Shown: positions 1-64,000 of the stretch, in pieces | Position numbering within the stretch: the first letter of the stretch is position 1 | How the letters are laid out: every line of letters starts with the position of its first letter | NCBI GenBank assembly: GCA_016183535.1 | Contig: JACPEK010000006.1 | Coordinates: 38,015 to 102,014, forward strand | DNA from: Candidatus Brennerbacteria bacterium | GTDB lineage: Bacteria; Patescibacteriota; Minisyncoccia; UBA6257; GWB1-50-10 | Length of the DNA: 64,000 nt | Direction of reading: 5' to 3' | Notes under the pieces: generated by a model | What the model saw: only the letters and a program-made list of their open reading frames with translations | Database searches by the model: none | What the model was told of the DNA's origin: nothing | Position numbers and translations under genes: made by a program

Positions 1-870
1 CACCATGCGTCGCAACATCCTCCGTTTCGTCGCAGTGCGGAGTACGCGGTGGTCAGGGAAGTGAACCCAACCGAGGAAGTCCACGCCGGAAGCGAGGGTA
101 CAAATGGAAACTTTGTCGGGATGGAGGTCGAGTTTCAGCCGCTCCTTAAGAAAGGTGGTAAGTTCGGGAAGAATGTGCGCAAGCCGCGCACGGCCCTGCG
201 AAAGCACCGTAAAATCATCGGCGTAGCGGAGGTAATGTTTCACTTTGAGTTTGTGTTTTACGAATTGGTCAAATTCGTTCATGTATACGTTCACGAGAAG
301 CTGGGAGGTGAGGTTGCCGAGTGGCAGGCCTTTCCCCTCTGCGCCAGAGGAGAAACTTTCGATTATGCGCTTGAGAAACCACATAACGTTCTCGTCTTTA
401 ATACCTCTCTCAAGAATCTCGATGAGAATGGTGTGGTTAATACTCGCGAAGAATTTTCTCACGTCGCACTTGAGAACCCAACAGGTGCGGGTGTTGTTGC
501 TACTGACTTTGTATGCAAACGAGCGGAACCTATTTATAGCTCGGTGGGTTCCCTTCCCCACGCGGCATGAGAAAGAATCGGCGATGAACCTCCGGTCAAA
601 ATAAGGGTAGAGGACGCGGTAGGCGGCGTGGTGGAGGAGGCGGTCGCGGACGGTCGCTTTGTGGATGTTCCGCGGTTTGGGGTCAGTAATGTTGAAGGCG
701 CGGTAAGGCCCATGGCGATACCTGCCGCTCACGAGGTCGCGGTGGAGCGCGAAGATATTATCCATGAGTCGTAGACCGAACTCTTGCACGTCCGGCTTTC
801 CCCGTTTCCCGCGCAAAAATCCGCGCCACGCTTCGAGTAAGTTTTCGACGCTCGTGATATCCTCAAACAT
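1..870 (-). CDS. reverse transcriptase, DGR/retron-type; C-terminus runs off the window start (3'-partial)
   Basis: Minus-strand translation from ATG 870..868 gives MFEDITSVENLLEAWRGFLRGKRGKPDVQEFGLRLMDNIFALHRDLVSGRYRHGPYRAFNITDPKPRNIHKATVRDRLLHHAAYRVLYPYF... It continues through KCDVRKFFASINHTILIEIL, GLPLGNLTSQLLVNVYMNEFD, the catalytic LRYADDFTV (YADD codons at 214-228) and HPDKVSI..ASGVDFLGW, with no stop down to position 1. It is absent from the ORF track because it is open-ended. The plus-strand ORFs 49..570 and 245..604 are its antisense. Confidence 0.85.
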   Translation of the reverse strand, partial: MFEDITSVENLLEAWRGFLRGKRGKPDVQEFGLRLMDNIFALHRDLVSGRYRHGPYRAFNITDPKPRNIHKATVRDRLLHHAAYRVLYPYFDRRFIADSFSCRVGKGTHRAINRFRSFAYKVSSNNTRTCWVLKCDVRKFFASINHTILIEILERGIKDENVMWFLKRIIESFSSGAEGKGLPLGNLTSQLLVNVYMNEFDQFVKHKLKVKHYLRYADDFTVLSQGRARLAHILPELTTFLKERLKLDLHPDKVSICTLASGVDFLGWVHFPDHRVLRTATKRRMLRRMV

Positions 871-1254
871 ATGCAACCTATAACCCCCCCCCCCCGACGC
901 AATCAGCTGCCGGTAATCCAGAAACTGGTGGCGGCGTATAAACTGTGGCACGCGTTAGTACAAAATTTTCGCAGGACATCACGTTACACGCTCGGAGCAA
1001 AAATCGATTCCTTGCTTCTTGAGGTGATTGAAAACACCGTCGCCGCAAGTTACCTGCCTATCCATGAAAAATCATCCGTACTCGCGAAGTCAATCTCAAA
1101 ACTAGACTTCGTAAAGTTCTTTCTCGAGGTGGCGTGGGAAATAAAAGAATTGGACTCTAAGAAATACATCGCCGTTTCCGAAAAGCTTGATGAAGCGGGC
1201 CGCATGCTCGGCGGATGGAAAAAGGGCCTCGAAAAGAAAACTCTCGCTCAATAG
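871..1254 (+). CDS. avd: Avd-like accessory variability determinant (four-helix-bundle protein, TIGR02436-like)
   Basis: 127 aa. Resembles Bordetella-phage bAvd in pattern (e.g. ...KLDEAGRMLGGWKKG vs ...IAEVGRILGSWIARV). The start ATG directly abuts the divergent RT start (CATATG at 868-873). Contains a C12 homopolymer at 884-895 encoding TPPPR. Confidence 0.7.
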   Translation: MQPITPPPRRNQLPVIQKLVAAYKLWHALVQNFRRTSRYTLGAKIDSLLLEVIENTVAASYLPIHEKSSVLAKSISKLDFVKFFLEVAWEIKELDSKKYIAVSEKLDEAGRMLGGWKKGLEKKTLAQ

Positions 1255-1271
1255 GAGCGAGAGAAACAGTG

Positions 1272-1389
1272 AGTTTCGGGACCACGAGACGAAGCCTGCC
1301 CCCAGCGAACCACACGCTGCCGTCCTCAAGCCGGCGCACGCGCACCCTGAGCGCGCCGCCCGAGCGCACGAACACGTCAGCAACGAAGA
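1272..1389. repeat. DGR repeat copy A (118 bp), TR candidate; lies 18 nt after the avd stop
   Basis: Near-identical to 1709..1826: 115/118 identical. The differences are A1276 t / B1713 g, A1297 t / B1734 a, and A1345 c / B1782 a. Confidence 0.7.
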
Positions 1390-1620
1390 CAATATGTACG
1401 AGGAGCCGTCTGCGCCACCACCCGTCGAATGTTCTCCGGGTTGTATCGTATGCGGGACCTTGAAGTCCTCCAGCTCGCCGCACCAACTGGCTGTTTTTTG
1501 TTTTGAAAACCGCACCCACGCTTTTGCAAGACGTGTCCGGCAAAATTCTCGGATCCGATATTCAGCAACCGCCACTTGAAGCCGTAGCCGCAAGATAGTT
1601 CCGGATTGCACTTTTTACTG

Positions 1621-1662
1621 TACAAAAAATCCCTTAGATTCTCAAACGCGAGAGTCTAAGGG
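1621..1662 (-). terminator. hairpin plus T-run downstream of the candidate DGR target gene (possible DGR 3' hairpin/cruciform or rho-independent terminator)
   Basis: The plus strand reads cccttagattctc-aaacgc-gagagtctaaggg, a 13-bp stem with one G-U pair. On the minus strand it is followed by ATTTTTTGTA. Confidence 0.6.
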
Positions 1663-1701
1663 ATTAAAGAATTAAATAATCGATCACTAAAGCACAAAGC
1701 G

Positions 1702-2226
1702 TCAAGCCAGTTGCGGGACCACGAGACGAAGCCAGCCCCCAGCGAACCACACGCTGCCGTCCTCAAGCCGGCGCACGCGCAACCTGAGCGCGCCGCCCGA
1801 GCGCACGAACACGTCAGCAACGAAGAATTTCCCCTTCGATCGGAAGAGAAAAAACGTTCCGTAGCCGTCCGTGCGAAGCCAGCCGCGGTGCTTTCTGACA
1901 AAGTTCTTGATCTGGGACTGTGTGAGGCAGAGCTTGTTCAAATCGTTTGAAAGCGACCCGAACATTTGCGCGAACGTGGCATTCTGAACCATTTCGTAGA
2001 CGCTCGCGGGCGTCTCTCCCGTCGCAGAACCCGCCTCGTCGGCACCGTAGTTCACGAAATCGGAATCGATGTAGGTGAAAATGTCTGTTGCCTTCGCGAG
2101 CGTTTCCGATCCGTCAACGGCATCGAGAACGATCGAGGTACCGGCCGAAATCAGCTTCAGGAATGCGTGCTTCGCGCCGTTTGCAGCTGCCACCATGAGC
2201 TGGATCTCGTTCAATTTGCGTGCCAT
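1702..2226 (-). CDS. hypothetical protein, candidate DGR target (C-terminal ~38 aa encoded by repeat copy B)
   Basis: ORF 1702..2259 trimmed to M12 (MARKLNEIQLMVAAANG...), which is preceded by GGAGGTG 6 nt upstream. Codon usage is coherent. The C-terminus ...FVADVFVRSGGALRLRVRRLEDGSVWFAGGWLRLVVPQLA is encoded by the repeat. Confidence 0.55.
   Translation of the reverse strand: MARKLNEIQLMVAAANGAKHAFLKLISAGTSIVLDAVDGSETLAKATDIFTYIDSDFVNYGADEAGSATGETPASVYEMVQNATFAQMFGSLSNDLNKLCLTQSQIKNFVRKHRGWLRTDGYGTFFLFRSKGKFFVADVFVRSGGALRLRVRRLEDGSVWFAGGWLRLVVPQLA
1709..1826. repeat. DGR repeat copy B (118 bp), VR candidate; forms the 3' end of the minus-strand gene 1702..2226
   Basis: See copy A. The repeat ends about 5 nt before the stop codon of the 174-aa gene and is followed (on the minus strand) by a 13-bp hairpin. 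Confidence 0.7.
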
Positions 2227-2428
2227 GAGGCACCTCCATATATTTTGGCCACCCACCACTCCCTCGTTTGTTCGGGAGTATCGGGCTAGCCATTGTTAAT
2301 TTTGCTTTTCCATTATAGCACGCATCAATATAAAAGTCAAATTCCTGTCATGGTTCAATACCTTGTAATCACCTAGGGTATGAAGATGGCATATTCAACC
2401 AATCTTCCCTTTCCCCTTCCTCTGGCAC

Positions 2429-2464
2429 GGTGCTTCGATTAATCGAAGCACCTGTGGTATAATA
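2429..2464 (+). promoter_or_regulatory. 24-bp perfect palindrome (ggtgcttcgattaatcgaagcacc) abutting an extended -10 TGgTATAAT; putative operator/promoter of the yerC-like gene
   Basis: Perfect dyad at 2429-2452. TGGTATAAT is at 2455-2463, about 50 nt before the ATG at 2515. Confidence 0.5.
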
Positions 2465-2514
2465 AACAAGGTAACAAGGTTGATGGTACTACGAACAAAC
2501 CACAACATATAAAT

Positions 2515-2904
2515 ATGGTCCGGGTAAATAAAACCCAATTCCCCGTGAAGTTGAGGAGAGAGGCGCGGGAGCGTCTCCGACGCTTGCTCCACGGAACGGC
2601 TTCCGGCGAGGAACTTTTTCGCACTCTCGCGCAAATTCTCACGCCCATGGAGTTGCTCCTCATTGAGAAACGGCTCGCCATACCAATCCTTCTCGCGCGC
2701 GGCATGAGCTACCGCGAGATTGGGCGCACTATTGATGTGGGCCCTGCCGCCATCAGCTTCGTGAAACATCACCTCACGCGAAAGCCGAGGGTGCCGCGCC
2801 GTTACGACGCCCTCCCTCCGATTCGCAGGAGCAAGGAACACTGGATGGAAAAACAAAAGCGAGGCAAGAAACAATACTACATGGGCGTGAGAGTAGTTTG
2901 GTAA
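2515..2904 (+). CDS. TrpR-like / YerC-YecD family DNA-binding protein
   Basis: ...GEELFRTLAQILTPMELLLIEKRLAIPILLARGMSYREIGRTIDVGPAAISFVKHHL matches the TrpR/YerC helix-turn-helix pattern. Confidence 0.55.
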   Translation: MVRVNKTQFPVKLRREARERLRRLLHGTASGEELFRTLAQILTPMELLLIEKRLAIPILLARGMSYREIGRTIDVGPAAISFVKHHLTRKPRVPRRYDALPPIRRSKEHWMEKQKRGKKQYYMGVRVVW

Positions 2905-2930
2905 ATAGAGCAGATAAACCGCCATGTGCG

Positions 2931-2969
2931 AAACAAAAAACAAAGCGCTTCGATTAATCGAAGCGCTTT
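2931..2969 (-). terminator. rho-independent terminator of serS (28-bp perfect palindrome aaagcgcttcgattaatcgaagcgcttt followed by a T-run on the minus strand)
   Basis: It shares the 18-bp core gcttcgattaatcgaagc with the upstream palindrome at 2429-2452. Confidence 0.6.
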
Positions 2970-3005
2970 GTGCTGTCTCACCACTACCATTCCCCTTGCT
3001 TTTCC

Positions 3006-4262
3006 CTACTTTCCTATCTCCTTCTTCCCAAGATATGCTTGGAGCACTTTCGGGATCTTTACGGTGCCGTCCTTGGTTTGATTATTCTCAATGATCGCGA
3101 TTAAGGTGCGGCCGATCGCGAACGCGGTGCCGTTCAGCATGTGAGCGTACGCTTTCTCGCCGCTTTTTCTCTTCACTTTTACGTTCACCCCACGCGCCTG
3201 AAAATCGGTGGTGTTCGAGCACGACTGCGTCTCGCGATACGTTCCCTCGCTCGGAAACCACGTTTCGATGTCGAATTGACGCGCGTCGGTCCATCCCATG
3301 TCGCCTACGCAGATTTCGACAACGCGATACGGGAGTTCCAATTTCTGCATGAGTTCCTCCTGTCGATCGAGGAGGAAGCGGTGTTCTTTTTCCGACTCGG
3401 CGGGGTTGGCGAACGAAAACATCTCCACCTTGTCGAATTGGTGAACCCGCAAAATTCCTTTCGTATCTTTGCCGTAGCTCCCCGCCTCCCGCCGGAAGCA
3501 GGTAGAAAATCCGACGTATCGCCGCGGAAGCGATTGCTCGTCAAGCATCTCATCCATATGCAAGGGCCCCAAGGTGTGTTCCGCGCTCCCCACGAGGTAG
3601 AGATCATCCTTCGGAAGATAATACCGCTCTTCTTTCTGATCCGACGCGAGACGTCCCATGCCCATGAATACCTCGGGGCGTATCATTACCGGCGGCACCA
3701 CCGGCACAAAGCCGCGCGCGGTCAGAACCTCCATCGCGAGACGGACGAGCGCAAATTCGAGGAGCGCGCCGTCCCCCATGAGATACCCAAAGCGGCTTCC
3801 CGCGACCGTGGCGGCCCGCTTCACCTCGATCATCCCGAGCGGCTGGGCGATCGCAAGGTAGTCCTTCGGTTTGAAATCAAACCGCGGCTTTTCTCCGACT
3901 TCGCGAAGCGTCTTATTCCCCGACGCATCGAAACCGTCCAGCACGTCCGAAAACGGCGGATTCGGAAACTGTTCAAGAAGCACGGCCCGTTTTTTTTCGA
4001 CGTCCGCGAGCGACGCCGCCACCTCCGCGATGCGGTTCTTTAATATTTGCGCCTGCGAGAGAAGTTCCTCGCTTCTCGTCTCCGCGAGCGATTTCGACGC
4101 GGTCCTCTGTTCAGCCTGCAAAACATCAAGCGCCGCCCGTTTCGTGCGCCAGTTTTGGTCTACCCGCAGAAACTTTTCGACGAACTTCGGATCCACCCTC
4201 TTTCGTGCGAGGGCTCGCTTCGCGTCTTCCGGATTATCACGCAACCACTGAATATCAATCAT
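3006..4262 (-). CDS. serS: seryl-tRNA synthetase
   Basis: N-terminal coiled-coil plus the class II core; TCFRREAGSYGKDTKGILRVHQFDKVE motif. Confidence 0.95.
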   Translation of the reverse strand: MIDIQWLRDNPEDAKRALARKRVDPKFVEKFLRVDQNWRTKRAALDVLQAEQRTASKSLAETRSEELLSQAQILKNRIAEVAASLADVEKKRAVLLEQFPNPPFSDVLDGFDASGNKTLREVGEKPRFDFKPKDYLAIAQPLGMIEVKRAATVAGSRFGYLMGDGALLEFALVRLAMEVLTARGFVPVVPPVMIRPEVFMGMGRLASDQKEERYYLPKDDLYLVGSAEHTLGPLHMDEMLDEQSLPRRYVGFSTCFRREAGSYGKDTKGILRVHQFDKVEMFSFANPAESEKEHRFLLDRQEELMQKLELPYRVVEICVGDMGWTDARQFDIETWFPSEGTYRETQSCSNTTDFQARGVNVKVKRKSGEKAYAHMLNGTAFAIGRTLIAIIENNQTKDGTVKIPKVLQAYLGKKEIGK

Positions 4263-5706
4263 GTTTTTTACCTTCCGGCCTCATCAAAGGGAACAATGTG
4301 GTTTCACGGATCGGTTTGTCCATGAGGATTGCGAAGAGACGCTCGGAGAGACCGAAGCCCGCCGCGGGCGGCATGCCATACTCCAACGCTTCGATGAAAT
4401 CCTCGTCCATCCGCTGGGCTTCGCGATCTCCCGCCGCCCGCGCCTTCTCCTGTTCTTTAAAACGCGCGCGCTGATCTACGGGATCGTTCAGTTCCGAAAA
4501 TCCTTTCCCCAACTCCGTGCCACCCGCCACAATCTGAAAACGCGCGACGCGAGTTCGATCGTGCGACAGACGCTTCGCGAGCGGTTCCACCTCCACCGGC
4601 GGGTCCACGAGGAAACACGGCTGGGTCAGCTTTGGCCGCACGGTTTTTTTATAGATGAGATCAATAAGCCGCCCCTTCTTCGCGTTCGGCTCTGGTTTCG
4701 CGCCCACCCTCACCGCTTTTAACCTCAACTCCTTCTCGGTCGCCTTCGCAAGATCGAGACCCGTTGCTTTCTTGAACGCGTCGAAGTAGTCCACCCGCTT
4801 CCATTTCGCATTCCATTTAAGCGTCTCTTTCCCGAATTTGGTCGTCGTGCCGCCCGTCGTTTCTTTCACCACTTGTTTATAGAGCGCCTCTGTGAACCTC
4901 ATCATTCGCTCGTAATCCCAGTACGCGGCATAACACTCCATCTGCGTGTAATCCTGAAGATGTTCCCGGTCGATCCCTTCGTTCCGGAAGACGCGCCCGA
5001 TTTCGAATACCTTCTCGAATCCGCCGACCAAGAGGCGCTTCAAGGGAAGCTCCAAGGAGATGCGAAGGTAAAAATCGGCATCAAGCGCGTTAAGGTGCGT
5101 GACAAAGGGTTCCGCATCGGCGCCGCCGGGGACCGCTTCTAAAACCCCCGTTTCTACCTCATGAAATCCTTCAGCGATAAGCTCACGCCGGATCGTACTC
5201 CAAAACCGCTCTTTTTTGAGAAAGAGTTCTTTCGTCTCCGGGTGTACCAGTAAATCAAGATAGCGTTTCCGGAGGCGCGTCTCCACGTCCTCAAGTCCAT
5301 ACCAGTGCACGGGGAACGGACGCATGCTTTTCACCGCGATACGGAGCGCCGCCACCGCAAGACTTTTCGTTCCGCGCTTCGTCGTCGTGGGGATTCCTTT
5401 CGCTTCCACGAAATCGCCGACGTCCAATGTTTGCTTGAGAAACGCAAACCGTTTTGTGACGCCGTGCGCAAGCACTAATTGGATGGCGCCGCTCTCGTCC
5501 GCACAATTCGCAAACACGATTTTCCCCTGATCGCGGAGCGAGGTAACGCGGCCCACAAGCGTGAGGGAGGATTTTTTCTTTCTGCCGAATGAGCCGAGCG
5601 CTTCCGCGATATGCACATCGCGAACCACGCGCGCGGGATAGGAGTCGGCTTCGCGCTCGTACCGTTCCCGTTTCCTCGCCCGTTCCGCCAGAATATCTTC
5701 CAGCAT
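4255..5706 (-). CDS. lysS: lysyl-tRNA synthetase, class II
   Basis: OB-fold N-terminus; FEIGRVFRNEGIDREHLQDYTQMECY core motifs. Confidence 0.95.
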   Translation of the reverse strand: MLEDILAERARKRERYEREADSYPARVVRDVHIAEALGSFGRKKKSSLTLVGRVTSLRDQGKIVFANCADESGAIQLVLAHGVTKRFAFLKQTLDVGDFVEAKGIPTTTKRGTKSLAVAALRIAVKSMRPFPVHWYGLEDVETRLRKRYLDLLVHPETKELFLKKERFWSTIRRELIAEGFHEVETGVLEAVPGGADAEPFVTHLNALDADFYLRISLELPLKRLLVGGFEKVFEIGRVFRNEGIDREHLQDYTQMECYAAYWDYERMMRFTEALYKQVVKETTGGTTTKFGKETLKWNAKWKRVDYFDAFKKATGLDLAKATEKELRLKAVRVGAKPEPNAKKGRLIDLIYKKTVRPKLTQPCFLVDPPVEVEPLAKRLSHDRTRVARFQIVAGGTELGKGFSELNDPVDQRARFKEQEKARAAGDREAQRMDEDFIEALEYGMPPAAGFGLSERLFAILMDKPIRETTLFPLMRPEGKKHD

Positions 5707-5707
5707 G

Positions 5708-6178
5708 TTATTCGATCCTCACCACCTGATATGCGTTCATTCCTTTCGGCGTGGTAATGGTCACCGTATCACCCACCTTTTTTCCGAGAAGCGCGCAACC
5801 AAGGGGCGATTCGTTCGAGATAAACCCCTCGGCGGGTTTTGCTTCGTTTGAACCGACGATCGCGAACGTCGTTTCGCTAAAACCTTCGCCGAGCCGCGTT
5901 ACCGTCACCCTACCGCCAATTCGCACGGTGGAATTCCCGCCCGTTTTTTTGATGATGACGGAGTTGCGGAGAAGCTCTTCGAGTTCATGGATCCGTCCCT
6001 CGAGGCGGGATTGCTCTTCCCGCGCATCGTGGTAATCAAAATTCTCGGAGAGGTCTCCGAGGTCCTTGGCGTTCTTGAGGCGTTCCGCGACGCGCTTGCG
6101 ATCGTCCGTTTTCAGTTTGTGCACTTCCCGAACGATCTCGTCGTATCGTTCCTGGGTGAGGTAGGTGTGGGTGAGCAT
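5708..6178 (-). CDS. greA: transcription elongation factor GreA
   Basis: GDLSENFDYHDAREEQ signature; C-terminal FKBP-like domain. Confidence 0.9.
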   Translation of the reverse strand: MLTHTYLTQERYDEIVREVHKLKTDDRKRVAERLKNAKDLGDLSENFDYHDAREEQSRLEGRIHELEELLRNSVIIKKTGGNSTVRIGGRVTVTRLGEGFSETTFAIVGSNEAKPAEGFISNESPLGCALLGKKVGDTVTITTPKGMNAYQVVRIE

Positions 6179-6198
6179 GATGTTCGGTCGGCGTAACT

Positions 6199-8052
6199 TT
6201 ATTTTTTGATTCGGTGGTCATAGTACCATAGGAACGCGTCGCGTGCCACTGGTATCGTGTTGAGACTCCCCTCCCGCGCGTCTTCGACGAGGATGAGTAA
6301 CGCGAGTTCCGGGTCATCCGCGGGAGCATATCCCGCGAAAAACGCGTTGAGTTTGGCGTTGCCGCTCACCTGCGCGGTGCCGGTTTTTGCCGCAACCGCG
6401 AGGGGAAGATCCGCGAGCGAACGCGCCGTACCGTAGGGAGCCCGCACCACGTCGCGCATGCCCTCCCTCACCTCGGGGATCGCCTCCCCCGCGCGTGCCG
6501 AGAGGTCGGCGCGCACCTCCGACTCGTTCAATATTTTCGTTTCACCCTCTTTCTCCACCGCGCGCGCCACCTGCGGGCGCCAGAGCGTGCCGCCGTTCGC
6601 GATCGCCGCGATGGCATCAAGAAGTCCGAGGGGGGTGACTGTAAGATCGCCCTGCCCGATCGCCACATGATATGTATCCCCCACCCGCCACGGTTCGCCC
6701 CGCGCTGTTTCTTTCCAGGCAGGATCGGGAAGAAACCCTTTTTTTTCTCCGGGAAGATCGATACCCGTCGCTTCTCCCAGCCCGAACCGCTTCCACCACT
6801 CGTTGAGCGTTTCGATGCCGATACCCCGCTGACGCTCGAACCCTCCCGCCACTTCGTAGAAATAGATGTTCGACGATCGCGCGAGTGCGGAACGAATATC
6901 CACCCATCCGTGCGCCTGATTGTCGGGAAAGCGGGTTGGGCGCGAAGAATCGTAGGGGTTCGGCACCTCAATAAAACCGGCGGAAAAAATCCGATCTTCG
7001 GACCCGATTACGCCTTCGCTAAGCGCCGCGATGCCCACCACCGGTTTTATGGTCGAACCTGGATTGTAGGTTCCTTGGAGCGGACGGTTAAAAAGCGGGT
7101 TCCCGGAGGACGTGAGATATTTTGCAACCGCGGCCGGCTCGAAACTCGGAATGGAAACTAAAGCTCTCACTTCGCCGTTCCGGGGATCCATCGCGAGCGC
7201 CGCACCCGCGGTCCTGCCTAATTCGCGGAGGGCGCGCGCGAGACGATCGTAGAGAAATTCTTGAAATTCCCCGTCAATGAAGGTGCGCACCTCCGCGCCC
7301 GCGGTGGGCGCTTCATACCGCGTTTCCCCCTGCGGCTCTCCCCGCGCATTCCGATACGTAACGGTGCGTCCGTCCTTTCCGCGGAGCCACTCGTCGTACG
7401 AAGCCTCGAGCCCCGTACGGCCGATAACGCTCTCGGGACCCAAACGCTCATCGCGCGCGAGATCATCCGTTCCCACGCGACCGGTATATCCCAAAAGGTG
7501 CGCGTACGCGAAGGGATGCGCCGACACGCGCGCGAACGAACGTTCGACACGCACGCCGGGAATCGGGTCCGCGGCCAGCGCGATAAGCGTCTCTCGCGAA
7601 AGACCGTCCGCGAGCACGAGTCGCTCCGAAACATTCCAATCTTTCGCGGCGACGCGGGTTCGGAGATCCGCGGCATCTTCCCCGAAAAGCACGGCGAGAC
7701 GCGCGAGCGCGGCGTTCCGTTCGTCTGAACCGGCGGGAAAATCACGCAGTACGAGCGCCGCGCTCCACGAGGGAACGTTCGAGACAAGCGGCGCACCGAA
7801 CCGATCGCGAATGATACCGCGGGGAGCCGGCTCCACGCGCACATCTGTCATGTTTGCTTCCGCCCGCGCGCGGTAGAAATCGTACTTGAACCCCGCGAGC
7901 GCAAATACTTTGGCGCCCACCGCGACGGCAACCCCGACGGCAATCAAAAGAAAAACCTTGAACGCGCGGTCTCCGAGCGGCACATGGAGGAGCGCGTCCT
8001 GCGCCGCATAATCAGCGAGCACCTCTTCCCATTCAAAGCGCGTTTTTGTCAT
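6199..8052 (-). CDS. mrdA: penicillin-binding protein 2 / peptidoglycan D,D-transpeptidase (MrdA/FtsI family)
   Basis: N-terminal TM, dimerisation domain, STIKP (SxxK) and KTGTAQ (KTG) motifs. Lies immediately downstream of mreBCD. Confidence 0.85.
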   Translation of the reverse strand: MTKTRFEWEEVLADYAAQDALLHVPLGDRAFKVFLLIAVGVAVAVGAKVFALAGFKYDFYRARAEANMTDVRVEPAPRGIIRDRFGAPLVSNVPSWSAALVLRDFPAGSDERNAALARLAVLFGEDAADLRTRVAAKDWNVSERLVLADGLSRETLIALAADPIPGVRVERSFARVSAHPFAYAHLLGYTGRVGTDDLARDERLGPESVIGRTGLEASYDEWLRGKDGRTVTYRNARGEPQGETRYEAPTAGAEVRTFIDGEFQEFLYDRLARALRELGRTAGAALAMDPRNGEVRALVSIPSFEPAAVAKYLTSSGNPLFNRPLQGTYNPGSTIKPVVGIAALSEGVIGSEDRIFSAGFIEVPNPYDSSRPTRFPDNQAHGWVDIRSALARSSNIYFYEVAGGFERQRGIGIETLNEWWKRFGLGEATGIDLPGEKKGFLPDPAWKETARGEPWRVGDTYHVAIGQGDLTVTPLGLLDAIAAIANGGTLWRPQVARAVEKEGETKILNESEVRADLSARAGEAIPEVREGMRDVVRAPYGTARSLADLPLAVAAKTGTAQVSGNAKLNAFFAGYAPADDPELALLILVEDAREGSLNTIPVARDAFLWYYDHRIKK

Positions 8053-8552
8053 GTGCGAAACCGTTCACTCTGGAAGGCGGAGTGGAATCGGCCCGTAGAC
8101 AAACGCCGCCGCTCGAACAGGACAAACGCCGCGATCCCAACAACCATATTCATGACGAGCGAGAGTCCGATCGCTAAAAAATCAATTTCCCCTTTTCCGA
8201 GAAAACCGCCAGCGGCCGCCACAACAGTGCCGAGGGCAAGCAATATCGAAAAATCGGAAAGCCGGTTTCCGGTAAGGAGCGGCGCCGCCCATATGAGAAG
8301 AAGCCATATGAACCCCGCGGCGGCGGCCGTAAGCACCCAAAACGGCGCCATGAAAAACGCGAGGATGAATAGCGCGAACGCGAGAAACCCCGCGAACCAC
8401 CGCGCGCCGAAGAACGCGACAAGTAGCATAAGAATGAATGTCGCAAAAATTCCCGCGCCCCCCGCGCGGAACGCACCGGAGAGCTCCAAAAAAAACGCCA
8501 CGGCGAATCCGGCAGTGAGCCATGCGTAGTGATGGATCGGAACGTGCGGCAT
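8049..8552 (-). CDS. mreD: rod shape-determining protein MreD (polytopic membrane protein)
   Basis: 167-aa hydrophobic protein between mreC and pbp2, with 4-nt overlaps on both sides. Confidence 0.55.
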   Translation of the reverse strand: MPHVPIHHYAWLTAGFAVAFFLELSGAFRAGGAGIFATFILMLLVAFFGARWFAGFLAFALFILAFFMAPFWVLTAAAAGFIWLLLIWAAPLLTGNRLSDFSILLALGTVVAAAGGFLGKGEIDFLAIGLSLVMNMVVGIAAFVLFERRRLSTGRFHSAFQSERFRT

Positions 8553-8555
8553 ATC

Positions 8556-9254
8556 TTAAGGAAAATTAGTTACCACGAGCACCTCCCGAAGATCGGATTC
8601 CCGATATGTAAGTTCGAGGGGTGCCGTGCGCCACGGATCGTCCGTTTCGATCCCTTCGTCGCCCCCCCGCACGCCCATGAAAAGACCGTACGGAAACGAA
8701 GCATCCGCATTCACGACCCGTTCGGATTCAAAAAACGTTCCCTCGTTCGGAATAAGCGTGAGCTGTGGCGCCGAGCCTCCCTCGAGCAAAGCTTCCGCGC
8801 CGCTCTTCTCAAAACGCACCGTCGAGCGCCACGCGGGATTGAAAATGGTTCTTACCTCGCTCCTTGCGGGATCCACGCGAACCACCACCCCAAGCAAAGC
8901 GCCAGGCGCCGCGAGCACCGGAAGGCCTTCCCGGAGACCTTGATCGCTCCCCGCCGCAATCGTGAGGAGTCCCTCCGCGCCGTAGGGATAGCGCGAATAG
9001 ACCGATATTTTTTTCAGATCGGCGGAAAAAGGCGGGATGCCGGCTTCAAGGAGCGCGGCCCGTTCCGCGCGAAGCGCCGCGAGTTCGGTGCGAATCCGCG
9101 AGAGTTCCTCATAAGAAAACGAACGGTCGGCAAAACTTTTTACGAACGCGCGAAACGCGCCAACCGCGCGATATGCGGGATACTGAACCAACACCAGCGC
9201 GGCGATGAGCGCGAGCGCGGCGACAATGCTGATAGCGGCTTTAACGGAACGCAT
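8556..9254 (-). CDS. mreC: rod shape-determining protein MreC
   Basis: N-terminal TM plus coiled coil (ELAALRAERAALLEAG), then a beta-rich domain. Sits in the mreBCD context. Confidence 0.8.
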   Translation of the reverse strand: MRSVKAAISIVAALALIAALVLVQYPAYRAVGAFRAFVKSFADRSFSYEELSRIRTELAALRAERAALLEAGIPPFSADLKKISVYSRYPYGAEGLLTIAAGSDQGLREGLPVLAAPGALLGVVVRVDPARSEVRTIFNPAWRSTVRFEKSGAEALLEGGSAPQLTLIPNEGTFFESERVVNADASFPYGLFMGVRGGDEGIETDDPWRTAPLELTYRESDLREVLVVTNFP

Positions 9255-9277
9255 CCCAGATATGAAACTTCACACGC

Positions 9278-10309
9278 TCAATCCTTGACTTTCGGCCCGG
9301 GGAAATTATTAAGAAGGTGAGCGTACGCCGGAATATTCTCCGCCACGATCCCCACCCCGCGCACCACGCAAGTGAGCGGATCTTCGACAAGGAGCGCCCG
9401 CACGCCGATTTCTTTCATTAAAAGATCCGCAATGCCGCGGAGGAGCGCGGTGCCTCCGCAGAGATACATCCCGTTCTTGTAGATGTCTCCGGCGAGCTCG
9501 GGCGGCGCCGTTTCAATCATGTCTTTCAGCGCATCTACGATCGCTCTCATGGGCCTTGCAAGCCACAGACGCACCTGGGAATCTTTCACCGACGTTTCGC
9601 GCGGAAGGCCGCTTGCTATGTCGCGCCCGCGCACCACCACCTCGAGTCGTTCACCGGTCGCCATCACGGATCCGACCGCAAGTTTGATTTCCTCGGCGGT
9701 CGGCTCGCCGATCGCAAGTTTGAATTCATCACGCATCCCCCGCACGATTTCCGCATTCAAATAGTCTCCGCCGATCTTGAGGCGCCGCGACACCACGATG
9801 CCGGAGAGGGAGAGGATGGCGGCATCGGTCGTCCCCGCCCCCATGTCAATAATGAGAAACGCCGTCGGCTCGTCGATGGCGAGGCGGATTCCGAACGCCG
9901 CGGCGAGTGGCTGTTCCACGAGATGTACCGGCGAGGCGCCCGATTCCCGGAGAAGATCCTCCACTGATTTGCGTTCCACCTCGGTCAAACTCGTCGGCAC
10001 CGACACCACCGCCTCGGTCGTCCACGACCACGGAAGCTTCTCGCGCTTCAGGAAGCGCTCGAGCATCTCACGCGCCATGTCGAAGTCGGCGATGATGCCG
10101 TGGGTAATGGGGCGAAGTGCGGTAATGTGCGCGGGCGTACGGGCGAGCATTTTCTTCGCTTCGCTTCCCACCGCCACCACGCGGTTCGTGCGGTTGTTAA
10201 ACGCCACGATCGAAGGTTCATTCACCACAAGTCCCACGCCTTTGAGGTATACCCTCGTGAGGTCGGTCCCCAGATCGATGCCGAGCGCTTTTTTTAAATG
10301 GAATGTCAT
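9278..10309 (-). CDS. mreB: rod shape-determining actin homolog MreB
   Basis: The ORF 9278..10438 is trimmed to M44 (MTFHLKKALGIDLGTDLTRVY...), whose ATG overlaps the proS stop (ATGA). Actin-fold motifs GIDLGT and DMGAGTTD are present. Confidence 0.92.
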   Translation of the reverse strand: MTFHLKKALGIDLGTDLTRVYLKGVGLVVNEPSIVAFNNRTNRVVAVGSEAKKMLARTPAHITALRPITHGIIADFDMAREMLERFLKREKLPWSWTTEAVVSVPTSLTEVERKSVEDLLRESGASPVHLVEQPLAAAFGIRLAIDEPTAFLIIDMGAGTTDAAILSLSGIVVSRRLKIGGDYLNAEIVRGMRDEFKLAIGEPTAEEIKLAVGSVMATGERLEVVVRGRDIASGLPRETSVKDSQVRLWLARPMRAIVDALKDMIETAPPELAGDIYKNGMYLCGGTALLRGIADLLMKEIGVRALLVEDPLTCVVRGVGIVAENIPAYAHLLNNFPGPKVKD

Positions 10310-11565
10310 ACGGCGGTGGCTTGTTTGAGGAAAGCGGAGAGCTCCGAGATTTTTACGAGTGCGGCAAGGGCGGCGTCTCTCCGTTTTATTTCCACGGCGC
10401 CGGACGCGCGCGTCCGGTCGCTCGCGACGATTCGCCACGGAATGCCAAGAAGATCGGCGTCGGCAAATTTCTCTCCCGCGGAAACCCCCGCGCGATCGTC
10501 ATAGAGCGTCTCGACGCCTCTCTCGGTAAGTTCCCGATAGACATCGTCCGCGAACACGCGGACGGATTCGTCGCCGGCCTCGACGAGGAGAAGATGCGCG
10601 GAAAACGGCGCCACCGCATCCGGCCACACGAGCCCCCGCTCGTCATGGTGGATCTCGGCGATCGTGCCGATGAGACGCTCCACGCCGATGCCGTAGGAAG
10701 CCATAATAACGGGGTGCGACGCCCCCGTCGGATCCTTGAATACAAGACGGGCGGGTTCCGAGAACCGCGTCCCAAGCTTGAAAATATTGCCGACCTCGAT
10801 CGCCGCTATTCCCTCGAGCGCTCCCGTGCCGCACTTCGGGCACAGATTTCCTTGTTTTTCTTCGGCGATTTCCGCGTTCCGGGCGAACCCGCACCGTCGG
10901 CAAAGCAGGACGAAATCTTCGCCCGCGTCCGCCTCCACCATAAACTCGTGCGAATACTTCGAAAAATCACCCCCCGACGCTTCCGTCACGAGTGCCGTGA
11001 GTCCCGCGCGCTTGAAAATCGAGAGATAAGAATTCTTCACGCGCTCGTAGAATTCTTCAAGGGAAGCAGTGTCGGCATGAAAGCTGTAGAGATCTTTCAT
11101 GGTAAATTCGCGTCCGCGCAAAAGCCCCGATTTGGGACGTTCCTCGTCCCGGAACTTCGTTTGTATCTGATAAACGGCTTTCGGAAGATCCTGATAAGAA
11201 CCGATGACGAATCTTCCGATCTCCGCGACGACCTCCTCGTGCGTGGGTCCGAGTCCCACGTCGCGGCCGCCGTGATCCTTGAATTGATACATCACTTTGG
11301 AGAGCACGTCCCACCGTCCCGTCGCGTCCCACACCGCGCGCGGATGGAGCGCCGGCATGAGCATTTCGGCGCCAAGCTTGTCCATCTCTTCGCGAATGAT
11401 TGCCATCGCTTTCTCGCGCACACGGAACCCCAAGGGAAGCATGGTGTAAACTCCCGCCATGAGCTTATGGATAAAATTTGCGCGGAGAAGCAGTTTTGCA
11501 TTCACCGCCGTTTCATCCTTCGGCGCTTCGCGTTGGGTCTTTAAAAAAAGGGTTGATTGGCGCAT
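10306..11565 (-). CDS. proS: prolyl-tRNA synthetase, bacterial minimal type without the INS editing domain
   Basis: N-terminus LLLRANFIHKLMAGVYTMLPLGFRV; motif-2 region REFTMKDLYSFHAD; anticodon-binding C-terminus. Only 419 aa. Confidence 0.92.
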   Translation of the reverse strand: MRQSTLFLKTQREAPKDETAVNAKLLLRANFIHKLMAGVYTMLPLGFRVREKAMAIIREEMDKLGAEMLMPALHPRAVWDATGRWDVLSKVMYQFKDHGGRDVGLGPTHEEVVAEIGRFVIGSYQDLPKAVYQIQTKFRDEERPKSGLLRGREFTMKDLYSFHADTASLEEFYERVKNSYLSIFKRAGLTALVTEASGGDFSKYSHEFMVEADAGEDFVLLCRRCGFARNAEIAEEKQGNLCPKCGTGALEGIAAIEVGNIFKLGTRFSEPARLVFKDPTGASHPVIMASYGIGVERLIGTIAEIHHDERGLVWPDAVAPFSAHLLLVEAGDESVRVFADDVYRELTERGVETLYDDRAGVSAGEKFADADLLGIPWRIVASDRTRASGAVEIKRRDAALAALVKISELSAFLKQATAV

Positions 11566-11767
11566 GTGCCGGTTACGTACGAGTTTTCGAGTCTAAGGAC
11601 GAGGAAAACTCGTCTACGGAAACGAGCACTCCGCCTTCTATACCTGCCATTCTATCACCGACCATAAAACGGGGTAATGCTAAAAACATAATCAATGGTA
11701 GTATCCCATGCTTAGAGGGCGGGGTAAAGGTTTTGTAGCTCCTCCGTTCCTTCGGAGACAAAGCCCT

Positions 11768-12850
11768 TTACGGGATGAGGCGGCTGATATCGCGCACCGT
11801 AACCACCACCATAAGCAGGAGGAGCAACGCAAAACCGACGGCGTGCGTGGCGCGTTCCGCCCGCGGGGAAACAGGACTCCCTTTGAGCGCTTCGAGCGCG
11901 AGGAAAAAGAGCCGCCCTCCGTCGAGCGCGGGAATGGGGAGAATATTCAGAACCGCGAGTTGGAGCGAGATCAAAGCCATAAGATTCAAAAAAGGCGCCG
12001 CGCCGAATGCGACGCTTCCCGCCGCCACCGCCACAACCCCCACGGGACCCGTAACCGCTTCGAGCGCGCCCTTCCCCAAAACCAGCGCCCCAAAAAATTC
12101 CGCGAGACCGATCGTGATCATCTTGAGAAACACGACGGTCGCCTGCGCCCCTTTCGCAAAACTTTCAAGAAACGCGGTGCGAGGGGTGCCGGAATCGAAA
12201 AGCGCGATACCTAAGGCGCCTTCGCCGTCGGGAGGCGCCGCGCGCCCGGTTGCCTCGAAAACGAGTGTTTCCCCATCGCGCAAAATCGTGAGCACAACCG
12301 GCGTCTCCGCCACGGCGGCCTTTTCCACAAGAGATATAAACGCCTCGATCGAAATCGGCTCTTTGAGGAGCGGCGTCTCCGCGACACCGTCCCCCAAAAT
12401 GGTTCTTGCTTCAAAAATAATATCCCCCGCCGCAAGCCCCGCTTTTTCGGCCGGAGATCCCGCCACCACCTCCGATATACCAAGGTGCGAGGGGGCGCCG
12501 ATCATAAACACCGCGGAAAGGAGAAGCCACCCTGCCAAGACGTTCATGAGAACTCCGCCCGCGATTCCGAGCGCGCGCGCCGCGATCGTTTTCGAAGCGA
12601 ACGCGCGCGCCGCGTCGGGATGATCCGCGGCCGGCGGCGCGTCTTCGCCGAAAATCCGCACGAACCCTCCAAATGGGAGGAGGTTCAGGCTGTAGCGGGT
12701 TTCGCCTTTGACGAACGAAAACACCCGCGGAGGAAATCCGAATCCGAACTCATCCACGCGGATCCCAAAAAATTTTGCCGCGGCGAAATGGCCGAGCTCA
12801 TGGATCAACACAAGGAGAGAGAGAGCGATGATAACAAGTAAAATCGTCAT
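11768..12850 (-). CDS. rseP: site-2 protease RseP (M50 zinc metalloprotease with a PDZ domain)
   Basis: HELGH zinc motif in TM1; a central PDZ-like segment; C-terminal LDGG. Confidence 0.85.
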   Translation of the reverse strand: MTILLVIIALSLLVLIHELGHFAAAKFFGIRVDEFGFGFPPRVFSFVKGETRYSLNLLPFGGFVRIFGEDAPPAADHPDAARAFASKTIAARALGIAGGVLMNVLAGWLLLSAVFMIGAPSHLGISEVVAGSPAEKAGLAAGDIIFEARTILGDGVAETPLLKEPISIEAFISLVEKAAVAETPVVLTILRDGETLVFEATGRAAPPDGEGALGIALFDSGTPRTAFLESFAKGAQATVVFLKMITIGLAEFFGALVLGKGALEAVTGPVGVVAVAAGSVAFGAAPFLNLMALISLQLAVLNILPIPALDGGRLFFLALEALKGSPVSPRAERATHAVGFALLLLLMVVVTVRDISRLIP

Positions 12851-12861
12851 GAAAAAATCGC

Positions 12862-13416
12862 TTAGCCGCTGATCTCTTGTATTTTTGCTTTCACCGCTTT
12901 CTCCACGTTTTCATTCCACTCGTCGGTGATTTTCTGGATATCGTCTTTCAACCGAAACTTCTGGTCCTCCGTGAGCTCGCCGGCATCGAACGCTTTCTGC
13001 GCGCGCTTGTTCGCTTCGTCGCGAAGGTGCCGCATTTTGATCCGACGTTCCTCGGCAACCACCCCCGCATGCTTCACGAGTTCGCGACGACGCTCGTCCG
13101 AAAGCTCCGGAAGGAAAATACGGACGATATTCGCCTCCGCGCGCGCGGCAAGACCGAGCGGAGAACTCTCAATCGCTTTCGCGATCGCCGGCACCGCGCT
13201 TACATCCCACACCTCTATCCGTATCTCGCGCGGCGGCACCACGCCGACCGACCCGAGCTGGCGGACCGGAAAAACACCGCCGTAGTGGCTCACGGTAATG
13301 TTTTCCACAAGTCCGGCGTGCGGACGGTTCGTGCGAATAGCTCCTATCTCCGTCTTCATTTCTTCGAGGAGCTTCGCGAGATCCGCCTTGAACTCGTTCA
13401 GTAATTCCATAGGCAT
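12862..13416 (-). CDS. frr: ribosome recycling factor
   Basis: Full-length RRF-like sequence (184 aa). Confidence 0.93.
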   Translation of the reverse strand: MPMELLNEFKADLAKLLEEMKTEIGAIRTNRPHAGLVENITVSHYGGVFPVRQLGSVGVVPPREIRIEVWDVSAVPAIAKAIESSPLGLAARAEANIVRIFLPELSDERRRELVKHAGVVAEERRIKMRHLRDEANKRAQKAFDAGELTEDQKFRLKDDIQKITDEWNENVEKAVKAKIQEISG

Positions 13417-14303
13417 CAGGATGACATTATATATGAGACATATTTTTCCTGCAGGCGCGGGTTCAAGTTGAAACGGGATGCGGCCTCAAAACGAGAGAGG
13501 AGAGACGATAGCGTCGCCGATTCTCCCCGCACATTCTTTTCCCACCGCGCAAGGATAAGCGACTCTAGTTGCTCCGCAAGGGTCTCCTCGGTTCTTGTTT
13601 TTTCGTCGGGCCTCCGCGCTTTGTTTTTGGCCAAGGCGAGCGCATACCCCAATCTCCCGAACGCGCGCGCGGCGAGAGCGGATGCTTCCCGCGCGGACAC
13701 CTGGTGCATGCTTTCAAGAATATCGGCGAGGACGGCGCGGGAAAGCCGCGGGAAATAAACCTTCACGGTGCGGCTCGCGAGAGGGGCGGTAAGCACGCTC
13801 GGATCGCGCGCAATGAGAATTACGAGAGCGTGCGGCGGAGGGTCCTCGACGATCTTAAGGAGCGCGCTCTGCGCCTCCGCGGTGAGCCATTCGGCGTCGC
13901 GCACCACCACCGTGCGGCGGGGCGAAGCGAACGGCGTCGCGGAGAGAAATGTTCGTACCGCGCGCGCGGCATCGACGCCAATCGACGCACGGCCGGCCGC
14001 ACCATTCTCGCCGGAACGATCTTGCTTCGTCGCGCGCGAACGAGGTTCTTCGGCGTCGCGCGCGATGATGAGAAAGTCGGAAAGCGCCCGCTCATCCCGC
14101 ACGGACCACGCTCCCCCCTCCAGGAAATGTGCGAGGGCACAGGCGAAACGGAACTTACCTACCCCCTCATCGCCAAAAAAACAATACGCATGGCCGAGGA
14201 GGCCGTTCCCCGCGAGCTCCCGAAAGGCGCGAACGTGCGCTTCGTGTCCGAACCATTCGCCGTTGCCGACGGAGGTATGTGTGAGTCGCCGCGCCATAGT
14301 CAT
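13416..14303 (-). CDS. holB: DNA polymerase III delta-prime-like AAA+ clamp-loader subunit
   Basis: Degenerate P-loop GHAYCFFGDEGVGKF and sensor-like regions. A 1-nt overlap links it to the upstream gene frr. Confidence 0.55.
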   Translation of the reverse strand: MTMARRLTHTSVGNGEWFGHEAHVRAFRELAGNGLLGHAYCFFGDEGVGKFRFACALAHFLEGGAWSVRDERALSDFLIIARDAEEPRSRATKQDRSGENGAAGRASIGVDAARAVRTFLSATPFASPRRTVVVRDAEWLTAEAQSALLKIVEDPPPHALVILIARDPSVLTAPLASRTVKVYFPRLSRAVLADILESMHQVSAREASALAARAFGRLGYALALAKNKARRPDEKTRTEETLAEQLESLILARWEKNVRGESATLSSLLSRFEAASRFNLNPRLQEKYVSYIMSS

Positions 14304-14318
14304 AAACCGCGCGTCCGG

Positions 14319-15335
14319 CTACCGCCGGACGGGATGGAGCAGGGTGCGTTTATAAACGTCGAGATGGCCGAGAATGGTCGCCGTGCCCTTCGCCACACAG
14401 AGAATGGCATCCTCCGCAACGTACGCCGAGACGCCCAGCGTGCGCTTCAAAAATTCGGGAAGGTCGCGGAGTTGGGAGGACCCTCCGGAGAGGATAATGC
14501 CCTTCTCCATGATGTCGGCCGCGAGCTCGGGAGGAGTCACATTGAATACCGACTGAATGGCGTTCCCGATTTCCATGAGGTGGGGATTCACCGCCTCGGC
14601 GATCTCGTTCGAATTCACCACCAGATCGCGCGGGAGCCCCACGCGGAGATCGCGCCCGCGCACTTTCATCTCGAGCCGGTTGCGATTCGATACCGCCGTG
14701 CCGATGCCGATTTTGATGTTCTCGGCGCTCGTTTCCCCGATCGCAAGTCCGTATTTTTTCCTGATGTAGTCCATAATGGCGAGGTCAAAGCGGTTTCCCG
14801 CGACCCGCAAACTTTCCCACGCCACAATGCCGCCAAGCGAAATGACGGCCACTTCCGTGGTGCCCCCACCGATATTCACAATCATATTGCCCTCCGCGGA
14901 GTGGATGGGGATACCGGCGCCGAGGGACGCGAGGAGCGGCTCCTTCACGAGATATACCTCCTTCGCGCCCGCCTCGCGCGCGGCATTCATCACCGCGCGA
15001 TACTCGGTCGAGGTGATGCCCGCCGGCACCGAGATCACCACCTCGGGACGGATGAGGTTCCACGCCCCGATGCTTTTTGCGATGAAGTACTTGAGCATCG
15101 CGCGCGTCACGTAGTATTCCGCAATCACGCCGTCTTTGAGAGGCCGATAGGTCACAATGTCATCGGGCGTACGCCCCACCATTTCCTTCGCCTCCGCGCC
15201 GACCGCGAGCACTTCATGGCCCGGGTTTCGGAGCGCCACCACCGTCGGTTCGTTGATGACGATGCCTCGGTCGGGGAGAAAGACCAGCGTGTTCGTGGTG
15301 CCGAGGTCGATTCCGATTTTGCGGATAAACATCAT
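14319..15335 (-). CDS. mreB: second MreB/Mbl actin-like paralog
   Basis: ORF trimmed to MMFIRKIGIDLGTTNTLVF...; IVNIGGGTTEVAVISLGG phosphate-2 motif. Confidence 0.85.
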   Translation of the reverse strand: MMFIRKIGIDLGTTNTLVFLPDRGIVINEPTVVALRNPGHEVLAVGAEAKEMVGRTPDDIVTYRPLKDGVIAEYYVTRAMLKYFIAKSIGAWNLIRPEVVISVPAGITSTEYRAVMNAAREAGAKEVYLVKEPLLASLGAGIPIHSAEGNMIVNIGGGTTEVAVISLGGIVAWESLRVAGNRFDLAIMDYIRKKYGLAIGETSAENIKIGIGTAVSNRNRLEMKVRGRDLRVGLPRDLVVNSNEIAEAVNPHLMEIGNAIQSVFNVTPPELAADIMEKGIILSGGSSQLRDLPEFLKRTLGVSAYVAEDAILCVAKGTATILGHLDVYKRTLLHPVRR

Positions 15336-15389
15336 TCCTAACCTACCATGTTTTGCGGAAAAACGGAAAGCGCGATAAGGTGGAACGGT

Positions 15390-16724
15390 ATGCATCTCAC
15401 CACGCGACGCATCGTTTTTTACTCGCTCGTCGCTGTATTTTTCCTCGGAGCGGCTTACGCGCTCCTCACGGCGTTCGGCCTCTCGGTAGACCTCAAAGAG
15501 GGCCTCACGCGCACCGGTTCAATTTTCGTCGCGGGCGCGCCGCGTGACGCGACTCTCTTTCTCGACGGCGCGCCGGCGGAAGAAAGTCGCGGCATTATTT
15601 CTGGCGGAACGCTCGTGCGCAATCTTCTTCCGGGGAACTACGAGGTACGCTTCGAGCGCGAGGGCCGCGCGCCGTGGCGCGCGGAACTTCCGGTCATTTC
15701 CGGTCTCGTCACGCGCGCGACGGATCTTTTTCTCTGGCCGCTTGAAGCGAGCGCTTCACCCGTCGTCGCGGACGTCGAGTTGTTCTCGCTTTCCGCCGGC
15801 GCGCCCCTTGTCAAAAATTCCTCCGGCACGCTCATGCTCGGCGACCGCGCGATTCCGGGAAACGAGGTGGTGTATGCCACGAATGACTCGGGCCTGACGC
15901 TCACGCGGAGCGGCAACACAATCTATCTCACGGAGACCGCGCGGGCGCGGAGCGTCACAAACGTAACCGCGCTCTTTCAGTCCCTCAAAGAGCGCGAACT
16001 CGGACTCCCGGGCGCGGTACCCATCGTCAACGCGCGGCCCCATCCCTTCAGTCAGGGAAAACTTATTATTACAACGAAGACCTCGCTCTACCTCCTCGAT
16101 TTGCGGCGCATCTCGCTCGAGCGCCTTGTGACGGTGAGTGCAATCGCCGCGAGCGCATTCACTGGCGATGAGGTATTCCTCGCCGGAGCCGACGGCACGC
16201 TTACCGCGGTGGATCTCGTGTTCAAAACCACGCGCACCGCTCCCTTTACGTCAAGCGCCGTCGCGGCGCTCGCAATCGGCGCCGGCGGCGACATGGTGAT
16301 ATGGAAGACGCCCGAAGGAACGCTTTTTTCTTACGACCGCGTTACGGGCGACACTGTATCGGTCGCCGACAACGCGGGCGAGTTTTCCGTGAGTCCGGAC
16401 GGACTCCGCCTTGCGGCCGTGGAAAGAAACGCCGTCGCGATCATCGCGCTCGCGCCATACACCGCCGACGCCTTCGTCGCGCGAGGATATCGAACTCCGG
16501 TATGGGAAGGTTCATCGACGCCAAAAAAAATATCCTGGAACCCGACGCTCCCCCGCTACCTCTTTTTCCTCGCGGACAACCGGCTCATCGTAGCCGAGAT
16601 CGGCTTCTACGGCGAACGGAACTCCTACGCGCTCGCGGAAAACGTTATGGATTTCGCGCTCGCGGGCTACACTGCGTACGTTCTCAAAACCGACGGCGCG
16701 CTTATAACGCTTTCGCTCGAATAA
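15390..16724 (+). CDS. membrane-anchored hypothetical protein with a PEGA-like domain followed by a beta-propeller-like region
   Basis: Start set at MHLTTRR. One TM, then the PEGA-like segment FVAGAPRDATLFLDGAPAE...GNYEVRFEREG. Confidence 0.4.
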   Translation: MHLTTRRIVFYSLVAVFFLGAAYALLTAFGLSVDLKEGLTRTGSIFVAGAPRDATLFLDGAPAEESRGIISGGTLVRNLLPGNYEVRFEREGRAPWRAELPVISGLVTRATDLFLWPLEASASPVVADVELFSLSAGAPLVKNSSGTLMLGDRAIPGNEVVYATNDSGLTLTRSGNTIYLTETARARSVTNVTALFQSLKERELGLPGAVPIVNARPHPFSQGKLIITTKTSLYLLDLRRISLERLVTVSAIAASAFTGDEVFLAGADGTLTAVDLVFKTTRTAPFTSSAVAALAIGAGGDMVIWKTPEGTLFSYDRVTGDTVSVADNAGEFSVSPDGLRLAAVERNAVAIIALAPYTADAFVARGYRTPVWEGSSTPKKISWNPTLPRYLFFLADNRLIVAEIGFYGERNSYALAENVMDFALAGYTAYVLKTDGALITLSLE

Positions 16725-16727
16725 GAA

Positions 16728-16756
16728 AAATTCCCCTCGCGGGGAATTTTTCTATC
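16728..16756. terminator. bidirectional hairpin terminator between the PEGA gene and rpsI
   Basis: aaattcccc-tcgc-ggggaattt flanked by T-runs on both strands. Confidence 0.55.
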
Positions 16757-16759
16757 TCG

Positions 16760-17185
16760 TCATCTTTTTCTCCACTGTTGCGGTCTTCGCGCTTTTCGCA
16801 AACCTGGCTTTTTGCGCTCCACCATGCGGGGATCGCGTTTTAGAAACCCGAGAGTTTTCAAACGCGGGCGATATGCGGGATCATGCGCCACGAGCGCGCG
16901 CGCGATCGCAAGACGCACCGCCTCCGCCTGCGCCCGCACGCCACCGCCCGAGACGCGCACCGAAACCGCGGCGTCCTTCAGAGAAGCCGCCGCGAAAGGA
17001 GCGAGCGGCGCGTCTTGAAGCTTCTTTACGGAAAAATATTTCGCAAGCTCTCTTCCGTTCACGGTTATGTGAATTCCCTTTCCGCCCACCGTGACGCGCG
17101 CCCGCGCGGCCGCCGTTTTCCTCCTCCCCACCGTCGCGAGATACCGTTCAATCTTCTTCGTCTCTTTTGTTTTTATTTCTTTCAT
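16760..17185 (-). CDS. rpsI: 30S ribosomal protein S9
   Basis: GRRKTAAARARV... with the C-terminal basic tail. Confidence 0.93.
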   Translation of the reverse strand: MKEIKTKETKKIERYLATVGRRKTAAARARVTVGGKGIHITVNGRELAKYFSVKKLQDAPLAPFAAASLKDAAVSVRVSGGGVRAQAEAVRLAIARALVAHDPAYRPRLKTLGFLKRDPRMVERKKPGLRKARRPQQWRKR

Positions 17186-17538
17186 TGAATTGCCAATCGT
17201 TTCATGCGGCGGGCAAGCAGTTTATTCTTGGGCAACATGAGGCGCACCGCGTGCCGGAACACCCACGAAGGATCCTTCTCGAACGCATCTTCCAAAGAGC
17301 GCGTCTTGAGGTGTCCAAGTGGGCCGGTATGCCGATGGTAACGCTTCCCTTTGAGTTTGCGCTCCGAGAGCGCGAGTCCCCTTATGTTCGTCACCACGAT
17401 ACGATCCGTTCCTTCGAGGCGGGGTTCGTATGAAGCGGAATGCTTGCCCTGCAAGATACCCGCGACCTGCGAGGCGAGCCGCCCCAGCTTTTTCCCTTTT
17501 GCATCAATAGTGTATTCCATATCCGATACCTTATACAA
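17182..17538 (-). CDS. rplM: 50S ribosomal protein L13
   Basis: 118 aa with an L13-like sequence; 4-nt overlap with rpsI. Confidence 0.93.
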   Translation of the reverse strand: MYKVSDMEYTIDAKGKKLGRLASQVAGILQGKHSASYEPRLEGTDRIVVTNIRGLALSERKLKGKRYHRHTGPLGHLKTRSLEDAFEKDPSWVFRHAVRLMLPKNKLLARRMKRLAIQ

Positions 17539-17544
17539 AATACT

Positions 17545-17922
17545 TTATACGAATTCTATGGTCGCCATCTTCGCGCCGTCGCTCTTCCGCACGCGCGTTT
17601 TTTTCGTCACGCGGGTATAGCCCCCTTTGCGGGAGGCGTACCGGGGCGCGAGTTCGTGATATGCCTTATAAGCCGCCGCTTTCGGGAGTTTTTCCATGAG
17701 GCGGCGGAGTGCGGCGACGTTCTGGCGTTTACCGTGCGTGACCATGCGTTCCGCGATGGCGCGAAGTTCCTTCGCCCGCGCTTCAGTCGTCGTAATGCGC
17801 TCGCGCGCGATAAGCTGTCCGGCGAGGTTCCGGAGAAACGCTTTTCGCGGTCCACGCTCGCGGCCGAATTTTCTCCCCTTACTCCGATGTCTCACTCTTC
17901 CTTTTTTTCTTTTTCGACTCAC
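17545..17922 (-). CDS. rplQ: 50S ribosomal protein L17
   Basis: VRHRSKGRKFGR...FLRNLAG matches the L17 N-terminus. The true start is probably the GTG at 17895, which would avoid overlap with rpoA (rpoA's stop is at 17879). Confidence 0.88.
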   Translation of the reverse strand: MSRKRKKGRVRHRSKGRKFGRERGPRKAFLRNLAGQLIARERITTTEARAKELRAIAERMVTHGKRQNVAALRRLMEKLPKAAAYKAYHELAPRYASRKGGYTRVTKKTRVRKSDGAKMATIEFV

Positions 17923-18643
17923 CTTCAGTCGGCGCTTCCGCGAGAGGTTTTACCTCCACTGCCGCAATCTTTTCAAAATGATCCTTGAGGGCGTTCCCCG
18001 CCTTATGGAGCGCCTCGGAGGGCGAGAGGGAACCGTCCGTTTCCACCTCGAGTACCAGGCGGTTGAAATCGGTGCGATCGCCGACCCGCATGTTTTCCAC
18101 CGTCGCCGCCACGCGCACGACGGGAGAAAAAATTGCGTCAAGCACGATAGTCCCCACCGAGAGTCGCTCGAGACGGCGCGCCTCGGCGGGCACATAGCCC
18201 AATCCTTTTTCCACGGTGAGTTCCATATCGAGCTCGGAAGTTTTTTTCGTGAGGGTGGCAAGATGAAGCGAAGGATTCACCACCTTCGCGAAAGCCGTGG
18301 TTTCGATGTCGGCGGCCGTCACCTCCCGATCCCCCTTCACTTTCAACGTAAGCACTTGCGGCTCGTCCGCGAAAAAATGAAAACGCACCTTCTTAAGGTT
18401 CAAGGTAAACTCCACCACGTCTTCAAGCATTCCCGGCACCGTCGAGAACTCGTGATCAACTCCTTTTATTTTTACCTGCGTGATCGCGGCGCCCGGCAGG
18501 GAGGAAAGGAGCGCGCGGCGAAGTGAGGTTCCCACCGTGTGGCCGTACCCCGTGTAGAGACCTTCGACGTGAAATACGCCACTATTCCCCTCTTCCGAAA
18601 GGGTTTTCACCGACATAGTTTCACTTAAGTGAGAATATTTCAT
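17879..18643 (-). CDS. rpoA: DNA-directed RNA polymerase alpha subunit; N-terminal domain only, no recognisable alpha-CTD
   Basis: N-terminal domain motifs (GYGHTVGTSLRRALLSSLPG, insert domain). The protein ends after about 254 aa with a K-rich tail. Confidence 0.85.
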   Translation of the reverse strand: MKYSHLSETMSVKTLSEEGNSGVFHVEGLYTGYGHTVGTSLRRALLSSLPGAAITQVKIKGVDHEFSTVPGMLEDVVEFTLNLKKVRFHFFADEPQVLTLKVKGDREVTAADIETTAFAKVVNPSLHLATLTKKTSELDMELTVEKGLGYVPAEARRLERLSVGTIVLDAIFSPVVRVAATVENMRVGDRTDFNRLVLEVETDGSLSPSEALHKAGNALKDHFEKIAAVEVKPLAEAPTEGESKKKKRKSETSE

Positions 18644-18818
18644 TCCGTTTAGAGACAGGCCGCCTCAAGGCAACCATGGTGATACCACGACGCTTTTGTG
18701 CCAGATCCGGATATCGTATTGTCGATTCGGTAAGTTATGAACATGAAATGGGGTTGTCTCTCGCGGGATTTATATGAAAGACGCCTTATGCTAACAAAAA
18801 TAAGATCGAAAATCAATG

Positions 18819-19424
18819 TCATCGGGCGTAGAACTGGCTCGCGAGGGAAATCTCAAAAGGAAACTGGTGGTTGTCTTCACTTGGAAGTTTCACGCATGTT
18901 CCCTCCCGTTTCTCGGCGTCGAACGCGAGCCACCCCGGAACCTGATAGGTTTTCATCCGTTCCGCGAAATCCTCGAAAAGCTTGGCGCCGCGAGATTCCG
19001 GCCTGACGCCTATGACGTCGCCCGGCTTCACCATATAGGAGGGAATGGTAACCTTGCGGCCGTTCACGACAATGTGGCCGTGGGAAATGAGCTGACGGCC
19101 GATGCGCGGCGATTTCGCGAACCCAAGCGCGAACGCGACATGGTCAAGACGACGCTCGAGAAGGTTTGCGATCAGAACGGGGGAAGCCGCGGAGAAGTAC
19201 TTTTCCATCTGCCGGTTCGTGAGCCCGAAATATATCCGGATACGCTGTTTTTCCTGCAGTTGGCGTCCGTAATCAGAGAGTGTGCGGCGCGCGTTTTTGT
19301 GGGGCCCGGGCCGCTCCGGACGCCGCACGGTAACGCACTTCGGCGAGCTGCAACGATCGCCCTTCAGAAAGAGCTTGGCGCCCAACGAACGTTCCCTTTT
19401 TTCTTTTGCGTGGATGACTGCCAT
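18819..19424 (-). CDS. rpsD: 30S ribosomal protein S4
   Basis: ORF trimmed to MAVIHAKEKRERSLGAKLFLKGDRCSSPKC... (zinc-ribbon N-terminus plus S4 domain). The ATG sits at 19424..19422. Confidence 0.92.
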   Translation of the reverse strand: MAVIHAKEKRERSLGAKLFLKGDRCSSPKCVTVRRPERPGPHKNARRTLSDYGRQLQEKQRIRIYFGLTNRQMEKYFSAASPVLIANLLERRLDHVAFALGFAKSPRIGRQLISHGHIVVNGRKVTIPSYMVKPGDVIGVRPESRGAKLFEDFAERMKTYQVPGWLAFDAEKREGTCVKLPSEDNHQFPFEISLASQFYAR

Positions 19425-19444
19425 GAGAATTGAACTAATGATTA

Positions 19445-19897
19445 TTAAACTCTCCTCGTCTTTCTGGGTCGGGGACCGTTGTGAGGAATCGGGGTAATAT
19501 CCTTCACGCTCTCCACAACAAATCCTTTGGCGGCGAGCGTGCGAACCGCCGAATCTCTCCCTTTGCCGATGCCCCGCACGAAAATTTCCACGTTCAGAGG
19601 ACCCGACTTCCTCACTTTTTCCGCAATGGCCTCGGCAACCTTCGACGCCGCGAACGGCGTCGCCTTCTTCGGCCCCGAAAAACCAAGCGATCCCGAGGAC
19701 ATCCACGCAACCACTCCTCCCTTCTCGTCTGTTACGGTGATCATGGTGTTGTTATAAGAAGCATTCACGTAGATGCGCCCGTGAGACAGCCGGGTGGAAA
19801 CCGATTTCGCGGACTCTTTCGCGGCCGTCGCTTCGACCGCCTCGGATTCCTTGACGAGTTCTTCCTGGCTCTTTGCGGCTACTTTTTTCTTTCCCAT
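19445..19897 (-). CDS. rpsK: 30S ribosomal protein S11
   Basis: S11-like core (RIYVNASYNNTMITVTDEKGGVVAWMSSGSLGF...) with an N-terminal extension. Confidence 0.93.
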   Translation of the reverse strand: MGKKKVAAKSQEELVKESEAVEATAAKESAKSVSTRLSHGRIYVNASYNNTMITVTDEKGGVVAWMSSGSLGFSGPKKATPFAASKVAEAIAEKVRKSGPLNVEIFVRGIGKGRDSAVRTLAAKGFVVESVKDITPIPHNGPRPRKTRRV

Positions 19898-19914
19898 GCT
19901 GTTTCTATATAAAT

Positions 19915-20298
19915 TTATTTCAGCTCCACCTTCCGCTTTCCGCTCCCCGCGGTTTTCCGCACATTCCCGCGCACCGTGCGGGAATTTGTTTTCGTGCGCT
20001 GGCCTCGAACCGGAAGCTTTTTCATGTGACGGACGCCGCGATATGCCTTTATTTCCTTGAGGCGCGCGACGTTCTGTTTCACCACCTGTCGCAGTTCCCC
20101 CTCCGTCTTCACCGCGTGCGCGATAGCCGACTGGATACGGTTTACCTCTTCGAGCGAGAGGGTTTTTGCCCGCTTGTCCACATCAACGCGCGCCGCCGCG
20201 ACAATTTCCGCGGCGCGAACCCGCCCGATCCCGTAGATGTAAGTAAGGGCGATCATTATCTTCTTTTCGTCGGGAATGTTGACTCCTGAAACTCTCAT
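19915..20298 (-). CDS. rpsM: 30S ribosomal protein S13
   Basis: MRVSGVNIPDEKKIMIALTYIYGIG... S13-like N-terminus. Confidence 0.93.
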   Translation of the reverse strand: MRVSGVNIPDEKKIMIALTYIYGIGRVRAAEIVAAARVDVDKRAKTLSLEEVNRIQSAIAHAVKTEGELRQVVKQNVARLKEIKAYRGVRHMKKLPVRGQRTKTNSRTVRGNVRKTAGSGKRKVELK

Positions 20299-20349
20299 AA
20301 ATGTTATCTCTCAACGCTTTGCGTTGGGCGAACGGTGCAAGGCACCGTT

Positions 20350-20463
20350 TTAACCTTGCCTCTGTTTGTGTTTCTTATTCTCGCAAATGACCCGCACCCG
20401 ACCCTTGCGGCGGACGACTTTGCATTTCATGCAGATCTTTTTTACCGATGCGCGGACTTTCAT
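20350..20463 (-). CDS. rpmJ: 50S ribosomal protein L36
   Basis: Hand-translated as [37 protein letters not shown] (37 aa, CxxC..C..H zinc ribbon). Absent from the ORF track because it is shorter than 60 aa. Confidence 0.9.
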
Positions 20464-20557
20464 TGTATATGCGAAATGGCCACGAATACATAACCACGAA
20501 TTTCACTAATGGATTCGTGTCATTAGTGGCCCTATTCGTGAAATAGGTGAAACGATT

Positions 20558-20779
20558 TTACAGTCTCCGCACAATGCGCCCTCGCGTGAGATCGTGGGGG
20601 CTCATTTCCACCACCACGGTGTCGCCCGGAATCACGCGAATGCGATTGATCTTCATCTTACCGCCAAGGTGGGCAAGCACGGGCGCGCCCCCTTCCTTGA
20701 GCGCAACCCGGAACATGAGTCCCGGAAGAGTTTCCTCCACCACGCCTTCGGCTCGTATCGTGCTCGATGTTTCAGGCAT
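20558..20779 (-). CDS. infA: translation initiation factor IF-1
   Basis: S1-like OB fold; [32 protein letters not shown]. Confidence 0.93.
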
Positions 20780-20852
20780 TCCCTGTGATAGGTGTGCGGT
20801 TCAAATATAAGAAAAACCAAAAGAAGTGTCAATCCCGCCGCTTTCCCGCATT

Positions 20853-22319
20853 CTATTCCACTGTCACTTCTATCTTCGTCTCATCGGTCGGCACCGAGCG
20901 CACGAAAAACGGCGAGAGTGATACTTTGGCGGCCTCCACGCCCGGGACGGCGAGCACCGCCGCCTTAAGGTCCGCTTCGCCTTTCCCCGTGACGCTCGCG
21001 CGGAATGCGTCCGCGTTAAACGGCGCGGTAAAAACTCCCGCACCGTTCACGGGAAATGTGAGCGTCCGTTTCGCGAAATCGGGGGTGCTGGTGCCGACCG
21101 TATAGGAGAAATCCTTCGCGACGAGTTCTTTGGGGAGTGCGCGCGCCGCCGTTGCGACGAGCGCCTCCCGCAACATCGGATCCTCGAACACGATCTGTTC
21201 CATCACCGCCTCGCCGAAGAGATGAAAGGCATGCGGATCCTCCCCGTCCTGCGAAATATTTTCTTCGACAAGCGTTACCCGCCGGCTTCCCGGGAGCGCG
21301 GTGAAGCGATCCGAGAGGATAATGAGGAATTGGCTCTCAAGCGCGCCGGTCAGGGCTTCCATGAGTTTATTCCGCGCGTCCGCAAGTTCCGTCGTTGAAG
21401 GTTTCGCCCGCTCCCCGATAAAACCGCCTTTTATGCCCGATTTCGTTTCGGCGTAGAACCCGTCATAGCGCGGCGTGCTCCTGAAACCGGGGATGCGCCA
21501 TCCCGATGACGCGGGAAGGTTGTAGACCTCGCCCGCTTCCTCCGCCGTCACCGGCGCCTCGACGGACGAGGCGGTGATACGGCCGCCCTCCACTCTCGCG
21601 CCCGGCACCGTCACCTGCCGGTCGAGACGGAATATTTTTTTGTCGGGCGATTCAAACCGCGTGTTGCGCACCAACGTCTGCGGCGCGGAGCCGTACGAGT
21701 TATAGACGATGAGCACGCCGGTCGCTTTTGCCGACACCGTTTCCGTATCCCGCGCGGCGAAGGGAAGCGTGAGATTTGCGCGTGCTTCGAGAGCTTCGCC
21801 GGGTACCACCACCGCGGAGGGCGCGCTCACGGTACCGGGATCCGCGGCCGCGACGACGGTTTCTTTAAACGTCATGGGATATTTTTTCATCGTGAGCGTG
21901 ATCACCGCTTTCGGAAGCGTAAACCATGCGCCGGCCCCCGCCGCGATCAAGATGGCGAGTACCCCGACTCCTACGCGAAGCACGCGACGCCGGCCCCGAT
22001 ACCGTCCCGTGAATCCCGCCCGTCCGACCGGCGAATTTGCCGCTTGTGTCGCTTCCACTCCGGGAGCGGGCCCTCCATCAATCCGCATTTCACGAATCGG
22101 CGGGATAAGAAAAACTGGTTCTTCCTTCGGCTCCGGAGGCGCGCTTCTCTTTGTTTCGATGGGCTCCGATTCCTTCTTTTTTGGCGCTTTCCGCGCCGGC
22201 GAAATTTCCTTCCTTACTTCCCCGTCCAAACTTTGTTTGCTCGCCACGGCCTTGGCGGAGGAAGGACGACGGGGAACAATATCGGAAATCTTTCTTTTTA
22301 ACTCTACCATAAGAGCCAT
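20853..22319 (-). CDS. hypothetical membrane-anchored protein (488 aa), translationally coupled to the upstream ATPase (TAATG)
   Basis: ORF trimmed to MALMVELKRK.... K/P/E-rich cytoplasmic N-region, one TM (VLRVGVGVLAILIAAGAGAWF), then a large extracytoplasmic domain. Confidence 0.55.
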   Translation of the reverse strand: MALMVELKRKISDIVPRRPSSAKAVASKQSLDGEVRKEISPARKAPKKKESEPIETKRSAPPEPKEEPVFLIPPIREMRIDGGPAPGVEATQAANSPVGRAGFTGRYRGRRRVLRVGVGVLAILIAAGAGAWFTLPKAVITLTMKKYPMTFKETVVAAADPGTVSAPSAVVVPGEALEARANLTLPFAARDTETVSAKATGVLIVYNSYGSAPQTLVRNTRFESPDKKIFRLDRQVTVPGARVEGGRITASSVEAPVTAEEAGEVYNLPASSGWRIPGFRSTPRYDGFYAETKSGIKGGFIGERAKPSTTELADARNKLMEALTGALESQFLIILSDRFTALPGSRRVTLVEENISQDGEDPHAFHLFGEAVMEQIVFEDPMLREALVATAARALPKELVAKDFSYTVGTSTPDFAKRTLTFPVNGAGVFTAPFNADAFRASVTGKGEADLKAAVLAVPGVEAAKVSLSPFFVRSVPTDETKIEVTVE

Positions 22320-23650
22320 TATACCCCAGGACGCGGCGTCGCATACCGCGCGCGGGAGGATGCCACGATCGCGTCGCGGTGAGAACCTGCCGGCAGAGGC
22401 AACGCGCGGAGCGTCTCCGCGGAAAACGGATCGTAGGTCTCGCCGTCGATCGTCATTTTGATGTAGAACGAGCCGGTCCCGAGGTTGATCATGTCCTTTG
22501 CCTTGAACACGGGGGTCATTTCTTCCTCCAAGCGAACCGCATCGCCGCCGCTCGCGCGGAACACCACAACACACCCCATCGTGCCGAGAATCGCGGCTTG
22601 AAGGCGAGGAGTGAGTTGTTCGAGATATTGATGGGAAAGCGAAAGGCAGACGCCGTATTTTCGCGCTTCGGAGAGGAGATTCTCGAGTGTCTCCGTGGCG
22701 AGACCCTGAAACTCGTCGAGGTAGACGTAAAAATCTCTCCGCCTCGGATCCGCTCCGTTTGTCCGCATCATGCCGGCTTGCTTCAACTTCGCCACCACAA
22801 GTGCGCCGAGGAAATTCGCGTTGTGCTCCCCGAGATTGCCCCGCGCGAGATTCACCAAAACAATGTGCTCCTGCGCCATAAGCGATTTAAAATCAATCGT
22901 GTTCCTCCCCTGTTCAAACATGTTCCGCACAAGAGGATGGAGCGTGAACTGGCTTAATTTGGTGACAAGCGGAAGCACGGCATCGCCCTCGAAACGTCGG
23001 GACCATTCCGGAAACTCGTCCGCCCAAAAACGCCGCACGAATTCGTCTTGCACTTCTTTCACCACCGCCGCGCGATACGCGCCATCGGTGAGAAGCGACA
23101 CAAATCCTCCCATGGTGGCATGCGGGTAATCGAGGAGCGCAAGACAGGCAAACCGGAAGACGTGTTCAAGGCGGGGCGTCCAGTTCACGCCGAACTGTTT
23201 TTCCATAATCTCGATCAAACTCTGCGCGAACGTATGCGTGAGTTCGCGCGGAACGTCGGCGAGCGGGTTCCAGCCGACGGGAAATGCCGTGTCCGACGGA
23301 TCAATCACACACACCTGCCCGATCCGTTCCTTCGGTATCGAATCGAGGAGCGCGCCCACGAGATCCCCGTGAAAATCGACCGCACAAAACCCGTACCCGT
23401 GGGCGGCATCCTGGCGCGCGAGCAATTCAAAAAACTTCGATTTTCCCGCTCCGCTTTTCCCCACCGCATAGAGGTGGCGGCGGCGGTCAGCACGTTGAAT
23501 GCCAAAAACAAACCGCTTCTCCTCGATACCCGTCACATAGTTCGTGCGGCCGACGAACGAGCACTCCTCGGGGCGCACTTTCCCGAGCACGGGAAGCTCG
23601 GGCGGCGGCGGCGCCGTTTTTACGAATTGAATTCTCTCGGTCGCCGGCAT
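22319..23650 (-). CDS. P-loop ATPase of the VirD4/TraD/TraG type IV coupling-protein family (FtsK-HerA superfamily), soluble form without TM segments
   Basis: Walker A LYAVGKSGAGKSKF; Walker B FYVYLDEFQ; downstream EARKYGVCLSLSHQYLEQL, which resembles the T4CP Q/S motif region. Confidence 0.7.
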   Translation of the reverse strand: MPATERIQFVKTAPPPPELPVLGKVRPEECSFVGRTNYVTGIEEKRFVFGIQRADRRRHLYAVGKSGAGKSKFFELLARQDAAHGYGFCAVDFHGDLVGALLDSIPKERIGQVCVIDPSDTAFPVGWNPLADVPRELTHTFAQSLIEIMEKQFGVNWTPRLEHVFRFACLALLDYPHATMGGFVSLLTDGAYRAAVVKEVQDEFVRRFWADEFPEWSRRFEGDAVLPLVTKLSQFTLHPLVRNMFEQGRNTIDFKSLMAQEHIVLVNLARGNLGEHNANFLGALVVAKLKQAGMMRTNGADPRRRDFYVYLDEFQGLATETLENLLSEARKYGVCLSLSHQYLEQLTPRLQAAILGTMGCVVVFRASGGDAVRLEEEMTPVFKAKDMINLGTGSFYIKMTIDGETYDPFSAETLRALPLPAGSHRDAIVASSRARYATPRPGV

Positions 23651-23659
23651 ATCGTCGCA

Positions 23660-24196
23660 CTAAGAAGGGAGCGCGCCAAGCTCTCGCAAGAAGGACTCAT
23701 AGATTTTGAGCGCTTCTTCGGCGGCGTTCGCGTCAATACCGAAATCCGGCGCGTGGACCAGTTCGTTCCGCATGCGGTGCGCCCGCCACAAACGGTCAAG
23801 CCCAGGATAGTCGGCCGCATCCAGTTGTTCCAAGCGGTCGGCCATGTGCTCGCCCGAAAAACCCATTTGCTTCAAGGCATCGTCCACGCATTTGTCGGCT
23901 TCAATGACGGCGACGGTGTAGGATTGGGGAGGCGCGGCGGCGGCGCGGCCGACAATACGCGCCCACCGCTCGCGAAACGCTTTCTGATCAAGAGAGGGTC
24001 GACGAGAAAGCGCGGCGGCGGCGCGCATAAAAGGAGGGCGAAACTCCGACGCCTTTCTTATAAGCCACACGAGGCCCGCGAGAAGTGCAATATCAAGAAC
24101 GATAAACACGATCCGGACAACGAAAAGTGCGTCCGCCCACGGCGCGTGAACGATAAGTCGCGCGAGATTTTCGAGATTTTTGATAAGCGCGTCCAT
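23660..24196 (-). CDS. small membrane protein (178 aa), hypothetical
   Basis: One or two TM helices (IVFIVLDIALLAGLVWLI) plus a soluble C-terminal domain. The stop overlaps the upstream gene. Confidence 0.45.
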   Translation of the reverse strand: MDALIKNLENLARLIVHAPWADALFVVRIVFIVLDIALLAGLVWLIRKASEFRPPFMRAAAALSRRPSLDQKAFRERWARIVGRAAAAPPQSYTVAVIEADKCVDDALKQMGFSGEHMADRLEQLDAADYPGLDRLWRAHRMRNELVHAPDFGIDANAAEEALKIYESFLRELGALPS

Positions 24197-24198
24197 GG

Positions 24199-25587
24199 CT
24201 ACTGAAACTTTTCAATTTCTTCCTCCTCGCCGAAGATGGCGAGGCCCGCGGGCGGCCCTGCGCGCCGGCTTTCGGTGCGCCGGAGGTGCGGCGCCGTCAA
24301 CACCACCGCGGTCGGCGGATGGAACACCGTCGCGATCCCCTTCACCGACATGAAAAACCGTTCCGATTTAAAGTTCGAGTGGTAACGGTGCGAAGTTATG
24401 AATTTCCCCGCCCACGTTTCGGGCGGCACTTCCCGCATCCGGTAATTCCACAGGAGCCGCTCCTGGCGATAGCGGAGACGCGTTTTCGGAAACACATACG
24501 GCTTCACCCACGGATCGGTTTTGGTGGCGGTGGGCTTGTTCGCCTTGAAATTGTTCAGGTCGAGCGCGGTGAATTGGTTGAACGCCCCGAGCGCGCCGCG
24601 CGCCGGCGGCCCCTTCGGCGCGGATTCGGGCATAAAGTGAATAATCCTGACAAGGGTGAGGAACGCCGGTTTCGAAAGGTTTTCTTCCACCGCTTTCAGT
24701 ATGTCGGTGTGGCCCGGAGAACGCGCGACCGTCACTTCCTTACTCCCTCCTTCCTCCTCGACGGCGATAGTGGTCGGAGTCTTGAGTTTTTCGAGAAAAT
24801 CCTTGAATCCGTCTCTCCAGTCGGCCGCCGCGGGCGCGAGAAGCAACTGCACACCCACCGTTTCGTCCTTCGGCACTTTCCCCAACACCTCAAGGAACGT
24901 GGAAATGGGATCGAATTGTTTTTCTTCGGCGATGTTTTCAAACCGATCGTAGGTTCTGATCGGGTAGGCGGCTTCCCGCGCGAGCACCATCTCGGTTCCC
25001 CACACCTTCATGCGACGGTGTGCGAGCTCTTCCTGATTTTTCGGGAGCCCGCCGACGTAGTCCTCCACCTCCCTCACCTCCAAATCGGGGTAGAAAGAAT
25101 AGAGCGCCGCCTCGACCACACCCCGCATGCCGGCGTTCATGCGGATGAAAAATCGCGCCTCACCGCCGAAGCTCACGAGTTCGAGCGCGAAAATTCTCGT
25201 GATTTCCCCGTCGAGATATTTTTCTTTGAACGTGCCCGGCGCATTGCGGAGCGCGTGCACCGCCATGAGCACCTCCTCCATCGCCTGCGGACTCTTTTTC
25301 ACCTCTCGCGGGATGCGAAGTTCGAGCAATACGTATTCCTCTTTCCGCTTGAACCGCTCCTGCCGCACAAACAACCAAAACGATTCGAAGATGCCGAAGA
25401 GAAAGAAAAAAAGGATAAGAGGCCACGCATAGAGGAAAAAATTCCGAAGGATGATCCGGACGGCGTCAAAAAATGCGTAGACGATCCACGCCCCGACGCC
25501 GACGAAAAATAGAAAAACCCACACCTCCTCCTTCCCGAAAAACTCGGCGAGGAATTCTATGACGTGGTTGAAAGTTTCCTTGATCAT
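24199..25587 (-). CDS. polytopic membrane protein (462 aa) with a large soluble domain, hypothetical
   Basis: Three N-terminal TM helices, then a roughly 350-aa domain. It is the first gene of the 4-gene module ending with the T4CP-like ATPase. Confidence 0.55.
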   Translation of the reverse strand: MIKETFNHVIEFLAEFFGKEEVWVFLFFVGVGAWIVYAFFDAVRIILRNFFLYAWPLILFFFLFGIFESFWLFVRQERFKRKEEYVLLELRIPREVKKSPQAMEEVLMAVHALRNAPGTFKEKYLDGEITRIFALELVSFGGEARFFIRMNAGMRGVVEAALYSFYPDLEVREVEDYVGGLPKNQEELAHRRMKVWGTEMVLAREAAYPIRTYDRFENIAEEKQFDPISTFLEVLGKVPKDETVGVQLLLAPAAADWRDGFKDFLEKLKTPTTIAVEEEGGSKEVTVARSPGHTDILKAVEENLSKPAFLTLVRIIHFMPESAPKGPPARGALGAFNQFTALDLNNFKANKPTATKTDPWVKPYVFPKTRLRYRQERLLWNYRMREVPPETWAGKFITSHRYHSNFKSERFFMSVKGIATVFHPPTAVVLTAPHLRRTESRRAGPPAGLAIFGEEEEIEKFQ

Positions 25588-25667
25588 TGCAAATCATCTT
25601 CATTGTAGCGCATGCAATCGGCAAAACCCAACGAAAAAGCCCCGACGTTTCGTCGGGGCTTTTCCCG

Positions 25668-26696
25668 CTACGCTTCTTTGACGCGATACCGCCCGTCGTC
25701 AAGCCGCGCGAAATGCTTGCGGTTTTGGAGCGCAAGAAGCACGGTGTTTTCTTTCAAAAACCGCTGTTCGTTCACGAGTCCCAATACGCGCTTTGCGTCC
25801 ATGGGGCCGTTCCGTTTTAAAAGCTTGGCGATCACCTCGCGCACCGTACCAGATTCATAGCCGTGTTCCCCGAGGCCATAGATGCCGCGACCCACAAGGA
25901 CGAACCGCGGATCTTTGATAAGCTCGTTGTGCACGGTCTGCATGTGGGTCGGGTGCGCCGAGAGGCGGTGTTTTGCGATGTGTTTCGCGATGTCGCGGAA
26001 GTGGAGCGGCGTGCCGTGTTTGCGAAGCACGAGGTACGCGCGGTCGCGCACGGTTTTAGGCTCGATCTCCGGCCACTCGCGAAGCCCCACATCGCCGAAC
26101 ACGTTCATGCCGATATGTTTCGGAATCGAGAGCCAGTGACACGCCACCATGTCCTTGCAAAACGCGAGGTGGGCCTTTTCATCGATTACCTTTTTGGTTC
26201 CGGCTTTCTCGAAAAACTCGGTGATTTTCTCGACGAAGTTCAAAAACTTCTTCTCCGTTGCCATACTCGAAACCCAATATGCGTGCATGAGGTCGGTCTC
26301 CGGCACATACCGCGGCTCACCCGCCACGCGGAGAATAAAGCGGATCTTCTCGGGGAGATTTTTCGCGTTCCGGTCATTTTTGAGAAAAGCTTCGCGAAGA
26401 TCCTCAATGAAGCGGTCGTCGCGTCGCGCGCCGCCCACGCTCTCAAGGTGCCGCTTCACGCTTTCAATAAAAAACTTCGCCTGATCCCGCACAAGCGGCG
26501 CGAGTTTTTTCACGGTCTGCGCTTCGATCTGGCGCACCCGTTCGCGCGTGAGATTGAGCTCGTCGCCTATTTCCTGAAGCGTCGCTTTGCTCCCCCCTTT
26601 GAGGGCGTATCTCCCCGCGACAATTCTGCGCGGCTTGGGCGCGAGCGTGGAGAGAACGTTTTCGAGAACCGATTCGATGGATTGCATGATTTTCAT
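25668..26696 (-). CDS. sigma-70 region-4 HTH plus HARE-HTH-like domain protein (putative transcription factor)
   Basis: TLQEIGDELNLTRERVRQIEAQTVKKL resembles sigma region 4.2. The C-terminal half resembles HARE-HTH (HFRDIAKHIAKH...PRFVLVGRGIYGL), with a second winged-helix-like unit after it. Confidence 0.55.
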   Translation of the reverse strand: MKIMQSIESVLENVLSTLAPKPRRIVAGRYALKGGSKATLQEIGDELNLTRERVRQIEAQTVKKLAPLVRDQAKFFIESVKRHLESVGGARRDDRFIEDLREAFLKNDRNAKNLPEKIRFILRVAGEPRYVPETDLMHAYWVSSMATEKKFLNFVEKITEFFEKAGTKKVIDEKAHLAFCKDMVACHWLSIPKHIGMNVFGDVGLREWPEIEPKTVRDRAYLVLRKHGTPLHFRDIAKHIAKHRLSAHPTHMQTVHNELIKDPRFVLVGRGIYGLGEHGYESGTVREVIAKLLKRNGPMDAKRVLGLVNEQRFLKENTVLLALQNRKHFARLDDGRYRVKEA

Positions 26697-26747
26697 CGTA
26701 CCATAGAGAATGAATGGCGTCAATTACCCTTATCCCCATGCGGCGAG

Positions 26748-27689
26748 TTACGCCCCGCGCGCCCGCCGCCCAAGAAGGTAAAGAAGCGGACTCGCCACGA
26801 AAATGGACGAGTAGGTGCCGACGACGGTGCCGACGAGAATGACGAGTGTGAAGTAAAAAAGCGAGGAGGGGCCGGCGATGATGAGCGCGAAGAGTACCAC
26901 AACCAGCGTGAGCGAGGTGTTCACCGAGCGCGTGAAAGTCTCCCGCACACTCGCGTTGATCACTTCCGCAAAATCCGCTCCGCTTTGCTTGCCCGCCCCG
27001 CCGCTATCGACTCGCCTGCCGGCACGCAGATTGAGAAGATTCTCGCGGATACGATCGAACACCACGATCGTATCATGGACGGAGAAGCCCATCACGACGA
27101 GGAGCGCCACGATGAAGTTGGTATCAATCTCAATTCCTTTCCATGCACCGAGCGCCGCGAGGAGCCCTGTCGGGATTGCAACGTCGTGAAAAAGCGTCGC
27201 GAGCGTTACCGCGCCATATTTCCATGATTTGACCGGCGCCGAAACTTTCCGAAACGCCCACGCAATGTAGAGGGAGATGCCGAGGAGCACGAAGAGCACC
27301 GCGTAGACGGCCTTGCGTCGAAGCTCCGCGCCGACCGTGGAGCCGATGGAGGAGAAATTCAATTCGCTCACCTCGCCAAGCGCGCCGAGCGCCGTTTGAT
27401 AGGCGGCGTGGAGGGGCTCGTCTATCGGGCCGAGACGGATAGTAACGACCCCCTCTTCATTTATGGTTGCGGCGGCTCCCGCCTGCGCGGACGAGTCTGC
27501 GCCGGCGGCTTTCAATATTTCGACAACCGCGGATGCGCTCACATTTTGCGCAAACTTCACCTGCCAGCGCGTGCCGCCCGTGAGATCGGCACCGGGCACA
27601 AGGCCGAAGGCGAGGAGCGCGGCGGCGCTCACCGCGACCAGCGCGCCCGAGAACCCAAGAAAAATATTTTTATATTTGATGAGATTCAT
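26748..27689 (-). CDS. secF: protein-export membrane protein SecF
   Basis: SecD/SecF family topology and conserved C-terminal TM bundle. Confidence 0.88.
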   Translation of the reverse strand: MNLIKYKNIFLGFSGALVAVSAAALLAFGLVPGADLTGGTRWQVKFAQNVSASAVVEILKAAGADSSAQAGAAATINEEGVVTIRLGPIDEPLHAAYQTALGALGEVSELNFSSIGSTVGAELRRKAVYAVLFVLLGISLYIAWAFRKVSAPVKSWKYGAVTLATLFHDVAIPTGLLAALGAWKGIEIDTNFIVALLVVMGFSVHDTIVVFDRIRENLLNLRAGRRVDSGGAGKQSGADFAEVINASVRETFTRSVNTSLTLVVVLFALIIAGPSSLFYFTLVILVGTVVGTYSSIFVASPLLYLLGRRARGA

Positions 27690-27755
27690 AATGAACGATA
27701 TTGAATAATTGAAGGATTGAAGGATCTATTATTCAAATTTTCAATATTTCAATTT

Positions 27756-29039
27756 TCAATCACGCACGAACGTGCGCATGAGCGTGCGGGTAACGGTAAT
27801 AGCCGAAAACATCGAGACGACGACGCCTATGAAAAGCGCGAGCGCGAACCCCTGAACGAAGCTCGACGTGAAGGTGTAGAGCACCGCGGCGGTAATCATG
27901 GTGGAAATATTGGAATCGCGGATGGAGGTCCAGGCGCGTTTGAATCCTTCTTCGATGGCGTCGACGCGAGCGAGCCCGCGACGCAATTCCTCTTTTGTGC
28001 GCTCGAAGACGAGAATGTTCGCGTCAACCGCCATGCCGATCGAGAGTATGAAGCCGGCGATGCCCGCCAAGGTCATCGTAACCGGCACGAGCTTGAACAC
28101 CGCGAGCGTGAGCGCGACGTACATGAGGAGCGCCACGGCGGCGAACACTCCAAAGCCACGGTAGTAGACCAACATGAAAAGCACGACCGCGAGCGTGCCG
28201 AGCGCGCCGGCGAAAACGGCTTTTGCAAGCGAATCCGCGCCGAAATCGGGACTTATCGTTTCTTGGTGGATGAGAGAGATAGGTGCGGGAAGCGCGCCCG
28301 CGTTAAAGCGTTCCACGAACGCGCGAGCCTCTTCGAGTGTGTAGCTCCCCGTGATCACCGCCGTCCCTCCGGGAATCTTTCCCTGCACGGTCGGGGCTTC
28401 CAAAAGTTCGCCGTCGAGAAAAATACCGAGCGGACGCCCGATATTCGCCTCGGTCAGTCGCTCGAAAAGCGCCGCGCCTTCGTCATTGAACTGCAGATTG
28501 ATCTGCGGCGTACGCACGCCCGCGGCGGCGAAACCAACCTGCGCCGCTTTCACGTAGCGGCCGTTCAAGGGCGTTGCCACGAACGCCGCGGTGGTCGTGC
28601 CATTTCCCGCGCCCGAAGGACCGACGTCGTCCGGTCGGGCGGGTTCCGTTTCTTTCAACTCGCGGAATTCGAGGAACGGGGTTGCGCCGATCTCCCGCGC
28701 CGCCGCGCCGACGTCTTTCGCGCCCGCAAGCTCCACCACGAGCCGGTCTTCTCCTCCCGCGCGCGCGAGATACACGCGCGGTTCCTGCACGCCGAAAAGA
28801 TTGACCCGCCGCTCAATCACGTCCCGCAGGCCCTCGACCACCGACGCGCGATCCGGCGCGCTCACATTCGACAGGTCAATCGCGTACGTAAGCACGGTGC
28901 CGCCCGAAAGATCGAGCCCAAGCGCCCACGGACGGAATCCGCTCACCTTGTTCCAGAGCGGCTCATACGAAAAAATCCCCGCGAGAACCGAGAGTACGAT
29001 GAGAAGCGCCAAAACGCCTATGAGTCGCGGTCGTGCCAT
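27756..29039 (-). CDS. secD: protein-export membrane protein SecD
   Basis: ORF trimmed to MARPRLIGVLALLIV.... Periplasmic domain plus six C-terminal TMs. Confidence 0.88.
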   Translation of the reverse strand: MARPRLIGVLALLIVLSVLAGIFSYEPLWNKVSGFRPWALGLDLSGGTVLTYAIDLSNVSAPDRASVVEGLRDVIERRVNLFGVQEPRVYLARAGGEDRLVVELAGAKDVGAAAREIGATPFLEFRELKETEPARPDDVGPSGAGNGTTTAAFVATPLNGRYVKAAQVGFAAAGVRTPQINLQFNDEGAALFERLTEANIGRPLGIFLDGELLEAPTVQGKIPGGTAVITGSYTLEEARAFVERFNAGALPAPISLIHQETISPDFGADSLAKAVFAGALGTLAVVLFMLVYYRGFGVFAAVALLMYVALTLAVFKLVPVTMTLAGIAGFILSIGMAVDANILVFERTKEELRRGLARVDAIEEGFKRAWTSIRDSNISTMITAAVLYTFTSSFVQGFALALFIGVVVSMFSAITVTRTLMRTFVRD

Positions 29040-29100
29040 GAGGAAATGGAAAGCGACTTCAGTGTACTCAAAACATTCCCCTTGCACAACCAATGAAAAC

Positions 29101-31800
29101 TTACCAAGAAAATTTCCGCCGCAGGGAGAGGCGCACCTCGTCCACCAACACCACCGTGAGACCCACGAGAAGCACAAGTCCCCATTCGAGTAGGGAAATC
29201 GGCACGGTGTGAAACACCTCGTTGAGGAATGGAAGCTCGAGCACCGCGACCTGGAGAATCACGACGAGCGCGGTTGCCCCAATGAGAAACGGATTGGTGC
29301 CGGGGTGAATAGTGGCAAGCGAGTGTGTGTCTGAACGCATGGTCCATGCGCGAAACCACTGGAACACCGCAAGCGTGGTGAGCGCCATGGTCTGCGCTTT
29401 TATAAGATCTCCGCCCTCAAGATACCGCGAGAATATGAGGAACGTCCCTATCATCATGAAAAGTCCCATAGCGATGCTCTCCGCCGCCATCCGCCCGTCC
29501 ACAAGCGCGCGCTTGGGCCACCGGGAGGGTCCCGAAAGGAGGTCCCGTTCCTTCGGTTCCATCGCGAGCGCCGCTACGAGAAAAGTGTCAGTCACAAAAT
29601 TGAGCCAGATGATCTGCGAAGGAAGAAGCGGAAGCGCGAACCCCGCGAAGATGGAAAAAACAATAAGGAACACCTCGCTCATATTCGTAGAAAGAAGATA
29701 CTGGAGCACCTTGCGGAGCGTGCGGTAGATATTTCTCCCCTCCTCCACCGCGGAGACGATGCTCCCGAAGTTGTCGTCGAGGAGCACGATATCCGCCGCT
29801 TCCTTTGCCACCTCGGTACCTGAACGCCCCATCGCCACCCCGAGATCGGCCGCGACGAGCGGCGGGGCGTCATTCACGCCGTCCCCCGTCATGGCAATGA
29901 TTTCGCCGCGCGCACGGAACGCTTCGATGATGCGAAGTTTGTGCGCCGGCGTCACGCGCGCGAATACGTCCGTCTCACCGAGCGCGTTCGCCATTTGTTC
30001 GTTCGTCATCGCTTCAATATCCTCACCAGTGAGAACTTTCCCGTTCTTTTTTAATATCCCCGCCTCGCGCGCAATGACCTCCGCGGTGAGTTTATGGTCG
30101 CCCGTGACCATCACGACCCGCAGGCCGGCGGCTTCCGCGCGCCGCAACGCCTCGGGCACCTCGGCCCGAAGCGTATCTTTCATGCCGATGAATCCACCAA
30201 AGGTAAGCGGCGGGAGGGTGTCGGCGGAGAGCTTTTTTGGAACCTTTGTGGAATATCCGAACGCGAGAACCCGGAACCCACGCCGCAACATCGCGTGGAG
30301 CAGTTCGGTGATGCGTTCCTTCTCGCGCGCGGTGAAGTGCGCCACGGTGCGCGGTGAGGACAAAAAGGTTTTTGCCCGCACCATGATGATCTCTGGAGCT
30401 CCCATCGCAAAAAGCGTGTCTTTCCCTCGGTCGTCTTTTCGTACCACGGCGCGAAACTTATGTATATAACTAAATGGCACCTCATTGAGAAGCGGGTGCG
30501 CGGTGTCCCACGCCCCATCGCGAAACCCGGCCTTTTTTGCGAACACAAGAAGCGCCGCCTCGGTGGGGTCGCCCCCTACCCGCCACTGTTTCATATTCTC
30601 GTCATAGGAAAGGCGCGCGGTCGCGGTGAACGCCGCGGCGTGGAGTGCGGGCATGAGCGCGCGGTTGTGGAGAGGCTCCACCGCCTCTCTTTTTTCGCCA
30701 AAGAACGCACCCACCGGCTCATACCCTTCCCCGGTGATGTGGAACCTCGTTCCACACGACACTACCTCGGTCACGACGAGCTCATTTCTCGTAAGGGTGC
30801 CGGTTTTGTCGACTGCAATGATACGGGCCTGCCCGAGCGCTTCCACCGCATGGAGTTTTTTTATGAGCGCGTTCTGACCGGCCATGCGCCACACGCCGGT
30901 CGCAAGAATAAGCGTGAGCGCCACCGGAAGCCCCTCGGGTATGAAAGAGACCGCAAGCGCCACGCCGAGTGTGAACATGTGGACATACGAGTAGTCATAA
31001 AAGAACACCCCCGCCAAAAAAAGAAGGAGGAGGAAAACGACGGTGCTGGAGGTGAGTACGCGCGCAAGGGTACGGAGGTTTCCTTTGAGTGGAATTTCGG
31101 TATCGAGCCCGACGATCGCCTCGGATATTTTCCCGAGCTCGGTACTGCTTCCGGTCGCGACCGCTACCCCAAGACCATTTCCCCCGACAATAGTCGTACC
31201 GCGGAAGACTATATTTTCTTGAGCGGAGAGTGGGCGTGGTAAGGCATCCTTTCCGTCGGGTGGGAGCGCCACGTCCGTCTTATGAACCGGCTCCGACTCG
31301 CCGGTGAGGGCGGATTCATTCACGCGAAGATCGTGCGCGAGAACCACGCGGAGGTCCGCCGGCACCTTCTCGCCCTCGACTAAAACCACCACATCGCCCA
31401 GCGCCACTTCGCGGTCGGAGATGGTTCGCTCGCGCCCGGCACGCACCACGGTTGCTTTTGTTGCTACGAATTTTTGGAGTGCCCGAAGGGTGTTTTGTGC
31501 GCGCCCTTCCTGTATCGCGCCGATGACGGCATTGATAAGGAGCACACCACCGACAATCGCGCCATCAGTGAAATCACCGAGGAATACGAGAATGGCGCCC
31601 GCGGCGAGAAGAAGATAGATGAGCGGACTTTTAAATTGGTCGACAAAAATGGCGAGTGGCCCGCGCGAGCGAGGTTGCGGCAACACATTGGGCCCCGCCA
31701 CCCCGAGGCGCCTTACCGCCTCTTCTTCCGAAAGCCCGCCTGCCGCGCTCCCCACATGGGACCACACGGCGGGAACGGTTTCTTCATACCAACGTCTCAT
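29101..31800 (-). CDS. P-type cation-transporting ATPase (P2-type, Ca2+-ATPase-like)
   Basis: DKTGTLT phosphorylation site, PEGLP in M4, hinge MTGDGVNDAPPL, N-terminal cation-ATPase domain. Confidence 0.9.
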   Translation of the reverse strand: MRRWYEETVPAVWSHVGSAAGGLSEEEAVRRLGVAGPNVLPQPRSRGPLAIFVDQFKSPLIYLLLAAGAILVFLGDFTDGAIVGGVLLINAVIGAIQEGRAQNTLRALQKFVATKATVVRAGRERTISDREVALGDVVVLVEGEKVPADLRVVLAHDLRVNESALTGESEPVHKTDVALPPDGKDALPRPLSAQENIVFRGTTIVGGNGLGVAVATGSSTELGKISEAIVGLDTEIPLKGNLRTLARVLTSSTVVFLLLLFLAGVFFYDYSYVHMFTLGVALAVSFIPEGLPVALTLILATGVWRMAGQNALIKKLHAVEALGQARIIAVDKTGTLTRNELVVTEVVSCGTRFHITGEGYEPVGAFFGEKREAVEPLHNRALMPALHAAAFTATARLSYDENMKQWRVGGDPTEAALLVFAKKAGFRDGAWDTAHPLLNEVPFSYIHKFRAVVRKDDRGKDTLFAMGAPEIIMVRAKTFLSSPRTVAHFTAREKERITELLHAMLRRGFRVLAFGYSTKVPKKLSADTLPPLTFGGFIGMKDTLRAEVPEALRRAEAAGLRVVMVTGDHKLTAEVIAREAGILKKNGKVLTGEDIEAMTNEQMANALGETDVFARVTPAHKLRIIEAFRARGEIIAMTGDGVNDAPPLVAADLGVAMGRSGTEVAKEAADIVLLDDNFGSIVSAVEEGRNIYRTLRKVLQYLLSTNMSEVFLIVFSIFAGFALPLLPSQIIWLNFVTDTFLVAALAMEPKERDLLSGPSRWPKRALVDGRMAAESIAMGLFMMIGTFLIFSRYLEGGDLIKAQTMALTTLAVFQWFRAWTMRSDTHSLATIHPGTNPFLIGATALVVILQVAVLELPFLNEVFHTVPISLLEWGLVLLVGLTVVLVDEVRLSLRRKFSW

Positions 31801-31803
31801 TGT

Positions 31804-33435
31804 TTATCCACGCTTCATGTGTGCGAGCGCATAGTTTATGTCCGAACCTACCTTCTTTCCCGGATTGAAAATGCCGAGTGGGTCAAAAATCTTTTTCACC
31901 TCTTCGAAGCGCGCGTAAATTTCCTCGCCGAACATCCGCGGAAGGTAAGGAGTCCTCACGATCCCGTCGTTGTGTTCGCCGGTGATCGACCCGTCATACC
32001 GGAGCACGAGGTCGTACACCTCTTCCATGGCGGGCCTGATTTTCGCGCGCTCCCGCTCGTCCGCGAGCCGCATGAGCGGAATGACATGGAAATTCCCCTC
32101 TCCGACGTGCCCCGCGACCGTCGCGAGAAATCCGTAGCGTTCGAGAATGGCATAAAGCGCGGGGAGAAATTTCGGCAAATGCTCCGGCCGCACCACAACG
32201 TCGTCAATGAAAGGCGCGGTCTGGAGACCTTTTACTTTGTGCCGCAAGAGATTGAAGCTCTCCCGCCGGATGATCCAGAATTTTTTCGCCGCGCGCGCAT
32301 TCGGCAAAATCCGGAGCGTGCCGCGGAAAGGCGGAAGCGCGTTTTTTAAACTCATAATTTTTTCGAGAACCGCGGCGGCGGTCGCTTCTTCAAACTCCGC
32401 CATAACGATAAACGCGGGTGTGCCGCGGAAGAGCACCGTGAGCGCCTCGGGGACGAACGCGAGGAGCAACGAGAAAGGATTCCGCGCGAATAATTTGAAA
32501 AATCCCCAAAAGTGTTTGAGCGCGAGACGGAAGGTATGCCGGTCGAACGATTCCACGCTCGCGGGTTTCAAGGGAAGGACGGCGTTCACGATGCCGGCAA
32601 GCGGCGCGAGATCCTCAAGAAAGATGACCGCCATCCCCGAATGCCGCTCCGGTTTTACGAGCCGGAAGACAACCTCCGTCGTGATACCCAGCGTGCCCTG
32701 TGAACCCGTGAAGAGTTTCGTGATATCGAACGTTTTCCGATCCCACACATCCCAGAGGTTGTACCCCGCGGAGTTCTTCGCGACATTCGGCTTCGCGGCT
32801 TTTACGACATCATAGTGCGCCTCAAGGAGCGCGTGGAGCTTTCGATACACTTCTCCCTCAAATGTCGGAAGCGTTTCCTTCGCCGCAAGTTCCGCGGCGG
32901 TGAGCGCTTTCAATTCATACTCGTTCCCGTCCGCGAGCACAACCTTCATTTTTGTCACAAAGTCGTGCACCTTCCCGTACTTCAGCGTTTTCTCACCCGC
33001 CGCGTCATTTCCCACCATGCCGCCTAAGGCGCACATCTCGCGCGAAGCGGGGTAGGCGGGCATAAGCAAACCGTTCGCAAGCGTCGCTTTTTCGAAATCG
33101 CGATAGTAACAGCCGGGCTCCGCCATTGCGTATCCGTCGCCCACCTCAAGCACGTGGTTCATGTGCCGCGTGAAATCGAGCACCACCGATTCGGACAAGG
33201 GGCCGCCCGTCATGTCGCTCCCGCCGCCGCGGGCGGTGAGTGAAATATCCGCCCCCGCCTTCTTTTTCTCTGTAGCGAACCGCACGAACGTTTTCACCTC
33301 CTCCGCGCTCCTTGGATACGCCGCCGCCTCGGGCGTGACCTCGAACAAGCTTGCGTCGCGCGCATACCGCGCGCGGGACGCTTCGTCGTCAACGACTTCG
33401 AGATTTAAATTTTTCAATTCCTCCGCGATTCGCAT
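31804..33435 (-). CDS. FAD-linked oxidoreductase (GlcD / D-lactate dehydrogenase family)
   Basis: FAD-binding PCMH domain (GGGSDMTGG, GNDAAGEKTLKYG) plus the C-terminal FAD-oxidase domain. Confidence 0.8.
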   Translation of the reverse strand: MRIAEELKNLNLEVVDDEASRARYARDASLFEVTPEAAAYPRSAEEVKTFVRFATEKKKAGADISLTARGGGSDMTGGPLSESVVLDFTRHMNHVLEVGDGYAMAEPGCYYRDFEKATLANGLLMPAYPASREMCALGGMVGNDAAGEKTLKYGKVHDFVTKMKVVLADGNEYELKALTAAELAAKETLPTFEGEVYRKLHALLEAHYDVVKAAKPNVAKNSAGYNLWDVWDRKTFDITKLFTGSQGTLGITTEVVFRLVKPERHSGMAVIFLEDLAPLAGIVNAVLPLKPASVESFDRHTFRLALKHFWGFFKLFARNPFSLLLAFVPEALTVLFRGTPAFIVMAEFEEATAAAVLEKIMSLKNALPPFRGTLRILPNARAAKKFWIIRRESFNLLRHKVKGLQTAPFIDDVVVRPEHLPKFLPALYAILERYGFLATVAGHVGEGNFHVIPLMRLADERERAKIRPAMEEVYDLVLRYDGSITGEHNDGIVRTPYLPRMFGEEIYARFEEVKKIFDPLGIFNPGKKVGSDINYALAHMKRG

Positions 33436-33444
33436 GTTCTTATT

Positions 33445-34743
33445 CTACCCCATCCGGAACGCGCGGCCACGGAGCCGTATATGATACGATCGCGCGAAAC
33501 GGTGTGCCTCGTCGCGCACGCGGACAAGCGTCTGGAGCGAAACCCCCTCCGGCGCCTCGCCCACCACATCGGTTTTTTTTCTCGTCGGCCCTTTCGCGAG
33601 CCCCACAACCGGAATCACAAAACCCGCATCCTCCAACGCCGTCCGCGCCGCGTTCACCTGTCCCTTCCCGCCGTCTATGAGAATGAGATCCGGAAGAGGC
33701 CATCCGCCAGCCGGCGAAGTTCTTTTGAACCGCCGCGCCAGAACCTCGCGGAGCATACCCACATCGTTTGGCGCGTTGAGCGTGTGAATCTTGAAGAGCC
33801 GGTACTCCTCCTTTGCGGGGCGATCGCCGCGGAAAACCACCATCGAACCGGTCGCCGAGGTGCCGGAAATATTCGAGACGTCATACCCCTCTATCCGCAT
33901 TCGCTCTTGAAAATGGGAAACTTGCCCGTCCGGCAGGCGGGTCGGAAATTGGAAATGATCGTTGTCTTTGACGAGCGCAACATCCTGAATATGCCGCAGG
34001 GCGAAAATTTGCCGGCGGGAGACCGCGGCTTTTTCAAATTCCTCGCGCGCCGCCGCCGTGTTCATCGCGCGCGCGAGCTCATAGAGAATCGTTTTCCGCT
34101 TCCCTTGAAAAAACTGTTTCAGGCGGCGGATGTTCGCGCCGTACTCTTTTTCGTCCGCCGCGCCTATGCAAGTGCCCGGGCAAAGCCCCAGCTCGTATTC
34201 CACACACGCCCTCTTGAACGCGCCGATCTCCGCGGGGCGGTGCGCGCTCCACGGAAATATCTTCCGCAATATGCGGAGTGCCTCGCGAATGCTCGCGCCT
34301 TGCACGAACGGTCCGAACGCCGCGCCGCCGAGTTCCCCCGCTTCTCTTCTCCGCGCGAGCATGACGCGCGGAAACCTCTCCTTGGTAACCACGACATAAA
34401 GAAAACTCGTATCGTCCTTCTCGCGCACATTGTAAGGCGGCTGGTGTTTCTTGATGAGGGCAGCCTCTAAAATAAGCGCTTCGAGCGCGGACGCGGTGCG
34501 TTTGAAATCTATTTTTGTCACGAGACTCGCCATTTTCCGTATTCTCGGATCGGTTTCCATTCGTGTTATTCGGTTTCCATTCGTGTTATTCGTGGAATGC
34601 CGAAAATAGCTCTGCGCGCGGCGCCGCAAGTTCACCGCCTTGCCCACATAGAGGAGGCGTCCCCGCGCGCCGCGCATGAGGTACACACCGGGTGTTTCCG
34701 GTAATTTTCGCCAAAGTTCATTTTTGTGGGGCGTTTTTGGCAT
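33445..34743 (-). CDS. uvrC: excinuclease ABC subunit C, short form (432 aa, no C-terminal HhH2)
   Basis: GIY-YIG motifs (GVYLMRGARGRLLYVGKA, ..YN) and the UvrBC-interaction / RNase-H-like region (PDLILIDGGKGQVNAA). Confidence 0.85.
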   Translation of the reverse strand: MPKTPHKNELWRKLPETPGVYLMRGARGRLLYVGKAVNLRRRAQSYFRHSTNNTNGNRITRMETDPRIRKMASLVTKIDFKRTASALEALILEAALIKKHQPPYNVREKDDTSFLYVVVTKERFPRVMLARRREAGELGGAAFGPFVQGASIREALRILRKIFPWSAHRPAEIGAFKRACVEYELGLCPGTCIGAADEKEYGANIRRLKQFFQGKRKTILYELARAMNTAAAREEFEKAAVSRRQIFALRHIQDVALVKDNDHFQFPTRLPDGQVSHFQERMRIEGYDVSNISGTSATGSMVVFRGDRPAKEEYRLFKIHTLNAPNDVGMLREVLARRFKRTSPAGGWPLPDLILIDGGKGQVNAARTALEDAGFVIPVVGLAKGPTRKKTDVVGEAPEGVSLQTLVRVRDEAHRFARSYHIRLRGRAFRMG

Positions 34744-34785
34744 ATGGCGCGTTGATTATAGTACGCGCCGCGAAAGTTGACAAAA

Positions 34786-34815
34786 CTCAATATATAATAT
34801 ATAAAGAAAAAAGCA
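34786..34815 (+). promoter_or_regulatory. candidate sigma70 promoter (TTGACA, 17-bp spacer, TATAAA) for the small membrane-protein gene
   Basis: ttgacaaaactcaatatataatatataaa lies in an AT-rich island upstream of the RBS aggagg and the ATG at 34846. Confidence 0.4.
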
Positions 34816-34845
34816 TCAACAACATTAACAACATAGGAGGCGCAA

Positions 34846-35286
34846 ATGAAAACGAAATTTTTCCTTTCCTCCTTCAGCTTCTTCATGATAATTATCTTCG
34901 TATCATTCGGGGTAATTATCGTTCCTTCTATCGTTTCCGTTTCTCCCTACCATTTCTATCCGGCGGCGGCGGTAGGCGTCGCGTCGGTCGTAACATTCTT
35001 CACGACCGACATTTTTGACTTTGAGAACGGGCGTATTTCCATCCTCTCAAAGCGAGGGTGGAAGTTCATTCTGTGGTTCGCGATTCTCGTTTCATTCGGA
35101 ACACTCGCCACGACCGGCAACGTTACCGATCGCCTCACGGCGCACGCTGCGTGGATATTCACCGTGATAATCTCAATAATATTTGGGATTTTCACGGGCG
35201 CTTTCCTCCGCGGCATTTTAGAGGCAATCCTTTGGGCCGCAAGGCTCGTAGGGATCGTCAAGCATCAGGACGATCGCCCCTCATAG
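34846..35286 (+). CDS. small polytopic membrane protein, hypothetical; low GC relative to its surroundings
   Basis: Strong RBS (aggaggcgcaaATG), four hydrophobic helices, A/T-rich codons, followed by a textbook terminator. Confidence 0.5.
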   Translation: MKTKFFLSSFSFFMIIIFVSFGVIIVPSIVSVSPYHFYPAAAVGVASVVTFFTTDIFDFENGRISILSKRGWKFILWFAILVSFGTLATTGNVTDRLTAHAAWIFTVIISIIFGIFTGAFLRGILEAILWAARLVGIVKHQDDRPS

Positions 35287-35292
35287 ATATTT

Positions 35293-35324
35293 AAGCCCGA
35301 CGCATTTGTGCGTCGGGCTTTTTC
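35293..35324 (+). terminator. rho-independent terminator
   Basis: aagcccgacgca-tttg-tgcgtcgggctt followed by ttttc. Confidence 0.75.
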
Positions 35325-35366
35325 GTGCCGGAAAGGTATTTATTTGCTCCTCTTGCGTTCCGGCAC

Positions 35367-35397
35367 GAAAAACAAAAGCATCGCTTGCGCGATGCTT
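35367..35397 (-). terminator. rho-independent terminator on the minus strand, downstream of the tRNA-like element
   Basis: aagcatcgc-ttgc-gcgatgctt; on the minus strand it is followed by TTTTGTTTTT. Confidence 0.55.
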
Positions 35398-35405
35398 AAT
35401 GATAG

Positions 35406-35546
35406 TGCCGGAAGGGGGATTCGAACCCCCGATTCCGGGAAAGCTTTAGAATGCGGAACGCAAAGGTGTTACCCCTCGCGTTCCTCCCTCATAGGCCCCA
35501 GATCCACCGGGCGACTGCAGGACCGCCGCAGGCGCCGCTTTCCGGC
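35406..35546 (-). ncRNA. atypical tRNA-like element: canonical T-arm (GGGGG-TTCGAAT-CCCCC), acceptor 3' strand TTCCGGC plus discriminator A; the only matching 5' strand (GCCGGAA) lies 141 nt upstream
   Basis: No 75-90 nt cloverleaf can be drawn. CCGGAA directly 5' of the T-stem also pairs with TTCCGG, giving a minihelix. Extra copies of the acceptor segment occur at 35327-35336 and 35361-35370. The class (intron-containing tRNA, tRNA remnant/att site, or other tRNA-like RNA) is unresolved. Confidence 0.3.
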
Positions 35547-35552
35547 GAAAAA

Positions 35553-35783
35553 CTACAATATAAAACTGAACAAACCAGGACCTTGGGCAGGACCTTGGGA
35601 TCGAGAAGACTTTCTTGCTGTCGGCTTCTTTTTTAAGATGCCGACAACTTCAAGATTGGTGCTGCCGCATTTGGGGCATCTTTGCTCATGCGTGTCGGCA
35701 TCTATCGCCTCATGAGCGGTTCCCATCCACGCGAGTCCGGGAGGAAAGCAGTCCCGGCACCGCAATTTTAAACCTCTAGACAT
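35553..35783 (-). CDS. small zinc-ribbon protein (CRDC...CPKC)
   Basis: 76 aa. Two CxxC pairs 28 residues apart; basic C-terminal tail. Confidence 0.4.
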   Translation of the reverse strand: MSRGLKLRCRDCFPPGLAWMGTAHEAIDADTHEQRCPKCGSTNLEVVGILKKKPTARKSSRSQGPAQGPGLFSFIL

Positions 35784-35893
35784 TTGAGACCCCTTTTTGT
35801 TTTGAAATGAACGTTTCTGTGAGAGACATTATCACACTTTCAGAAAAAGTCAAATCAAAACCCCGCAGAAATTCCGCGGGGCAAAACACCGGA

Positions 35894-36082
35894 TTATACA
35901 CGAGCTTGGCAAAATACTGGTCTTCGCAGTTGCGCGGCGGAGAACATTCTAGCCGCTTTCTTCGCGTTCGCACGCTTCGTAAGTGGGGTAAGCGTGTCGA
36001 TGCGCGAGCAATTGGGACAACTGTGGTTCTCGGTTTGATAGCCGGGCACCACAAACCCGCACTCGGTACAGCCGTATTTCAT
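35894..36082 (-). CDS. small zinc-ribbon protein (CTEC...CPNC)
   Basis: ORF trimmed to MKYGCTECGFVVPGYQTENHSCPNCSRID..., preceded by an AGGAGGG RBS. 62 aa. Confidence 0.5.
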   Translation of the reverse strand: MKYGCTECGFVVPGYQTENHSCPNCSRIDTLTPLTKRANAKKAARMFSAAQLRRPVFCQARV

Positions 36083-36373
36083 ACGGCTCCCTCCTTTTTG
36101 GTTTGAAAATTCCTGCCCCCGACAGGTACCGCGGGAAAAGATAACACGCGGCGCCGGAAATGGCAATTTTTATTTCCCTCTTTGCTAAAATGGCGGAAGC
36201 CCGACAAAATGTCGGGCTTCCACTCGCGGCGCGGAGACGCCTCACTCACCCCCACGCGAAAGGGCACCGTTTCCGATGCTCTTCGTTTTCTATTGTATCA
36301 AATCGGCTCCTCCCCGCCACTCGACACTTATCCACAAGAAAATTTCTCCTCGATCAGGCTACCCGCCTGAAAA

Positions 36374-37897
36374 TTAGCGGCACGTTTGAACAGTTGTATT
36401 GACTCCATATCTTCCGATAAGACCAACATTGCAATCAACGTCGCCATTATAAAATCTCCATCCCGTAGGGGCAACCACAAGAGGTCCTGGAAACGAATTT
36501 CCGCACGCCACGGCATTTGCGTCAAACGTACCGCCGATATTTTCCGACGGGCAATAGAGGAAACCGACGTTTGGCGAGCACGACCCGCCATCACTTTGTT
36601 TTCCGGTAGTGCCGAATGGAGTAGTTGAAAGACTTGCCGTGCAATAATAGTTGGTCGCGGTTTCGGATTTTGTGGCAACGCTGTCACAGTTATAATCGAA
36701 ACTTCCGTCGCCGCGGTTCGTGCTGTAATAGGCGGTCTGCCCGGGTTTCGCGTTCGCGTTCGAATCGTAGCAATCGTTCGTGTTAATGATGCTCCCCTGC
36801 GCAATCTGGTTATAACTGCCGCTTGAGTTCTTGTAGTAGGTGCGGCCGCTCACCGTGGTCACACTCCCCACGCACGCACTCGCCGCGCCAGACATCGAAT
36901 AGCCGTCCTGATCGCCGTCGGTCGCGACCGACTGATTTTGGTAGATATTGGCGTTTGCGTCGCTACAATCCCCGCCTGTCGTCACATAAGGCGAACCCGC
37001 GCCGACCGACACGCACGCAATCGTCGCGCTTCCATACCCGTCACCGTCGTTGTCTACATACCGGTCAGCGGCCACGCTCGCATTCGTATCATTGCAGTCG
37101 TACACGTTCCCGATCGCAGTGAAAGTGAGACGCTGACTCCAGGTAAGCAGATAGTTTCCGCCTTTTATTCGGTAATAAGTTCTCCCGCCCGCATACGAGG
37201 GAGCGCCGACACACACCGATCCCACAGGGGAAGCACTTGGCGTATAGGTGTAACCGTCCTGATCCTCGTCCCAATCCCATTCGACTGGTACGTTTTGATA
37301 GACCGAGGAGGAAGTATCGTCGCAATCGGTTCCGGACGAAGAAGCGGAATATCCCGAGGGGAGCGAGGAGCCGGAACACACGGACTGGGCCGATCCCGTG
37401 GTGTACGCGTCACCGTCCCCGTCGGGGTAGCCAGTAAGGTACTGCCACGTCGAAGCGCTCGAGTCATTACAGTCGCCCGCCTCGCTCCGGGTGCTCCTCC
37501 TCTGATAGGAGCTTGGCTGGGCATCCTGTGCCAGCATGTCGGTGCTATTTAGCGAGTACCCATCGTTATCCGCGTCTTTAATCCAAAGATTTGTCTGCTT
37601 GAGCTGGGCACCGCTCGCGGAAAGCGCGATCGTGCCGTTCACCGTGATGCTCTTTCCGGCATTCCATGCGATGGTCTGGTTCGCGTTTACGGTGAGCGTT
37701 ACGCCGGCGTTCACGGTGATGTTGCCGTTGTCCACACCATTCACCGAACCGGTAAACGCGCAGTTCGAGTTGACGATGTGATCCCCCCCAAGCGAGGGAG
37801 AACAATTCGCGAAGGCGCGCGGCGCAACGGAAAACCCCGCAAGCAAGATTGCTCCAAATATCCAAAATCTTAATGACGAATTAAAAACTGTAGACAT
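36374..37897 (-). CDS. secreted Cys-rich repeat protein with about 5 MopE-like putative metal-binding repeats (DC[ND]D...DxDGDGY...C)
   Basis: Signal peptide present. Repeats include GDCNDSSAS...PDGDGDAY..C, TDCDDTSSS...DEDQDGYTY..C, YDCNDTNAS...DNDGDGYGS..C and GDCSDANAN...DGDQDGYSM..C. Confidence 0.55.
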   Translation of the reverse strand: MSTVFNSSLRFWIFGAILLAGFSVAPRAFANCSPSLGGDHIVNSNCAFTGSVNGVDNGNITVNAGVTLTVNANQTIAWNAGKSITVNGTIALSASGAQLKQTNLWIKDADNDGYSLNSTDMLAQDAQPSSYQRRSTRSEAGDCNDSSASTWQYLTGYPDGDGDAYTTGSAQSVCSGSSLPSGYSASSSGTDCDDTSSSVYQNVPVEWDWDEDQDGYTYTPSASPVGSVCVGAPSYAGGRTYYRIKGGNYLLTWSQRLTFTAIGNVYDCNDTNASVAADRYVDNDGDGYGSATIACVSVGAGSPYVTTGGDCSDANANIYQNQSVATDGDQDGYSMSGAASACVGSVTTVSGRTYYKNSSGSYNQIAQGSIINTNDCYDSNANAKPGQTAYYSTNRGDGSFDYNCDSVATKSETATNYYCTASLSTTPFGTTGKQSDGGSCSPNVGFLYCPSENIGGTFDANAVACGNSFPGPLVVAPTGWRFYNGDVDCNVGLIGRYGVNTTVQTCR

Positions 37898-37899
37898 AA

Positions 37900-38388
37900 T
37901 TAAAATGCCGGCTGGAAACTAAGCACCACTCGCGACGCCTCGCCCCCGTCCGTTTTTTCAGCTGACGAACCTTTTGCCTCAATCGCAGCTTGATAAACCC
38001 TCTCCCGCGTGTCCGCGACCGTCCACGATCCCTCCCACACGCCGTCCGCGGCACTCCCCTCCTTCAAGGCGAGCGGAAATGGATGTTCACCCCCATCCAT
38101 AATCATGGTAACCTGCACCGATTCCACGAACCCCGCGTATCTCACCTTCACGCGCACACGCTGTTCCACTCCTTCCGCCACGCTCCCCAACGGATCAAAG
38201 CTCGCTTCGTAAATCTCGGGACCGGATTGATTACCACTCACGAAATAGGTATCGCGCTCCGGAAGCGGCGGAGCGGCGTTTCGTTCAGACAAAACCGGCG
38301 ACGTACCGCCGCGTCCGAAAAGAAAGATCGCCGCGCCGAGCGCAAGCGCGATAACGACCAAAATAATATTCTTCCGATCCACGTTCAT
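37900..38388 (-). CDS. small N-terminally anchored secreted protein, hypothetical
   Basis: One TM (IILVVIALALGAAIFLF), then about 130 aa of soluble sequence. Overlaps the neighbouring genes by 4 nt. Confidence 0.45.
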   Translation of the reverse strand: MNVDRKNIILVVIALALGAAIFLFGRGGTSPVLSERNAAPPLPERDTYFVSGNQSGPEIYEASFDPLGSVAEGVEQRVRVKVRYAGFVESVQVTMIMDGGEHPFPLALKEGSAADGVWEGSWTVADTRERVYQAAIEAKGSSAEKTDGGEASRVVLSFQPAF

Positions 38389-39542
38389 CGCTTCAAGAGC
38401 GTATCAAGGTTAAACCCTTCATGCGCGCCCGCCGCCGCGTTCGTCCACTCGCGCCAATCGAAGCGCGGGGCGGTCAGGCGGTAGCTCACTTCCAGCGAGC
38501 AATTTTCAATTTTCAATTTACAATTTTCAAAAAGAGAGGCGTAGATGGCGATGGTTTTGTTTTTATAATCTTTCTCATACCACGTCTTGCCGTCGAAGTT
38601 CGGCGTAAGAAGCACGGCAAGATTTGCAAATCCTTCTCCTTCAAGATTCGCCGCTTTCGCAAAAAGCCACAAGTCGGAACCCTCTTCGGCGGTTTTGAAA
38701 TCAAGAACGGCGGTTGGTAGTTGGTCGTTGGTCGTTGGTAGTTTAATAACGCCGGTGGTTTCTTCCTTCACCCCCGTCATGCCGGACACATAGGTGGCGT
38801 AGCGCTCTCCGCCGATCGTGTAAACCGGGTCAATCGTGCCCGCGTCGATTTTCCCCGACCCGCCGCCGAAGACCGCAACCAAGCTCGTCGTCGTGTTCCC
38901 CACGGACAAGAGGGCGGTTGGCGTCGAGGTTGCGATCCCGATCCTCCCCGTCGACGTGGCGATGGTGAGATAATCCGTCGAGCCGCTCCGCCGGATCACG
39001 AAGTTATTGACGTCGTTCGGGCCGTAGAACCATTGCTCGGTGCCGGAGGTGTCCTTCACGACGAGACCGCGATAATTTGTTGAGAGTCCCGAGAGGGTAA
39101 CAAGAGGGCCGGATGATCCGTCATACACATGGAACCGCGTGGCGGGACTCGCGGTGCCGACGCCGGCGCGCGCGTTCGTCGCGTCCACAAAGAGCACCGT
39201 GTTGGTGTTCCCCGATTCCTGAAACGTGTAGTTGCCCTTCCCCGCGATGGAGCCGAACACGCCCGCGGACACCTGGCCCGCCGAAACCGATGAGGCGCCC
39301 GCGCTCGTCTGGGAGGTGCCGTCCCCGAACTTCAGCGTACTATCCACATAGAGCACCCCCGCCGCCTGCGGCGTCGTGGTGCCGACCGAAAGACCGCCTA
39401 AAACGGTGGTGGTCGAGGCGTTCTGGATGCGGTAGGTGCCGCCGAAATCAAAATCGTTCTGCACACTGATCGCGTATACGAAAGACGCGAGTCCGAGGAA
39501 GAGTACAAGTGCGGCCGCGGCGAGATAGATTTTCGAGGTCAT
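38385..39542 (-). CDS. surface repeat protein, paralog of 42505..45450 (shared [RN]xG[IV][GA]T[ST]xP repeats and a conserved C-terminal domain ending RFDWREW)
   Basis: ORF trimmed to MTSKIYLAAAALVLF. The C-terminal roughly 130 aa, IDPVYTIGGERYATYVSG...YRLTAPRFDWREWT, aligns with the C-terminus of the 981-aa protein. Confidence 0.55.
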   Translation of the reverse strand: MTSKIYLAAAALVLFLGLASFVYAISVQNDFDFGGTYRIQNASTTTVLGGLSVGTTTPQAAGVLYVDSTLKFGDGTSQTSAGASSVSAGQVSAGVFGSIAGKGNYTFQESGNTNTVLFVDATNARAGVGTASPATRFHVYDGSSGPLVTLSGLSTNYRGLVVKDTSGTEQWFYGPNDVNNFVIRRSGSTDYLTIATSTGRIGIATSTPTALLSVGNTTTSLVAVFGGGSGKIDAGTIDPVYTIGGERYATYVSGMTGVKEETTGVIKLPTTNDQLPTAVLDFKTAEEGSDLWLFAKAANLEGEGFANLAVLLTPNFDGKTWYEKDYKNKTIAIYASLFENCKLKIENCSLEVSYRLTAPRFDWREWTNAAAGAHEGFNLDTLLKR

Positions 39543-39592
39543 AGGTTGCTTGGTGGTATTATACCATTCCCTTCTTTCCTTCTTTTTTATTT

Positions 39593-40210
39593 TTACCGAT
39601 TCACCACGAGCTTGCCGGCATCGCCCTTGCCGCATCCCTCAACACATTCAAACGCATACTCGCCGTAGGGATACGCCTGGAACTGGAAAACCGCCGTTTC
39701 ACCGCGCTTGACGCTTCGGTAGACGCCGAAGTCGGGAAAGCGGATCGCGTAGTCGCGGTCGGCCGCGGTAAAGGAAAAATCCACCACGTCGAGCTCGTTC
39801 ACCGCAACTAAGGACGGCGAGAGGTTGCCATCTTCACCGCGGAATGCGAACTTCCGAAGCATGACGTCTCCCACCTTCTGCACGGCGAACGGCACCGCGA
39901 TTTCGGAAGGTGCGGCGACTCTCGCCGTGGCATTCACGTCGGTAACAAACGCCGAGGTTTTGATCTTCTCCCGCGTGCCGCCCTCCACCGTCTTTAAGGC
40001 GTTCGCGTTGCCCGGGCGGAACACATCCTCGCCGCGCGCTTCGCCCGTCGGGCCGAATTCGCCCCTCCGCGGCCCGCTCGTGTTGTAGAAAGAAATTGCG
40101 ATGGCCGCGAGCGCCACCACGGCCGCAACGCCGCCCACCCATTTTATCTTGCCGCCCCGTTTTTCCGACGCGGGCGTTTCTTGCTCCATCACTCCGTCCA
40201 TGGTTGTCAT
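39593..40210 (-). CDS. membrane-anchored cupredoxin-like domain protein (paralog 1 of 3)
   Basis: N-terminal TM plus C-terminal GEYAFECVEGCGKGDAGKLVV, which fits the cupredoxin_1 / EfeO-N-like G-Y-F-C...G-h-V pattern. Confidence 0.5.
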   Translation of the reverse strand: MTTMDGVMEQETPASEKRGGKIKWVGGVAAVVALAAIAISFYNTSGPRRGEFGPTGEARGEDVFRPGNANALKTVEGGTREKIKTSAFVTDVNATARVAAPSEIAVPFAVQKVGDVMLRKFAFRGEDGNLSPSLVAVNELDVVDFSFTAADRDYAIRFPDFGVYRSVKRGETAVFQFQAYPYGEYAFECVEGCGKGDAGKLVVNR

Positions 40211-40232
40211 TGTACCACACCGCGCATACCGA

Positions 40233-41750
40233 TTATTGGGGTTTCACCTTCATTTGGATGTTGATGCGATCGAGGAACGGCGAATACCCGTCGGGACCCG
40301 CGGGATCGATTCGCGCCTTCCAGAAAAGCTTGACGCCCGCGGGATCCCGAAACTCGACTTCGCGCCCAACCTCGGCGCGCACCCACGCCGCGCCGTCGTT
40401 TGAAAGATAAAGCTCAACCACGCCGCCTTCTCGCGCCGCTTCAAACTCCGCAATAGTCGCGCGGCGCACCTCCGCGTCATAAGTGTTCAGGTTCTTCGAG
40501 ACAATCTCGCGCGGCGCGTCTTTTGAAAACCCGAGATCGCGGAATTCTTTCCATTCGGTTTCCCCGCCTGCGGTCGCAATCTTGAGGACAAGTCGCCCGC
40601 CCCCTTCCTGCCCGAGCGAGCCGCGGCGCGCACCCACGGGGAACGCCGCGCGGGTGAGGTCGAGCGCACCGGAAACATTGCCGGTGCCGTTCTCAAAAAG
40701 TTTTATAAGCTTCGGCTTGCCGTCTGTGAGACTCCATACATACCATCCGCTCTTCGCCCGCAACACGACCGGCTGAAAACCGCCCTCCATGGCGCGGATG
40801 CCGAAAAATCGAGAAACATTCTCCGCGCCGCTTCCGCGAATATGGTATGCGGTGCCTTCATAGCTCCCGTAGATTGCGATCCAGTCATTGTCGGTGCCGC
40901 CAAAACCGAGCGTGCCTCGGTAGGGAGACTGGAAGGGCGCACTCATGGGATCGAGCGCGTCCTCGAATTTCGCGCCGTCGAACGTAAACACCCTCCCCTC
41001 GTATGCGCCGTTTTTTTCGATCACTACGCCGACGAGCCACACCGTCTCGAGACCGCCGATCGAAACGGAGGATATTTTTTCTCCTGCGACCGCGGCGGGA
41101 AGCGGCGCGCGGTACCGTTCCTCCGCATAGGCGCTCCGCGCCGAGAACGGAGTGAAGGAGAGAGTGTTGCCTCGCTCGACGAGACAGTCGTTCCACAAGC
41201 ACACCGCGTCGCTCCCGTCCGCGCCGCGCTCGCGAAGCTCCGCGGCGGGGGGTACGGCGTTCTCGAGCGCGAAGCGCGGCGGGAAAGTGAACGCCGTCAC
41301 CGCCTCGTCGTGCGCAAGTGTTGTTTTCCCTTCATCGAGCCATGCAAAACTTGAGAAAAGATCGGAGAAGCTCGAGACGGTGAGCGCCTCGGGCGCGGTC
41401 GGCGGTGCGGATGAACCCTCTCCCCCGCCGCCTCCCACCACGCGGTAGAGCCGCTGGGGCAAACTCTCCCCCTCCGCCTCGAGCGCCTCAACGGTGCGGC
41501 GAATCGCTTCGGACGGCGCGGCCTCCCGCGACGAGCGAAGCGTTTCGACAAGCGAAGTTTTGATACTGCGCTCGAGGTACCAACGAAGCGCTTCGAGACT
41601 CGCGAGAAAAAGCGTCAGTCCCGCCGCGACGGCAACGAGCGTGATGAGCGCCACGACCGCGCGGGGAAGCCGCTCCCGCGCGCGCCGCGCCAGGCGAAAT
41701 ACGCGCTTGAGCATGCGGAACGAAAAAAATCTATACAATAAACTTTTCAT
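40233..41750 (-). CDS. membrane-anchored hypothetical protein (505 aa)
   Basis: One N-terminal TM (AVVALITLVAVAAGLTLFLA), then a large extracytoplasmic domain. Confidence 0.45.
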   Translation of the reverse strand: MKSLLYRFFSFRMLKRVFRLARRARERLPRAVVALITLVAVAAGLTLFLASLEALRWYLERSIKTSLVETLRSSREAAPSEAIRRTVEALEAEGESLPQRLYRVVGGGGGEGSSAPPTAPEALTVSSFSDLFSSFAWLDEGKTTLAHDEAVTAFTFPPRFALENAVPPAAELRERGADGSDAVCLWNDCLVERGNTLSFTPFSARSAYAEERYRAPLPAAVAGEKISSVSIGGLETVWLVGVVIEKNGAYEGRVFTFDGAKFEDALDPMSAPFQSPYRGTLGFGGTDNDWIAIYGSYEGTAYHIRGSGAENVSRFFGIRAMEGGFQPVVLRAKSGWYVWSLTDGKPKLIKLFENGTGNVSGALDLTRAAFPVGARRGSLGQEGGGRLVLKIATAGGETEWKEFRDLGFSKDAPREIVSKNLNTYDAEVRRATIAEFEAAREGGVVELYLSNDGAAWVRAEVGREVEFRDPAGVKLFWKARIDPAGPDGYSPFLDRINIQMKVKPQ

Positions 41751-41867
41751 TTATGACTTCAGTTCTCCATATGACATATGAGTCCTAGAGAACTTATCGG
41801 TCTTATTATAGAGAAACCCGCGGCGCGGCGCGGGTTTTTTTCGCGGTCTTCCATGACTTATTTAGTC

Positions 41868-42452
41868 TTACTCCACGATCATCGTCCCCGTTTCGCCGCG
41901 GGTCGCGTGGCCGGGTACGTTGCAGTAAAATTGGTATTCGCCGCGCGCCGAAGGCGCGTTGAAGGCGGTTACGCGGGTTTCCCCGGGCGCCAAGCCGACC
42001 GCCACCGCCGAAAGCGAAGAGTCTTCAAACGCGAAGACGTGCGTCTGGTTGTCCGTCGCGGTAAGGGTGAGCGTCACCACCTCGCCCCGCTTCACGCGGA
42101 ACGTCGAAGGCGCGATGCCCTCCGCGGACATCGAAATCTTGATCGAGTTGGTGGGCGCGTCGCGGAGCGCAATGGGGTCCGACTGCTGGGGTGCGTCGGG
42201 CGAACCCGGCGTTACGTCGAGCTTCACCGGCGCGCCGGTATTCTTGTTGACGACCTGCCCCTCCTTGGACACCGGACTCAAACCCGGCGCGGCAACAATG
42301 CCCTGCGACGTCGCGGTCGCGAGCGGCCCGGTTTCTTCCGCTGTCCGAACCCCCGAAGGAATTTTTATCGCGCCGCTGATCGCGAGGTAGATGATGACGA
42401 TACCTACAATCGCGCCGCCCACGATCCACCACGCCAATTTATTTCCGTTCAT
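41868..42452 (-). CDS. membrane-anchored cupredoxin-like domain protein (paralog 2 of 3)
   Basis: TM plus GEYQFYCNVPGHATRGETGTMIVE. Confidence 0.5.
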   Translation of the reverse strand: MNGNKLAWWIVGGAIVGIVIIYLAISGAIKIPSGVRTAEETGPLATATSQGIVAAPGLSPVSKEGQVVNKNTGAPVKLDVTPGSPDAPQQSDPIALRDAPTNSIKISMSAEGIAPSTFRVKRGEVVTLTLTATDNQTHVFAFEDSSLSAVAVGLAPGETRVTAFNAPSARGEYQFYCNVPGHATRGETGTMIVE

Positions 42453-42504
42453 GATGTTATTATAGCAAACCGATCTTGCGCCCTTTAGATGATTGGTCTT
42501 TTGT

Positions 42505-45450
42505 TTATTTGATGATGAGCGAAGGCCGCTCCGTTTGATCGGGCGCCAACGTCGGCCACTCTCGCCAGTCGAAGCGATTGCCGACGAGGCGATAGCTGAA
42601 CTCGATAGAATCAGTGGTTGGTGGTTGGTGGTTGGTGGTTGGTTGGGAACGGAAGATTATTTTGTTTCCGGAAATTTCGTAGGCGATGGAAACGGGGACG
42701 CCGTAGGGAGTGGCAAGCACTTGAACGGTGTCGCGGCTGAAGTCAACGGTCTTCCGCCACACCCACAAATCTGAACCGCTTTTTATCTTGTCGAAGTCGA
42801 TGACATACTCGTAGGTCGGTTCGGTAAACTCGAAACCTTTTGAATTTTGAGATTTCGGATTTGTTTCGGATTTCGGATTTCGGATTTCGGATTTGCGGAC
42901 GAGCGTAGCGCGGCCGACATATTCTTCCTTCACCCCTCCCGCGATGGCAGAAGCGTAGGTCGCGTATTTTTTCCCTCCGATCTCATAGAGCGGGTCGATG
43001 GTGGTGACCGTAAGCTTGTTCACGCCGGTGATGTTTTTCGAGTTCGCGTTGAGGTTGGTAACAAGCGCGCCGCCGAAGGAGAGGTTGCCATTCAAGGTGG
43101 AGGTGCCGGAGACGGTGAGCGTGGTGAAGCTCCCCGCGCCGCCGCCGCCCGTCACCGCGGAGTCCACGTAATCCTTCGTCGCCGCATGGGAAGCTTGTGT
43201 CGGCGTCCCCACGATCACCGGCTGGGAGAAGTAGCCGGTACCCGCGACGGTCAGGGCGTAGCCCGGCGTGGTCGAGGCGATACCGAAATTGTTGCCGGTG
43301 TTGAGGTAGCTCGCGCCGTTCGTGTCGAAGGTGATTTCGACACCTCCGTTCTCGAAAAGTTGGAAGTAGCCCGGGTCGCTCCCTCCCGCTTCTGCGAATT
43401 TTGCATACACATTCCCTTGATTTCCTGTAAGTTGAAGGTCGGGGTTGCCGCCGCCATTTTTGATATACACTCCTCCGGTCGGGGTCGCGCCTCCTTGAAT
43501 TTCGAGTTTGTACCCCGGACTCGCCGTCCCGATGCCGACCGAATCGCCGGAGGTCGTGAGAGAGACGTTCGCGCCGCTGTCGGTCCAACCGCTCCCGCTC
43601 GTTACCGTGGAGTCCACATAACTTTTCGTCGCGGCGTGGGAATTCGCGGTCGGGGTGCCGACAATCACCGGCTGGGAGAAGTAGCCGGCACCGACGGTCG
43701 TTAAAACATAGCCGGGAGACGAAGACGCGATGCCGATGTTGCCGGTCGCATTGATATGAAATCTCACGTCCGTGGTATTGCCGGTCGCAATCGAAAACAA
43801 GTCCTGTGATTTGATTACCAAGTCGTTCGGCCCACCGCCACCCTGCAAACCGATATCGTCATTTGCGGCAATCTGTCCCGCCAGTGTCGTATCCGCTCCG
43901 TCGTAGATATCAATCCGGTTGCCGAAGCGGGTCGCGCCTTTCACGTGGAGTTTCTGTTGGGGGTTCGTCGTTCCGATGCCGACGTTCCAACTTGTGGAAG
44001 ACGCGTAGAGATTTGAGCCGGAAAGCAACCACACGCCGCTCGAGCCGGAAGCGACGGAGTCCACATACGACTTCGTCGCCGCGCTCGTGCCTGTCGTCGG
44101 TGTGGGAACGGTAAGCTGACCCGTAAATCTCCCCGTGCCCACCACGTCGAGCGTATAGGCGGGAGTGGTGGTGGCGATCCCGACGTTGCCCGAGCTATCC
44201 ATCACCAAACTGTTCGCCGTTCCGGCGGTATTGATAGTAAATTTGTCGGCGCTGTGGCTATAGATAATCCTCCCGCGATACGCCTGATCGCCGGTCGTCC
44301 CGTCGGCGAAAAGTATGGAGCCGTCGCCCGCGCTGTAGATGGTAAGTCCTTGCGAACCGGCGCCGGAGCCCACTACGAGCTGATTCGCCGATGAGTCGAG
44401 TGAGGACGCGGGCGCGGTACCTACGGAAACCAAGCCGTTCACCTGCAAAGCGCTTGCGGGAGTGGTGGTCCCGATACCGACGTTGCCGGCTCCCGTAAGA
44501 GTCATGACTGTCTTTCCCCCAATAGTACTTGCGGCATCTCCCTGTTTCCACAAAGAGAAAATTATTTTGTTTCCGCCCGCAACCCCAGAATCATGTTCTG
44601 TGGTTATCATATGGGCATAATCGGTAGTGCCGTTATATCCGAAAACAATCTGCCGACCTCCCTGACTGCCGGTATTATCCATTCCCGACCTCAAAATAAG
44701 CGCATTAGTTGAGATTGTTGAAACAACATCAAGCTTTCCACTCGGACTCGTCGTCCCGATACCGACGTTGCCTTTGACATACAAACCCTCGGTGGGAAGC
44801 CCGCCCGTCGTCGTGGTCCCCACCGCGAGCGAAGCGGGAAACGCGAAATTCCCGTTTCCCTGCAAGCTCCCGAAGACGCCGGACGAGACATTCGCCGCGG
44901 AAAGCCCGCCCGAGAGCGTACCCACAAAAGCGCCGGTTGTCTGCACATTCCCTCCGACGAAAAGACGCGCGACGCCGCCCGTCGAGGTCGCTTTCTGCCC
45001 GATCGCCACATCACCGTACTGGTTCACGTCGAGCACCACATAGCCCGGAAGCGTGGCCGACTCGCGGTAGAGCTGGAGGTTGCCGAAGTTTCGCGACGAC
45101 CACACATAGGTGTTCCCCGACGTGAGGTTTTTGAGAGAAAGTCCGGGGTTCGTGGTCGAGGCCACCGTGAACACATACCCGAAGGTGGAGGGCCCGCTCT
45201 CGGTCGAGGTCGAGTTGAAAGTCGAAACCGGCGTCGAGGACGAGGCGCCGAAACCGATGTTCCGGTTCGCGTCCACCTGGAAGAGCCCGCCGCCCGAGCC
45301 GGGGGTTTGACCCGCAGACGGCCCGATAAAAGCGAATGCTATAGGCGCAACCGATATTTCAAATATCAAACACCACAAGAAAAACAGCCCAGTTTTTGAA
45401 AAGGAAAGATAGTTTTTAATTTTTAATTTTTGAATTTTATAAATAAACAC
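42505..45450 (-). CDS. large secreted fibre/adhesin-like repeat protein (981 aa) with at least 7 NVGIGTTxP...L[DE]V.G repeats, a conserved C-terminal domain, and two in-frame heptanucleotide repeat tracts
   Basis: Signal peptide present. Repeats include NVGIGTTSPSGKLDV, NVGIGTTTPASALQV, NVGIATTTPAYTLDVVG, NVGIGTTNPQQKLHVKG, NIGIASSSPGYVLTTVG and SVGIGTASPGYKLEIQG. The C-terminus ...IDPLYEIGGKKYATYASA...YRLVGNRFDWREWPT is shared with the 416-aa paralog. Confidence 0.6.
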   Translation of the reverse strand: MFIYKIQKLKIKNYLSFSKTGLFFLWCLIFEISVAPIAFAFIGPSAGQTPGSGGGLFQVDANRNIGFGASSSTPVSTFNSTSTESGPSTFGYVFTVASTTNPGLSLKNLTSGNTYVWSSRNFGNLQLYRESATLPGYVVLDVNQYGDVAIGQKATSTGGVARLFVGGNVQTTGAFVGTLSGGLSAANVSSGVFGSLQGNGNFAFPASLAVGTTTTGGLPTEGLYVKGNVGIGTTSPSGKLDVVSTISTNALILRSGMDNTGSQGGRQIVFGYNGTTDYAHMITTEHDSGVAGGNKIIFSLWKQGDAASTIGGKTVMTLTGAGNVGIGTTTPASALQVNGLVSVGTAPASSLDSSANQLVVGSGAGSQGLTIYSAGDGSILFADGTTGDQAYRGRIIYSHSADKFTINTAGTANSLVMDSSGNVGIATTTPAYTLDVVGTGRFTGQLTVPTPTTGTSAATKSYVDSVASGSSGVWLLSGSNLYASSTSWNVGIGTTNPQQKLHVKGATRFGNRIDIYDGADTTLAGQIAANDDIGLQGGGGPNDLVIKSQDLFSIATGNTTDVRFHINATGNIGIASSSPGYVLTTVGAGYFSQPVIVGTPTANSHAATKSYVDSTVTSGSGWTDSGANVSLTTSGDSVGIGTASPGYKLEIQGGATPTGGVYIKNGGGNPDLQLTGNQGNVYAKFAEAGGSDPGYFQLFENGGVEITFDTNGASYLNTGNNFGIASTTPGYALTVAGTGYFSQPVIVGTPTQASHAATKDYVDSAVTGGGGAGSFTTLTVSGTSTLNGNLSFGGALVTNLNANSKNITGVNKLTVTTIDPLYEIGGKKYATYASAIAGGVKEEYVGRATLVRKSEIRNPKSETNPKSQNSKGFEFTEPTYEYVIDFDKIKSGSDLWVWRKTVDFSRDTVQVLATPYGVPVSIAYEISGNKIIFRSQPTTNHQPPTTDSIEFSYRLVGNRFDWREWPTLAPDQTERPSLIIK
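42615..42642. repeat. (TGGTTGG)x4 perfect heptanucleotide tandem repeat inside the coding sequence (encodes QPTTNHQPPTT)
   Basis: Read directly from the sequence; an imperfect homolog lies at 38713..38740 in the paralog. Confidence 0.9.
42864..42891. repeat. (TTTCGGA)x4 heptanucleotide tandem repeat, plus degenerate flanking copies, inside the coding sequence (encodes KSEIRNPKSETNPKS)
   Basis: Read directly from the sequence. Confidence 0.9.
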
Positions 45451-45853
45451 TTAGAATTTTTAAACACTGCAGTTTTTGGAAATTTTAGCGAAGATTAACG
45501 TCAATTCGTGCGCTTCTTTCCAAAGATTTTTGCATTCTTCCTTTCTAACCTGATTAGCCGCCGCAATCATACGGAGCCAGTGTTTCGTTTCATTCGATTC
45601 TTTTTGTGAAATTCTTATTTTATTCCTAAAATCTTTCTTTGAGCTCGCCTGATTCGCTTCCATATAGTTAGCCCCGATGCTCGTAGCGGATCTCACGACT
45701 TGATCTATAAGCGACCTGTTTATGGAATTGCCGGGTAATTCTTTTGCGAAGTTTATCACATTCTCCCCAAATCTAGCCGATCTTTCCTCCAGGTCGTAAT
45801 TCATCAGGTTTAGAAATTAAAACATTAAAATTTATTTATAAAATTCAAAAATT
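45425..45853. mobile_element. AT-rich island bounded by a 23-bp perfect inverted repeat (aatttttgaattttataaataaa) carrying a four-helix-bundle protein gene
   Basis: Left arm 45425-45447, right arm 45831-45853 (reverse complement). The cargo ORF is 45460..45804. Confidence 0.5.
45460..45804 (-). CDS. four-helix-bundle protein (TIGR02436 / 23S rRNA intervening-sequence protein family; Avd homolog)
   Basis: ERSARFGENVINFAKELP...IDQVVRSATSIGANYMEANQASSKKDFRNKIRISQKESNETKHWLRM follows the family pattern. The gene is AT-rich. Confidence 0.7.
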   Translation of the reverse strand: MNYDLEERSARFGENVINFAKELPGNSINRSLIDQVVRSATSIGANYMEANQASSKKDFRNKIRISQKESNETKHWLRMIAAANQVRKEECKNLWKEAHELTLIFAKISKNCSV

Positions 45854-45864
45854 GGAAATTCACT

Positions 45865-46389
45865 TTACGGCAACACAATAAGTTGTCCCATTATCTTCGC
45901 TCCGGCCGGGCAAGAGTCGCGACACTCAAACCGGTACGTTCCCGCGGCGGTGGTCTGAAAACTCACCTGCTTCGTCTCCCCTTTCACCACTTTCTGGTAG
46001 AGCCCGCTCCATGGCATCGAGAAATCGTAGTCGCCGTCCTCTGCGGTGAGGCGAATCTGCACAAGATTGCCGAGCTTCACCGTCAAGGTCGAGGGGGCAA
46101 AGCCGTTGCGCGACACCGTCATTTCGAAGATGCCGAGCGTTTCCTCCCTCCCGGGCGCCGCGGGCGCCTCGATGGCGGGGGGTGTTTCCACCGCGTTTTC
46201 AGGCACCTCGGAGGTATACGCGGACGTTTCGAGTGAAACTGCCCCGCTCCCTTCCGTTTCCTCCTCCGCGCTCCCCGCCGGCCCCGCGCCTTCCGGCCCC
46301 GCGTCCCGCCCGGAAAACGCCCCGATGATCGCAACGAGCGCGATAAAACCCCCGAGTGCCGCGAGAATAATAAGTTGTTTGCGCGTCAT
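45865..46389 (-). CDS. membrane-anchored cupredoxin-like domain protein (paralog 3 of 3)
   Basis: TM plus GTYRFECRDSCPAGAKIMGQLIVLP. Confidence 0.5.
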   Translation of the reverse strand: MTRKQLIILAALGGFIALVAIIGAFSGRDAGPEGAGPAGSAEEETEGSGAVSLETSAYTSEVPENAVETPPAIEAPAAPGREETLGIFEMTVSRNGFAPSTLTVKLGNLVQIRLTAEDGDYDFSMPWSGLYQKVVKGETKQVSFQTTAAGTYRFECRDSCPAGAKIMGQLIVLP

Positions 46390-46484
46390 TCAAATAATTA
46401 TAGCAAGTTTAAACGGCTCATGGGTCGAATAAGTCCCATGGGCCGTATGGGACTTATAAGCCGAGGTGATATAAAATAAGAGAG

Positions 46485-47444
46485 ATGCGAGGAATAAAAA
46501 TTGCTTTCTGGATCCTTATTGCGATTGTCCTTTCCCTCACGGCATTTGCCGCGCTCCGCGCCGGCGCCGCGACGAATGTTTCCTCCGCCTCAAACGAGCG
46601 CCTCGCGTGGGACGATGAGAATGGCTGGTGGGACTTCTACAGTACAAACACAGTAACAATCTACGGCACGCGCCTCGAGGGCTACGCCTCGTCCACAGTC
46701 GGCGATCTTTCGCTCGATTGCGCCACGACCGCTTCCGGCAACGTTTGCGCCTCGTCGAACTACGGCGTCTGCAATGGGCCGGGGCCGCATGCGACGGACG
46801 GCGCCTGCGCGTCGGGCGACGCCTCGGGCGATCTCACGGGGTACGCGTGGAACGACGCCATGGGATGGGTGAGCTTTAATTGCAACCAATCCTCGCACGG
46901 CGGCGCGAATAACTGTGTATCGTCGAACTATAAAGTTTCGATCGACGCGAACGGCAACTTCTCGGGCTACGCATGGAACGATGTCGCGGGATGGTTAAGT
47001 TTTAACTGCGCGGACGCGGGCGGAAGCTCGTGCGGCGACTCTAACTACAAGGTAATCACCTCATGGCGGGCCACTTCCACTTTCGCCTATCTCGAATCGT
47101 CGGTCTTCGACACGGAGCGGAGTGAGGGCGGCGCACTCCAGAGCATCGTCTGGCAAGGTTCGCAACCTTCCGGCGCCTCGGTGGATTTCCAGATCGCGAC
47201 TTCGAGCTCCTCTTCCGGGCCGTGGACGTTCTACGGCCCCGGCGGAAGCTCCGTCGCATATTATGGAGCGGAGTGTCCGCTCTCGGGTATTGCATCGCCC
47301 GGCGCGGGTCCCGACAAAGCGATTTGCGTGGATAAAAATGCGGGCGCGGCGCGCTATCTGCGGTATAAAATACGACTGCGGTCGAATCTGCTTCAGACAC
47401 AAACGCCGAGCGTTGATGACGTCATTCTCATTTGGACGAGATAG
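46485..47444 (+). CDS. secreted repeat protein (three G[YW]AWND..GW[VL]SFNC repeats), hypothetical
   Basis: Signal peptide present. Repeats at GWWDFYS, GYAWNDAMGWVSFNCNQ and GYAWNDVAGWLSFNCAD. Confidence 0.5.
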   Translation: MRGIKIAFWILIAIVLSLTAFAALRAGAATNVSSASNERLAWDDENGWWDFYSTNTVTIYGTRLEGYASSTVGDLSLDCATTASGNVCASSNYGVCNGPGPHATDGACASGDASGDLTGYAWNDAMGWVSFNCNQSSHGGANNCVSSNYKVSIDANGNFSGYAWNDVAGWLSFNCADAGGSSCGDSNYKVITSWRATSTFAYLESSVFDTERSEGGALQSIVWQGSQPSGASVDFQIATSSSSSGPWTFYGPGGSSVAYYGAECPLSGIASPGAGPDKAICVDKNAGAARYLRYKIRLRSNLLQTQTPSVDDVILIWTR

Positions 47445-47493
47445 GATTAGTTGATTAGTTACGCTACGCTTTAGTTGATTAGTTTCCAAAAAA

Positions 47494-47865
47494 ATGCCAA
47501 CCGGACTGGAAAATCTCAAAATTTATCAACTAGCAAAAGAGCTCGAGCTTGAGATTCATCAAGCCACCAAAAAATTCCCAATAGAAGAAAGATGGAGAAG
47601 TGTCGATCAGCTGAACCGCTCGGCCGCAGCCGTTTCAAACAATATCGCGGAGGCATATCATAAACTTTCAGTCATCCAGAGGGAGCACATATTACGAAAC
47701 ATCGCTATCGGGGAAGCTGAAGAAACAAAACGAAATATTGAACGTTGTTCAATGAAAACGTTTATTTCCAAAACAACTGCTGATGATATTGCTAATCGCT
47801 ATACAAGTCTTATTAAAGGCGTATATGGTTATATTCGATTTCTCAAAAACCAATCAACTAATTAA
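47494..47865 (+). CDS. four-helix-bundle protein (TIGR02436-like; Avd homolog), second copy
   Basis: LKIYQLAKELELEIHQATKKFPIEERWRSVDQLNRSAAAVSNNIAEAY. AT-rich. Flanked by imperfect inverted repeats (attagttgattagtt at 47446-47460 and 47471-47484; aaccaatcaactaatt at 47849-47864). Confidence 0.7.
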   Translation: MPTGLENLKIYQLAKELELEIHQATKKFPIEERWRSVDQLNRSAAAVSNNIAEAYHKLSVIQREHILRNIAIGEAEETKRNIERCSMKTFISKTTADDIANRYTSLIKGVYGYIRFLKNQSTN

Positions 47866-47867
47866 CT

Positions 47868-49322
47868 ATGCTCAAACTCTACAACACCCTGACTCGCAAA
47901 AAAGAAATCTTCCGGCCGCTCGTGAAAGGTAAGGTTGGGCTCTACACCTGCGGGCCTACCGTCTACCATTACGCGCACATCGGAAACCTGCGCACCTATA
48001 TTTTTGAGGATATCCTTGAGCGCGCGCTCACCCGAAACGGCTACGAGGTAAAGCGCGTGATGAACGTGACGGACGTGGGACACCTCACCTCGGACGCCGA
48101 CCTTGGCGAAGACAAACTGGAAAAGGGGGCAAAGCGCGAGAAGAAATCACCGTGGGACACCGCGAAATTTTATACCAAGGCGTTCCTCGCAGATCTGAAA
48201 AAACTCAACATCAAAAAACCGGAGTGCGTCGCGCCCGCCACGAAATACGTTTCGGAACAGATTGGGTTGATCGAGCGTCTCTTCGCGCGGGGCTACGCGT
48301 ACGAAACGCCGCAGGCGGTGTATTTCGATATAAGCAAGTTTGCAAATTATGGCAAACTGTCAAACACGAATTATGCGAATAGAAAAGCGCGAATGAACAC
48401 GAGTGGAAGGCATGGAAGAGCCGAGGTGGTGGAGGATCCGAAAAAACGGCATCGCGAGGACTTCGCACTGTGGTTCAAGCGCGTGGAACGCTTCAAACAC
48501 CACATCATGCACTGGAGCTCACCCTGGGGCTTGGGGTTCCCGGGGTGGCACATTGAGTGCTCGGCGATTTCTTCCGCGCTTCTGGGTCAGCCGTTCGACA
48601 TCCACACGGGAGGCGTGGACCATATCGCGGTGCACCACACGAACGAGATCGCACAATCCGAAGGCGCCTATGGAAAACCGCTCGCGCGTTACTGGATGCA
48701 CGGCGAGTTTTTGAACATGAGCGGCGGCAAAATGGCAAAATCATCCGGCGCGTTCGTCACGCTCGCCGACATGGAGAAAAAGAGATTCGATCCACTCGCC
48801 TACCGCTACTTCGTCCTCGGCGCGCATTACCGCACCCCGCTTACGTTCACGTGGACCGCGCTCCACGGCGCGGCGAACGCGCTCGAAAAACTGAAACGCA
48901 TAGTGGCAACGCTCAAAGCGACGCCACAAATCAACGCGAATAAAAAAACGCGGACTAGCACGGATAAAATTTACCGATCTTATATGAAACGGTTCAATGA
49001 GGCGATCGCGGACGATTTGAACACCCCACGGGCACTCGCGGCGCTCTGGAGCGCGGCGAATGACGCCAAGCTCACGTCGAAAGAAAAACTCGCACTCCTC
49101 CTCTCTTACGACGAAGTGCTGGGGTTTGGTTTCAAAGAGGTGAGGAAGTCTGCCCCCGTTCCACCCTCCATTCTCAAACTCGTCGAGGAGCGGGAGTTAT
49201 ACCGGCGTAATAAACAGTTTGATAAGGCAGACACCTTGCGGGCGCGCGTCGACGGGTTAGGATACACGATAGCAGACGCCCCTTCCGGGCCAGAAGTCCG
49301 AAAGGAAAATTCTAAATCCTAA
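47868..49322 (+). CDS. cysS: cysteinyl-tRNA synthetase
   Basis: HIGN (HYAHIGNLRTY) and KMAKSSG (KMSKS) class I motifs; zinc-binding Cys; DALR-type C-terminus. Confidence 0.93.
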   Translation: MLKLYNTLTRKKEIFRPLVKGKVGLYTCGPTVYHYAHIGNLRTYIFEDILERALTRNGYEVKRVMNVTDVGHLTSDADLGEDKLEKGAKREKKSPWDTAKFYTKAFLADLKKLNIKKPECVAPATKYVSEQIGLIERLFARGYAYETPQAVYFDISKFANYGKLSNTNYANRKARMNTSGRHGRAEVVEDPKKRHREDFALWFKRVERFKHHIMHWSSPWGLGFPGWHIECSAISSALLGQPFDIHTGGVDHIAVHHTNEIAQSEGAYGKPLARYWMHGEFLNMSGGKMAKSSGAFVTLADMEKKRFDPLAYRYFVLGAHYRTPLTFTWTALHGAANALEKLKRIVATLKATPQINANKKTRTSTDKIYRSYMKRFNEAIADDLNTPRALAALWSAANDAKLTSKEKLALLLSYDEVLGFGFKEVRKSAPVPPSILKLVEERELYRRNKQFDKADTLRARVDGLGYTIADAPSGPEVRKENSKS

Positions 49323-49488
49323 TATCTAAATCCTAAATACCGATTTTATCGAGTATCCTCGACGCAGTCGGGACAAATTCGAAATCCAAAATCCGAATGT
49401 TCCAAACGTTTCGGGTTTAGTATTTTGAACATTGGGATTTGTTTATGGTTTAGGATTTCGGATTTAGAGTTTAGAGTTTTATTTTTCT

Positions 49489-50838
49489 ATGCCTCCCAAA
49501 ACACCAAAACTTCCCCCGCAGGACCTTGAAGCCGAACGCTCGGTGCTCGGCGCCTTGATGCTCGACAAAACCGCAATTGTGAAAATCGCGGACACGCTCG
49601 CGCCGGACGATTTCTACCACCCGGGACATCAAAAAATCTACGCGAGCATCCTGGGACTCTTCGAGCGGGGCAACCCCATTGATCTTCTCACCGTTTCACA
49701 CGACCTCAAGGAGAAAAAACTTGTGCAGGCGGCGGGCGGCGCGGACTATCTCACCGAGCTCGTCGAGAAGGTGCCAACCGCGGCGCACGTGGAACGGTAC
49801 GCGGAGATGGTGAAGGAAAAACGCGTGCGGCGCGACCTTATTGAAGCGTCGTCGGTCGTGAATGAGCTCGCCGTGGACGGCGACGACTTCGAAACGCTCC
49901 TCGACAAGGTGGAATCGAAAGTGTTCGGCATTTCGGAACGGTCGCGCCCGCAGAAATTCGTGCCGGTGCAGTCCGAGCTTCCCGCGGCCTACGAGCGGCT
50001 CGAAAATCTGCACCGCGGCGGGCACGGCGGCTACCGCGGGGTTCCCACGGGATTCATGGGCCTCGACAACATCCTCTCGGGTCTCCAGCGATCCGACCTT
50101 ATTATCGTGGGCGCGCGCCCCTCATACGGGAAAACGACGCTCGCCCTCGATGTCGCGCGGCAGATTGCGCTCCAAGGGAAATCCGTCGGCATATTTTCCC
50201 TCGAAATGTCGAAAGATCAGATCGTGGATCGCCTGATCGCTTCGCAGGCGCAAATTCCCCTCTGGCGGCTCCGCACCGGCAAACTCTCGGATGATCTCGA
50301 ATTCGCGCTCGTCCAGCAAGCCCTGGACGAGCTCTCGAAAGCAAAGATTTTTATCGACGACACTCCCTCGCCCACCGTGCTCCAGATGCGCTCCATGGCA
50401 CGGCGCCTTCAGATTGAACACGGACTCGACCTCATAATCGTGGACTATCTCCAGCTCGTTCAGTCGCGCATAAATTCCGACAGCATGGTTCAGCAGGTAA
50501 CGGAAATTTCACGTGGGTTGAAGGCGCTCGCGCGGGAACTCGTGATTCCCGTGATCGCGGTGTCCCAGCTCTCGCGCGCGGTGGATCAGCGCGAAGTGAA
50601 AATTCCGCGCCTCTCCGATCTCCGCGAATCAGGATCGCTCGAGCAAGACGCCGACGTGGTGCTTTTCATTTACCGCAAAGATCGAGAGCGGAACGATCTT
50701 CCGCCCGAGGAGCAGAACCGCGTCGAGGTGATTATCGCAAAACACCGGAACGGCCCCCTCGGATCCGTCGAACTCCGCTTCGACCCCGAGAAGGTGAGTT
50801 TTAGGAATGTGGACACCCGCCATAGTGATGGCGAGTAA
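49489..50838 (+). CDS. dnaB: replicative DNA helicase DnaB
   Basis: N-terminal DnaB domain; Walker A GARPSYGKTTLALD; RecA-like C-terminal domain. Confidence 0.93.
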   Translation: MPPKTPKLPPQDLEAERSVLGALMLDKTAIVKIADTLAPDDFYHPGHQKIYASILGLFERGNPIDLLTVSHDLKEKKLVQAAGGADYLTELVEKVPTAAHVERYAEMVKEKRVRRDLIEASSVVNELAVDGDDFETLLDKVESKVFGISERSRPQKFVPVQSELPAAYERLENLHRGGHGGYRGVPTGFMGLDNILSGLQRSDLIIVGARPSYGKTTLALDVARQIALQGKSVGIFSLEMSKDQIVDRLIASQAQIPLWRLRTGKLSDDLEFALVQQALDELSKAKIFIDDTPSPTVLQMRSMARRLQIEHGLDLIIVDYLQLVQSRINSDSMVQQVTEISRGLKALARELVIPVIAVSQLSRAVDQREVKIPRLSDLRESGSLEQDADVVLFIYRKDRERNDLPPEEQNRVEVIIAKHRNGPLGSVELRFDPEKVSFRNVDTRHSDGE

Positions 50839-50911
50839 ATTATTCTAATTGCCCTAATTAACCTTTTGATGAGAGTAATGAGAATAATGAGAAATTAGAC
50901 ATTTTTACTTC

Positions 50912-51511
50912 ATGATTCCCGACGCCATACAAAAATTCATCGCCGTGTTCGAAAAACTCCCGCCGTTCGGCCCCCGAACCGCGACCCGTCTCGCGTTCCA
51001 CCTCACAAGCCTCGACCGGAGCACGCTCGAAACTCTCATCGCGGGGCTCTCGGGCCTCAAGGAAATTGACCGGTGCCCGCGATGTTTCTTTCTTAAGGAG
51101 CGGCGGGCGCGGACATGCGCGATCTGCGCCGCGCCGGCGCGGAACCCCCGCGCGATCGCGCTCGTTGAAAAAGACACCGACATCATCTCACTCGAGCGCA
51201 CCGGCCGCTGGAAGGGACACTATCTCGTCTTCGGCGAACTGCCGGAGCACGGCGTTCTTGAAACTTCCCACCGGCTCCGCCTCGCCACGCTCGCGAAGCG
51301 CATCGCGGACGAGCTCGGAGGAAAAGCAGACGAACTGGTGCTGGCCCTGAACCCCACCGCGTTCGGCGACTTCGCGGCGGATCTCATCGCGCGGGAATTC
51401 TCGGACAAAGCCATTAAAATATCCCGCCTCGGGCGCGGAATCCCGACCGGTGGCGAGATTGAATTCGCGGACGAAGAAACGCTCGGTCAAGCATTGGAAC
51501 GCAGAACTTAG
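50912..51511 (+). CDS. recR: recombination protein RecR
   Basis: HhH N-terminus; C4 zinc finger CPRCFFL...CAICA; Toprim domain. Confidence 0.9.
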   Translation: MIPDAIQKFIAVFEKLPPFGPRTATRLAFHLTSLDRSTLETLIAGLSGLKEIDRCPRCFFLKERRARTCAICAAPARNPRAIALVEKDTDIISLERTGRWKGHYLVFGELPEHGVLETSHRLRLATLAKRIADELGGKADELVLALNPTAFGDFAADLIAREFSDKAIKISRLGRGIPTGGEIEFADEETLGQALERRT

Positions 51512-51584
51512 GCACTAGACATGAGGCTCTAGGCACTAGCAAATAAAAAGCGAGCGCTAACGCCCAAAGCTTAGCGCCTAAAGC

Positions 51585-51896
51585 CTAGATTTTAGTAATT
51601 TCCACCTTCGTGTACTTCTGCCGATGCGTTTTAAGCTTGCGGTAGCGGGTTTTCGAGTGGTACCGAAAAACAATCTTCCGCTCCCCCCTTTCCTCGTCCA
51701 CCACCTTGCCTTCCACATGCGCGCCTTTTATGTACGGCGCACCCATCTCCACCCGCTCTCCGTCGGCAACGAGGAGCACGCGGTCGAATTTCAGCGCACT
51801 TCCTTTTGTTTCCGGGAGTTTCTCCACAGTAAGCGCCGTACCCGGCGCTACCTTGTATTGCTTGCCGCCAGTTTCGATAATTGCAAATTTTGACAT
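51585..51896 (-). CDS. rplU: 50S ribosomal protein L21
   Basis: MSKFAIIETGGKQYKV... L21-like sequence. Confidence 0.93.
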   Translation of the reverse strand: MSKFAIIETGGKQYKVAPGTALTVEKLPETKGSALKFDRVLLVADGERVEMGAPYIKGAHVEGKVVDEERGERKIVFRYHSKTRYRKLKTHRQKYTKVEITKI

Positions 51897-51982
51897 AGCC
51901 GTTCCATCTTACTAAAACCGCGGGGAATGTCAAAACAAAAATCCCCCGGAGGGGATTTTTGTGGTTTTGTTCTCGCGGAAAC

Positions 51983-52666
51983 CTACCGCTGTTCGGTGTG
52001 TTCGCGGAGCCGATTCACGAGCGACGCGGCGTAATCTTTCCCGCCCAAGCCAAACGCGATGCCGCCGGCGAGCGCAAGCATAGCGACGAATCCCGTCACG
52101 ATGGAGTTCACGATCGCCACCGCAATCCCCAACTGGGAGAGCGCCGCGAGAAACCCGAACACCGTTACCGCCCACCACGTGAGCGAACCCAGGAAATTCG
52201 AGGCGTGGAGCTGGGCGCCCTTCACGGATGCACGCACGAGATGCCGAAGCGTATTCGCGATCACCACCGCGGCGAGCATGATCAATACCGCCACGATGAC
52301 GTTCGGAATGTACAGAAGCACTTCCCGGAGGAAAGTGGAAAGCGAGTAGAAGCCCAAAATGTCGCTTGCCGCAAGCAGGAACACGATCACGAGGAACCAA
52401 TACACGAGCTTTCCGAAGAACCGCGCGCTATTGAGCTGGATCCCCGCCCGGTCGAAGTGCTGTTTAACCCCCAAACTCGCGAGACCGCGATCGAGCTTCA
52501 CCAAAGCGATTACCCGCTCGACAAGCGTCCCGAGACCCGACGCCACGATGAGTCCGATGATCAAAATGATCAAAGCGCCCACAATGTTCGCCATCACGCC
52601 CAAAGTGCCGGCCCACAGGCTCTGGAGGGAACCCACGATAACCGACGTCCAATCTTGAAGAATCAT
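51983..52666 (-). CDS. membrane protein with conserved-TM-helix repeats (MscS-N-terminal-like), hypothetical
   Basis: ORF trimmed to MILQDW.... Repeated amphipathic TM helices. Confidence 0.45.
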   Translation of the reverse strand: MILQDWTSVIVGSLQSLWAGTLGVMANIVGALIILIIGLIVASGLGTLVERVIALVKLDRGLASLGVKQHFDRAGIQLNSARFFGKLVYWFLVIVFLLAASDILGFYSLSTFLREVLLYIPNVIVAVLIMLAAVVIANTLRHLVRASVKGAQLHASNFLGSLTWWAVTVFGFLAALSQLGIAVAIVNSIVTGFVAMLALAGGIAFGLGGKDYAASLVNRLREHTEQR

Positions 52667-52728
52667 TGGTATGTGATAAATTTGAATTCGATTCGACCTT
52701 TGAAGCCTTACGGGAATCATTATATCAA

Positions 52729-53169
52729 ATGTCGCGCGGCACACCCACCCTGGTTATCCTCACCTTCCTCGTTCTCACGATGAACCATCTCGCGTCCGTT
52801 TTCGGTTGGTATACCGAGCTTCCGTGGTTCGATATGGTGATGCACGCGCTTGGAGGGGCGTGGATCGCCGCAATCGCCATCGTGGTCGGCGCACGGCGTT
52901 TCCCGAACTTTTTTGGCGTTCCGTTTCCTAAAAACTTGCTCCGCGTAGTGATCGCTGTGTTGGCGGCGGGAGCGCTCTGGGAGGTCTACGAGCTGGGGTT
53001 CGCGGCGTGGGCCACCGCCGCCCACGGCGACCTCGGATTTTATCAACCATGGACCGATACCGCGTCGGATTTCTTTTTCGACGCGGCGGGCGCGGCGTTC
53101 GCCGGCACATTGCTCCTCAACTTTTCCCGCGGTGGTGATTTGCGAGCACCGCGAGATCGCGCGCTTTGA
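52729..53169 (+). CDS. hypothetical polytopic membrane protein
   Basis: ORF 52666..53169 trimmed to MSRGTPTLVIL.... Weakly supported; it overlaps the start of the antiporter gene. Confidence 0.3.
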   Translation: MSRGTPTLVILTFLVLTMNHLASVFGWYTELPWFDMVMHALGGAWIAAIAIVVGARRFPNFFGVPFPKNLLRVVIAVLAAGALWEVYELGFAAWATAAHGDLGFYQPWTDTASDFFFDAAGAAFAGTLLLNFSRGGDLRAPRDRAL

Positions 53170-54817
53170 GCTCTTCCAATACTTTCATTTCCGGATCAAG
53201 GCCAAGCGTGCGGCCAAAATATTGCCCCGCGGTAAAGTGCGGGAGAAGCACGTAGTCGGCGGAGTGCGCGTAGAGTATGCGCGCTTCGTCCTCCGTTTCC
53301 GCGCGCATCACGAGCTTGGGACGTATTGGACGTTTCGAAAATCCTTCGAGAAGCGTCAGGTTGTCTTCGAGTTCCGGACTGGTGGAAATAAGAAGGCGCG
53401 CCTCGCCCGCATTCGCCGTTTCCACGATCTCGCGGTCGCGCGCGTCGCCGAAGAGGCACACGAACCCGCGCGCAGTCATGCGTCGAATAACTTCCGGGTC
53501 AAAGTCCACCACGAGCACCTTCTCGCGCGGCAAGCTCATGGCAATCACTTCTCCGGTTCGGTGGCATCCCACGAGCACGATGGGTTTATGAAACCCCTCC
53601 TGCGGCACTTCAATCTCTTTCGTATGCCGCTTCTCGAAAATCGAGAGGAGGGGGGCGAGACGCCGATAGATTTCGTCCGCGCGGGTAATCATATAAACCG
53701 AGAACGCGATGGTGATGACGCCGACCGCGGTCGTCGTGGCAACTACGTCTCCGCCTACGTGCCCCGCGGCCGCTCCCATCGCGACGAGAATGAAGCTGAA
53801 TTCCGAGATTTGGGCGGTTGTGATGCCAGAGAAAAAACTCGTCCGCCTCCGGTATCCCATAAGTCCCATCACGACGAGGACGATCAGGGGGTTTCCGACG
53901 AGTACAAAGAGCGAAAGCGCCGCCACGGGAACGGCGACCGGCAAAACACTCGAGAACGACACCGATGCGCCGAGGATCACAAAGAAAACGAGAATGAAAA
54001 AGTCGCGCAAAGGCGCAATGCGGCTCGCAATCTGAAAACGCTCGGATGAATTCGCGAGGGCGAGACCCGCCATGAAGCCCGCGATCTCTATCGAAAACCC
54101 AAGTTTGGAAACCGCGACCACCACCGAAAAAAGCCACGCAAGCGAGATGAGGAAGAGGAGCTCTTCCGAGCGCGCCACGCGGTCGAAAAGCGGCGGAAGC
54201 GCCTTCCTGCCGAGCCATAACATAATCAAAAAAAGCGCGATCCCCCCCGCAATGGTTACTGCCGAAGCGAGAATCGGATGCACCGCAATGCCCCACCAAT
54301 TAAGTTCCGCGCCCGCGCCGGAAAGAAAAAGAAGAATGAGGATGGCGACCGCGTCCTGCACGAGGAGAAAACCGACGCTGATCCTCCCGTACAAACTCTG
54401 GAGATCCTTCCGATCGGAGAGAAGTTTTACGACGATGATAGTCGACGAGAAAGTCAGAGCCACCGCAAGGTAAAGCGCGGGGAGAGTTTCAAATCCGAGA
54501 AGCAACGAAAGTCCATACCCCAAGGCGGCGGTAAAAACAATCTGCCCGAGTCCCACCAACACGGACGCTTTTCCCACGAGCCGGAGCGACGCGTAGTTTA
54601 CCTCGAGCCCCACCAGAAAGAGAAGGAACATGATGCCGAGACTCGAGAAGAGGCGGAAAGTTTCCTGCGCGATGAGGTCAGTGAAGCCAAGCGCGCCGAT
54701 AAGGATGCCGGTCACGAGGTACGCGAGAATAACCGGCTGGCGAAACATCTTGGCGACAACGCCGAGCGCCGCCGCAATCAGGACTACCGCCGCAAGTTCA
54801 ATTATGCCTTCTGCCAT
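53117..54817 (-). CDS. monovalent cation:proton antiporter-2 (Kef-type) with a C-terminal RCK/TrkA-N domain
   Basis: Na+/H+ exchanger TM core plus IVLVGCHRTGEVI Rossmann-like RCK. Confidence 0.85.
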   Translation of the reverse strand: MAEGIIELAAVVLIAAALGVVAKMFRQPVILAYLVTGILIGALGFTDLIAQETFRLFSSLGIMFLLFLVGLEVNYASLRLVGKASVLVGLGQIVFTAALGYGLSLLLGFETLPALYLAVALTFSSTIIVVKLLSDRKDLQSLYGRISVGFLLVQDAVAILILLFLSGAGAELNWWGIAVHPILASAVTIAGGIALFLIMLWLGRKALPPLFDRVARSEELLFLISLAWLFSVVVAVSKLGFSIEIAGFMAGLALANSSERFQIASRIAPLRDFFILVFFVILGASVSFSSVLPVAVPVAALSLFVLVGNPLIVLVVMGLMGYRRRTSFFSGITTAQISEFSFILVAMGAAAGHVGGDVVATTTAVGVITIAFSVYMITRADEIYRRLAPLLSIFEKRHTKEIEVPQEGFHKPIVLVGCHRTGEVIAMSLPREKVLVVDFDPEVIRRMTARGFVCLFGDARDREIVETANAGEARLLISTSPELEDNLTLLEGFSKRPIRPKLVMRAETEDEARILYAHSADYVLLPHFTAGQYFGRTLGLDPEMKVLEELKARDLAVLANHHRGKS

Positions 54818-55069
54818 GGTACGGTTTTATTGTACAAAAACGATTCGATAATTCCGACTTTATTTGGAACATCTGCTAAAAAGCGCGGAGAGGGGTGGCG
54901 CTCAAGATATTCTGTACGTCTTCCCATCCCGTCGGAAATGCAAAGTTATAACGTGCCGGTACCGCAAATACATAGCGCGCATTACGACCCAGTTCGCTGG
55001 AGTTGACCGGAGCGGCGCCGATATGGAATCAGGAGTGGTTTCAACTAAATCACTTTCTCCCGCACAAAG

Positions 55070-55156
55070 CGGAAGGGGCGAGATTCGAACTCGCGAGAGG
55101 ATTTCTCCCCTACAGTCTTTCCAGGACTGCGCCTTAGACCACTCGGCCACCCTTCC
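55070..55156 (-). tRNA. tRNA-Ser (anticodon GGA), class II with a long variable arm; CCA not encoded
   Basis: Folded by hand: acceptor GGAAGGG/CCCTTCC, D-arm GCCGAGTGGTCTAAGGC, anticodon loop CTGGAAA, variable arm TAGGGGAGAAATCCTCT, T-arm GCGAG-TTCGAAT-CTCGC, discriminator G. Confidence 0.85.
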
Positions 55157-55396
55157 GCTTTGTGCGGGATTGCGTTTTATAACCTCGCTTTACTTCAGAC
55201 AAAACCGGAACAAGCATGCATACTAAACCACCATACGATCCTTCCACACAAAAGAAAATAAAAATTGTCGAGGATCATCGATTTTACCGCCCCCACGGGC
55301 AGGCTGAAATTGCGACAGAACTTCCGCTTCGACCGCTCGCGTACCCTTCCCTGCACACCACTGCCATTGTAGACAACTTACACAAACTTTCAAACA

Positions 55397-55445
55397 CCAT
55401 GGTATCACACTTAATCGCGATAGCATATTAAGTGTGATACCATGG
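55397..55445. promoter_or_regulatory. 49-bp palindrome (19-bp perfect arms ccatggtatcacacttaat / attaagtgtgataccatgg) immediately upstream of the Cas2-like gene
   Basis: Read directly; a related palindrome lies at 56057..56097. Confidence 0.6.
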
Positions 55446-55449
55446 TGGC

Positions 55450-56031
55450 GTGACTATGAGGCACGCGGGAATAAGAAAAGGATCAAAACCTCACCACATC
55501 CTCAAAACGGTTCTCGCGTGCGGAGGAATTTTGCTCCTCGGTTCCATTTCCCCCGCGAGCGGGGCGGTTCTCGCGCGAAATCTTTTGCAACTGTACTTTC
55601 GAAACAAAAGAATGGGGAAGGAGAGATTTCTCCAGGATCTCAAACGGCTCCAAAACCGAAAACTTATCGATTATATCCACCTGCCGGATGGAAAGGTGAA
55701 AATCACTCTCACCGCGCGCGGGAAAAATAAGGTTCTCATGTATAACTTCGACGAGATGCGCTTAAAAACGCATGGGTGGGATGGGAAGTGGCGCATGATC
55801 ATCTTCGACATCCCCGATAGACAAAAACGAGCACGGGAAGCGTTGCGGCAAAAAATGAGGGAGATGGATTTCTATCCACTTCAAAAGAGCGTGTTCATTA
55901 CTCCCTATCCATGCGAGGACGAGATTGACTTCATTTGCGGTATTTTTGAGATAAATCGGAATAATGTTTTACTGCTCGAAATTAGCCGCTTTGAAGGATC
56001 AGAAAAACTGAAACGCCATTTCCGCCTCTAA
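55450..56031 (+). CDS. Cas2/VapD-like ferredoxin-fold domain protein with an N-terminal winged-helix-like region (no CRISPR array nearby)
   Basis: KWRMIIFDIPDRQKRAREALRQKMREMDFYPLQKSVFI matches the Cas2-type [LI]vyDI..(K/R)R.k....L...G.R.Q.SVF pattern. Confidence 0.45.
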   Translation: MTMRHAGIRKGSKPHHILKTVLACGGILLLGSISPASGAVLARNLLQLYFRNKRMGKERFLQDLKRLQNRKLIDYIHLPDGKVKITLTARGKNKVLMYNFDEMRLKTHGWDGKWRMIIFDIPDRQKRAREALRQKMREMDFYPLQKSVFITPYPCEDEIDFICGIFEINRNNVLLLEISRFEGSEKLKRHFRL

Positions 56032-56056
56032 AAATAGTTACCCCTCCCAAGAACAG

Positions 56057-56097
56057 AATATCACACTTATCTGCGATAGCATGTTAAATGTGATATA
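56057..56097. promoter_or_regulatory. imperfect palindrome (tatcacacttatctgcgatagcatgttaaatgtgata) related to the one at 55397, downstream of the Cas2-like gene
   Basis: The arms share the tgtgata/tatcaca core and a gcgatagcat spacer. Confidence 0.5.
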
Positions 56098-56133
56098 CCT
56101 CGTTCCCTTTGAAACACCGATTATTTAAAAAAT

Positions 56134-57012
56134 CTACCACCGCCCGGAGGCGCCACCGCCGCCCGAGTGGCCGCCGCCGAAGCCGCCAAATCCCCCGCCG
56201 CCCCATCCGCCGCGTCCGCCGTGCGGCCCACCGCCGATCCACCACGGGAAATGCCCGGTGATTTTCCCCCGCCCATACGCCCGCGACACGAGAAAATCAA
56301 AGAGCAGGCCAAGCGGCGTAAGCACCGCGACGGCGACAAAACCGCTCCACAAAAATCCGAAGATAAATCCCAACACAACGCCCGCAACGCCGCCCACAAC
56401 GCCACCCGCCCACCACGATTTTGAGCGCCCAAGAATGCTTGCGAGCCAGACCGGAACAAAGAAGACAAGCCAGAACCAATCGAAATCAACGGGCATGCGC
56501 GTGGTCGGTGGCACATATTCGCCGCCGATCGCTTCGATCATCGCATCCACCGCCGCGCCAATGCCGACGGCATACTCCCCGTCGCGGAACGCGGGGACGA
56601 TGATATTATTTATAACCGCCGCGCTTTCAAGGTCGGTCAGCTCCGGTTCCAAACCATACCCCACCTCGATCCGCACCGCGCGTTCGTCCCGCGCGATGAG
56701 AAGGAGCGCCCCGTTGTCCTGTGGCTCCTTTCCTATCCCCCATTCTTCGAAGAGTCGTACCGCATAGTCCTCGACGGTATCGCCGCCAAGCGAAGAAATG
56801 GCAACCACCGCAATTTCGTTCCCGCTTGATTGCGCGTATGTGGAAAGTTTCGATTCTAACCCCTCGATTCCGCTCGGATCAAACATCCCCGCGAAATCAT
56901 TTACAAACCCGCGCGGCGCACCCGGACTCATATATGCAAAAACCGTAAGGGGCGCGAGGAGCGCGAGGAGCGCGGTGCGTGCAAGATTTTTCAGTTTTAA
57001 TATCCCCGCCAT
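56134..57012 (-). CDS. TPM-domain protein (YgcG/TLP18.3 family) with a C-terminal TM and Gly-rich tail
   Basis: GFVNDFAGMFDPSGIEGLESKL...EIAVVAISSLGGDTVEDYAVRLFEEWGIGK...GALLLIARDERAVRIEVGYGLE. Confidence 0.8.
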   Translation of the reverse strand: MAGILKLKNLARTALLALLAPLTVFAYMSPGAPRGFVNDFAGMFDPSGIEGLESKLSTYAQSSGNEIAVVAISSLGGDTVEDYAVRLFEEWGIGKEPQDNGALLLIARDERAVRIEVGYGLEPELTDLESAAVINNIIVPAFRDGEYAVGIGAAVDAMIEAIGGEYVPPTTRMPVDFDWFWLVFFVPVWLASILGRSKSWWAGGVVGGVAGVVLGFIFGFLWSGFVAVAVLTPLGLLFDFLVSRAYGRGKITGHFPWWIGGGPHGGRGGWGGGGFGGFGGGHSGGGGASGRW

Positions 57013-57083
57013 ATCAAATCAATCGCGGCGAGGGTACTATACTTAAGCATAGTACCCTCGTTGCTTACCTCGTTTCTGCGACA

Positions 57084-57644
57084 CTAGAGTTCCACCCGCG
57101 GAGCGTTTTCAGCGCCCTCCGCCGCTTCGAAGTAGGCGCGCTCGCCAAAATCAAACATGCCCGCGACCACGTTTCCCGGAAAGCGCTTCACCACCACATT
57201 GAGGTCACGCACGGCATCGTTGAAGCGACGCCGTTCCACCGACACGCGGTTTTCCGTTCCCTCAAGCTCCGTCATGAGATTTGTAACGCTTTCTGTAGAT
57301 CGGAGTTGCGGGTAGTTCTCCATGACCACAAGAAGACGCGCCAAGGCGCTTTCCACTCCGGTCGCGGCCGCGGCCTTTTCATCCACCGTCGCGGCGCCCG
57401 CGTATCGCGTGCGCGCCTCGGCTAAAACGCCGAACACTTCCTGCTCCTGCGCCATAATCCCCTTCACTGATTCGACGAGATTCGGGATGAGATCGAACCT
57501 GCGTTGATACGCGGTCTCGACCTGCGCCCACTGGTTGTCGACCGCCTCATTCTTCCCCACAAACCCGTTATACGCGCTCCACCCGTAGAAGAGCGCCACC
57601 GCCACGATGCCGACCGCAATCCACCATTTCTTGTTCATGTCCAT
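57084..57644 (-). CDS. lemA: LemA family protein
   Basis: ORF trimmed to MDMNKKWW.... N-terminal TM plus a LemA domain (NQWAQVETAYQRRFDLIPNLV). Confidence 0.8.
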   Translation of the reverse strand: MDMNKKWWIAVGIVAVALFYGWSAYNGFVGKNEAVDNQWAQVETAYQRRFDLIPNLVESVKGIMAQEQEVFGVLAEARTRYAGAATVDEKAAAATGVESALARLLVVMENYPQLRSTESVTNLMTELEGTENRVSVERRRFNDAVRDLNVVVKRFPGNVVAGMFDFGERAYFEAAEGAENAPRVEL

Positions 57645-57748
57645 ATAAAAAATTTTCCGAACGTATGACCTTTGCCGCCGCATTATATCATAAAACGTAA
57701 AAAAGAAATCCCGCGCTTTTCCTATAAAAAAGCGCGGGGTCAAGACTA

Positions 57749-59506
57749 TCAGCCGGTCGCAACCTTTCGGACACTTTCCTCCGGTTCCCCATAAGGAATT
57801 CCTTTCGAGGTCCGGGCAAAAAGGTATGCGGGCGTGCGGTCGGCGCGGGCAATTTCTCTCCAGAAATAATAAGCCTTCCGGAGATGCGCATCCATTTGGA
57901 GCGCCACCTGCCGCACTTCGTGATTGACCGAGAATTTACTCCTCTGCCAGATCACGAATTCCCATTGAGCGAGGTTCCCGCCCATCTGAAACCCCACCAT
58001 GTTGCCGAGCGCGAACGCGTATTGGCATATTTCATGTGGAACGTCCGCGTTCCGCATGTCATGGTAGAGCTTTCGGTTCAGGGCATGCACCCAGGTAAAA
58101 TCCTGGTGCAACCACTGGGGCGCCGGTTTGTCGTATCGGTAGAACCCTATCTCCGGCGTGAGGTACGTGCGGAAATGGGTGCAGAACCCGTGCCGCTCTA
58201 AATCCCGCCAACCGCGGAAACTCATGATGCCGCGGAAGAAACCGGAGAAATACTCGAATTGGTTCGGAAGCTTATCGTGCGGTTCGCGACGTGCGGCGCT
58301 CCGATAAACACCGTCTTCTCCTCCGAAATCGCGGACGGCGACCCGCATCCTCGAGAAAAGGTGCAAATCTTCTTCTCCAACCCAATTCAAAATTTTCGGC
58401 CCCATAAGCCCGCTCGGATTGGAGAAAAAAAACCGCGCAACCGAAAGATACCGCCAATCTTCCCGCTTCGCGGAGGTAATTTCCACGTGCCGCAGGAACT
58501 GGTCACCGCCAATCTTCTCGGATTCTTCCATGATAAGCTCGGCGAGTGCGATATTTTCCGGAGTGTTATCGAGAAGAAGATGTTTAATGAGCTCCGGGAA
58601 CGCTTCGCCGCTTACCGACACCCCGAGTGAGGTTAGGGTCGCGGCCGGCAGAAGATTGCCGAGTAGATCGCATGCTTCTCCTTTTACCGCGGCGGCAAGT
58701 TCACGCTCTGGCGTTTTTTCCGCATGCGCTTCGCGGAAAAACGCCTCAAGATTTCCTTTACTCATCCTCATCTGGTATTGCGCGAGGATGGCACGCGTCT
58801 CGCGCTCCACACGCGCCGCAAAATCGCCGTGGAGACGAGAATCGAGATCTTCCCAGAAGGGGTAGAGTTGCGCCTTATCCATCCGCACGAAGCGGGTGGA
58901 AAGCTCAATGTAGCCGGCCCCGGGACGACCCCATTCGAACGATTTCGCGGCAAGAATGGAGATTCCCTCCACGCCGAAGGTGAGCGTCGCGCCGCGCGCG
59001 ATCGAATTATGTCCGTACTTATCGAGAAAGAGCGCCATAAACCATCTGAAACGCGGTGATGACGCGAGCTTCCTGAAATATACGGGGTCCGCAGATGCGC
59101 GGATGAATTTGCCGAAGAGCGTTCGATGCTCCTCGGAAAACGATACGAACGCTTCGAGCGAGGTGAGGTGATGCTCTCTGATAAATTTCTGCATCGCCTC
59201 CACCAAAAACTTAAGCTCCGCGGCGCTTGCGGGCTCTGACTTAAACCTCTCCGAGAAGCTCAAGAGAATGAGCGGGAGAAGATTATCCACGAAATGTCCG
59301 CGGATGCCCCGCGCGTTCTCCATCCGCGAATACATGGAAAGAAGCGCGGCGAGAACGGAAGGCGGGAAACTGAAGATGAAGAACACCCGCTTAGCCGCAT
59401 TCGTGAAAAACGGGCGAAGCGCGCGGGCTTCAAGCGGGGTGAATGTATACTCTGCCGCGGTGCGTACCCATCGGCGCGCGCCGGAAAAACCAGCTATACG
59501 TGGCAT
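57749..59506 (-). CDS. hypothetical protein (585 aa) with weak ThyX-like resemblance (degenerate RHR motif)
   Basis: HNSIARGATLTFGVEGISILAAKSFEWGRPGAGYIELSTRF loosely parallels ThyX [39 protein letters not shown]. Confidence 0.35.
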   Translation of the reverse strand: MPRIAGFSGARRWVRTAAEYTFTPLEARALRPFFTNAAKRVFFIFSFPPSVLAALLSMYSRMENARGIRGHFVDNLLPLILLSFSERFKSEPASAAELKFLVEAMQKFIREHHLTSLEAFVSFSEEHRTLFGKFIRASADPVYFRKLASSPRFRWFMALFLDKYGHNSIARGATLTFGVEGISILAAKSFEWGRPGAGYIELSTRFVRMDKAQLYPFWEDLDSRLHGDFAARVERETRAILAQYQMRMSKGNLEAFFREAHAEKTPERELAAAVKGEACDLLGNLLPAATLTSLGVSVSGEAFPELIKHLLLDNTPENIALAELIMEESEKIGGDQFLRHVEITSAKREDWRYLSVARFFFSNPSGLMGPKILNWVGEEDLHLFSRMRVAVRDFGGEDGVYRSAARREPHDKLPNQFEYFSGFFRGIMSFRGWRDLERHGFCTHFRTYLTPEIGFYRYDKPAPQWLHQDFTWVHALNRKLYHDMRNADVPHEICQYAFALGNMVGFQMGGNLAQWEFVIWQRSKFSVNHEVRQVALQMDAHLRKAYYFWREIARADRTPAYLFARTSKGIPYGEPEESVRKVATG

Positions 59507-59555
59507 ATATATACCCTCCTTATATTGTGAATGTTCTTTTGGAACTGTCCGGACT

Positions 59556-59598
59556 CTAAAACAAAAGCCGCCCTCGTGGCAAGGGCGGCTTTTGTTTA
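59556..59598 (-). terminator. rho-independent terminator of groEL
   Basis: aaaagccgccct-cgtggca-agggcggctttt, with T-runs on both strands. Confidence 0.7.
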
Positions 59599-59609
59599 TA
59601 GGCCTTCAC

Positions 59610-61250
59610 TTAGTAATCCATCCCCCCCGGCATGCCACCCGCGGGCGGCGCTTCTTTCTTCGGAATATCCGAGACTGCGGCGCCGATCGTGAGGTATGTC
59701 GAGGCAACCGAGACCGCGTTCTGGAGTGCTGTCTTCGTTACCTTCAAGGGATCAATGATGCCGGCTTCCTTGAGATCACCGATCTCGTTTGAGATCGCAT
59801 TGAACCCAAGCCACACCTTTCCTCCTTTCGCCTTCTGGTTCTTCAATTCCGCGATGATGCGCATGGGCGTCTCGCCGCTATTCGCCACGATTGCGGAAAT
59901 GGGCGTCTCGAGCGCACGCTCAAGAATAGCATGCGCCGTCGCCGCAACCGGATTTTTCTTTTCTGAATTCGCGGACTCGAGCGCGACGTTCATGAGCGCG
60001 ATACCGCCGCCCGGCACGATTCCCTCCTCCATCGCCGCGCGCGTCGCCGCAACTGCGTCCTCCACCCGCTGTTTCAATTCCTTCTGCGCGGATTCGGTCG
60101 GCGCACCCACCTTGATGACCGCAACGCCGCCCGCGAGCTTACCCAGCCGCTCGTTCAATTTTTCCCTATCGTAGTCGGAGTCCGTGCGCTTCACCTGTTC
60201 GCGAATCTGCCTCACGCGTTCCTCGATCGTTTTTTTGTCGCCCTTCCCGTCCACGATCGTTGTTTTGTCCTTGTCCGCCACCACGCGGTGCGCATGGCCG
60301 AGTTCTTCAAGTCCCACGTTCTCGAGTTTTTTCCCAAGATCTTCGGACACGAGCGAGGCTCCCGTTACGGTAGCGATATCCTGCAACATCTCTTTTTTCC
60401 GGTCGCCGAAACCGGGGGCTTTGACCGCGAGCACGTTGAAAATGCCACGGATTTTGTTCACCACGAGCGTGGCGAGCGCTTCGCCCTCCACTTCCTCGGC
60501 GACAATTACCAATTCCTTCTTCCCGCTCTGCACCGCCTTCTCGAGGAGCGGCAGGAGTTCCTGAATAGAGGAAATCTTCCGGTCGGTTACGAGAATCGCG
60601 GGGTCTTCGATCGCGGACTCCATACGCTCCTGGTTCGTCACCATGTAGGGCGAGATGTAGCCGCGGTCGAATTGCATACCCTCCACCATTTCGTACGAAT
60701 TGCCGATAGTGTTCGAGTCCTCGATCGTAACCACGCCCTCACGGCCCACTTTCCCCATGACCTCGGCGATCAAGGCGCCGATCGTGGCGTCCTTCGCGGA
60801 GAGTGTTGCGACTTCCTCAACTTTCTTCGGGTCGTTGATGGGCTCTTTCTGCGCCTCAAGACTCTTTACAATCATCTCGCTTCCTTTCTTCAGCTCCTCC
60901 GCAAGTTGGATCACGTTGAACCCCTTCTCTCGGATCGCCTTCTCCCCTTCCTCGATCATCGCGTGCGCCAAAACCACCGAAGTCGTGGTGCCGTCGCCCA
61001 CGTTGTCGTTCGTCTTGTCCGCCGCTTGCTTCAGAAACTCGGCGCCGAGGTTTTCATATTTGTCCTCGAGCTCGATTTCCTTCGCGACCGTCACGCCGTC
61101 GAAAGTAACCTGCGGCGCGCCGAATGATTTCTCGAGCACCACCGCGCGGCCACGCGGACCCAAGGTCATCCGTACGGACTCCGCGAGCTTGTCGATGCCC
61201 TTCTTCATCGCCGCACGCGCTTCTTCGTTGAATTTGATTTGTTTCGCCAT
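59610..61250 (-). CDS. groL: chaperonin GroEL
   Basis: ORF trimmed to MAKQIKFNEEAR.... Full GroEL sequence ending with a GGM repeat tail (GGMPGGMDY). Confidence 0.96.
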   Translation of the reverse strand: MAKQIKFNEEARAAMKKGIDKLAESVRMTLGPRGRAVVLEKSFGAPQVTFDGVTVAKEIELEDKYENLGAEFLKQAADKTNDNVGDGTTTSVVLAHAMIEEGEKAIREKGFNVIQLAEELKKGSEMIVKSLEAQKEPINDPKKVEEVATLSAKDATIGALIAEVMGKVGREGVVTIEDSNTIGNSYEMVEGMQFDRGYISPYMVTNQERMESAIEDPAILVTDRKISSIQELLPLLEKAVQSGKKELVIVAEEVEGEALATLVVNKIRGIFNVLAVKAPGFGDRKKEMLQDIATVTGASLVSEDLGKKLENVGLEELGHAHRVVADKDKTTIVDGKGDKKTIEERVRQIREQVKRTDSDYDREKLNERLGKLAGGVAVIKVGAPTESAQKELKQRVEDAVAATRAAMEEGIVPGGGIALMNVALESANSEKKNPVAATAHAILERALETPISAIVANSGETPMRIIAELKNQKAKGGKVWLGFNAISNEIGDLKEAGIIDPLKVTKTALQNAVSVASTYLTIGAAVSDIPKKEAPPAGGMPGGMDY

Positions 61251-61337
61251 ATTTTTTTTACGAATAAACACGAATGTTTACGTGGATATCATGAATCGTC
61301 TCGGTTTCTCTCCGTGAAAATTCGTCCACGTTCGCGC

Positions 61338-61637
61338 TCATTCAATAATCCCTAAAATGTCGTCCTCCTCCACGAGGTAGAACTTTGTTCCGTTCTCCTC
61401 GAACTTGTGATCGTCCGACCACGGTTCCTTGAAGAGCACGCTGTCACCGACCTTGACCGAGAGCGGGAGTCGCTCTCCCTTCTCTGAAAGTTTCCCGGGA
61501 CCTACCGCCGTTACCTTCCCCCGCACCTGCTTCTTTCTGTCCGCCGTATCGGGGAGCACAATGCCGGACTTCGTCGTTTTTGCGTCGTCCGCGATCGCCT
61601 CCACCAGCACGTGATTTGAGAGTGGTTTGAATTTCAT
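61338..61637 (-). CDS. groS: co-chaperonin GroES
   Basis: 99-aa GroES-like protein (MKFKPLSNHVLVEA...). Confidence 0.95.
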   Translation of the reverse strand: MKFKPLSNHVLVEAIADDAKTTKSGIVLPDTADRKKQVRGKVTAVGPGKLSEKGERLPLSVKVGDSVLFKEPWSDDHKFEENGTKFYLVEEDDILGIIE

Positions 61638-61666
61638 CGTTCAGCACACTCCGCCGTTTAATTTAA

Positions 61667-61693
61667 TTGGCAGTAACGACCTTTTACTGCTAA
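61667..61693. promoter_or_regulatory. CIRCE-like inverted repeat (TTGGCAGTA-N9-TACTGCTAA) 30 nt upstream of the groES start codon
   Basis: 9-bp arms with a 9-nt spacer, the same architecture as CIRCE TTAGCACTC-N9-GAGTGCTAA. Confidence 0.45.
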
Positions 61694-61778
61694 TGGCAAA
61701 AACCATTCTAGCCGCGCCAATAAACCTGTCAACCCCGGCCGTTGCGAAATCGCCGGCGCACGGACTAAGATAAGCGCA

Positions 61779-63539
61779 ATGGCGTTCCTCGAACGATACG
61801 GAAGCGAGGGCCTCGTGCAAAAAGCGCGCCGATTTGCCGAGACCGCGCACCAAGGAGCATTCCGCGTCTCCGGCGATCCGTATATCACCCACTGTCTTGC
61901 GGTCGCGGAAACCGTCGCGGAGTGGGGACTTGATGAACCCTCCGTGGCGGCGGCGCTCCTCCACGATGTGGCGGAGGATACCTCGCACACGCTCGCCGAC
62001 CTTGAGCGCGTGTTCGGCGCCGAAGTAAAATTTCTCGTCGAGGGACTCACAAAACTGAAAACAATCCCCTCGAACGAGGGGGAAGAAAAAGCCGAGAACC
62101 TCCGCAAGTTCATCGTTTCATTCGCGGAAGACATACGGGTTTTAATCATCAAACTTGCCGACCGTCTCCACAACATGAAAACGCTCGCCGCACTGCCCCC
62201 GGACGATCGGAAGAGGATTGCCGATGAAACAATCGAAATCTACGCCCCGCTCGCCTACCGACTCGGCATGCAAAAACTCTCCGGAGAACTTGAGGATCTC
62301 GCGTTCCCCCACGCGCTCCCCGAAGAATTCGCGTGGCTCGCACGCGCCATCCAAGATCCTTACGAAGAGCGGCTCGCGTACGCGGAGCTCCTCATATCGA
62401 AAATTCGCAGCCTCTTCGCCACACACCGCATTGAACCGGTCGCGCTCGACGCCCGCGCCAAGCGCCACTACAGTCTCTACAAAAAACTCATCCGCCACGA
62501 CATGGACGTTACGAAAATTTATGACCTCGTCGCGGTGAGAATCGTAATGCCAACGGTCGCCGATTGCTACGCCGCACTCGGCGCGATCCACCAGGAATGG
62601 CCGCCGCTCCCCGGGCGATTCAAAGACTATATCGCCCGCCCCAAGCCGAACGGCTATCGGAGTCTCCACACCACCGTGTTTTGCGTGGATCATAAGATCA
62701 CCGAATTTCAGATACGCACACTCGAAATGCACGAGGAAGCGGAGCTCGGCATCGCCGCCCACTGGGCATACCAACAAGCGCGAAACAATCCCGAGGGAAC
62801 GGCGCGCTGGGAAGGCATGCGCGATCGCAAGGAACTCCGCTGGGTGGAACAGCTCCGTAATTGGCAAAATGCGCTCGGCAACCAAGAGGAATTCGTTCAG
62901 AGTCTCAAAGCGGATTTCTTCAAGGATCGCATCTTCGTGCTCACGCCGGCGAACGACGTGATTGATCTCCCCGCCGGAGCATCGCCTGTGGATTTCGCCT
63001 ACCGCATCCATTCAGACCTCGGTGCGAGCTGTGTGGGGGCGAAAGTGAACGGAAAAATGACCCCGCTCGACGCGGAGCTTCGTTCCGGAGATATAGTCGA
63101 GATCATATCCCAACGCGGAAAAAAACCCTCGGAGGACTGGCTCCGTTTCGTGAAAACCGCCCAAGCGAAGCAAAAAATACGCGGCGCCATCCGGAACTCC
63201 GACCGCCGCTTTAAAGAGCGCGCAGAAAGCCGCGTCATCTCATTCCACGTTACGAATGAAGATCGGCCGGGGTATCTCAAAGACGTAACGGCGATTTTCG
63301 GAAACGCCAGGGTGAACATCCTGCGGCTCGCAAGCAACACCGATCCGCGACGCGCGTTTGCGAGCGTGCTCGTCGAGTGCGCGGAACCGTCCAAAGACGC
63401 CGTCGAAAAACTTCTCGTCAAACTCAAGGCGCTCCCCGGCACGCGCGAGGTTCATTGCACCCACCACGACGCCGCTAGGCCTCTTCGCCGAGGAGGCGGT
63501 CGCGGAGACCGCGGTATTCCTCGTCGGAATAAAAAATAA
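61779..63539 (+). CDS. rel: bifunctional (p)ppGpp synthetase/hydrolase Rel, short form
   Basis: HD domain (HDVAEDT), RelA/SpoT synthetase domain (RIVMPTVADCYAALGAIH, YRSLHTTV), TGS and ACT-like C-terminus. Confidence 0.9.
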   Translation: MAFLERYGSEGLVQKARRFAETAHQGAFRVSGDPYITHCLAVAETVAEWGLDEPSVAAALLHDVAEDTSHTLADLERVFGAEVKFLVEGLTKLKTIPSNEGEEKAENLRKFIVSFAEDIRVLIIKLADRLHNMKTLAALPPDDRKRIADETIEIYAPLAYRLGMQKLSGELEDLAFPHALPEEFAWLARAIQDPYEERLAYAELLISKIRSLFATHRIEPVALDARAKRHYSLYKKLIRHDMDVTKIYDLVAVRIVMPTVADCYAALGAIHQEWPPLPGRFKDYIARPKPNGYRSLHTTVFCVDHKITEFQIRTLEMHEEAELGIAAHWAYQQARNNPEGTARWEGMRDRKELRWVEQLRNWQNALGNQEEFVQSLKADFFKDRIFVLTPANDVIDLPAGASPVDFAYRIHSDLGASCVGAKVNGKMTPLDAELRSGDIVEIISQRGKKPSEDWLRFVKTAQAKQKIRGAIRNSDRRFKERAESRVISFHVTNEDRPGYLKDVTAIFGNARVNILRLASNTDPRRAFASVLVECAEPSKDAVEKLLVKLKALPGTREVHCTHHDAARPLRRGGGRGDRGIPRRNKK

Positions 63540-64000
63540 TCTCAATCGTTCCTTCCGCGCCTCTACGTGTCACCTTCACCGGCGCCCCGAGTTTTTCCTC
63601 GAGCGCCCGCGCCGTCGCGACGTCTTCCGGAGAAACAATGTGCACGGCGGCTTTTCTGCGGGGCCGCGTACCGCTACGCCCCGAGAAAAATTTAACAAAA
63701 AGCGCGCGGCGAGCCGCAGGTTCCGCAACGGAAAGGAGCACGCGGGCGTGAGATTCGGTGATCGTTCCCGACGCGAGCGCCTCGAGTTCCTCCGCAGAAA
63801 GCTGGAGAAGCCGGAGCGTGTTCGCCACCGTCTCGCGACTCTTTCCCATCCGCGCGCCGATCTCGCGCTGGGTCAAACCGAATTCTTCCTGAAGCCGCGC
63901 ATAGGCGCGAGCCGCCTCAAGGGGAGAGAGGTTGCTCCGCTGGATATTCTCGATGAGCGCTATTTCGAGCTTCGCACGATGCGAATCGAGCGCCTTCACT
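63475..64000 (-). CDS. parB: chromosome partitioning protein ParB/Spo0J, 5'-partial (N-terminus beyond the window end)
   Basis: ParB HTH region IENIQRSNLSPLEAARAYARLQEEFGLTQREIGARMGKSRETVANTLRLL; the ORF reaches the window edge. Confidence 0.8.
   Translation of the reverse strand, partial: VKALDSHRAKLEIALIENIQRSNLSPLEAARAYARLQEEFGLTQREIGARMGKSRETVANTLRLLQLSAEELEALASGTITESHARVLLSVAEPAARRALFVKFFSGRSGTRPRRKAAVHIVSPEDVATARALEEKLGAPVKVTRRGAEGTIEIIFYSDEEYRGLRDRLLGEEA

What the first reader, a model, noticed from the sequence alone, without database searches (positions are those of the whole stretch)
36374..46389. 10-kb minus-strand surface-protein block: three tandem pairs of an anchored cupredoxin-like protein plus a large secreted repeat protein
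Reading 5' to 3' on the minus strand:
- Pair 1: cupredoxin-like 45865-46389 (then the IR-flanked 4HB island), followed by the 981-aa fibre-like protein 42505-45450.
- Pair 2: cupredoxin-like 41868-42452, followed by the 505-aa anchored protein 40233-41750.
- Pair 3: cupredoxin-like 39593-40210, followed by the 416-aa fibre-like paralog 38385-39542.
- After these come a 162-aa anchored protein and a MopE-like Cys-rich protein with five putative metal-binding repeats.

The three small proteins share an N-terminal TM anchor and a C-terminal G-x-Y-x-F-x-C ... G-h-l-V motif typical of the cupredoxin_1 fold. The two fibre-like proteins share [RN]xG[IV][GA]T[ST]xP repeats and a conserved ~130-aa C-terminal domain (IDP[VL]Y[TE]IGG..YATY.S...YRL...RFDWREW). 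The triplicated cupredoxin-plus-surface-protein pairing suggests a dedicated partner (chaperone, redox, or metal-handling) for each exported protein.
Basis: partly seen in the sequence, partly recalled or inferred. Interest (0 to 1): 0.75.

Follow-up and report, generated by a model that had tools for sequence, protein, structure and literature searches.

The report
Conserved surface-fibre operon with copper-protein partners
This 10-kb block from an ultra-small Patescibacteria (CPR) genome is a widely conserved operon that encodes phage-tail-fibre-like surface fibres next to membrane-tethered cupredoxin proteins (one with a copper site) and a beta-propeller protein, so the "plastocyanins" of these bacteria sit in a cell-surface fibre locus, although what they do there is still unknown.

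Summary
All nine minus-strand genes exist at the stated coordinates. The three small proteins are homologous cupredoxin-fold proteins, and the two fibre-like proteins share a C-terminal domain.

Gene neighbourhoods are conserved in about 70 Patescibacteria species genomes, but as one ordered cluster rather than three equivalent pairs: [CxxC cupredoxin-like] - fibre B1 - [type-1-copper cupredoxin] - [membrane-anchored beta-propeller C] - [CxxC cupredoxin-like] - fibre B2 - D - E.

- Of 72 fibre genes with downstream DNA, 45 have a cupredoxin gene within 700 nt (40 with His/Cys/His ligands) and 49 have C within 2.5 kb.
- Only A2 has a copper site (C-x4-H-x4-E-x3-M). A1 and A3 have no His and carry C-x3-C.
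- The fibre shafts resemble phage tail fibres and Bdellovibrio MAT adhesins. The C-terminal cap matches no Pfam family, is common in Patescibacteria, and is essentially absent from phage collections.
- The cap subtype predicts the downstream partner: B1-type goes with copper cupredoxin/C, B2-type with D/E.

Best reading: a Patescibacteria surface-fibre (probably attachment) operon with dedicated membrane-tethered accessory proteins. The cupredoxins' role (assembly, anchoring or redox) is inferred, not shown. I rate it a new variant of a known kind, interest 0.6.

The parts
46485..47444 (+). F: secreted 319-aa protein with GW-type repeats (GYAWND..GW.SFNC), transcribed divergently from the cluster. 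Peripheral member.
   Evidence: ORF. No Pfam family. Homologues lie next to the cluster on the opposite strand in L024 and L066.
45865..46389 (-). A1: membrane-anchored cupredoxin-like protein of the CxxC class (Cys156-x3-Cys160, D-Y-D at residue 120, no His in the domain).
   Evidence: PF13473 at 34 bits. Weak COX2/NosZ cupredoxin hits. No His. Orthologues lie directly upstream of fibres whose mature N-terminus carries xF[ITN]GP[STC]: 10 of 11 against 5 of 33.
45831..45860 (.). Left arm of the inverted repeat flanking the 4HB gene.
   Evidence: 30 nt, 93% complementary to 45418-45447.
45460..45804 (-). Four-helix-bundle protein (23S rRNA intervening-sequence protein family), an AT-rich insert flanked by inverted repeats between A1 and B1.
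   Evidence: PF05635 at 70.5 bits, TIGR02436 at 83.9 bits. Same position in L002, and just upstream of the fibre in L013, also flanked by inverted repeats.
45418..45447 (.). Right arm of the inverted repeat. It overlaps the first codons of B1 as called from GTG 45450.
42505..45450 (-). B1: 981-aa Sec-exported fibre protein. It has a signal peptide followed by FIGPSAGQTPGSGGG, then a shaft with 7 xGIGTTxP repeats and 2 ATKxYVDS motifs.
   Evidence: PHROG tail-fibre families phrog_9942 (1.2e-13) and phrog_18345 (4.3e-13). PDB Bdellovibrio MAT fibre 8ojn, E=0.012. Motif counts.
42505..43026 (-). Conserved C-terminal cap domain of B1 (about residues 809-981), B1-type. A beta-sandwich with no Pfam family.
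41868..42452 (-). A2: membrane-tethered type-1-copper-type cupredoxin. It has an N-terminal TM helix, a Pro/Ala/Gly-rich linker of about 65 aa, and a domain with His138, Cys177, His182, Glu187, Met191.
   Evidence: PF13473 at 41.5 bits, PF00127 at 22.2 bits. Ligand positions. C-x4-H-x4-E-x3-M in 49 of 51 orthologues. A cupredoxin gene starts within 700 nt downstream of 45 of 72 fibre genes.
40233..41750 (-). C: 505-aa membrane-anchored protein with a TM helix, a long helical stalk, a beta-propeller and a C-terminal beta-sandwich. It has one conserved Cys pair (184/189) and no conserved His.
39593..40210 (-). A3: membrane-anchored cupredoxin-like protein of the CxxC class (Cys189-x3-Cys193, no His in the domain).
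   Evidence: PF13473 at 20.4 bits, below the cut-off. BLASTP to A1 1e-15.. The same position (between C and the second fibre) is occupied in L005, L053 and L006.
38385..39542 (-). B2: shorter fibre paralogue (385 aa from ATG 39542; the ORF extends to 39635) with a B2-type C-terminal cap.
   Evidence: B2-type caps are followed by D/E in 6 of 11 cases and by T1/C in 1 of 11.
37900..38388 (-). D: 162-aa membrane-anchored protein. Not a cupredoxin.
   Evidence: No family hit. hhalign against the cupredoxin profile gives probability 0.5%. Fused to E in L053, L069 and L062.
36374..37897 (-). E: 507-aa secreted Cys-rich protein with five DxDxDxY + DCxD repeats (MopE-motif-like).
   Evidence: PF11617 reaches only 10.2 bits against a cut-off of 27. 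Homologues follow B2-type fibres in L005, L053, L062, L068, L069 and L070.

Best explanation
The block is one copy of a conserved Patescibacteria envelope operon that makes cell-surface fibres together with their own membrane-tethered accessory proteins.

The fibres:
- B1 and B2 are Sec-exported, probably trimeric beta-helical fibres. Their shafts are related to phage tail fibres and to the Bdellovibrio MAT adhesins.
- The shafts vary greatly in length between genomes (about 0.3 to 2.6 thousand residues).
- They end in a constant, family-specific C-terminal beta-sandwich cap.

The accessory proteins are encoded beside each fibre. All have an N-terminal transmembrane helix and a long linker or stalk, which would place their folded domain outside the membrane (inferred from sequence, not shown).
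- Downstream of B1-type fibres: a cupredoxin with a conserved type-1-like copper site (A2) and a beta-propeller protein (C).
- Downstream of B2-type fibres: D and the Cys-rich protein E.
- Upstream of fibres with the FIGPS-type mature N-terminus: a His-less, CxxC cupredoxin-like protein (A1/A3 class).

Proposed mechanism (inferred, not shown): the accessory proteins act on the constant ends of the fibres. They would help them fold or trimerise, or hold them at the envelope, much as phage tail-fibre genes are followed by their assembly or tip-binding proteins. The variable shaft would be presented to the outside, most likely for attachment to host cells or surfaces.

The strict conservation of the copper ligands in A2 implies that a copper-dependent (redox or metal-binding) step is part of this. 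What that step is remains unknown.
For: Shown:
- Homology and fold of A1, A2 and A3.
- Fibre nature of B1: PHROG tail-fibre families at 1e-13. A profile of the family hits Bdellovibrio MAT fibre structures (8ond 7.3e-8, also 8ojn, 8ol4, 8oml). Seven xGIGTTxP repeats.
- The C-terminal cap is a large family without a Pfam model.
- Seventy loci were found in GTDB species genomes, almost all Patescibacteria.
- Of 72 fibre genes with at least 900 nt downstream, 45 have a cupredoxin ORF within 700 nt (40 with the H,C,H,M columns), 49 have C within 2.5 kb, and 58 have either. Of 84 cupredoxin ORFs, 83 lie on the fibre's strand.
- The complete window order Cx-B-T1-C-Cx-B-D-E recurs in L005 and L053.
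- Cap subtype predicts the partner. B1-type is followed by T1/C in 48 of 51 cases and by D/E in none. B2-type is followed by D/E in 6 of 11 and by T1/C in 1 of 11.
- The fibre N-terminal motif co-occurs with an upstream CxxC cupredoxin: 10 of 11 against 5 of 33, Fisher p=1e-5, not corrected for phylogeny.
- D and E are fused in three genomes.
- Reverse sampling from six distant A2 homologues gave three canonical B-T1-C clusters, two cases behind another giant or fibre protein (one with a Peptidase_S74 end), and one stand-alone gene.
- C is a TM helix plus stalk plus beta-propeller.
- The cluster is flanked by housekeeping genes: UvrC, CysS, DnaB, SecDF.
- The cap has no tblastn hit in 50,697 phage records and appears in one of 2.9 million IMG/VR contigs.
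Against: - No physical interaction, localisation or expression is shown. Synteny alone cannot tell whether A2 serves the fibre upstream or protein C downstream.
- Partner sets vary. Some loci have B-C without a cupredoxin (L011, L020, L021, L024, L067). Some have B-T1 without C (L017, L059, L061, L064). Some have the order B-C-T1 (L026, L039, L047, L058).
- A2-type genes also occur alone (L073) or behind fibres with a different end (L077). This argues against a strictly cap-specific interaction.
- A conserved redox-type copper site is not needed for a purely structural or chaperone role.
- Host attachment is inferred from analogy with MAT and tail fibres, and from the epibiotic lifestyle known for a few cultivated Patescibacteria.
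Confidence: 0.55

Rival explanations
1. The A2-type cupredoxin is an ordinary periplasmic-side electron carrier, for example the donor to NirK, as proposed in the Patescibacteria literature. Its position in the fibre cluster would then be conserved synteny without a functional link.
For: - The three equatorial type-1 ligands are conserved.
- The best PDB matches are the cupredoxin domains of NirK and NosZ.
- Sources name family members 'plastocyanin'.
- Papers propose a cupredoxin-to-NirK route in CPR (PMC5581439; PMC12931201).
- One A2 homologue is stand-alone (L073).
Against: - The adjacency holds in 45 of 72 fibre loci from many lineages, with 83 of 84 genes co-oriented and gaps mostly under 150 nt.
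- No redox enzyme is encoded in the cluster or elsewhere in the parts of the window that I scanned.
- Protein C has no conserved His or other metal-site signature.
- NirK was reported in only 4 of 34 CPR genomes, while the cluster is widespread.
- A1 and A3 lack copper ligands altogether.
Confidence: 0.15
2. One reading: three tandem pairs in which each cupredoxin-like protein is the dedicated chaperone or handler of the large protein encoded immediately downstream (A1->B1, A2->C, A3->B2).
For: - T1->C adjacency is as frequent as B->T1.
- A CxxC cupredoxin lies directly upstream of the fibre in 10-11 loci and co-occurs with the fibre's N-terminal motif.
- A3-like genes precede the second fibre in L005, L006 and L053.
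Against: - Only 11 of 43 fibres have any cupredoxin upstream.
- C occurs without a preceding cupredoxin in at least five loci, and the order is B-C-T1 in four.
- B2's recurrent partners are D and E downstream.
- The three proteins are of two chemically different classes.
Confidence: 0.15
3. An extracytoplasmic redox or maturation relay. The copper cupredoxin, together with the CxxC cupredoxin-like proteins, would oxidise or cross-link the exported fibre and Cys-rich proteins, for example by forming disulfides, in organisms that lack quinone-linked Dsb systems and respiratory chains.
For: - A1/A3 have C-x2-3-C motifs in all 23 members of their class.
- A2 has a conserved copper site.
- E has 18 Cys. 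C has a nearly invariant Cys pair. Many orthologous fibres start with Cys-rich N-terminal modules.
Against: - This is purely circumstantial.
- B1 itself has almost no Cys.
- L082 and L083 encode a DsbA-like protein nearby, so at least some of these organisms have conventional thiol oxidases.
- No precedent was tested here.
Confidence: 0.1
4. A prophage or tailocin remnant, meaning tail-fibre genes of viral origin with their accessory genes.
For: The shaft resembles phage tail fibres. The fibre-then-small-gene order recalls phage fibre and assembly-protein pairs (my own knowledge).
Against: - No other phage gene lies in the block, and the flanks are housekeeping genes.
- The cap domain has no hit in 50,697 phage records and appears in a single IMG/VR contig.
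- The cluster is syntenic across about 70 species genomes.
Confidence: 0.03

Closest known systems
Bdellovibrio bacteriovorus MAT (mosaic adhesive trimer) fibres (Caulton et al. 2024, PMC10769870) and phage tail fibres
   Same: - Long exported proteins built from xG[IV]GTTxP / ATKxYVD-type repeat modules.
- The family profile hits MAT crystal-structure sequences (8ond 7.3e-8), and B1 hits PHROG tail-fibre families.
- Several paralogous fibres per genome, in an organism that presumably lives on other cells.
- A beta-sandwich domain at the C-terminal end.
   Different: - In MATs the N-terminal domain is constant and the C-terminal tip is swapped. Here the C-terminal cap is the constant part, and it comes in two subtypes.
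- No Peptidase_S74 domain in B1 or B2.
- The cap has no sequence match in the PDB outside the shaft region, and only weak fold matches.
- No cupredoxin or propeller partner is mentioned in the passages of the MAT paper that I read.
Small blue copper proteins (plastocyanin, auracyanin and rusticyanin type; Pfam Cupredoxin_1/Copper-bind) and the N-terminal cupredoxin domain of Hyphomicrobium NirK (2dv6)
   Same: A2 has the fold, the His...Cys-x4-His ligand pattern and a membrane tether. The tether is like those of halocyanin, auracyanin and sulfocyanin (my own knowledge).
   Different: - The residue aligned with the axial Met of 2dv6 is a conserved Glu (C-x4-H-x4-E), with a conserved Met four residues later.
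- The genomic context is a fibre operon, not a respiratory or denitrification operon.
- A1 and A3 lack His ligands entirely and carry CxxC instead.
CuA domains of cytochrome oxidase subunit II and NosZ
   Same: A1 and A3 give weak hits to COX2/CoxB and to the NosZ C-terminal domain. They have a two-cysteine loop, C-x3-C or C-x-S-C-G-G, reminiscent of CuA's C-S-E-x-C-G (the motif is from my own knowledge).
   Different: - There is no His in the domain, so no CuA site.
- All scores are far below the family cut-offs.
- The neighbouring propeller C has no conserved His, so it is not a split NosZ.
Phage tail-fibre assembly or tip-binding proteins (Tfa, gp38 type) encoded just downstream of the fibre gene
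   Same: The gene order is large fibre, then a small conserved gene. The partner type follows the type of the fibre's C-terminal domain.
   Different: - No sequence similarity: there is no PHROG tail hit for A1, A2 or A3.
- The partners here are membrane-anchored and one is a copper protein.

Membership tests
Cupredoxin_1 (PF13473) / cupredoxin fold | Significant match to the family HMM | tested here: met
   A1 scores 34 bits and A2 41.5 bits against a gathering score of 27. A3 scores 20.4 bits (below), but BLASTP to A1 gives 1e-15.
Type-1 (blue) copper proteins | Equatorial ligands His ... Cys ... His present and conserved | tested here: met
   Met for A2 only: His138, Cys177, His182. My four ligand columns, H, C, H and Met191, are all present in 53 of 89 cupredoxin ORFs in the related loci, and in 40 of the 45 directly downstream of a fibre.
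Type-1 (blue) copper proteins | Same ligands in A1 and A3 | tested here: not met
   Neither A1 nor A3 has a His in the last 100 residues. They carry C-x3-C instead.
Type-1 (blue) copper proteins | Axial Met at the canonical loop position | tested here: inconclusive
   The position aligned with the axial Met of 2dv6 is Glu187, and Glu holds that position in 49 of 51 orthologues. A conserved Met lies four residues later. Which residue ligates copper needs a structure.
Type-1 (blue) copper proteins | Binds copper and is redox active | not testable with these tools
   Needs purified protein with UV-vis/EPR and a potential measurement.
MAT / tail-fibre-like trimeric fibres | Sequence similarity of the shaft repeats to known fibres | tested here: met
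   phrog_9942 at 1.2e-13 and phrog_18345 at 4.3e-13. The family profile against 8ond gives 7.3e-8. B1 alone against 8ojn gives E=0.012.
MAT / tail-fibre-like trimeric fibres | Constant N-terminal anchor domain with a variable, swappable C-terminal tip | tested here: not met
   Here the C-terminal cap is the conserved element (33-59% identity across 70 species genomes). N-termini beyond the signal peptide differ, except for the FIGPS subgroup.
MAT / tail-fibre-like trimeric fibres | C-terminal Peptidase_S74 intramolecular chaperone (S74 subfamily) | tested here: not met
   No PF13884 hit in B1 or B2. An S74 fragment precedes an A2 homologue in L077.
MAT / tail-fibre-like trimeric fibres | Trimeric fibre on the cell surface | not testable with these tools
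   Needs a multimer prediction, EM or labelling.
MopE-type putative metal-binding motif (PF11617), for E | Significant HMM match | tested here: not met
   E=0.94, 10.2 bits against a cut-off of 27. There are five DxDxDxY + DCxD repeats at motif level only.
NosZ-like propeller plus cupredoxin enzyme (considered because A1/A2 hit the NosZ cupredoxin domain and C is a propeller) | Histidine-rich copper site in the propeller | tested here: not met
   There is no invariant or nearly invariant His in the 13-sequence alignment of C, and the window's C has only 2 His. NosZ model scores are 25-28 bits against a cut-off of 625.
Four-helix-bundle / 23S rRNA intervening-sequence protein (TIGR02436, PF05635) | HMM match above the cut-off, and flanking inverted repeats | tested here: met
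   83.9 bits against 24 and 70.5 bits against 33.8. A 30-nt inverted repeat at 93% complementarity.

The most novel reading that the evidence does not exclude
The membrane-tethered copper cupredoxin, which has an unusual conserved Glu at the axial position, works with the His-less CxxC cupredoxin-like proteins as a dedicated extracytoplasmic redox module for the surface fibres of Patescibacteria. It would either mature the fibres and their Cys-rich partners oxidatively, or exchange electrons at the contact site with the host cell. On this reading, the 'plastocyanins' of these respiration-poor bacteria belong to the attachment apparatus rather than to a respiratory chain.
Probability: 0.12. Interest if true: 0.85.

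Novelty: new variant of a known kind. Interest (0 to 1): 0.6.

Why it matters
Most Patescibacteria outside the Saccharibacteria are uncultivated, and how they touch their hosts is unknown.

- This cluster gives concrete, widely conserved candidates: MAT/tail-fibre-like fibres with a constant cap, plus four classes of membrane-tethered partners.
- It recurs in lineages labelled Brenner-, Jorgensen-, Lipton-, Azam-, Colwell-, Falkow-, Kuenen- and Doudnabacteria and Paceibacterota.
- It changes the context of the single-domain cupredoxins of these bacteria. Metabolic reconstructions have read them as electron donors to NirK (PMC5581439, PMC12931201). Here they sit, co-oriented and tightly spaced, inside a surface-fibre operon.
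- The C-terminal cap, protein C, D and the CxxC cupredoxin-like class have no Pfam or NCBIfam match here and would merit family definitions.
- If the copper site has a role in fibre maturation or host contact, that would be a new use of the cupredoxin fold.

Tried and rejected
1. NosZ-like split enzyme (cupredoxin plus propeller). Rejected: C has no conserved His and the model scores are negligible.
3. D as a fourth, divergent cupredoxin. Rejected by hhalign, probability 0.5%.
4. Prophage origin. Rejected.
6. The promoter/terminator scan gave nothing decisive about operon boundaries.
7. The exhaustive representative search with alignment A2 gave counts inflated by the repeat part of the profile: 2364 hits at 1e-30 or better, 17725 at 1e-10 or better. 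Only the top list was used.
8. Literature searches found no description of this cluster. The terms were cupredoxin, plastocyanin or blue copper combined with Patescibacteria, CPR or Parcubacteria, and tail fiber combined with Patescibacteria. The library is limited to open-access text.
9. Prediction of complexes was not possible.

Full report
**1. What is there**

The window comes from a Candidatus Brennerbacteria (Patescibacteria/CPR) metagenome-assembled genome. Protein C and A2 are identical to NCBI entries from a 105-kb contig. Between 36374 and 46389 the minus strand carries ten co-directional ORFs, separated by -43 to 117 nt:

| Name | Coordinates | Length |
|---|---|---|
| A1 | 45865-46389 | 174 aa |
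| 4HB (four-helix-bundle gene) | 45460-45804 | 114 aa |
| B1 | 42505-45450 | 981 aa |
| A2 | 41868-42452 | 194 aa |
| C | 40233-41750 | 505 aa |
| A3 | 39593-40210 | 205 aa |
| B2 | 38385-39542 (ORF extends to 39635) | 385 aa (416 aa) |
| D | 37900-38388 | 162 aa |
| E | 36374-37897 | 507 aa |

A secreted GW-repeat protein, F (46485-47444), is transcribed divergently. The flanks are housekeeping genes: SecDF, a P-type ATPase, an FAD oxidase and UvrC on one side, and CysS, DnaB and RecR on the other.

**2. The three small proteins**

- Pfam Cupredoxin_1 is above threshold for A1 (34 bits) and A2 (41.5 bits) and below it for A3 (20.4 bits; cut-off 27).
- The three are mutually homologous: A1/A3 1e-15, A1/A2 3e-9, A2/A3 2e-5.
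- The G-Y-F-C...G...V columns are invariant.
- They are the only cupredoxin ORFs in the 64-kb window.

They are not equivalent.

- A2 has His138, Cys177 and His182. Its PDB alignments place these on the copper ligands of the N-terminal cupredoxin of Hyphomicrobium NirK (2dv6).
- In that alignment the axial Met of 2dv6 faces Glu187 of A2. The pattern C-x4-H-x4-E-x3-M holds in 49 of 51 orthologues.
- A1 and A3 have no histidine in their last 100 residues. They carry Cys-x3-Cys.
- All 23 members of that class in related loci have C-x2-3-C, and most also have a D-x-D-Y-D motif.

**3. The fibres**

- B1 has a signal peptide followed by FIGPSAGQTPGSGGG, then seven xG[IV]G[TA]T[ST]xP repeats and two ATKxYVDS motifs.
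- It matches PHROG tail-fibre families at about 1e-13.
- A profile of the family matches the crystal-structure sequences of the Bdellovibrio MAT adhesin fibres: 8ond at 7.3e-8, also 8ojn, 8ol4 and 8oml (paper PMC10769870).
- B1 and B2 share the last ~170 residues (9e-17).

This C-terminal cap has the following properties.

- It has no Pfam, NCBIfam or PHROG match.
- A word-index search found 40 homologues, all without a Pfam domain.
- Its invariant core is NK.tV.TIDP.Y.i.g..Y...GGVKEE..G...DF..GsDLW...SYRL.g.R.D...W.
- In an exhaustive search of 1.84 billion representatives, about 125 of the best 150 hits carry it at the extreme C-terminus of proteins 260-3400 residues long. The total counts are inflated by the repeat part of the profile.
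- It has no tblastn hit in 50,697 phage records and occurs in one of 2.9 million IMG/VR contigs. That contig has no partner genes.

**4. Protein C, D and E**

- C has no family match.
- Its AF2 model (pLDDT 83.7) shows an N-terminal TM helix, a long helical stalk, a beta-propeller and a C-terminal beta-sandwich.
- The 13-sequence alignment has a nearly invariant Cys pair (184/189) and no conserved His. A NosZ-, PQQ- or copper-oxidase-type site is therefore not supported.
- D is a small anchored protein and is not a cupredoxin (hhalign probability 0.5%). In L053, L069 and L062 it is fused to E.
- E has 18 Cys and five DxDxDxY + DCxD repeats. The Pfam MopE-motif model is not significant.

**5. 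Conservation elsewhere**

A scan of one genome per GTDB species with the cap alignment returned 70 loci. Almost all are Patescibacteria: Paceibacterota, Jorgensen-, Lipton-, Azam-, Colwell-, Falkow- and Doudnabacteria. A few carry doubtful bin labels. I annotated their six-frame ORFs with HMMs built from the window proteins.

- The dominant order is fibre -> copper cupredoxin -> C, with gaps mostly under 150 nt.
- L005 and L053 repeat the entire window order, Cx-B-T1-C-Cx-B-D-E.
- Of 72 cap-bearing fibre genes with at least 900 nt of downstream DNA, 45 have a cupredoxin ORF starting within 700 nt, and 40 of those have the H,C,H,M columns. C lies within 2.5 kb in 49, and 58 have one or the other. 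Of 84 cupredoxin ORFs, 83 are on the fibre's strand.
- A cupredoxin upstream of the fibre occurs for only 11 of 43 fibres, and 10 of those are the CxxC class.
- The upstream CxxC cupredoxin goes with the xF[ITN]GP[STC] mature N-terminus: 10 of 11 against 5 of 33, Fisher p=1e-5. These may form a single clade, so this is co-occurrence, not proof.
- Cap subtype predicts the downstream partner. B1-type is followed by T1/C in 48 of 51 cases and never by D/E. B2-type is followed by D/E in 6 of 11 and by T1/C in 1 of 11.

For the reverse test I looked up six distant A2 homologues (44-54% identity):

- three lie in canonical B-T1-C clusters (L075, L078, L082);
- one follows a Peptidase_S74-ended fibre fragment, with a C homologue nearby (L077);
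- one follows a 1474-aa protein (L080);
- one stands alone (L073, from the same MAG as L053).

**6. Interpretation**

What is shown is a conserved, cellular (non-phage) Patescibacteria operon. It couples tail-fibre/MAT-like exported fibres carrying a constant C-terminal cap to four classes of proteins with an N-terminal TM helix and a long linker or stalk.

What is inferred:

- The fibres are trimeric and surface-exposed.
- They serve attachment. This rests on analogy with MAT and tail fibres, and on the epibiotic lifestyle reviewed in PMC11665869.
- The neighbours act on the fibres' constant ends, in assembly or anchoring.

The constant end is C-terminal. This is the reverse of MATs, where the N-terminal domain is constant and the tips are swapped. 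It resembles the way conserved C-terminal chaperone modules cap otherwise diverse phage fibres (my own knowledge).

The copper ligands are strictly conserved in A2. I read this as a sign that copper chemistry matters, but I cannot say for what.

The literature reads CPR cupredoxins as NirK electron donors. This remains a live rival, but it does not explain the co-oriented adjacency or the His-less paralogues. I also found no redox enzyme in the parts of the window that I scanned.

**7. Verdict**

- I found no description of this cluster in the searchable literature.
- I class it as a new variant of a known kind, namely surface adhesin-fibre loci with unprecedented cupredoxin and propeller partners.
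- Interest 0.6. Confidence in the operon description is about 0.85, and in the proposed function 0.55.

Noticed in passing
window 45418-45860 and 47446-47865; L002 4263-4731; L013 2201-2727: Both four-helix-bundle (23S rRNA intervening-sequence protein family) genes in the window are small AT-rich inserts flanked by inverted repeats: 30 nt at 93% complementarity, and 15 nt at 93%. The same arrangement, at the same place just upstream of the fibre gene, occurs in L002 and L013. The right arm of the first repeat overlaps the GTG start codon of B1, so the insert may affect the processing or translation of B1.
   Followed up: partly
window 41868-42452 (A2 residues 177-191) and orthologues in L002-L071: The copper loop of the A2 family reads C-x4-H-x4-E-x3-M in 49 of 51 sequences. 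The conserved Glu aligns with the axial Met of the NirK N-terminal cupredoxin 2dv6, which suggests an unusual axial ligand.
   Followed up: partly
L053 17499-19397; L069 10576-12195; L062 2582-3799: The D domain and the Cys-rich E protein, which are separate genes in the window, are fused into one protein in three other genomes. This supports a D-E functional unit downstream of B2-type fibres.
   Followed up: partly
L077 9434-10651: An A2-type copper cupredoxin gene lies directly downstream of a fibre fragment ending in a Peptidase_S74 intramolecular-chaperone domain. The contig also encodes a Por_Secre_tail protein. The cupredoxin-after-fibre link therefore may extend beyond the cap family, and possibly beyond Patescibacteria.
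   Followed up: no
window 46485-47444 (+): F is a secreted protein with three GYAWND..GW.SFNC-type repeats and no family match. It is a recurrent divergent neighbour of the cluster (L024, L066), with weaker relatives in L016, L041, L064 and L070.
   Followed up: partly
window 20853-22574 (-) and 22319-23650 (-): A 573-aa protein has a sub-threshold match to the GlxA (copper radical oxidase) beta-barrel domain (22.2 bits against a cut-off of 27). It overlaps or abuts a TrwB/TraG-like type IV secretion coupling protein.
   Followed up: no
L056, L060 (labelled Pacearchaeota): Cap-bearing fibre genes occur on contigs binned as DPANN archaea, without any of the partner genes. This could be mis-binning or transfer between domains.
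   Followed up: no
window 57749-59506 (-): A 585-aa ORF has two stretches matching the ThyX (Thy1) family. This is much longer than a usual ThyX.
   Followed up: no

Follow-up and report, generated by a model that had tools for sequence, protein, structure and literature searches.

The locus raises the question of whether repeats that ought to disrupt a reading frame serve the gene that carries them. Coding DNA is as a rule poor in non-triplet SSRs, and those found within genes are normally interpreted as on/off switches. The gene considered here encodes a protein of 981 residues and carries two perfect heptanucleotide tracts in its 3' region, and an initial annotation proposed that slipped-strand mispairing in these tracts might underlie phase or antigenic variation of a surface fibre. 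The protein does resemble a surface fibre: its N-terminus is signal-peptide-like, its N-terminal repeats (residues 146-436) have PHROG tail-fibre matches, and the fold of its C-terminal domain weakly matches the distal parts of phage tail fibres (Foldseek E ~3e-4, TM ~0.4). The protein has no family match in Pfam or NCBIfam, and a Foldseek search of the PDB gave no significant match. An AlphaFold2 model of this domain is beta-rich (pLDDT 80.5), and its sequence contains the motifs DPxYxIGGxxYATY, GVKEE, GSDLW, and SYRLxxxRFDWREW. The family includes 1162 cluster representatives at E<=1e-30, and among the representatives listed the domain is nearly always C-terminal, in proteins of roughly 240-7,400 aa. 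It is an uncharacterised, beta-rich domain of ~155-175 aa that terminates large fibre-like CPR/Patescibacteria proteins.

Table 1. Genes, domains and repeat arrays in the window, which is the whole 64-kb stretch of DNA that was analysed (64,000 nucleotides); units are given as read in the gene, with the plus-strand form in brackets.
Feature	Position	Strand	Remarks
981-aa ORF	42505..45450	-	fibre-like surface protein; GNVGIGTTxP-type repeats, C-terminal domain after them
C-terminal domain of 981-aa protein	42508..43026	-	HMM match 1-153, E 3e-57
Loop B array, 981-aa gene	42614..42646	-	CCAACCA x4.3, perfect (TGGTTGG/GTGGTTG on +); HMM 109-120; codes QPTTNHQPPTT
Loop A array, 981-aa gene	42851..42899	-	AAATCCG-type (TTTCGGA on +), 7.3 imperfect copies; HMM position 43-43.5; codes KSEIRNPKSETNPKSQ
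Imperfect heptamer array	45413..45438	-	TTAAAAA-type x3.6 (TTTTTAA on +); 5' end of 981-aa ORF
Paralog ORF, 416 aa as listed	38385..39635	-	same C-terminal domain at 38400-38861
Loop A array, paralog	38713..38743	-	CCAAC[GT]A x4.4 (TTGGT[AC]G on +), 91% matches; HMM 40-52; codes LPTTNDQLPT
Loop B array, paralog	38500..38530	-	GAAAATT x4.4 (CAATTTT on +), 91% matches; HMM 112-120; codes FENCKLKIENC
cysS-dnaB spacer	49296..49490	+	AAATCCT-type array 49307-49338; inverted TTTAGGA/TTTCGGA/TTTAGAG arrays 49449-49479
Intergenic arrays	27700..27760	.	octamer ATTGAAGG x3.2 and heptamer AATTTTC x3.4; upstream of minus-strand ORF starting 27689

Both tracts within the ORF were recovered, one as a perfect TGGTTGG run of 4.3 copies (42614-42643) and the other as a perfect TTTCGGA core of 4.4 copies (42864-42894) inside a longer array with 84% matches. 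These are the only perfect tandem repeats in the window with at least three copies of a unit of at least 6 nt, and the TRF scores of the gene tracts in the window lie between 48 and 68. The gene heptamer tracts are far above chance expectation: at lags 4-12 only four segments of the window reach at least 19 self-matches in 21, all of them at lag 7 and within the 981-aa gene and its paralog, and 100 Markov simulations of the window gave no such segment at lags 4-10. The perfection of the arrays in the 981-aa gene implies that they are either very young or actively homogenised. We note that this perfection would also suit a functional hypermutable tract. The imperfect array at the 5' end of the ORF either codes for KIQKLKIKN in the n-region of the signal peptide or belongs to the 5' UTR, depending on the true start codon.

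All four tracts of the 981-aa gene and its paralog map to two sites in the C-terminal domain, here called loops A and B, which are both inter-strand loops in the AlphaFold2 model. Loop A is a low-confidence loop at residues ~45-71, and loop B (residues 128-139) is flanked by strands at 122-127 and 140-151. The paralog, which probably starts at the internal Met of MTSKIY..., matches the domain of the 981-aa protein with a BLASTP value of 9e-17 and the HMM with an E of 4.7e-58. Its imperfect tract had been described in the initial annotation as the degenerate counterpart of the TGGTTGG repeat; the tract itself and the peptides claimed for the paralog (PTTNDQLPT) and the 981-aa gene (PTTNHQPPT) were found again, but the two tracts are not positionally homologous. 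In the protein alignment, the CCAACCA-like tract of the paralog occupies loop A, after GVKEE..G, whereas its counterpart in the 981-aa protein occupies loop B, before EFSYRL. The second paralog tract, in loop B, was absent from that annotation.

The restriction to two loops is also seen in other genomes. Eighty domain copies contain 13 segments with at least 19 self-matches in 21, all of them at lag 7; each maps either to loop A (HMM positions 43-47) or to loop B (115-116), and lags 4-6 and 8-12 give no such segment. Pooled lag spectra likewise have an excess at lags 7 and 14 in the loops and none in the domain core. Most of the relatives' arrays are degenerate, with 70-90% matches, and the units vary even among close relatives: L011 carries (AACTCAA)4.3 where L013 and L017 carry (AATTTCC)4.4, despite flanks that are ~90% identical. 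Similarly, a 17-aa loop B is common to the window protein, L005, L001, and L088, yet is composed of different units; the domain core of the window protein is 79% identical to that of L001. In loop A the commonest length is 14-15 aa, with another peak at 22 aa (+7 aa, equal to three units) and a tail up to 69 aa; in loop B it is 7 aa (64/94), and further copies cluster at 16-17 aa. From one lineage to another, both loops are thus hypervariable in sequence as well as length within a domain that is otherwise conserved, and it is in this evolutionary sense only that the proposal of antigenic variation stands. The steps in length are not clean multiples of 7 aa, being mostly 10 aa (30 nt) in loop B and 18 nt between L011 and L017, and pure slippage by three units cannot, as a result, account for every event. 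A strict rule that coding arrays hold 1 + 3n units was set aside as having no more than loose backing, from the +7-aa peak of loop A, in view of these loop B and L011/L017 steps. The genome, metagenome, and protein collections scanned contain no relative with more than 61% aa identity across the whole domain, and exact look-ups of both window proteins, alternative start included, returned no match.

Related arrays are present outside the genes. Those of the cysS-dnaB spacer share their unit family with the 981-aa gene's loop A array and fold into a long hairpin (-61.6 kcal/mol, z -5.7) with a T-run after it. The AAATCCG-array pattern has six matches in the window against 0.05 expected, with arrays at three places, and loop A aligns with the spacer over 50 nt at 76% identity with a score of 50 against a shuffle maximum of 30, a generous null since same-unit arrays align well even without shared descent. 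The unit at 27700-27760 resembles that of the paralog loop B array, and an Rfam scan of the 64-kb window returned tRNA only. In 788 kb of sampled loci, in which the source genome is represented by the 64-kb window, TRF finds 119 arrays of period 7 and at most 28 of any other period; near-perfect segments number 24 at lag 7 and at most 8 at other lags (755 kb). The unit is shared in 31% of array pairs within a locus as against 7.6% between loci, a 4-fold enrichment, and several unrelated heptamer units coexist within one genome. L001 is an example, its two loops and five of its intergenic sites bearing AAGTAGT/AATACTT arrays, seven arrays of one family. For 20 of 112 arrays an inverted partner is present no more than 160 nt away, compared to 5-7 for controls. 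That one unit occurs at several sites per genome points to transfer from site to site or to a sequence-specific factor rather than to local slippage alone. Among the tandem repeats of the sampled Patescibacteria loci, heptamer arrays predominate, which is apparently documented here for the first time, and between genes they are often paired as hairpins; a literature search for both topics together found no prior description of heptamer repeats in CPR/Patescibacteria.

Among the possible explanations, a contingency locus would use heptamer slipped-strand mispairing to toggle, at high frequency, between a full-length fibre and one that is C-terminally truncated or non-functional. The frame arithmetic behind this idea holds, given that the unit is not a multiple of three, that two tracts are perfect, and that, in simulation, gaining or losing one or two units ends the protein early, near residues ~886-904 for loop A and ~941-948 for loop B, or at loop B makes it run past the stop; changes of three units keep the frame. 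Further support is provided by the fact that the product is a surface fibre, the usual type of target, by the third heptamer array at the 5' end of the ORF, and by the in-place homogenisation of arrays, which implies continuing slippage. Heptanucleotide SSRs do mediate phase variation in Haemophilus influenzae, one of them within the hmw1A ORF, although the tracts there with proposed phase-variable roles reach 6-38 units in strains with expanded copies (PMC2651432) as against 4.3 and 4.4 perfect units here. The switch role, however, finds no echo in the relatives. The tracts occupy the gene's 3' end, and of 88 domain matches from 80 other genomes not one is broken across frames at an array. 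L013 and L017 (88% nt identity), the sole close pair with an informative array, both have four units, loop A DNA is identical in five assemblies of the P0011/P0125 gene, and the degeneracy of most relatives' arrays points the same way. The comparison with related genomes that the initial annotation had suggested thus goes part of the way toward refuting a switch, through degenerate arrays and through constant copy number in one close pair. Other strain-level indels among close pairs of the fetched loci include none that is heptameric. Three candidate 'off' alleles were discarded: P0124/L128 diverges inside a loop A array at the end of a contig with 2.3x coverage, P0148/L133 has a 1-nt change in an A-run beside a contig end, and P0138/L134 has a scaffold gap of Ns. 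The partial domain matches of L015 and L055 are fragments and not array frameshifts, and programmed ribosomal frameshifting was set aside because no X XXY YYZ slippery heptamer is evident in the sequence. Occasional 'off' variants must arise, since a slip of one or two units truncates the protein, but there is no evidence of their use as a switch; phase variation by these tracts is possible but unsupported, and we regard a true contingency locus as improbable.

The other rivals concern where the repeats come from. On the imported-element account, to which we give a minor but real chance, genome-specific and often palindromic heptamer arrays resembling REP, MITE, or Rickettsia palindromic elements were inserted or gene-converted in frame. 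Such elements would fill the intergenic spacers, with loops A and B as the only tolerant places in the gene, a proposition that we likewise consider more doubtful than probable. The AAATCCG matches, the seven arrays of L001, the sharing of units within loci, and the inverted pairs described above all favour this account, as does the inclusion of the irregular GAAACAAATCC segment in the alignment of loop A with the cysS-dnaB spacer, even if the generous null weakens that alignment as evidence of shared descent. Significant hairpins occur in 6/20 long loop A inserts and in 0/20 core controls; nevertheless, folding gives no significant hairpin for the 981-aa gene's own loop A (z +1.75), so that an mRNA hairpin there was rejected, and its loop B is a plain direct array and not palindromic. 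An AAATCYGAAAC...AAAATTCAAAA...GTTTAG architecture is common to the long loop A inserts of the window, L057, L129, and L014, which are distant members, and the loop B indels clustered at 10 aa (~30 nt) correspond to about one whole array. Insertion in frame also has a precedent in the RPEs of Rickettsia genes (PMC10969869). Against these points, no target-site duplications, conserved termini, or defined ends were identified, the CCAACCA arrays of loop B have no intergenic counterpart in the window, and many differing units exist per genome. It is very improbable, on the other hand, that selection acts on the repetitive peptide itself, for example as a glycosylation site or PT-rich linker, with the DNA repeat as its shadow. 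Several lineages do have loop peptides rich in T, N, Q, P, and S (PTTNHQ, PTTNDQ, QQTTNNKQQTT, LQLTTYNPQPS), but chemically unlike peptides such as ISNFQFP, KLKIENC, and KSEIRNP are found in these same loops, a 4.3-unit tract covers the 7-aa peptide period only ~1.4 times and so contains hardly any peptide repeat, and the same arrays are present in non-coding DNA. The suggestion in the initial annotation that the repeats merely reflect a repetitive peptide also fails at the DNA level, because the period is 7 nt, passes through all three reading frames, and is perfect at synonymous positions, and so originates in the DNA.

We favour, as the probable explanation, in-frame heptamer SSRs that are tolerated in two hypervariable loops, where arrays are born, homogenised, replaced, and decay. 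Each tract, translated in frame, would give a short hydrophilic, low-complexity peptide in a permissive loop A or B. The tracts of the gene would belong to a population of heptamer arrays spread through the genome, others of which lie in spacers, often as hairpin-forming inverted pairs. Such arrays most likely arise and are homogenised in DNA by replication slippage, by exchange with arrays of the same unit, or by both, and within the gene only frame-preserving lengths would survive. Replacement by other units or decay through point mutation may follow, and the expected outcome is two loops that are hypervariable between lineages in an otherwise conserved domain. The sequences themselves show where the arrays lie, the confinement of lag-7 periodicity to two loops, the turnover of units between relatives, and the intergenic counterparts; slippage as the generator, selection for frame and loop length, and the exposure of the loops and their contact with a ligand are what we infer from this pattern. 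A bolder version is conceivable in which CPR heptamer-array elements are copied or homogenised between intergenic hairpins and two exposed fibre-tip loops, diversifying the tips of episymbiont attachment fibres while out-of-frame intermediates switch the fibre off; we consider it a long shot.

Tolerated in-frame SSRs of this kind resemble several known systems in part. Among long SSRs of prokaryotes, heptamers are the most over-represented class and polymerase slippage is the proposed origin (Mrazek et al. 2007, as summarised in PMC4679880 and PMC4692102). The arrays described here are like that class in being short, head-to-tail 7-nt copies beyond chance, with heptamers dominant in the sampled loci and slippage as a proposed origin, and they differ from it in that, throughout a large family, they recur in frame at two fixed loops of a single protein domain. 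Genome-specific heptamers are known as the cyanobacterial STRR, the GGGNATC repeats of Xanthomonas and Nostoc, and TAACTGA of Beggiatoaceae (PMC4692102, PMC4679880). In those genomes a few heptamers are reused at many sites, mostly in intergenic DNA and often just upstream of start codons, sometimes as inverted pairs and occasionally within ORFs at the protein periphery (PMC4692102, PMC4679880), a pattern that the present arrays may share. The present arrays have other unit sequences, several units per genome, and ~4.4 copies, and their placement in two defined domain loops is without counterpart in those reports. Contingency loci, for example the heptanucleotide tracts of H. influenzae hmw1A/hmw2A and of a TonB-dependent receptor gene (PMC2651432), are alike in associating a non-triplet SSR with a surface-adhesin-like gene such that a one-unit slip alters the product, which here is simulated. 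They are unlike in their copy-number variation between strains, their 6-38 units, and their usually 5'-proximal or promoter position (PMC2651432), compared to a 3'-terminal position and ~4 units here, with neither variation nor 'off' alleles among the relatives examined. RPEs and MITEs are also repeat DNA that is known from intergenic regions and, within genes, adds a translated peptide segment where the protein tolerates it (PMC10969869), and some homologous loop A inserts are palindromic as well. RPEs are, however, ~150-bp elements with a family consensus (PMC10969869), whereas these are arrays of ~30-50 nt without defined ends, and both tracts of the 981-aa gene are non-palindromic.

Fibre ends that vary in a few places have a further parallel. 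The hypervariable receptor-binding loops of phage tail-fibre tips, like the variable regions of DGRs, confine most variation to a small number of loops in the beta-rich domain that ends the fibre at its C-terminus. The domain studied here may be analogous in this respect. Its structural similarity is weak, and the source of variation would be the birth and turnover of SSRs and not templated mutagenesis or point substitution. If correct, SSR-based diversification of the tip would, through array birth and turnover, be a functional analogue of tail-fibre hypervariable regions and DGRs. For annotation, sequence alone is insufficient to label such tracts phase-variable. A whole family of CPR fibre proteins repeatedly bears in-frame 7-nt repeats at two loops, and their units evolve faster than the remainder of the domain. 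Should the loops touch the host cell, such repeats would provide a simple mutational path to new attachment specificities in host-dependent organisms.

Two perfect heptanucleotide tracts lie inside the ORF of the 981-aa fibre-like surface protein, as the initial annotation had it, and protein alignment places these and the two tracts of the 416-aa paralog at two aligned positions, within the hypervariable loops A and B of the C-terminal domain. Loop A, after GVKEExxG, carries an AAATCCG-type array in the 981-aa gene (peptide KSEIRNPKSETNPKSQ) and a CCAAC[GT]A array in the paralog; loop B, directly before E[FV]SYRL, carries CCAACCA and GAAAATT arrays, respectively. The proposed paralog counterpart and its PTTNDQLPT peptide do exist; the PTTN tracts of the two genes have like units but lie in loop B of the 981-aa gene and loop A of the paralog, so they are not positional homologs. 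Scanning the whole 64-kb window at lags 4-12 for segments that self-match at 19 or more of 21 positions gave only four, all at lag 7 and all in the two fibre genes; 100 composition-preserving simulations gave none at lags 4-10, and the heptamer tracts are not chance. No other perfect repeat with at least three copies of a unit of at least 6 nt is present in the window. The imperfect array at the extreme 5' end of the 981-aa ORF, with a promoter-like -10 element just upstream, is either KIQKLKIKN of the signal-peptide n-region or 5' UTR, and slippage there would occur at a more classical switch position than in the 3' tracts.

Features of the window associated with the fibre genes and with tandem repeats
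Feature	Position	Strand	Description
981-aa gene ORF	42505-45450	minus	holds both perfect tracts
Loop B array, 981-aa gene	42614-42643		GTGGTTG/TGGTTGG (+ strand), perfect, 4.3 copies; encodes QPTTNHQPPTT
Loop A perfect core, 981-aa gene	42864-42894		TTTCGGA (+ strand), perfect, 4.4 copies
Loop A whole array, 981-aa gene	42851-42899		imperfect, 7.3 copies, 84% matches
5' array, 981-aa gene	45413-45438		imperfect TTAAAAA-type, x3.6
Paralog ORF, 416 aa	38385-39635	minus	two heptamer tracts
Loop A array, paralog	38713-38743		TTGGT[AC]G x4.4 (CCAAC[GT]A coding); encodes PTTNDQLPT
Loop B array, paralog	38500-38530		GAAAATT array; overlooked initially
cysS-dnaB spacer	49296-49490		AAATCCT-type array and inverted TTTAGGA/TTTCGGA arrays; cysS 47868-49322, dnaB 49489-50838
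Short-period arrays	27700-27760		ATTGAAGG x3.2 and AATTTTC x3.4, upstream of ORF starting at 27689
Repeat region	51509-51590		TAGGCAC x4.4 and 14-nt repeat, after ORF ending at 51511; fold z -2.0
20-nt tandem repeat	34550-34592		perfect, TCGGTTTCCATTCGTGTTAT x2.2 (TRF)
Cupredoxin-like gene	39593-40210		just upstream of paralog
Cupredoxin-like gene	45865-46389		upstream of 981-aa gene, past gene 45460-45804
'23S rRNA-intervening sequence protein' family gene	45460-45804		PF05635, E 1.7e-19; directly upstream of 981-aa gene

The ~170-aa domain common to both proteins (BLASTP 9e-17) bears the motifs DPxYxIGGxxYATY, GVKEE, GSDLW, and SYRLxxxRFDWREW, and neither protein matches any family in Pfam or NCBIfam. 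Its family comprises 1162 cluster representatives at E<=1e-30, with named hits from Jorgensen-, Wolfe-, Lipton-, Azam-, and Falkowbacteria and other Patescibacteria, and among 150 listed proteins of roughly 240 to 7,400 aa its place is nearly always the very C-terminal end. AlphaFold2 models the 173-aa domain as beta-rich (mean pLDDT 80.5); loop A falls in low-confidence residues ~45-71, flanked by strands 33-44 and 72-77, and loop B in residues 128-139, flanked by strands 122-127 and 140-151. Foldseek gave nothing significant against the PDB, and its only matches were weak ones (E ~3e-4, TM ~0.4) to the distal portions of phage tail-fibre-like proteins. For the N-terminal repeats of the GNVGIGTTxP type, matches are to PHROG tail-fibre families. 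Reading the proteins as putative surface fibres that end in a tip domain is reasonable but unproven. In the 981-like subfamily (homologous loci L002, L006, L007, L016, L081, L084, and L089) the short 7-aa loop B has a conserved F[RH]GD[KST]xx form containing an RGD motif; in the form with a 10-aa insert, window gene included, the G of F[RH]GD is replaced. A cupredoxin gene also lies near the fibre-gene homolog of L133 (2047-2766), and this proximity may represent a conserved neighbourhood.

The two loops occupied by the tracts are permissive and hypervariable parts of a conserved fibre-end domain. We collected 80 loci of species-representative genomes plus 47 metagenomic ones, built a domain HMM, and mapped DNA periodicity onto its positions. 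Near-perfect tandem periodicity in 80 domain copies comprised 13 segments, all at lag 7 (none at lags 4-6 and 8-12), ten in loop A (HMM 43-47), three in loop B (HMM 115-116), and none outside, with units varying by lineage (AATTTCC, AACTCAA, GAATCAG, ACAACAA, AAATTGA, CAAGTGA, ACAACCT). When 94 unique domains are pooled, an excess at lags 7 and 14 is seen in the loops and is absent from the domain core. Loop A is most often 14-15 aa long, peaks again at 22 aa (three units more, or +7 aa), and reaches 69 aa in its tail; loop B is 7 aa long in 64/94 domains, with a second cluster at 16-17 aa.

Array turnover is fast relative to the remainder of the gene. Loop A is (AACTCAA)4.3 in L011 versus (AATTTCC)4.4 in L013/L017 despite ~90% identical flanks. 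Outside the loops, the window domain shares 79% identity with L001 and 74-75% with L004 and L008, yet loop A is 36 aa in the window (AAATCCG arrays), 33 aa in L001 (AAGTAGT/AATACTT arrays), and 13-14 aa in L004/L008; the 17-aa loop B keeps one length, but its heptamer units differ among the window, L005, L001, and L088. Elsewhere in the family, two strains that share 98.6% identity have one ~310-370-nt cassette replaced by another (L086 2175-2490 versus L087 2166-2540) in the N-terminal GNVGIGTT-repeat region of the fibre gene, with the C-terminal domain unchanged, which looks like module swapping. Downstream of a complete gene in L055, two extra fragments (6721-6903 and 7514-7681) hold only the post-loop-B part of the domain (...EVSYRFTANRFDW...); they are possible pseudogene remnants or recombination cassettes.

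The tracts are also members of a heptamer-array population pervading these genomes. Among tandem repeats in the Patescibacteria DNA sampled, heptamers dominate: TRF detected 119 period-7 arrays versus at most 28 at any other period, and 755 kb held 24 near-perfect lag-7 segments, with no more than 8 for any one of the other lags. The typical array has ~4.4 copies (~31 nt), in coding and non-coding DNA alike, and many lie in spacers near start codons. A common unit (at most one mismatch) is found in 31% of array pairs within a locus versus 7.6% between loci. In the cysS-dnaB spacer the fold is a long hairpin (-61.6 kcal/mol, z -5.7), after which comes a T-run ending at the dnaB start codon; the spacer is perhaps a terminator or attenuator. 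Its arrays and loop A of the 981-aa gene belong to one unit family and align over 50 nt at 76% identity; the AAATCCG-family pattern has 6 matches in the window versus 0.05 expected.

The initial annotation proposed a phase- or antigenic-variation switch, and its slippage logic is sound. In simulation, having one or two units more or fewer leaves a truncated protein, ending at ~886-904 aa for loop A and ~941-948 aa for loop B, with stop readthrough as the alternative outcome at loop B; three units preserve the frame. A precedent is provided by Haemophilus influenzae, in which heptanucleotide tracts, one within the hmw1A ORF, act as phase-variation switches (PMC2651432). The expanded tracts there, however, have 6-38 units and vary among strains (PMC2651432), whereas those of the window have ~4 units at the 3' end of the gene. 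Moreover, no frame split at an array was seen among 88 domain matches from 80 other genomes, the sole close pair with an array (L013/L017) has equal copy numbers at 88% nucleotide identity, and the loop A DNA of the P0011/P0125 homolog gene is identical in five assemblies. Three candidate 'off' alleles were dismissed as a low-coverage contig end, a 1-nt A-run change, and a scaffold gap. A dedicated on/off switch is thus unsupported and seems quite improbable. No relative in the genome, metagenome, and protein collections exceeds 61% amino-acid identity over the whole domain. Breaks in metagenome contigs tend to fall at or beside loop A arrays (L128 at its end, L133 at its start) and many database members of the family are 'partial' ORFs, so that the repeats appear to hamper assembly.

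The other initial suggestion, that the repeats merely reflect a repetitive peptide, is essentially excluded: the tracts are real heptanucleotide SSRs of DNA-level origin, translated in frame. For array origin, import of genome-specific, often palindromic elements, akin to the Rickettsia palindromic elements that lie in frame within genes (PMC10969869), is a serious if unlikely alternative. Inverted partner arrays accompany 20/112 arrays versus 5-7 in reverse-only or complement-only controls, one unit family in L001 supplies both loops and several intergenic hairpins, and 6/20 long loop A inserts of homologs form significant hairpins; no such hairpin is seen in the 981-aa gene's own loop A (z +1.75). 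Probably, arrays are instead born and homogenised by slippage and/or exchange with other same-unit arrays, selection then filters them for reading frame and loop length, and they are later replaced or decay. Heptamer SSRs are over-represented in prokaryotes, and genome-specific families are known in cyanobacteria, Xanthomonas, and Beggiatoaceae (PMC4692102, PMC4679880). Our literature search returned nothing combining heptamer repeats with Patescibacteria; compared with those known families, the recurrent in-frame, loop-specific use of heptamers across one protein family, together with their prevalence in Patescibacteria, appears to be new.

Follow-up and report, generated by a model that had tools for sequence, protein, structure and literature searches.

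Two small genes in the 64-kb window, the whole stretch of DNA analyzed here, are probably copies of one widespread cassette, in which the loop of a long hairpin contains a PF05635/TIGR02436 four-helix-bundle gene and the arms are inverted arrays of tandem 7- to 8-nt repeats. The ORF-bearing intervening sequences (IVSs) of 23S rRNA are built in the same way. The cassettes are inserted in sense orientation between one stop codon and the next start codon, and on the same reading they would be co-transcribed with their neighbors, with arms that RNase III could cut and that the encoded protein would bind. We consider them most likely to be selfish elements of the intervening-sequence type, transcribed together with host genes.

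Two inverted-repeat cassettes in the window

The first-pass annotation had described two AT-rich four-helix-bundle genes, each bracketed by inverted repeats. Profile searches, repeat analysis and GC content all agree that both are real (Table 1). Genes 1 and 2 matched PF05635 with E values of 1.7e-19 (70.5 bits) and 6.7e-20 (71.7 bits), against a curated cut-off of 33.8 bits, and TIGR02436 with E values of 8e-24 (83.9 bits) and 1.6e-18 (66.9 bits), against a cut-off of 24. By sequence, gene 1 matched PDB entry 2RLD (E 2e-16) and gene 2 matched 2GSC (E 7e-4), each of which contains five chains. The AlphaFold2 model of gene 1 (pLDDT 94.4) forms an up-down bundle of four helices, with Foldseek TM scores of 0.81 to 2RLD, 0.84 to 2GSC and 0.75 to Avd (4DWL); gene 2 was assigned to the fold by sequence alone. 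The marked AT-richness noted earlier was borne out by GC contents of 0.403 (gene 1) and 0.387 (gene 2) against 0.571 for the window. The cassette protein is under purifying selection, the median dN/dS of the gene 1 family being 0.125 (about 0.13; range, 0.04-0.27).

Table 1. Coordinates of the cassettes and associated features in the window
Feature	Position	Strand	Remarks
Cassette 1, whole unit (5' arm, four-helix-bundle ORF and 3' arm)	45413..45861	-	449 bp; boundaries from BLASTN, nhmmer and RNA fold
5' arm of cassette 1	45805..45861	-	AATTTT(T/G)-type heptamer array, then AAATAAA, then AATTTCTAAAC directly before the ATG
Four-helix-bundle gene 1	45460..45804	-	114 aa; PF05635, TIGR02436
3' arm of cassette 1	45413..45459	-	Reverse complement of the 5' arm; perfect repeat 45425-45447
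Putative GTG start of the downstream 981-aa surface protein	45448..45450	-	Only plausible remaining start; inside cassette 1
Cassette 2, whole unit	~47445-47869	+	GATTAGTT arms
5' arm of cassette 2	47445..47493	+	GATTAGTT-type repeats, two 14-nt copies; begins 1 nt past the stop of a 319-aa gene
Four-helix-bundle gene 2	47494..47865	+	123 aa; PF05635, TIGR02436
3' arm of cassette 2	47847..47869	+	Overlaps the final codons of its own ORF; abuts/overlaps the cysS ATG at 47868
ORF-less hairpin	49301..49485	+	Fills the cysS-dnaB spacer; AAATCCT/TTTAGGA heptamer arrays; 5' arm overlaps the final cysS codons
DGR-like locus	871-2259
bAvd ORF	871-1254		PF22296 match, not PF05635
TR/VR-like 118-nt repeat	1272-1389 / 1709-1826		Adjoins the ORF at 871; only such repeat in the window

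The flanks of gene 1 (~47 and ~57 nt) are complementary along most of their length. The 23-bp inverted repeat reported at 45425-45447 and 45831-45853 is indeed perfect, with 0 chance matches in 100 shuffles, and lies at the center of a longer repeat (30 nt, 93%) at 45418-45447 and 45831-45860. Tandem Repeats Finder detected a period of 7 (3.6 copies) at 45413-45438 in the 3' arm, and the ends of the cassette were closed in both the MFE and the centroid RNA folds (z = -3.1). The stop codon of the upstream cupredoxin gene (45865-45867) lies ~4 nt outside the 5' arm. On the other side, the ORF of the 981-aa surface protein reads VFIYKIQKLKIKNYLSFSK across the cassette arm, and its native ATG is absent from the window; if the protein starts at the GTG inside the cassette, the 3' arm would encode the lysine-rich beginning of its signal peptide.

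In cassette 2, the direct duplication of the left arm is exact, with TTAGTTGATTAGTT present at 47447-47460 and 47471-47484 (both 100%), and the imperfect inverted repeat was recovered as an inverted copy with 1 mismatch at 47848-47861; overall, this sequence had 4 matches against 0.05 expected. Inverted repeats were located at 47446-47460/47848-47862 and 47448-47460/47856-47868, and Tandem Repeats Finder detected a period of 8 at 47445-47460. The arms pair in both the MFE and the centroid folds, and the predicted stem runs over the upstream stop codon. Gene 2 had been placed 3 nt before cysS; its stop codon ends at 47865 and the cysS ATG begins at 47868, leaving two nucleotides between them. 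No further copies of the cassette arm sequences were found elsewhere in the 64-kb window, where the arms are unique.

The cassette also has ORF-less miniature relatives. The hairpin between cysS and dnaB contains a 37-nt inverted repeat (76%), with a period of 7 on both sides (49307-49338 and 49449-49479; Tandem Repeats Finder) and an RNA fold z of -4.16. The same junction carries ORF-less hairpins of other heptamer types in three relatives (L162, L172 and L163) and is empty in a fourth (L175).

Boundaries, junctions and gain of the cassettes

Cassette 1 belongs to a family of ~450 bp whose arms are inverted AATTTTT heptamer arrays. BLASTN homology to ~70 metagenome loci begins and ends at 45413/45860, and an nhmmer profile from 39 loci matched cassette 1 over profile positions 2-457 of 459; by BLASTN and profile together, homology ends at 45413/45861 in unrelated contexts. 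DNA homology stops at the outer repeat ends in ~50 non-redundant metagenome loci. The cassette is thus a discrete unit with sharp homology boundaries at its arm ends. Its 5' arm aligns with conserved 5' arms at 38 other loci, inverted AATTTTT arrays are present at nearly all of 80 metagenome loci, and repeat scores at family loci were 13-34, compared with a median of 8 and a 95th percentile of 10 for control ORFs. In ~34/38 loci, the distance from the end of an upstream gene on the same strand to the 5' end of the cassette is 0-36 nt (mostly 5-10 nt), and a same-strand ATG follows 2-15 nt past the 3' end in most loci having a same-strand downstream gene. Where genomes contain long co-directional gene strings, co-orientation is partly expected.

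The first-pass annotation had proposed empty sites as a check, and empty orthologous junctions were found in syntenic relatives. L172 and L175 read cupredoxin-TAA-C-ATG-surface protein, and L175 also reads TAA-TC-ATG-cysS. In the empty-site relatives, the surface protein starts with ATG-AAA/AAG 1 nt past the cupredoxin stop (MKK..., MKSAR...); its native ATG has been lost to cassette 1 in the window, which favors insertion over deletion. At the junction between the 319-aa gene and cysS, three four-helix-bundle lineages, mutually 23-42% identical, occur in genomes whose DnaB proteins are 88-94% identical. Empty sites with spacers of 1-2 nt and different subtypes in the same junction show that the cassette is acquired as a whole unit, and the occurrence of unrelated subtypes alongside empty sites points to repeated gain. 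In three strain pairs, the element was 100% identical while the flanks were 80-93% identical, so that the element is younger than its flanks. An identical element between diverged flanks could partly reflect metagenome assembly of repeats. No element recurred almost unchanged in a clearly different context; the sole candidate pair (L106 versus L112) has common flanking tRNA genes. Two copies at L094 scored 330.5 and 228.8 bits against their shared family profile and were ~73-76% and 68-70% identical in DNA sequence to third loci.

Cassette 2 has a longer history at its site. L162 and L163 have orthologues of gene 2 (82% and 68% identity) at the corresponding position upstream of cysS, with the 5' arm conserved in L162, and the cassette stands upstream of cysS in relatives with DnaB only 70-90% identical. 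A recent arrival of cassette 2 is ruled out by its presence in these diverged relatives, and its fixation at one site through long divergence implies that mobility is at best episodic. The cassette is AT-rich in the diverged relatives too; it therefore keeps a composition of its own over the long term, and its AT-richness is no mark of recent transfer.

A wobble test of the arms gave no sign of selection for sense-RNA pairing, with 53 G-U-type versus 48 A-C-type mismatches in AATTTTT arms and 32 versus 51 in other subtypes. Any pairing might thus take place in DNA, or the arms might be no more than inverted arrays of binding sites. Repeat numbers in the two arms can differ widely, as in Euhalothece. 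The 5' arms showed no convincing promoter on the sense strand.

Likeness to rRNA intervening sequences and heptamer arrays

The cassettes resemble the ORF-bearing 23S rRNA IVSs of Leptospira and Coxiella burnetii, which encode the S23p ORF, in several features: a length of ~430-450 nt, complementary ends that form a stem of at least 23-28 bp, a PF05635 four-helix-bundle ORF whose start codon is preceded by tandem heptamers and whose Shine-Dalgarno sequence is weak or lacking altogether, and a GC content below that of the host (PMC4990558). The Coxiella IVS measures 428-444 nt, has a 28-bp stem at its ends, a run of tandem GACAGAT heptamers ahead of the ATG and a GC content lower than that of the genome, and is excised by RNase III (PMC4990558). 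A stem of complementary termini, an S23p ORF in the loop and pre-start tandem heptamers were all found in the cassettes. IVSs are sited in the 23S (or 16S) rRNA gene, usually in helix 9, 25 or 45. Unlike them, the cassettes lie outside rRNA, between protein-coding genes and, at one locus, between tRNA genes; within the window, Rfam found only one tRNA, and both cassettes lie between protein-coding genes. The cassette protein is maintained by selection, whereas the Coxiella IVS ORF is decaying. RNase III excision is a feature of the rRNA IVSs, and by analogy it may extend to the cassettes. The earlier suggestion of IVS-derived elements relocated outside rRNA thus holds for the anatomy, which is that of an ORF-bearing 23S rRNA IVS, while the direction of relocation is not supported, and the rRNA copies may be the special case.

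The combination of such a gene with inverted heptamer arrays is repeated in several phyla. It was also found in Nostoc, Planktothrix, Tolypothrix, Leptolyngbya, Euhalothece, Treponema and Monoglobus, the last of these a clostridial genome, and the same inverted heptamer arms occur in a true 23S rRNA IVS of Azospirillum; the published description of the Coxiella IVS agrees with this design. Cyanobacterial STRR and Xanthomonas GGGAATC arrays are like the cassette arms in consisting of tandem 7-nt units in intergenic spacers, an arrangement also found here. Heptamer arrays often form convergent (inverted) pairs and vary in length between strains (PMC4692102); a term search of that paper found no link of the arrays to S23p/four-helix-bundle genes or rRNA IVSs. 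In our data, the Planktothrix and Nostoc cassettes are flanked by STRR-like heptamer arrays.

Correia/NEMIS and ERIC-type elements are small, bounded by inverted repeats, located in transcribed spacers and co-transcribed, and Correia stems are RNase III substrates; they have fixed terminal sequences, a TA duplication and no gene. The ORF-less hairpins of the window resemble such elements. The cassettes differ from them in that their arms are subtype-variable heptamer arrays, no duplication was seen and a conserved gene is present in many copies.

Alternative explanations and a proposed mechanism

The cassettes had been described as small non-autonomous mobile or selfish insertions, MITE-like with cargo. 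Much of this stands: they are discrete units bounded by inverted repeats, gained whole at junctions that are otherwise empty or hold unrelated subtypes, and they have ORF-less miniatures. A classical MITE-like transposon, with termini recognized, cut and pasted by a transposase encoded elsewhere and the four-helix-bundle gene as a passenger, would also account for the terminal inverted repeats, the small size, the absence of an internal transposase, the presence/absence at orthologous sites and the ORF-less derivatives. It nevertheless appears unlikely. No target-site duplication was seen in comparing occupied with empty junctions, at which the native spacer measures just 1-2 nt and the arm boundary is uncertain by one repeat unit. 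The arms are wholly different between subtypes (AATTTTT, CAATTTT, GGAAAAT, GATTAGTT, GACAGAA and others), with no shared terminal sequence, and arm type goes with the gene inside, not with any common enzyme; because of this variation, a classical one-transposase MITE is not supported. Moreover, orientation is nearly always sense to the neighbors, the supposed passenger is under strong purifying selection, and the gene calls adjoining the cassettes included no conspicuous transposase-like ORF. Purifying selection, the synteny of cassette 2 upstream of cysS in L162 and L163 and the tendency of element GC to follow host GC (r = 0.68) would suit immobile resident genes whose complementary flanks are 5' and 3' untranslated regions regulating or stabilizing their own mRNA. 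This explanation we judge improbable, given the empty sites with 1-2-nt spacers, the three unrelated subtypes at one junction in close relatives, the ORF-less hairpins at neighboring junctions, the start codon lost to cassette 1 and the greater identity of element than of flanks; a small sample already suggests many independent gains at the same junctions.

The fold shared with Avd and the DGR-like locus at the start of the window raise the alternative that genes 1 and 2 encode spare Avd subunits serving that DGR, which is very improbable. The ORF at 871 had been counted as a third copy of the family in 64 kb; it matches PF22296 and adjoins the TR/VR-like repeat and is therefore a DGR accessory gene, so that the DGR has its own bAvd. 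Genes 1 and 2 had no match to PF22296, only PF05635 being found at E <= 0.01; they lie 44-46 kb away, and no TR/VR pair or RT was found near 45-48 kb. The same cassettes are present in many contexts, where the gene calls shown included no conspicuous RT. Just as improbable is a defense, anti-defense or addiction module, in which the protein targets nucleic acid of invaders or of the host, with the repeats as its regulatory sites. In cultured bacteria such genes do lie inside defense operons (cas2/cas1, csx2/cas1, DISARM drmD beside BREX pglX, type I hsdS/hsdR), but these operons may simply tolerate insertions, and the neighbors at CPR loci are housekeeping genes, among them L1, cysS, dnaB, tRNAs and surface proteins.

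As a selfish, intervening-sequence type of element, the cassette would lack a promoter of its own and be transcribed as part of the host gene string. Pairing of the arms would draw the upstream stop and the downstream start near each other and produce a double-stranded RNA stem, which RNase III may cut as it does in rRNA IVSs; such a cut may allow the host to tolerate the insertion. Avd, a basic pentamer, engages an RNA stem-loop through all five of its subunits (bioRxiv 10.1101/2023.10.23.563531), and the homologous cassette protein, if likewise pentameric, might bind the hairpin or its heptamer arrays and so help the cassette to persist or spread.

More speculatively, S23p-type four-helix-bundle genes and inverted heptamer hairpins could constitute a single phylum-spanning class of mobile elements, comprising the ORF-bearing rRNA IVSs, many STRR/heptamer inverted repeats and thousands of CPR operon-junction cassettes. 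Under this tentative proposal, an Avd-like pentamer would recognize its own hairpin arrays and bring about insertion, in sense orientation, into spacers that are transcribed, possibly via an RNA or single-stranded intermediate, with ORF-less hairpins as non-autonomous passengers.

Two four-helix-bundle cassettes in the window

Two ORFs of the window, the genes of protein 1 (114 aa) and protein 2 (123 aa), matched both PF05635 and TIGR02436 far above the curated cut-offs, as four-helix-bundle (4HB) genes. The perfect 23-bp inverted repeat that the first-pass annotation had placed around gene 1 was borne out; it is unique within the window and forms the core of a longer pairing between both flanks. 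Around gene 2, the left arm is duplicated and the right arm imperfect, again as described, and both genes are AT-rich relative to their surroundings (GC of 0.40 and 0.39, against 0.57 for the window). Cassette 1 begins about 4 nt past the stop codon of a cupredoxin gene, and cassette 2 begins 1 nt past the stop codon of a gene for a 319-aa protein and ends at the cysS ATG. An exact-sequence look-up gave no match for protein 2, and for protein 1 only a match on a duplicate contig. In NCBI, both proteins have identical entries annotated as "four helix bundle protein" of Candidatus Brennerbacteria bacterium, which places the window in the Candidate Phyla Radiation (CPR, or Patescibacteria).

Coordinates of features in the window and at three comparison loci (metagenome contigs)
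Feature	Position	Strand	Remark
Cassette 1	45413-45861	-	AATTTTT-type arms
Gene of protein 1	45460-45804	-	
Cassette 1 stretch within surface protein ORF	45413-45450	-	
981-aa surface protein ORF	42505-45450	-	
Cassette 2	~47445-47869	+	upstream of cysS
Gene of protein 2	47494-47865	+	
cysS-dnaB spacer	49323-49488		166 nt
Third hairpin element	49301-49485		ORF-less
CAATTTT heptamers	38500-38530		four tandem copies
416-aa ORF	38385-39635	-	
bAvd ORF	871-1254		PF22296
118-nt direct repeat	1272-1389 / 1709-1826		copies 97% identical
ORF with second repeat copy	1702-2259	-	copy at 3' end of ORF
L106, cassette	3949-4404		between tRNA genes
L163, cysS	4400-5845		
L171, 154-aa PF05635 gene	4621-5085		NIAEG type

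The ORF at 871 had been counted as a member of the same group, giving three copies in 64 kb. This count was not upheld, as that ORF matches PF22296 (bAvd) and adjoins a 118-nt direct repeat, which identifies it as a DGR Avd rather than a third cassette copy; the three proteins share only ~22% mutual identity. In this DGR-like locus (871-2259), two of the three mismatches between the repeat copies fall at minus-strand adenines of the first copy. The first 3 kb of the window showed no reverse transcriptase, which may lie beyond the window edge.

The CAATTTT heptamers make up one arm only, for which an inverted partner was not found. They lie inside the 416-aa ORF, reading LFENCKLKIENCS, ~40 codons before the ORF end, and may be the remnant of a hairpin element absorbed into the coding region.

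A family-wide unit and its occupation of junctions

More than 5,700 of the 90%-identity clusters are related to protein 1 at about 70% identity or above, the named ones from many CPR lineages; among 50%-identity cluster representatives there are 7,904 relatives (E <= 1e-3). A metagenome scan for the cassette 1 family yielded 80 loci, about 50 of them non-redundant and used for the analysis of placement. In nearly all 80, the gene is bracketed by an inverted repeat of AATTTTTAATTTT(T/G/A)TAATTTTTAAATAA. When the window was compared with these loci by BLASTN, only 45413-45860 aligned; homology stopped at the outer repeat ends, beyond which the flanks are unrelated. A multiple alignment and an nhmmer profile of the metagenome loci defined a unit of 435-500 bp, consisting of 3-5 tandem heptamers, AAATAAT, AATTTTTAAAC immediately 5' of the ATG, the ORF, and the reverse complement of the 5' flank. 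Most cassettes had a best flank-to-flank repeat score of 13-34; for control ORFs taken from the same loci, the median was 8 and the 95th percentile 10.

The placement of the unit is regular. At the ~50 non-redundant loci, the spacing between the stop codon of an upstream same-strand gene and the cassette is 0-36 nt, typically 5-10 nt, and a same-strand ATG follows 2-15 nt past the 3' end. Over all these loci, only two neighbors on either side lie on the opposite strand. Duplication of the start-codon context at both ends, a possible target-site duplication, was inconsistent across the aligned loci. In L106, and also in L107 and L110-L112, an AATTTTT-type cassette lies between tRNA genes with anticodons CAT and CTT and so sits in a stable-RNA precursor, like an intervening sequence (IVS) of 23S rRNA. 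L106 and L112 were considered as one element in different contexts; however, their shared block takes in both flanking tRNA genes and is thus not clean evidence of transposition.

A search of genome contigs with CysS gave a best match of only 59% identity, which was of no use for synteny. Syntenic relatives were reached via homologues of the cupredoxin gene, and three junctions were compared.

Occupancy of three junctions in the window and in syntenic metagenome contigs
Locus	Cupredoxin/surface protein	319-aa gene/cysS	cysS/dnaB
Window	4HB cassette 1, AATTTTT arms	4HB cassette 2, GATTAGTT arms	hairpin, AAATCCT/TTTAGGA arms
L162	cupredoxin gene absent from this place	cassette 2 orthologue, 82% identical	71-nt ORF-less hairpin, GATTAGTT-type arms (type of its own cassette)
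L163	not comparable	cassette 2 orthologue, 68% identical; CorA as upstream gene	101-nt AATTTTT-type ORF-less miniature; second miniature at dnaB/recR
L171	154-aa PF05635 gene without 5' arm	other 4HB gene, 50% identical to protein 1, CAATTTT arms	no spacer, gene calls overlap
L172-L174	empty, TAA-C-ATG	third 4HB gene, 37% identical to protein 1, GGAAAAT/ATTTTCC arms	107-nt ORF-less hairpin, GGAAAAT arms (type of its own cassette)
L175	empty, TAA-C-ATG	empty, TAA-TC-ATG	no element, genes overlap

The compared genomes are close (DnaB, 88-94% identical; CysS and the 319-aa protein, 70-80%). Despite this, the 4HB occupants of one junction share a mutual identity of only 23-42%, which fits independent gain or replacement and does not fit vertical divergence. 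That the genes are purely resident is contradicted by the empty sites in relatives and by the several different occupants of one junction. Inverted arrays are not present in every member: the 154-aa gene of L171 lacks a 5' arm, its ATG lies only 8 nt past the upstream stop codon, and a local hairpin follows downstream. In L163, the order 4HB gene, cysS, dnaB, recR is kept, and CysS is ~40% identical to that of the window, compared with 71% for DnaB, suggesting that cysS was replaced in situ.

The surface protein at the first junction points to the direction of the change. Empty sites keep its normal start (MKK..., MKSAR...), whereas in the window the native ATG is missing and the 981-aa ORF is left with only a GTG start inside cassette 1. 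The native ATG thus seems to have been lost, and the 3' arm of the cassette would encode a lysine-rich n-region, followed by the hydrophobic signal-peptide core.

In the window, the third hairpin element (RNA fold z = -4.16) takes up the whole cysS-dnaB spacer, and its 5' arm provides the last cysS codons and the stop. A further ~17 ORF-less AATTTTT hairpins were found in 545 kb of CPR loci, with both arms meeting at the position expected for the ORF. The basic unit thus appears to be the hairpin, whose loop can carry the gene.

Selection on the gene was estimated within the protein 1 family. In the less saturated pairs, dN/dS was 0.04-0.27 (median, 0.125); the median pS over all pairs was 0.83, so that synonymous sites are saturated. 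The 4HB protein is functional. The same heptamer has been kept in the arms across this divergence, which implies a constraint on the arm sequence itself, beyond complementarity. In all 51 loci compared, the cassette had a lower GC than its flanks (mean difference, 11 points), and cassette GC followed host GC (r = 0.68). Since cassette 2 has stayed AT-rich in both L162 and L163, AT-richness is an intrinsic feature and no mark of recent arrival. In three related contig pairs (L135/L141, L093/L099, and L151/L155), the cassettes are 99.8-100% identical and the flanks 80-93%, the identity tract stopping at or close to the cassette ends; between L135 and L141, the 5' arm carries a 20-nt repeat-number indel. 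This suggests recent exchange of the cassette alone, although a repeat-assembly artefact is also possible.

The same module in cultured bacteria and in rRNA

A tblastn search against plasmids led to "four helix bundle protein" genes in cultured bacteria. The flanks of ten loci were analyzed, and in 8 of the 10 the flank-to-flank repeat score exceeded the control 95th percentile.

Repeats and contexts of ten 4HB genes in cultured bacteria
Locus	Repeats	Context
Nostoc (L176)	inverted GTAAAAA arrays	between cas2 and cas1
Bernardetia (L177)	mainly direct	between fabH and peptidase gene
Planktothrix (L178)	inverted AATCGTA / AATCCCC arrays	between DISARM drmD and BREX pglX
Tolypothrix (L179)	inverted GGGGAGCA arrays	between vapC toxin gene and integrase gene
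Treponema (L180)	inverted GTGGAAA-type arrays	between DMT transporter gene and DUF4832 gene
Azospirillum lipoferum (L181)	inverted GACAGAA / TCTGTCT arms	inside 23S rRNA gene (Rfam LSU 283-3276)
Monoglobus (L182)	inverted TAATTAGGAA-type arms	4HB pseudogene between hsdS and hsdR
Leptolyngbya (L183)	inverted GGGGAGA arrays	downstream of DUF499 gene
Euhalothece (L184)	CACTGGT, 13 tandem copies, one side	near DNA methylase gene
Pseudanabaena (L185)	mainly direct	between csx2 and cas1

In the Nostoc, Planktothrix, Monoglobus, and Pseudanabaena loci, which are on plasmids, the cassettes lie inside defence operons, that of Monoglobus being type I hsdS/hsdR; the Nostoc cassette is on the strand opposite to cas1 and cas2. 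The copy in Azospirillum is a true IVS whose heptamer, GACAGAA, is a near match to the GACAGAT of Coxiella. The Coxiella IVS (428-444 nt; GC, 36%, with a genome value of 42.5%) ends in a 28-bp stem, carries tandem heptamers 5' of the start codon of its S23p ORF, and is excised by RNase III (PMC4990558). Heptamer arrays, often in convergent pairs and of unknown function, have been described in Xanthomonas and Nostoc with no mention of S23p (PMC4692102). In the literature searched, mostly outside subscription journals, we found no paper that connects heptamer or inverted repeats outside rRNA with PF05635/S23p genes, and none that describes such cassettes in CPR genomes.

Folding, function, and origin of the cassettes

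The predicted RNA folds of both cassettes close the ends in a terminal stem (MFE and centroid; z of -3.1 and -1.6), and the stem of cassette 2 takes in both the stop codon upstream and the start of cysS. Sense-RNA pairing was not favored in a wobble test, either in AATTTTT arms (53 G-U-type against 48 A-C-type mismatches) or in other subtypes (32 against 51), so selection for RNA pairing is not claimed. The arms may pair in RNA or in DNA, or may merely be inverted arrays of binding sites. A promoter scan against the consensus returned nothing better than weak 9-of-12 matches, and neither 5' arm had one on its sense strand, which fits transcription by read-through from the upstream gene.

Protein 1 was modeled by AlphaFold2 as a four-helix bundle (pLDDT, 94.4). 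By sequence, it matched PDB entry 2RLD, and protein 2 matched 2GSC, each entry with five chains. Foldseek placed the protein 1 model nearest to 2RLD (TM, 0.81), then 2GSC (0.84), followed by Avd 4DWL (0.75) and the DGR ribonucleoprotein 8UB7. In that ribonucleoprotein, all five protomers of the Avd pentamer take part in holding an RNA stem-loop (bioRxiv 10.1101/2023.10.23.563531).

On the best-supported reading, both loci are selfish IVS-type cassettes, each an inverted-heptamer hairpin with an Avd-like 4HB gene in its loop; such cassettes are gained as units, in sense orientation, between the stop and start codons of neighboring co-directional genes, and have ORF-less relatives. The first-pass annotation had proposed MITE-like insertions or IVS-derived elements relocated outside rRNA. 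An IVS-type cassette gained as a unit is favored. Four observations make a classical MITE moved by a transposase less likely: no duplication is seen, the arms vary with the gene subtype, orientation is fixed, and the gene has been conserved. Nothing in the gene context supports a spare DGR Avd. For the selfish IVS-type cassette, analogy suggests that it would be co-transcribed with the host genes, that stem formation could draw the neighboring stop and start codons together, that RNase III may cut the stem, and that the pentamer may bind its own repeats. That the IVS ORF might aid element mobility is an old idea of Ralph and McClelland (recorded in PMC4990558).

The finding is real and wider than could be seen from the window sequence at first. 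It concerns IVS-type elements outside rRNA, with a 4HB gene between inverted heptamer arrays as a family-wide architecture. To our knowledge, ORF-bearing rRNA IVSs, the S23p family, and bacterial heptamer arrays have each gone unexplained for ~30 years, and the data join them as one gene-plus-hairpin module. For annotation, start codons and N-termini of neighboring genes can come from cassette arms, and AT-rich "islands" of this type are no evidence of recent transfer. The protein may, by analogy to Avd and its RNA stem-loop, bind its own repeat hairpin, an idea that is testable. The module invades even the narrowest gaps between genes in streamlined CPR genomes, where empty and occupied sites are clearly seen, and offers a handle on how a 450-nt insert fits between translationally coupled genes without breaking them.
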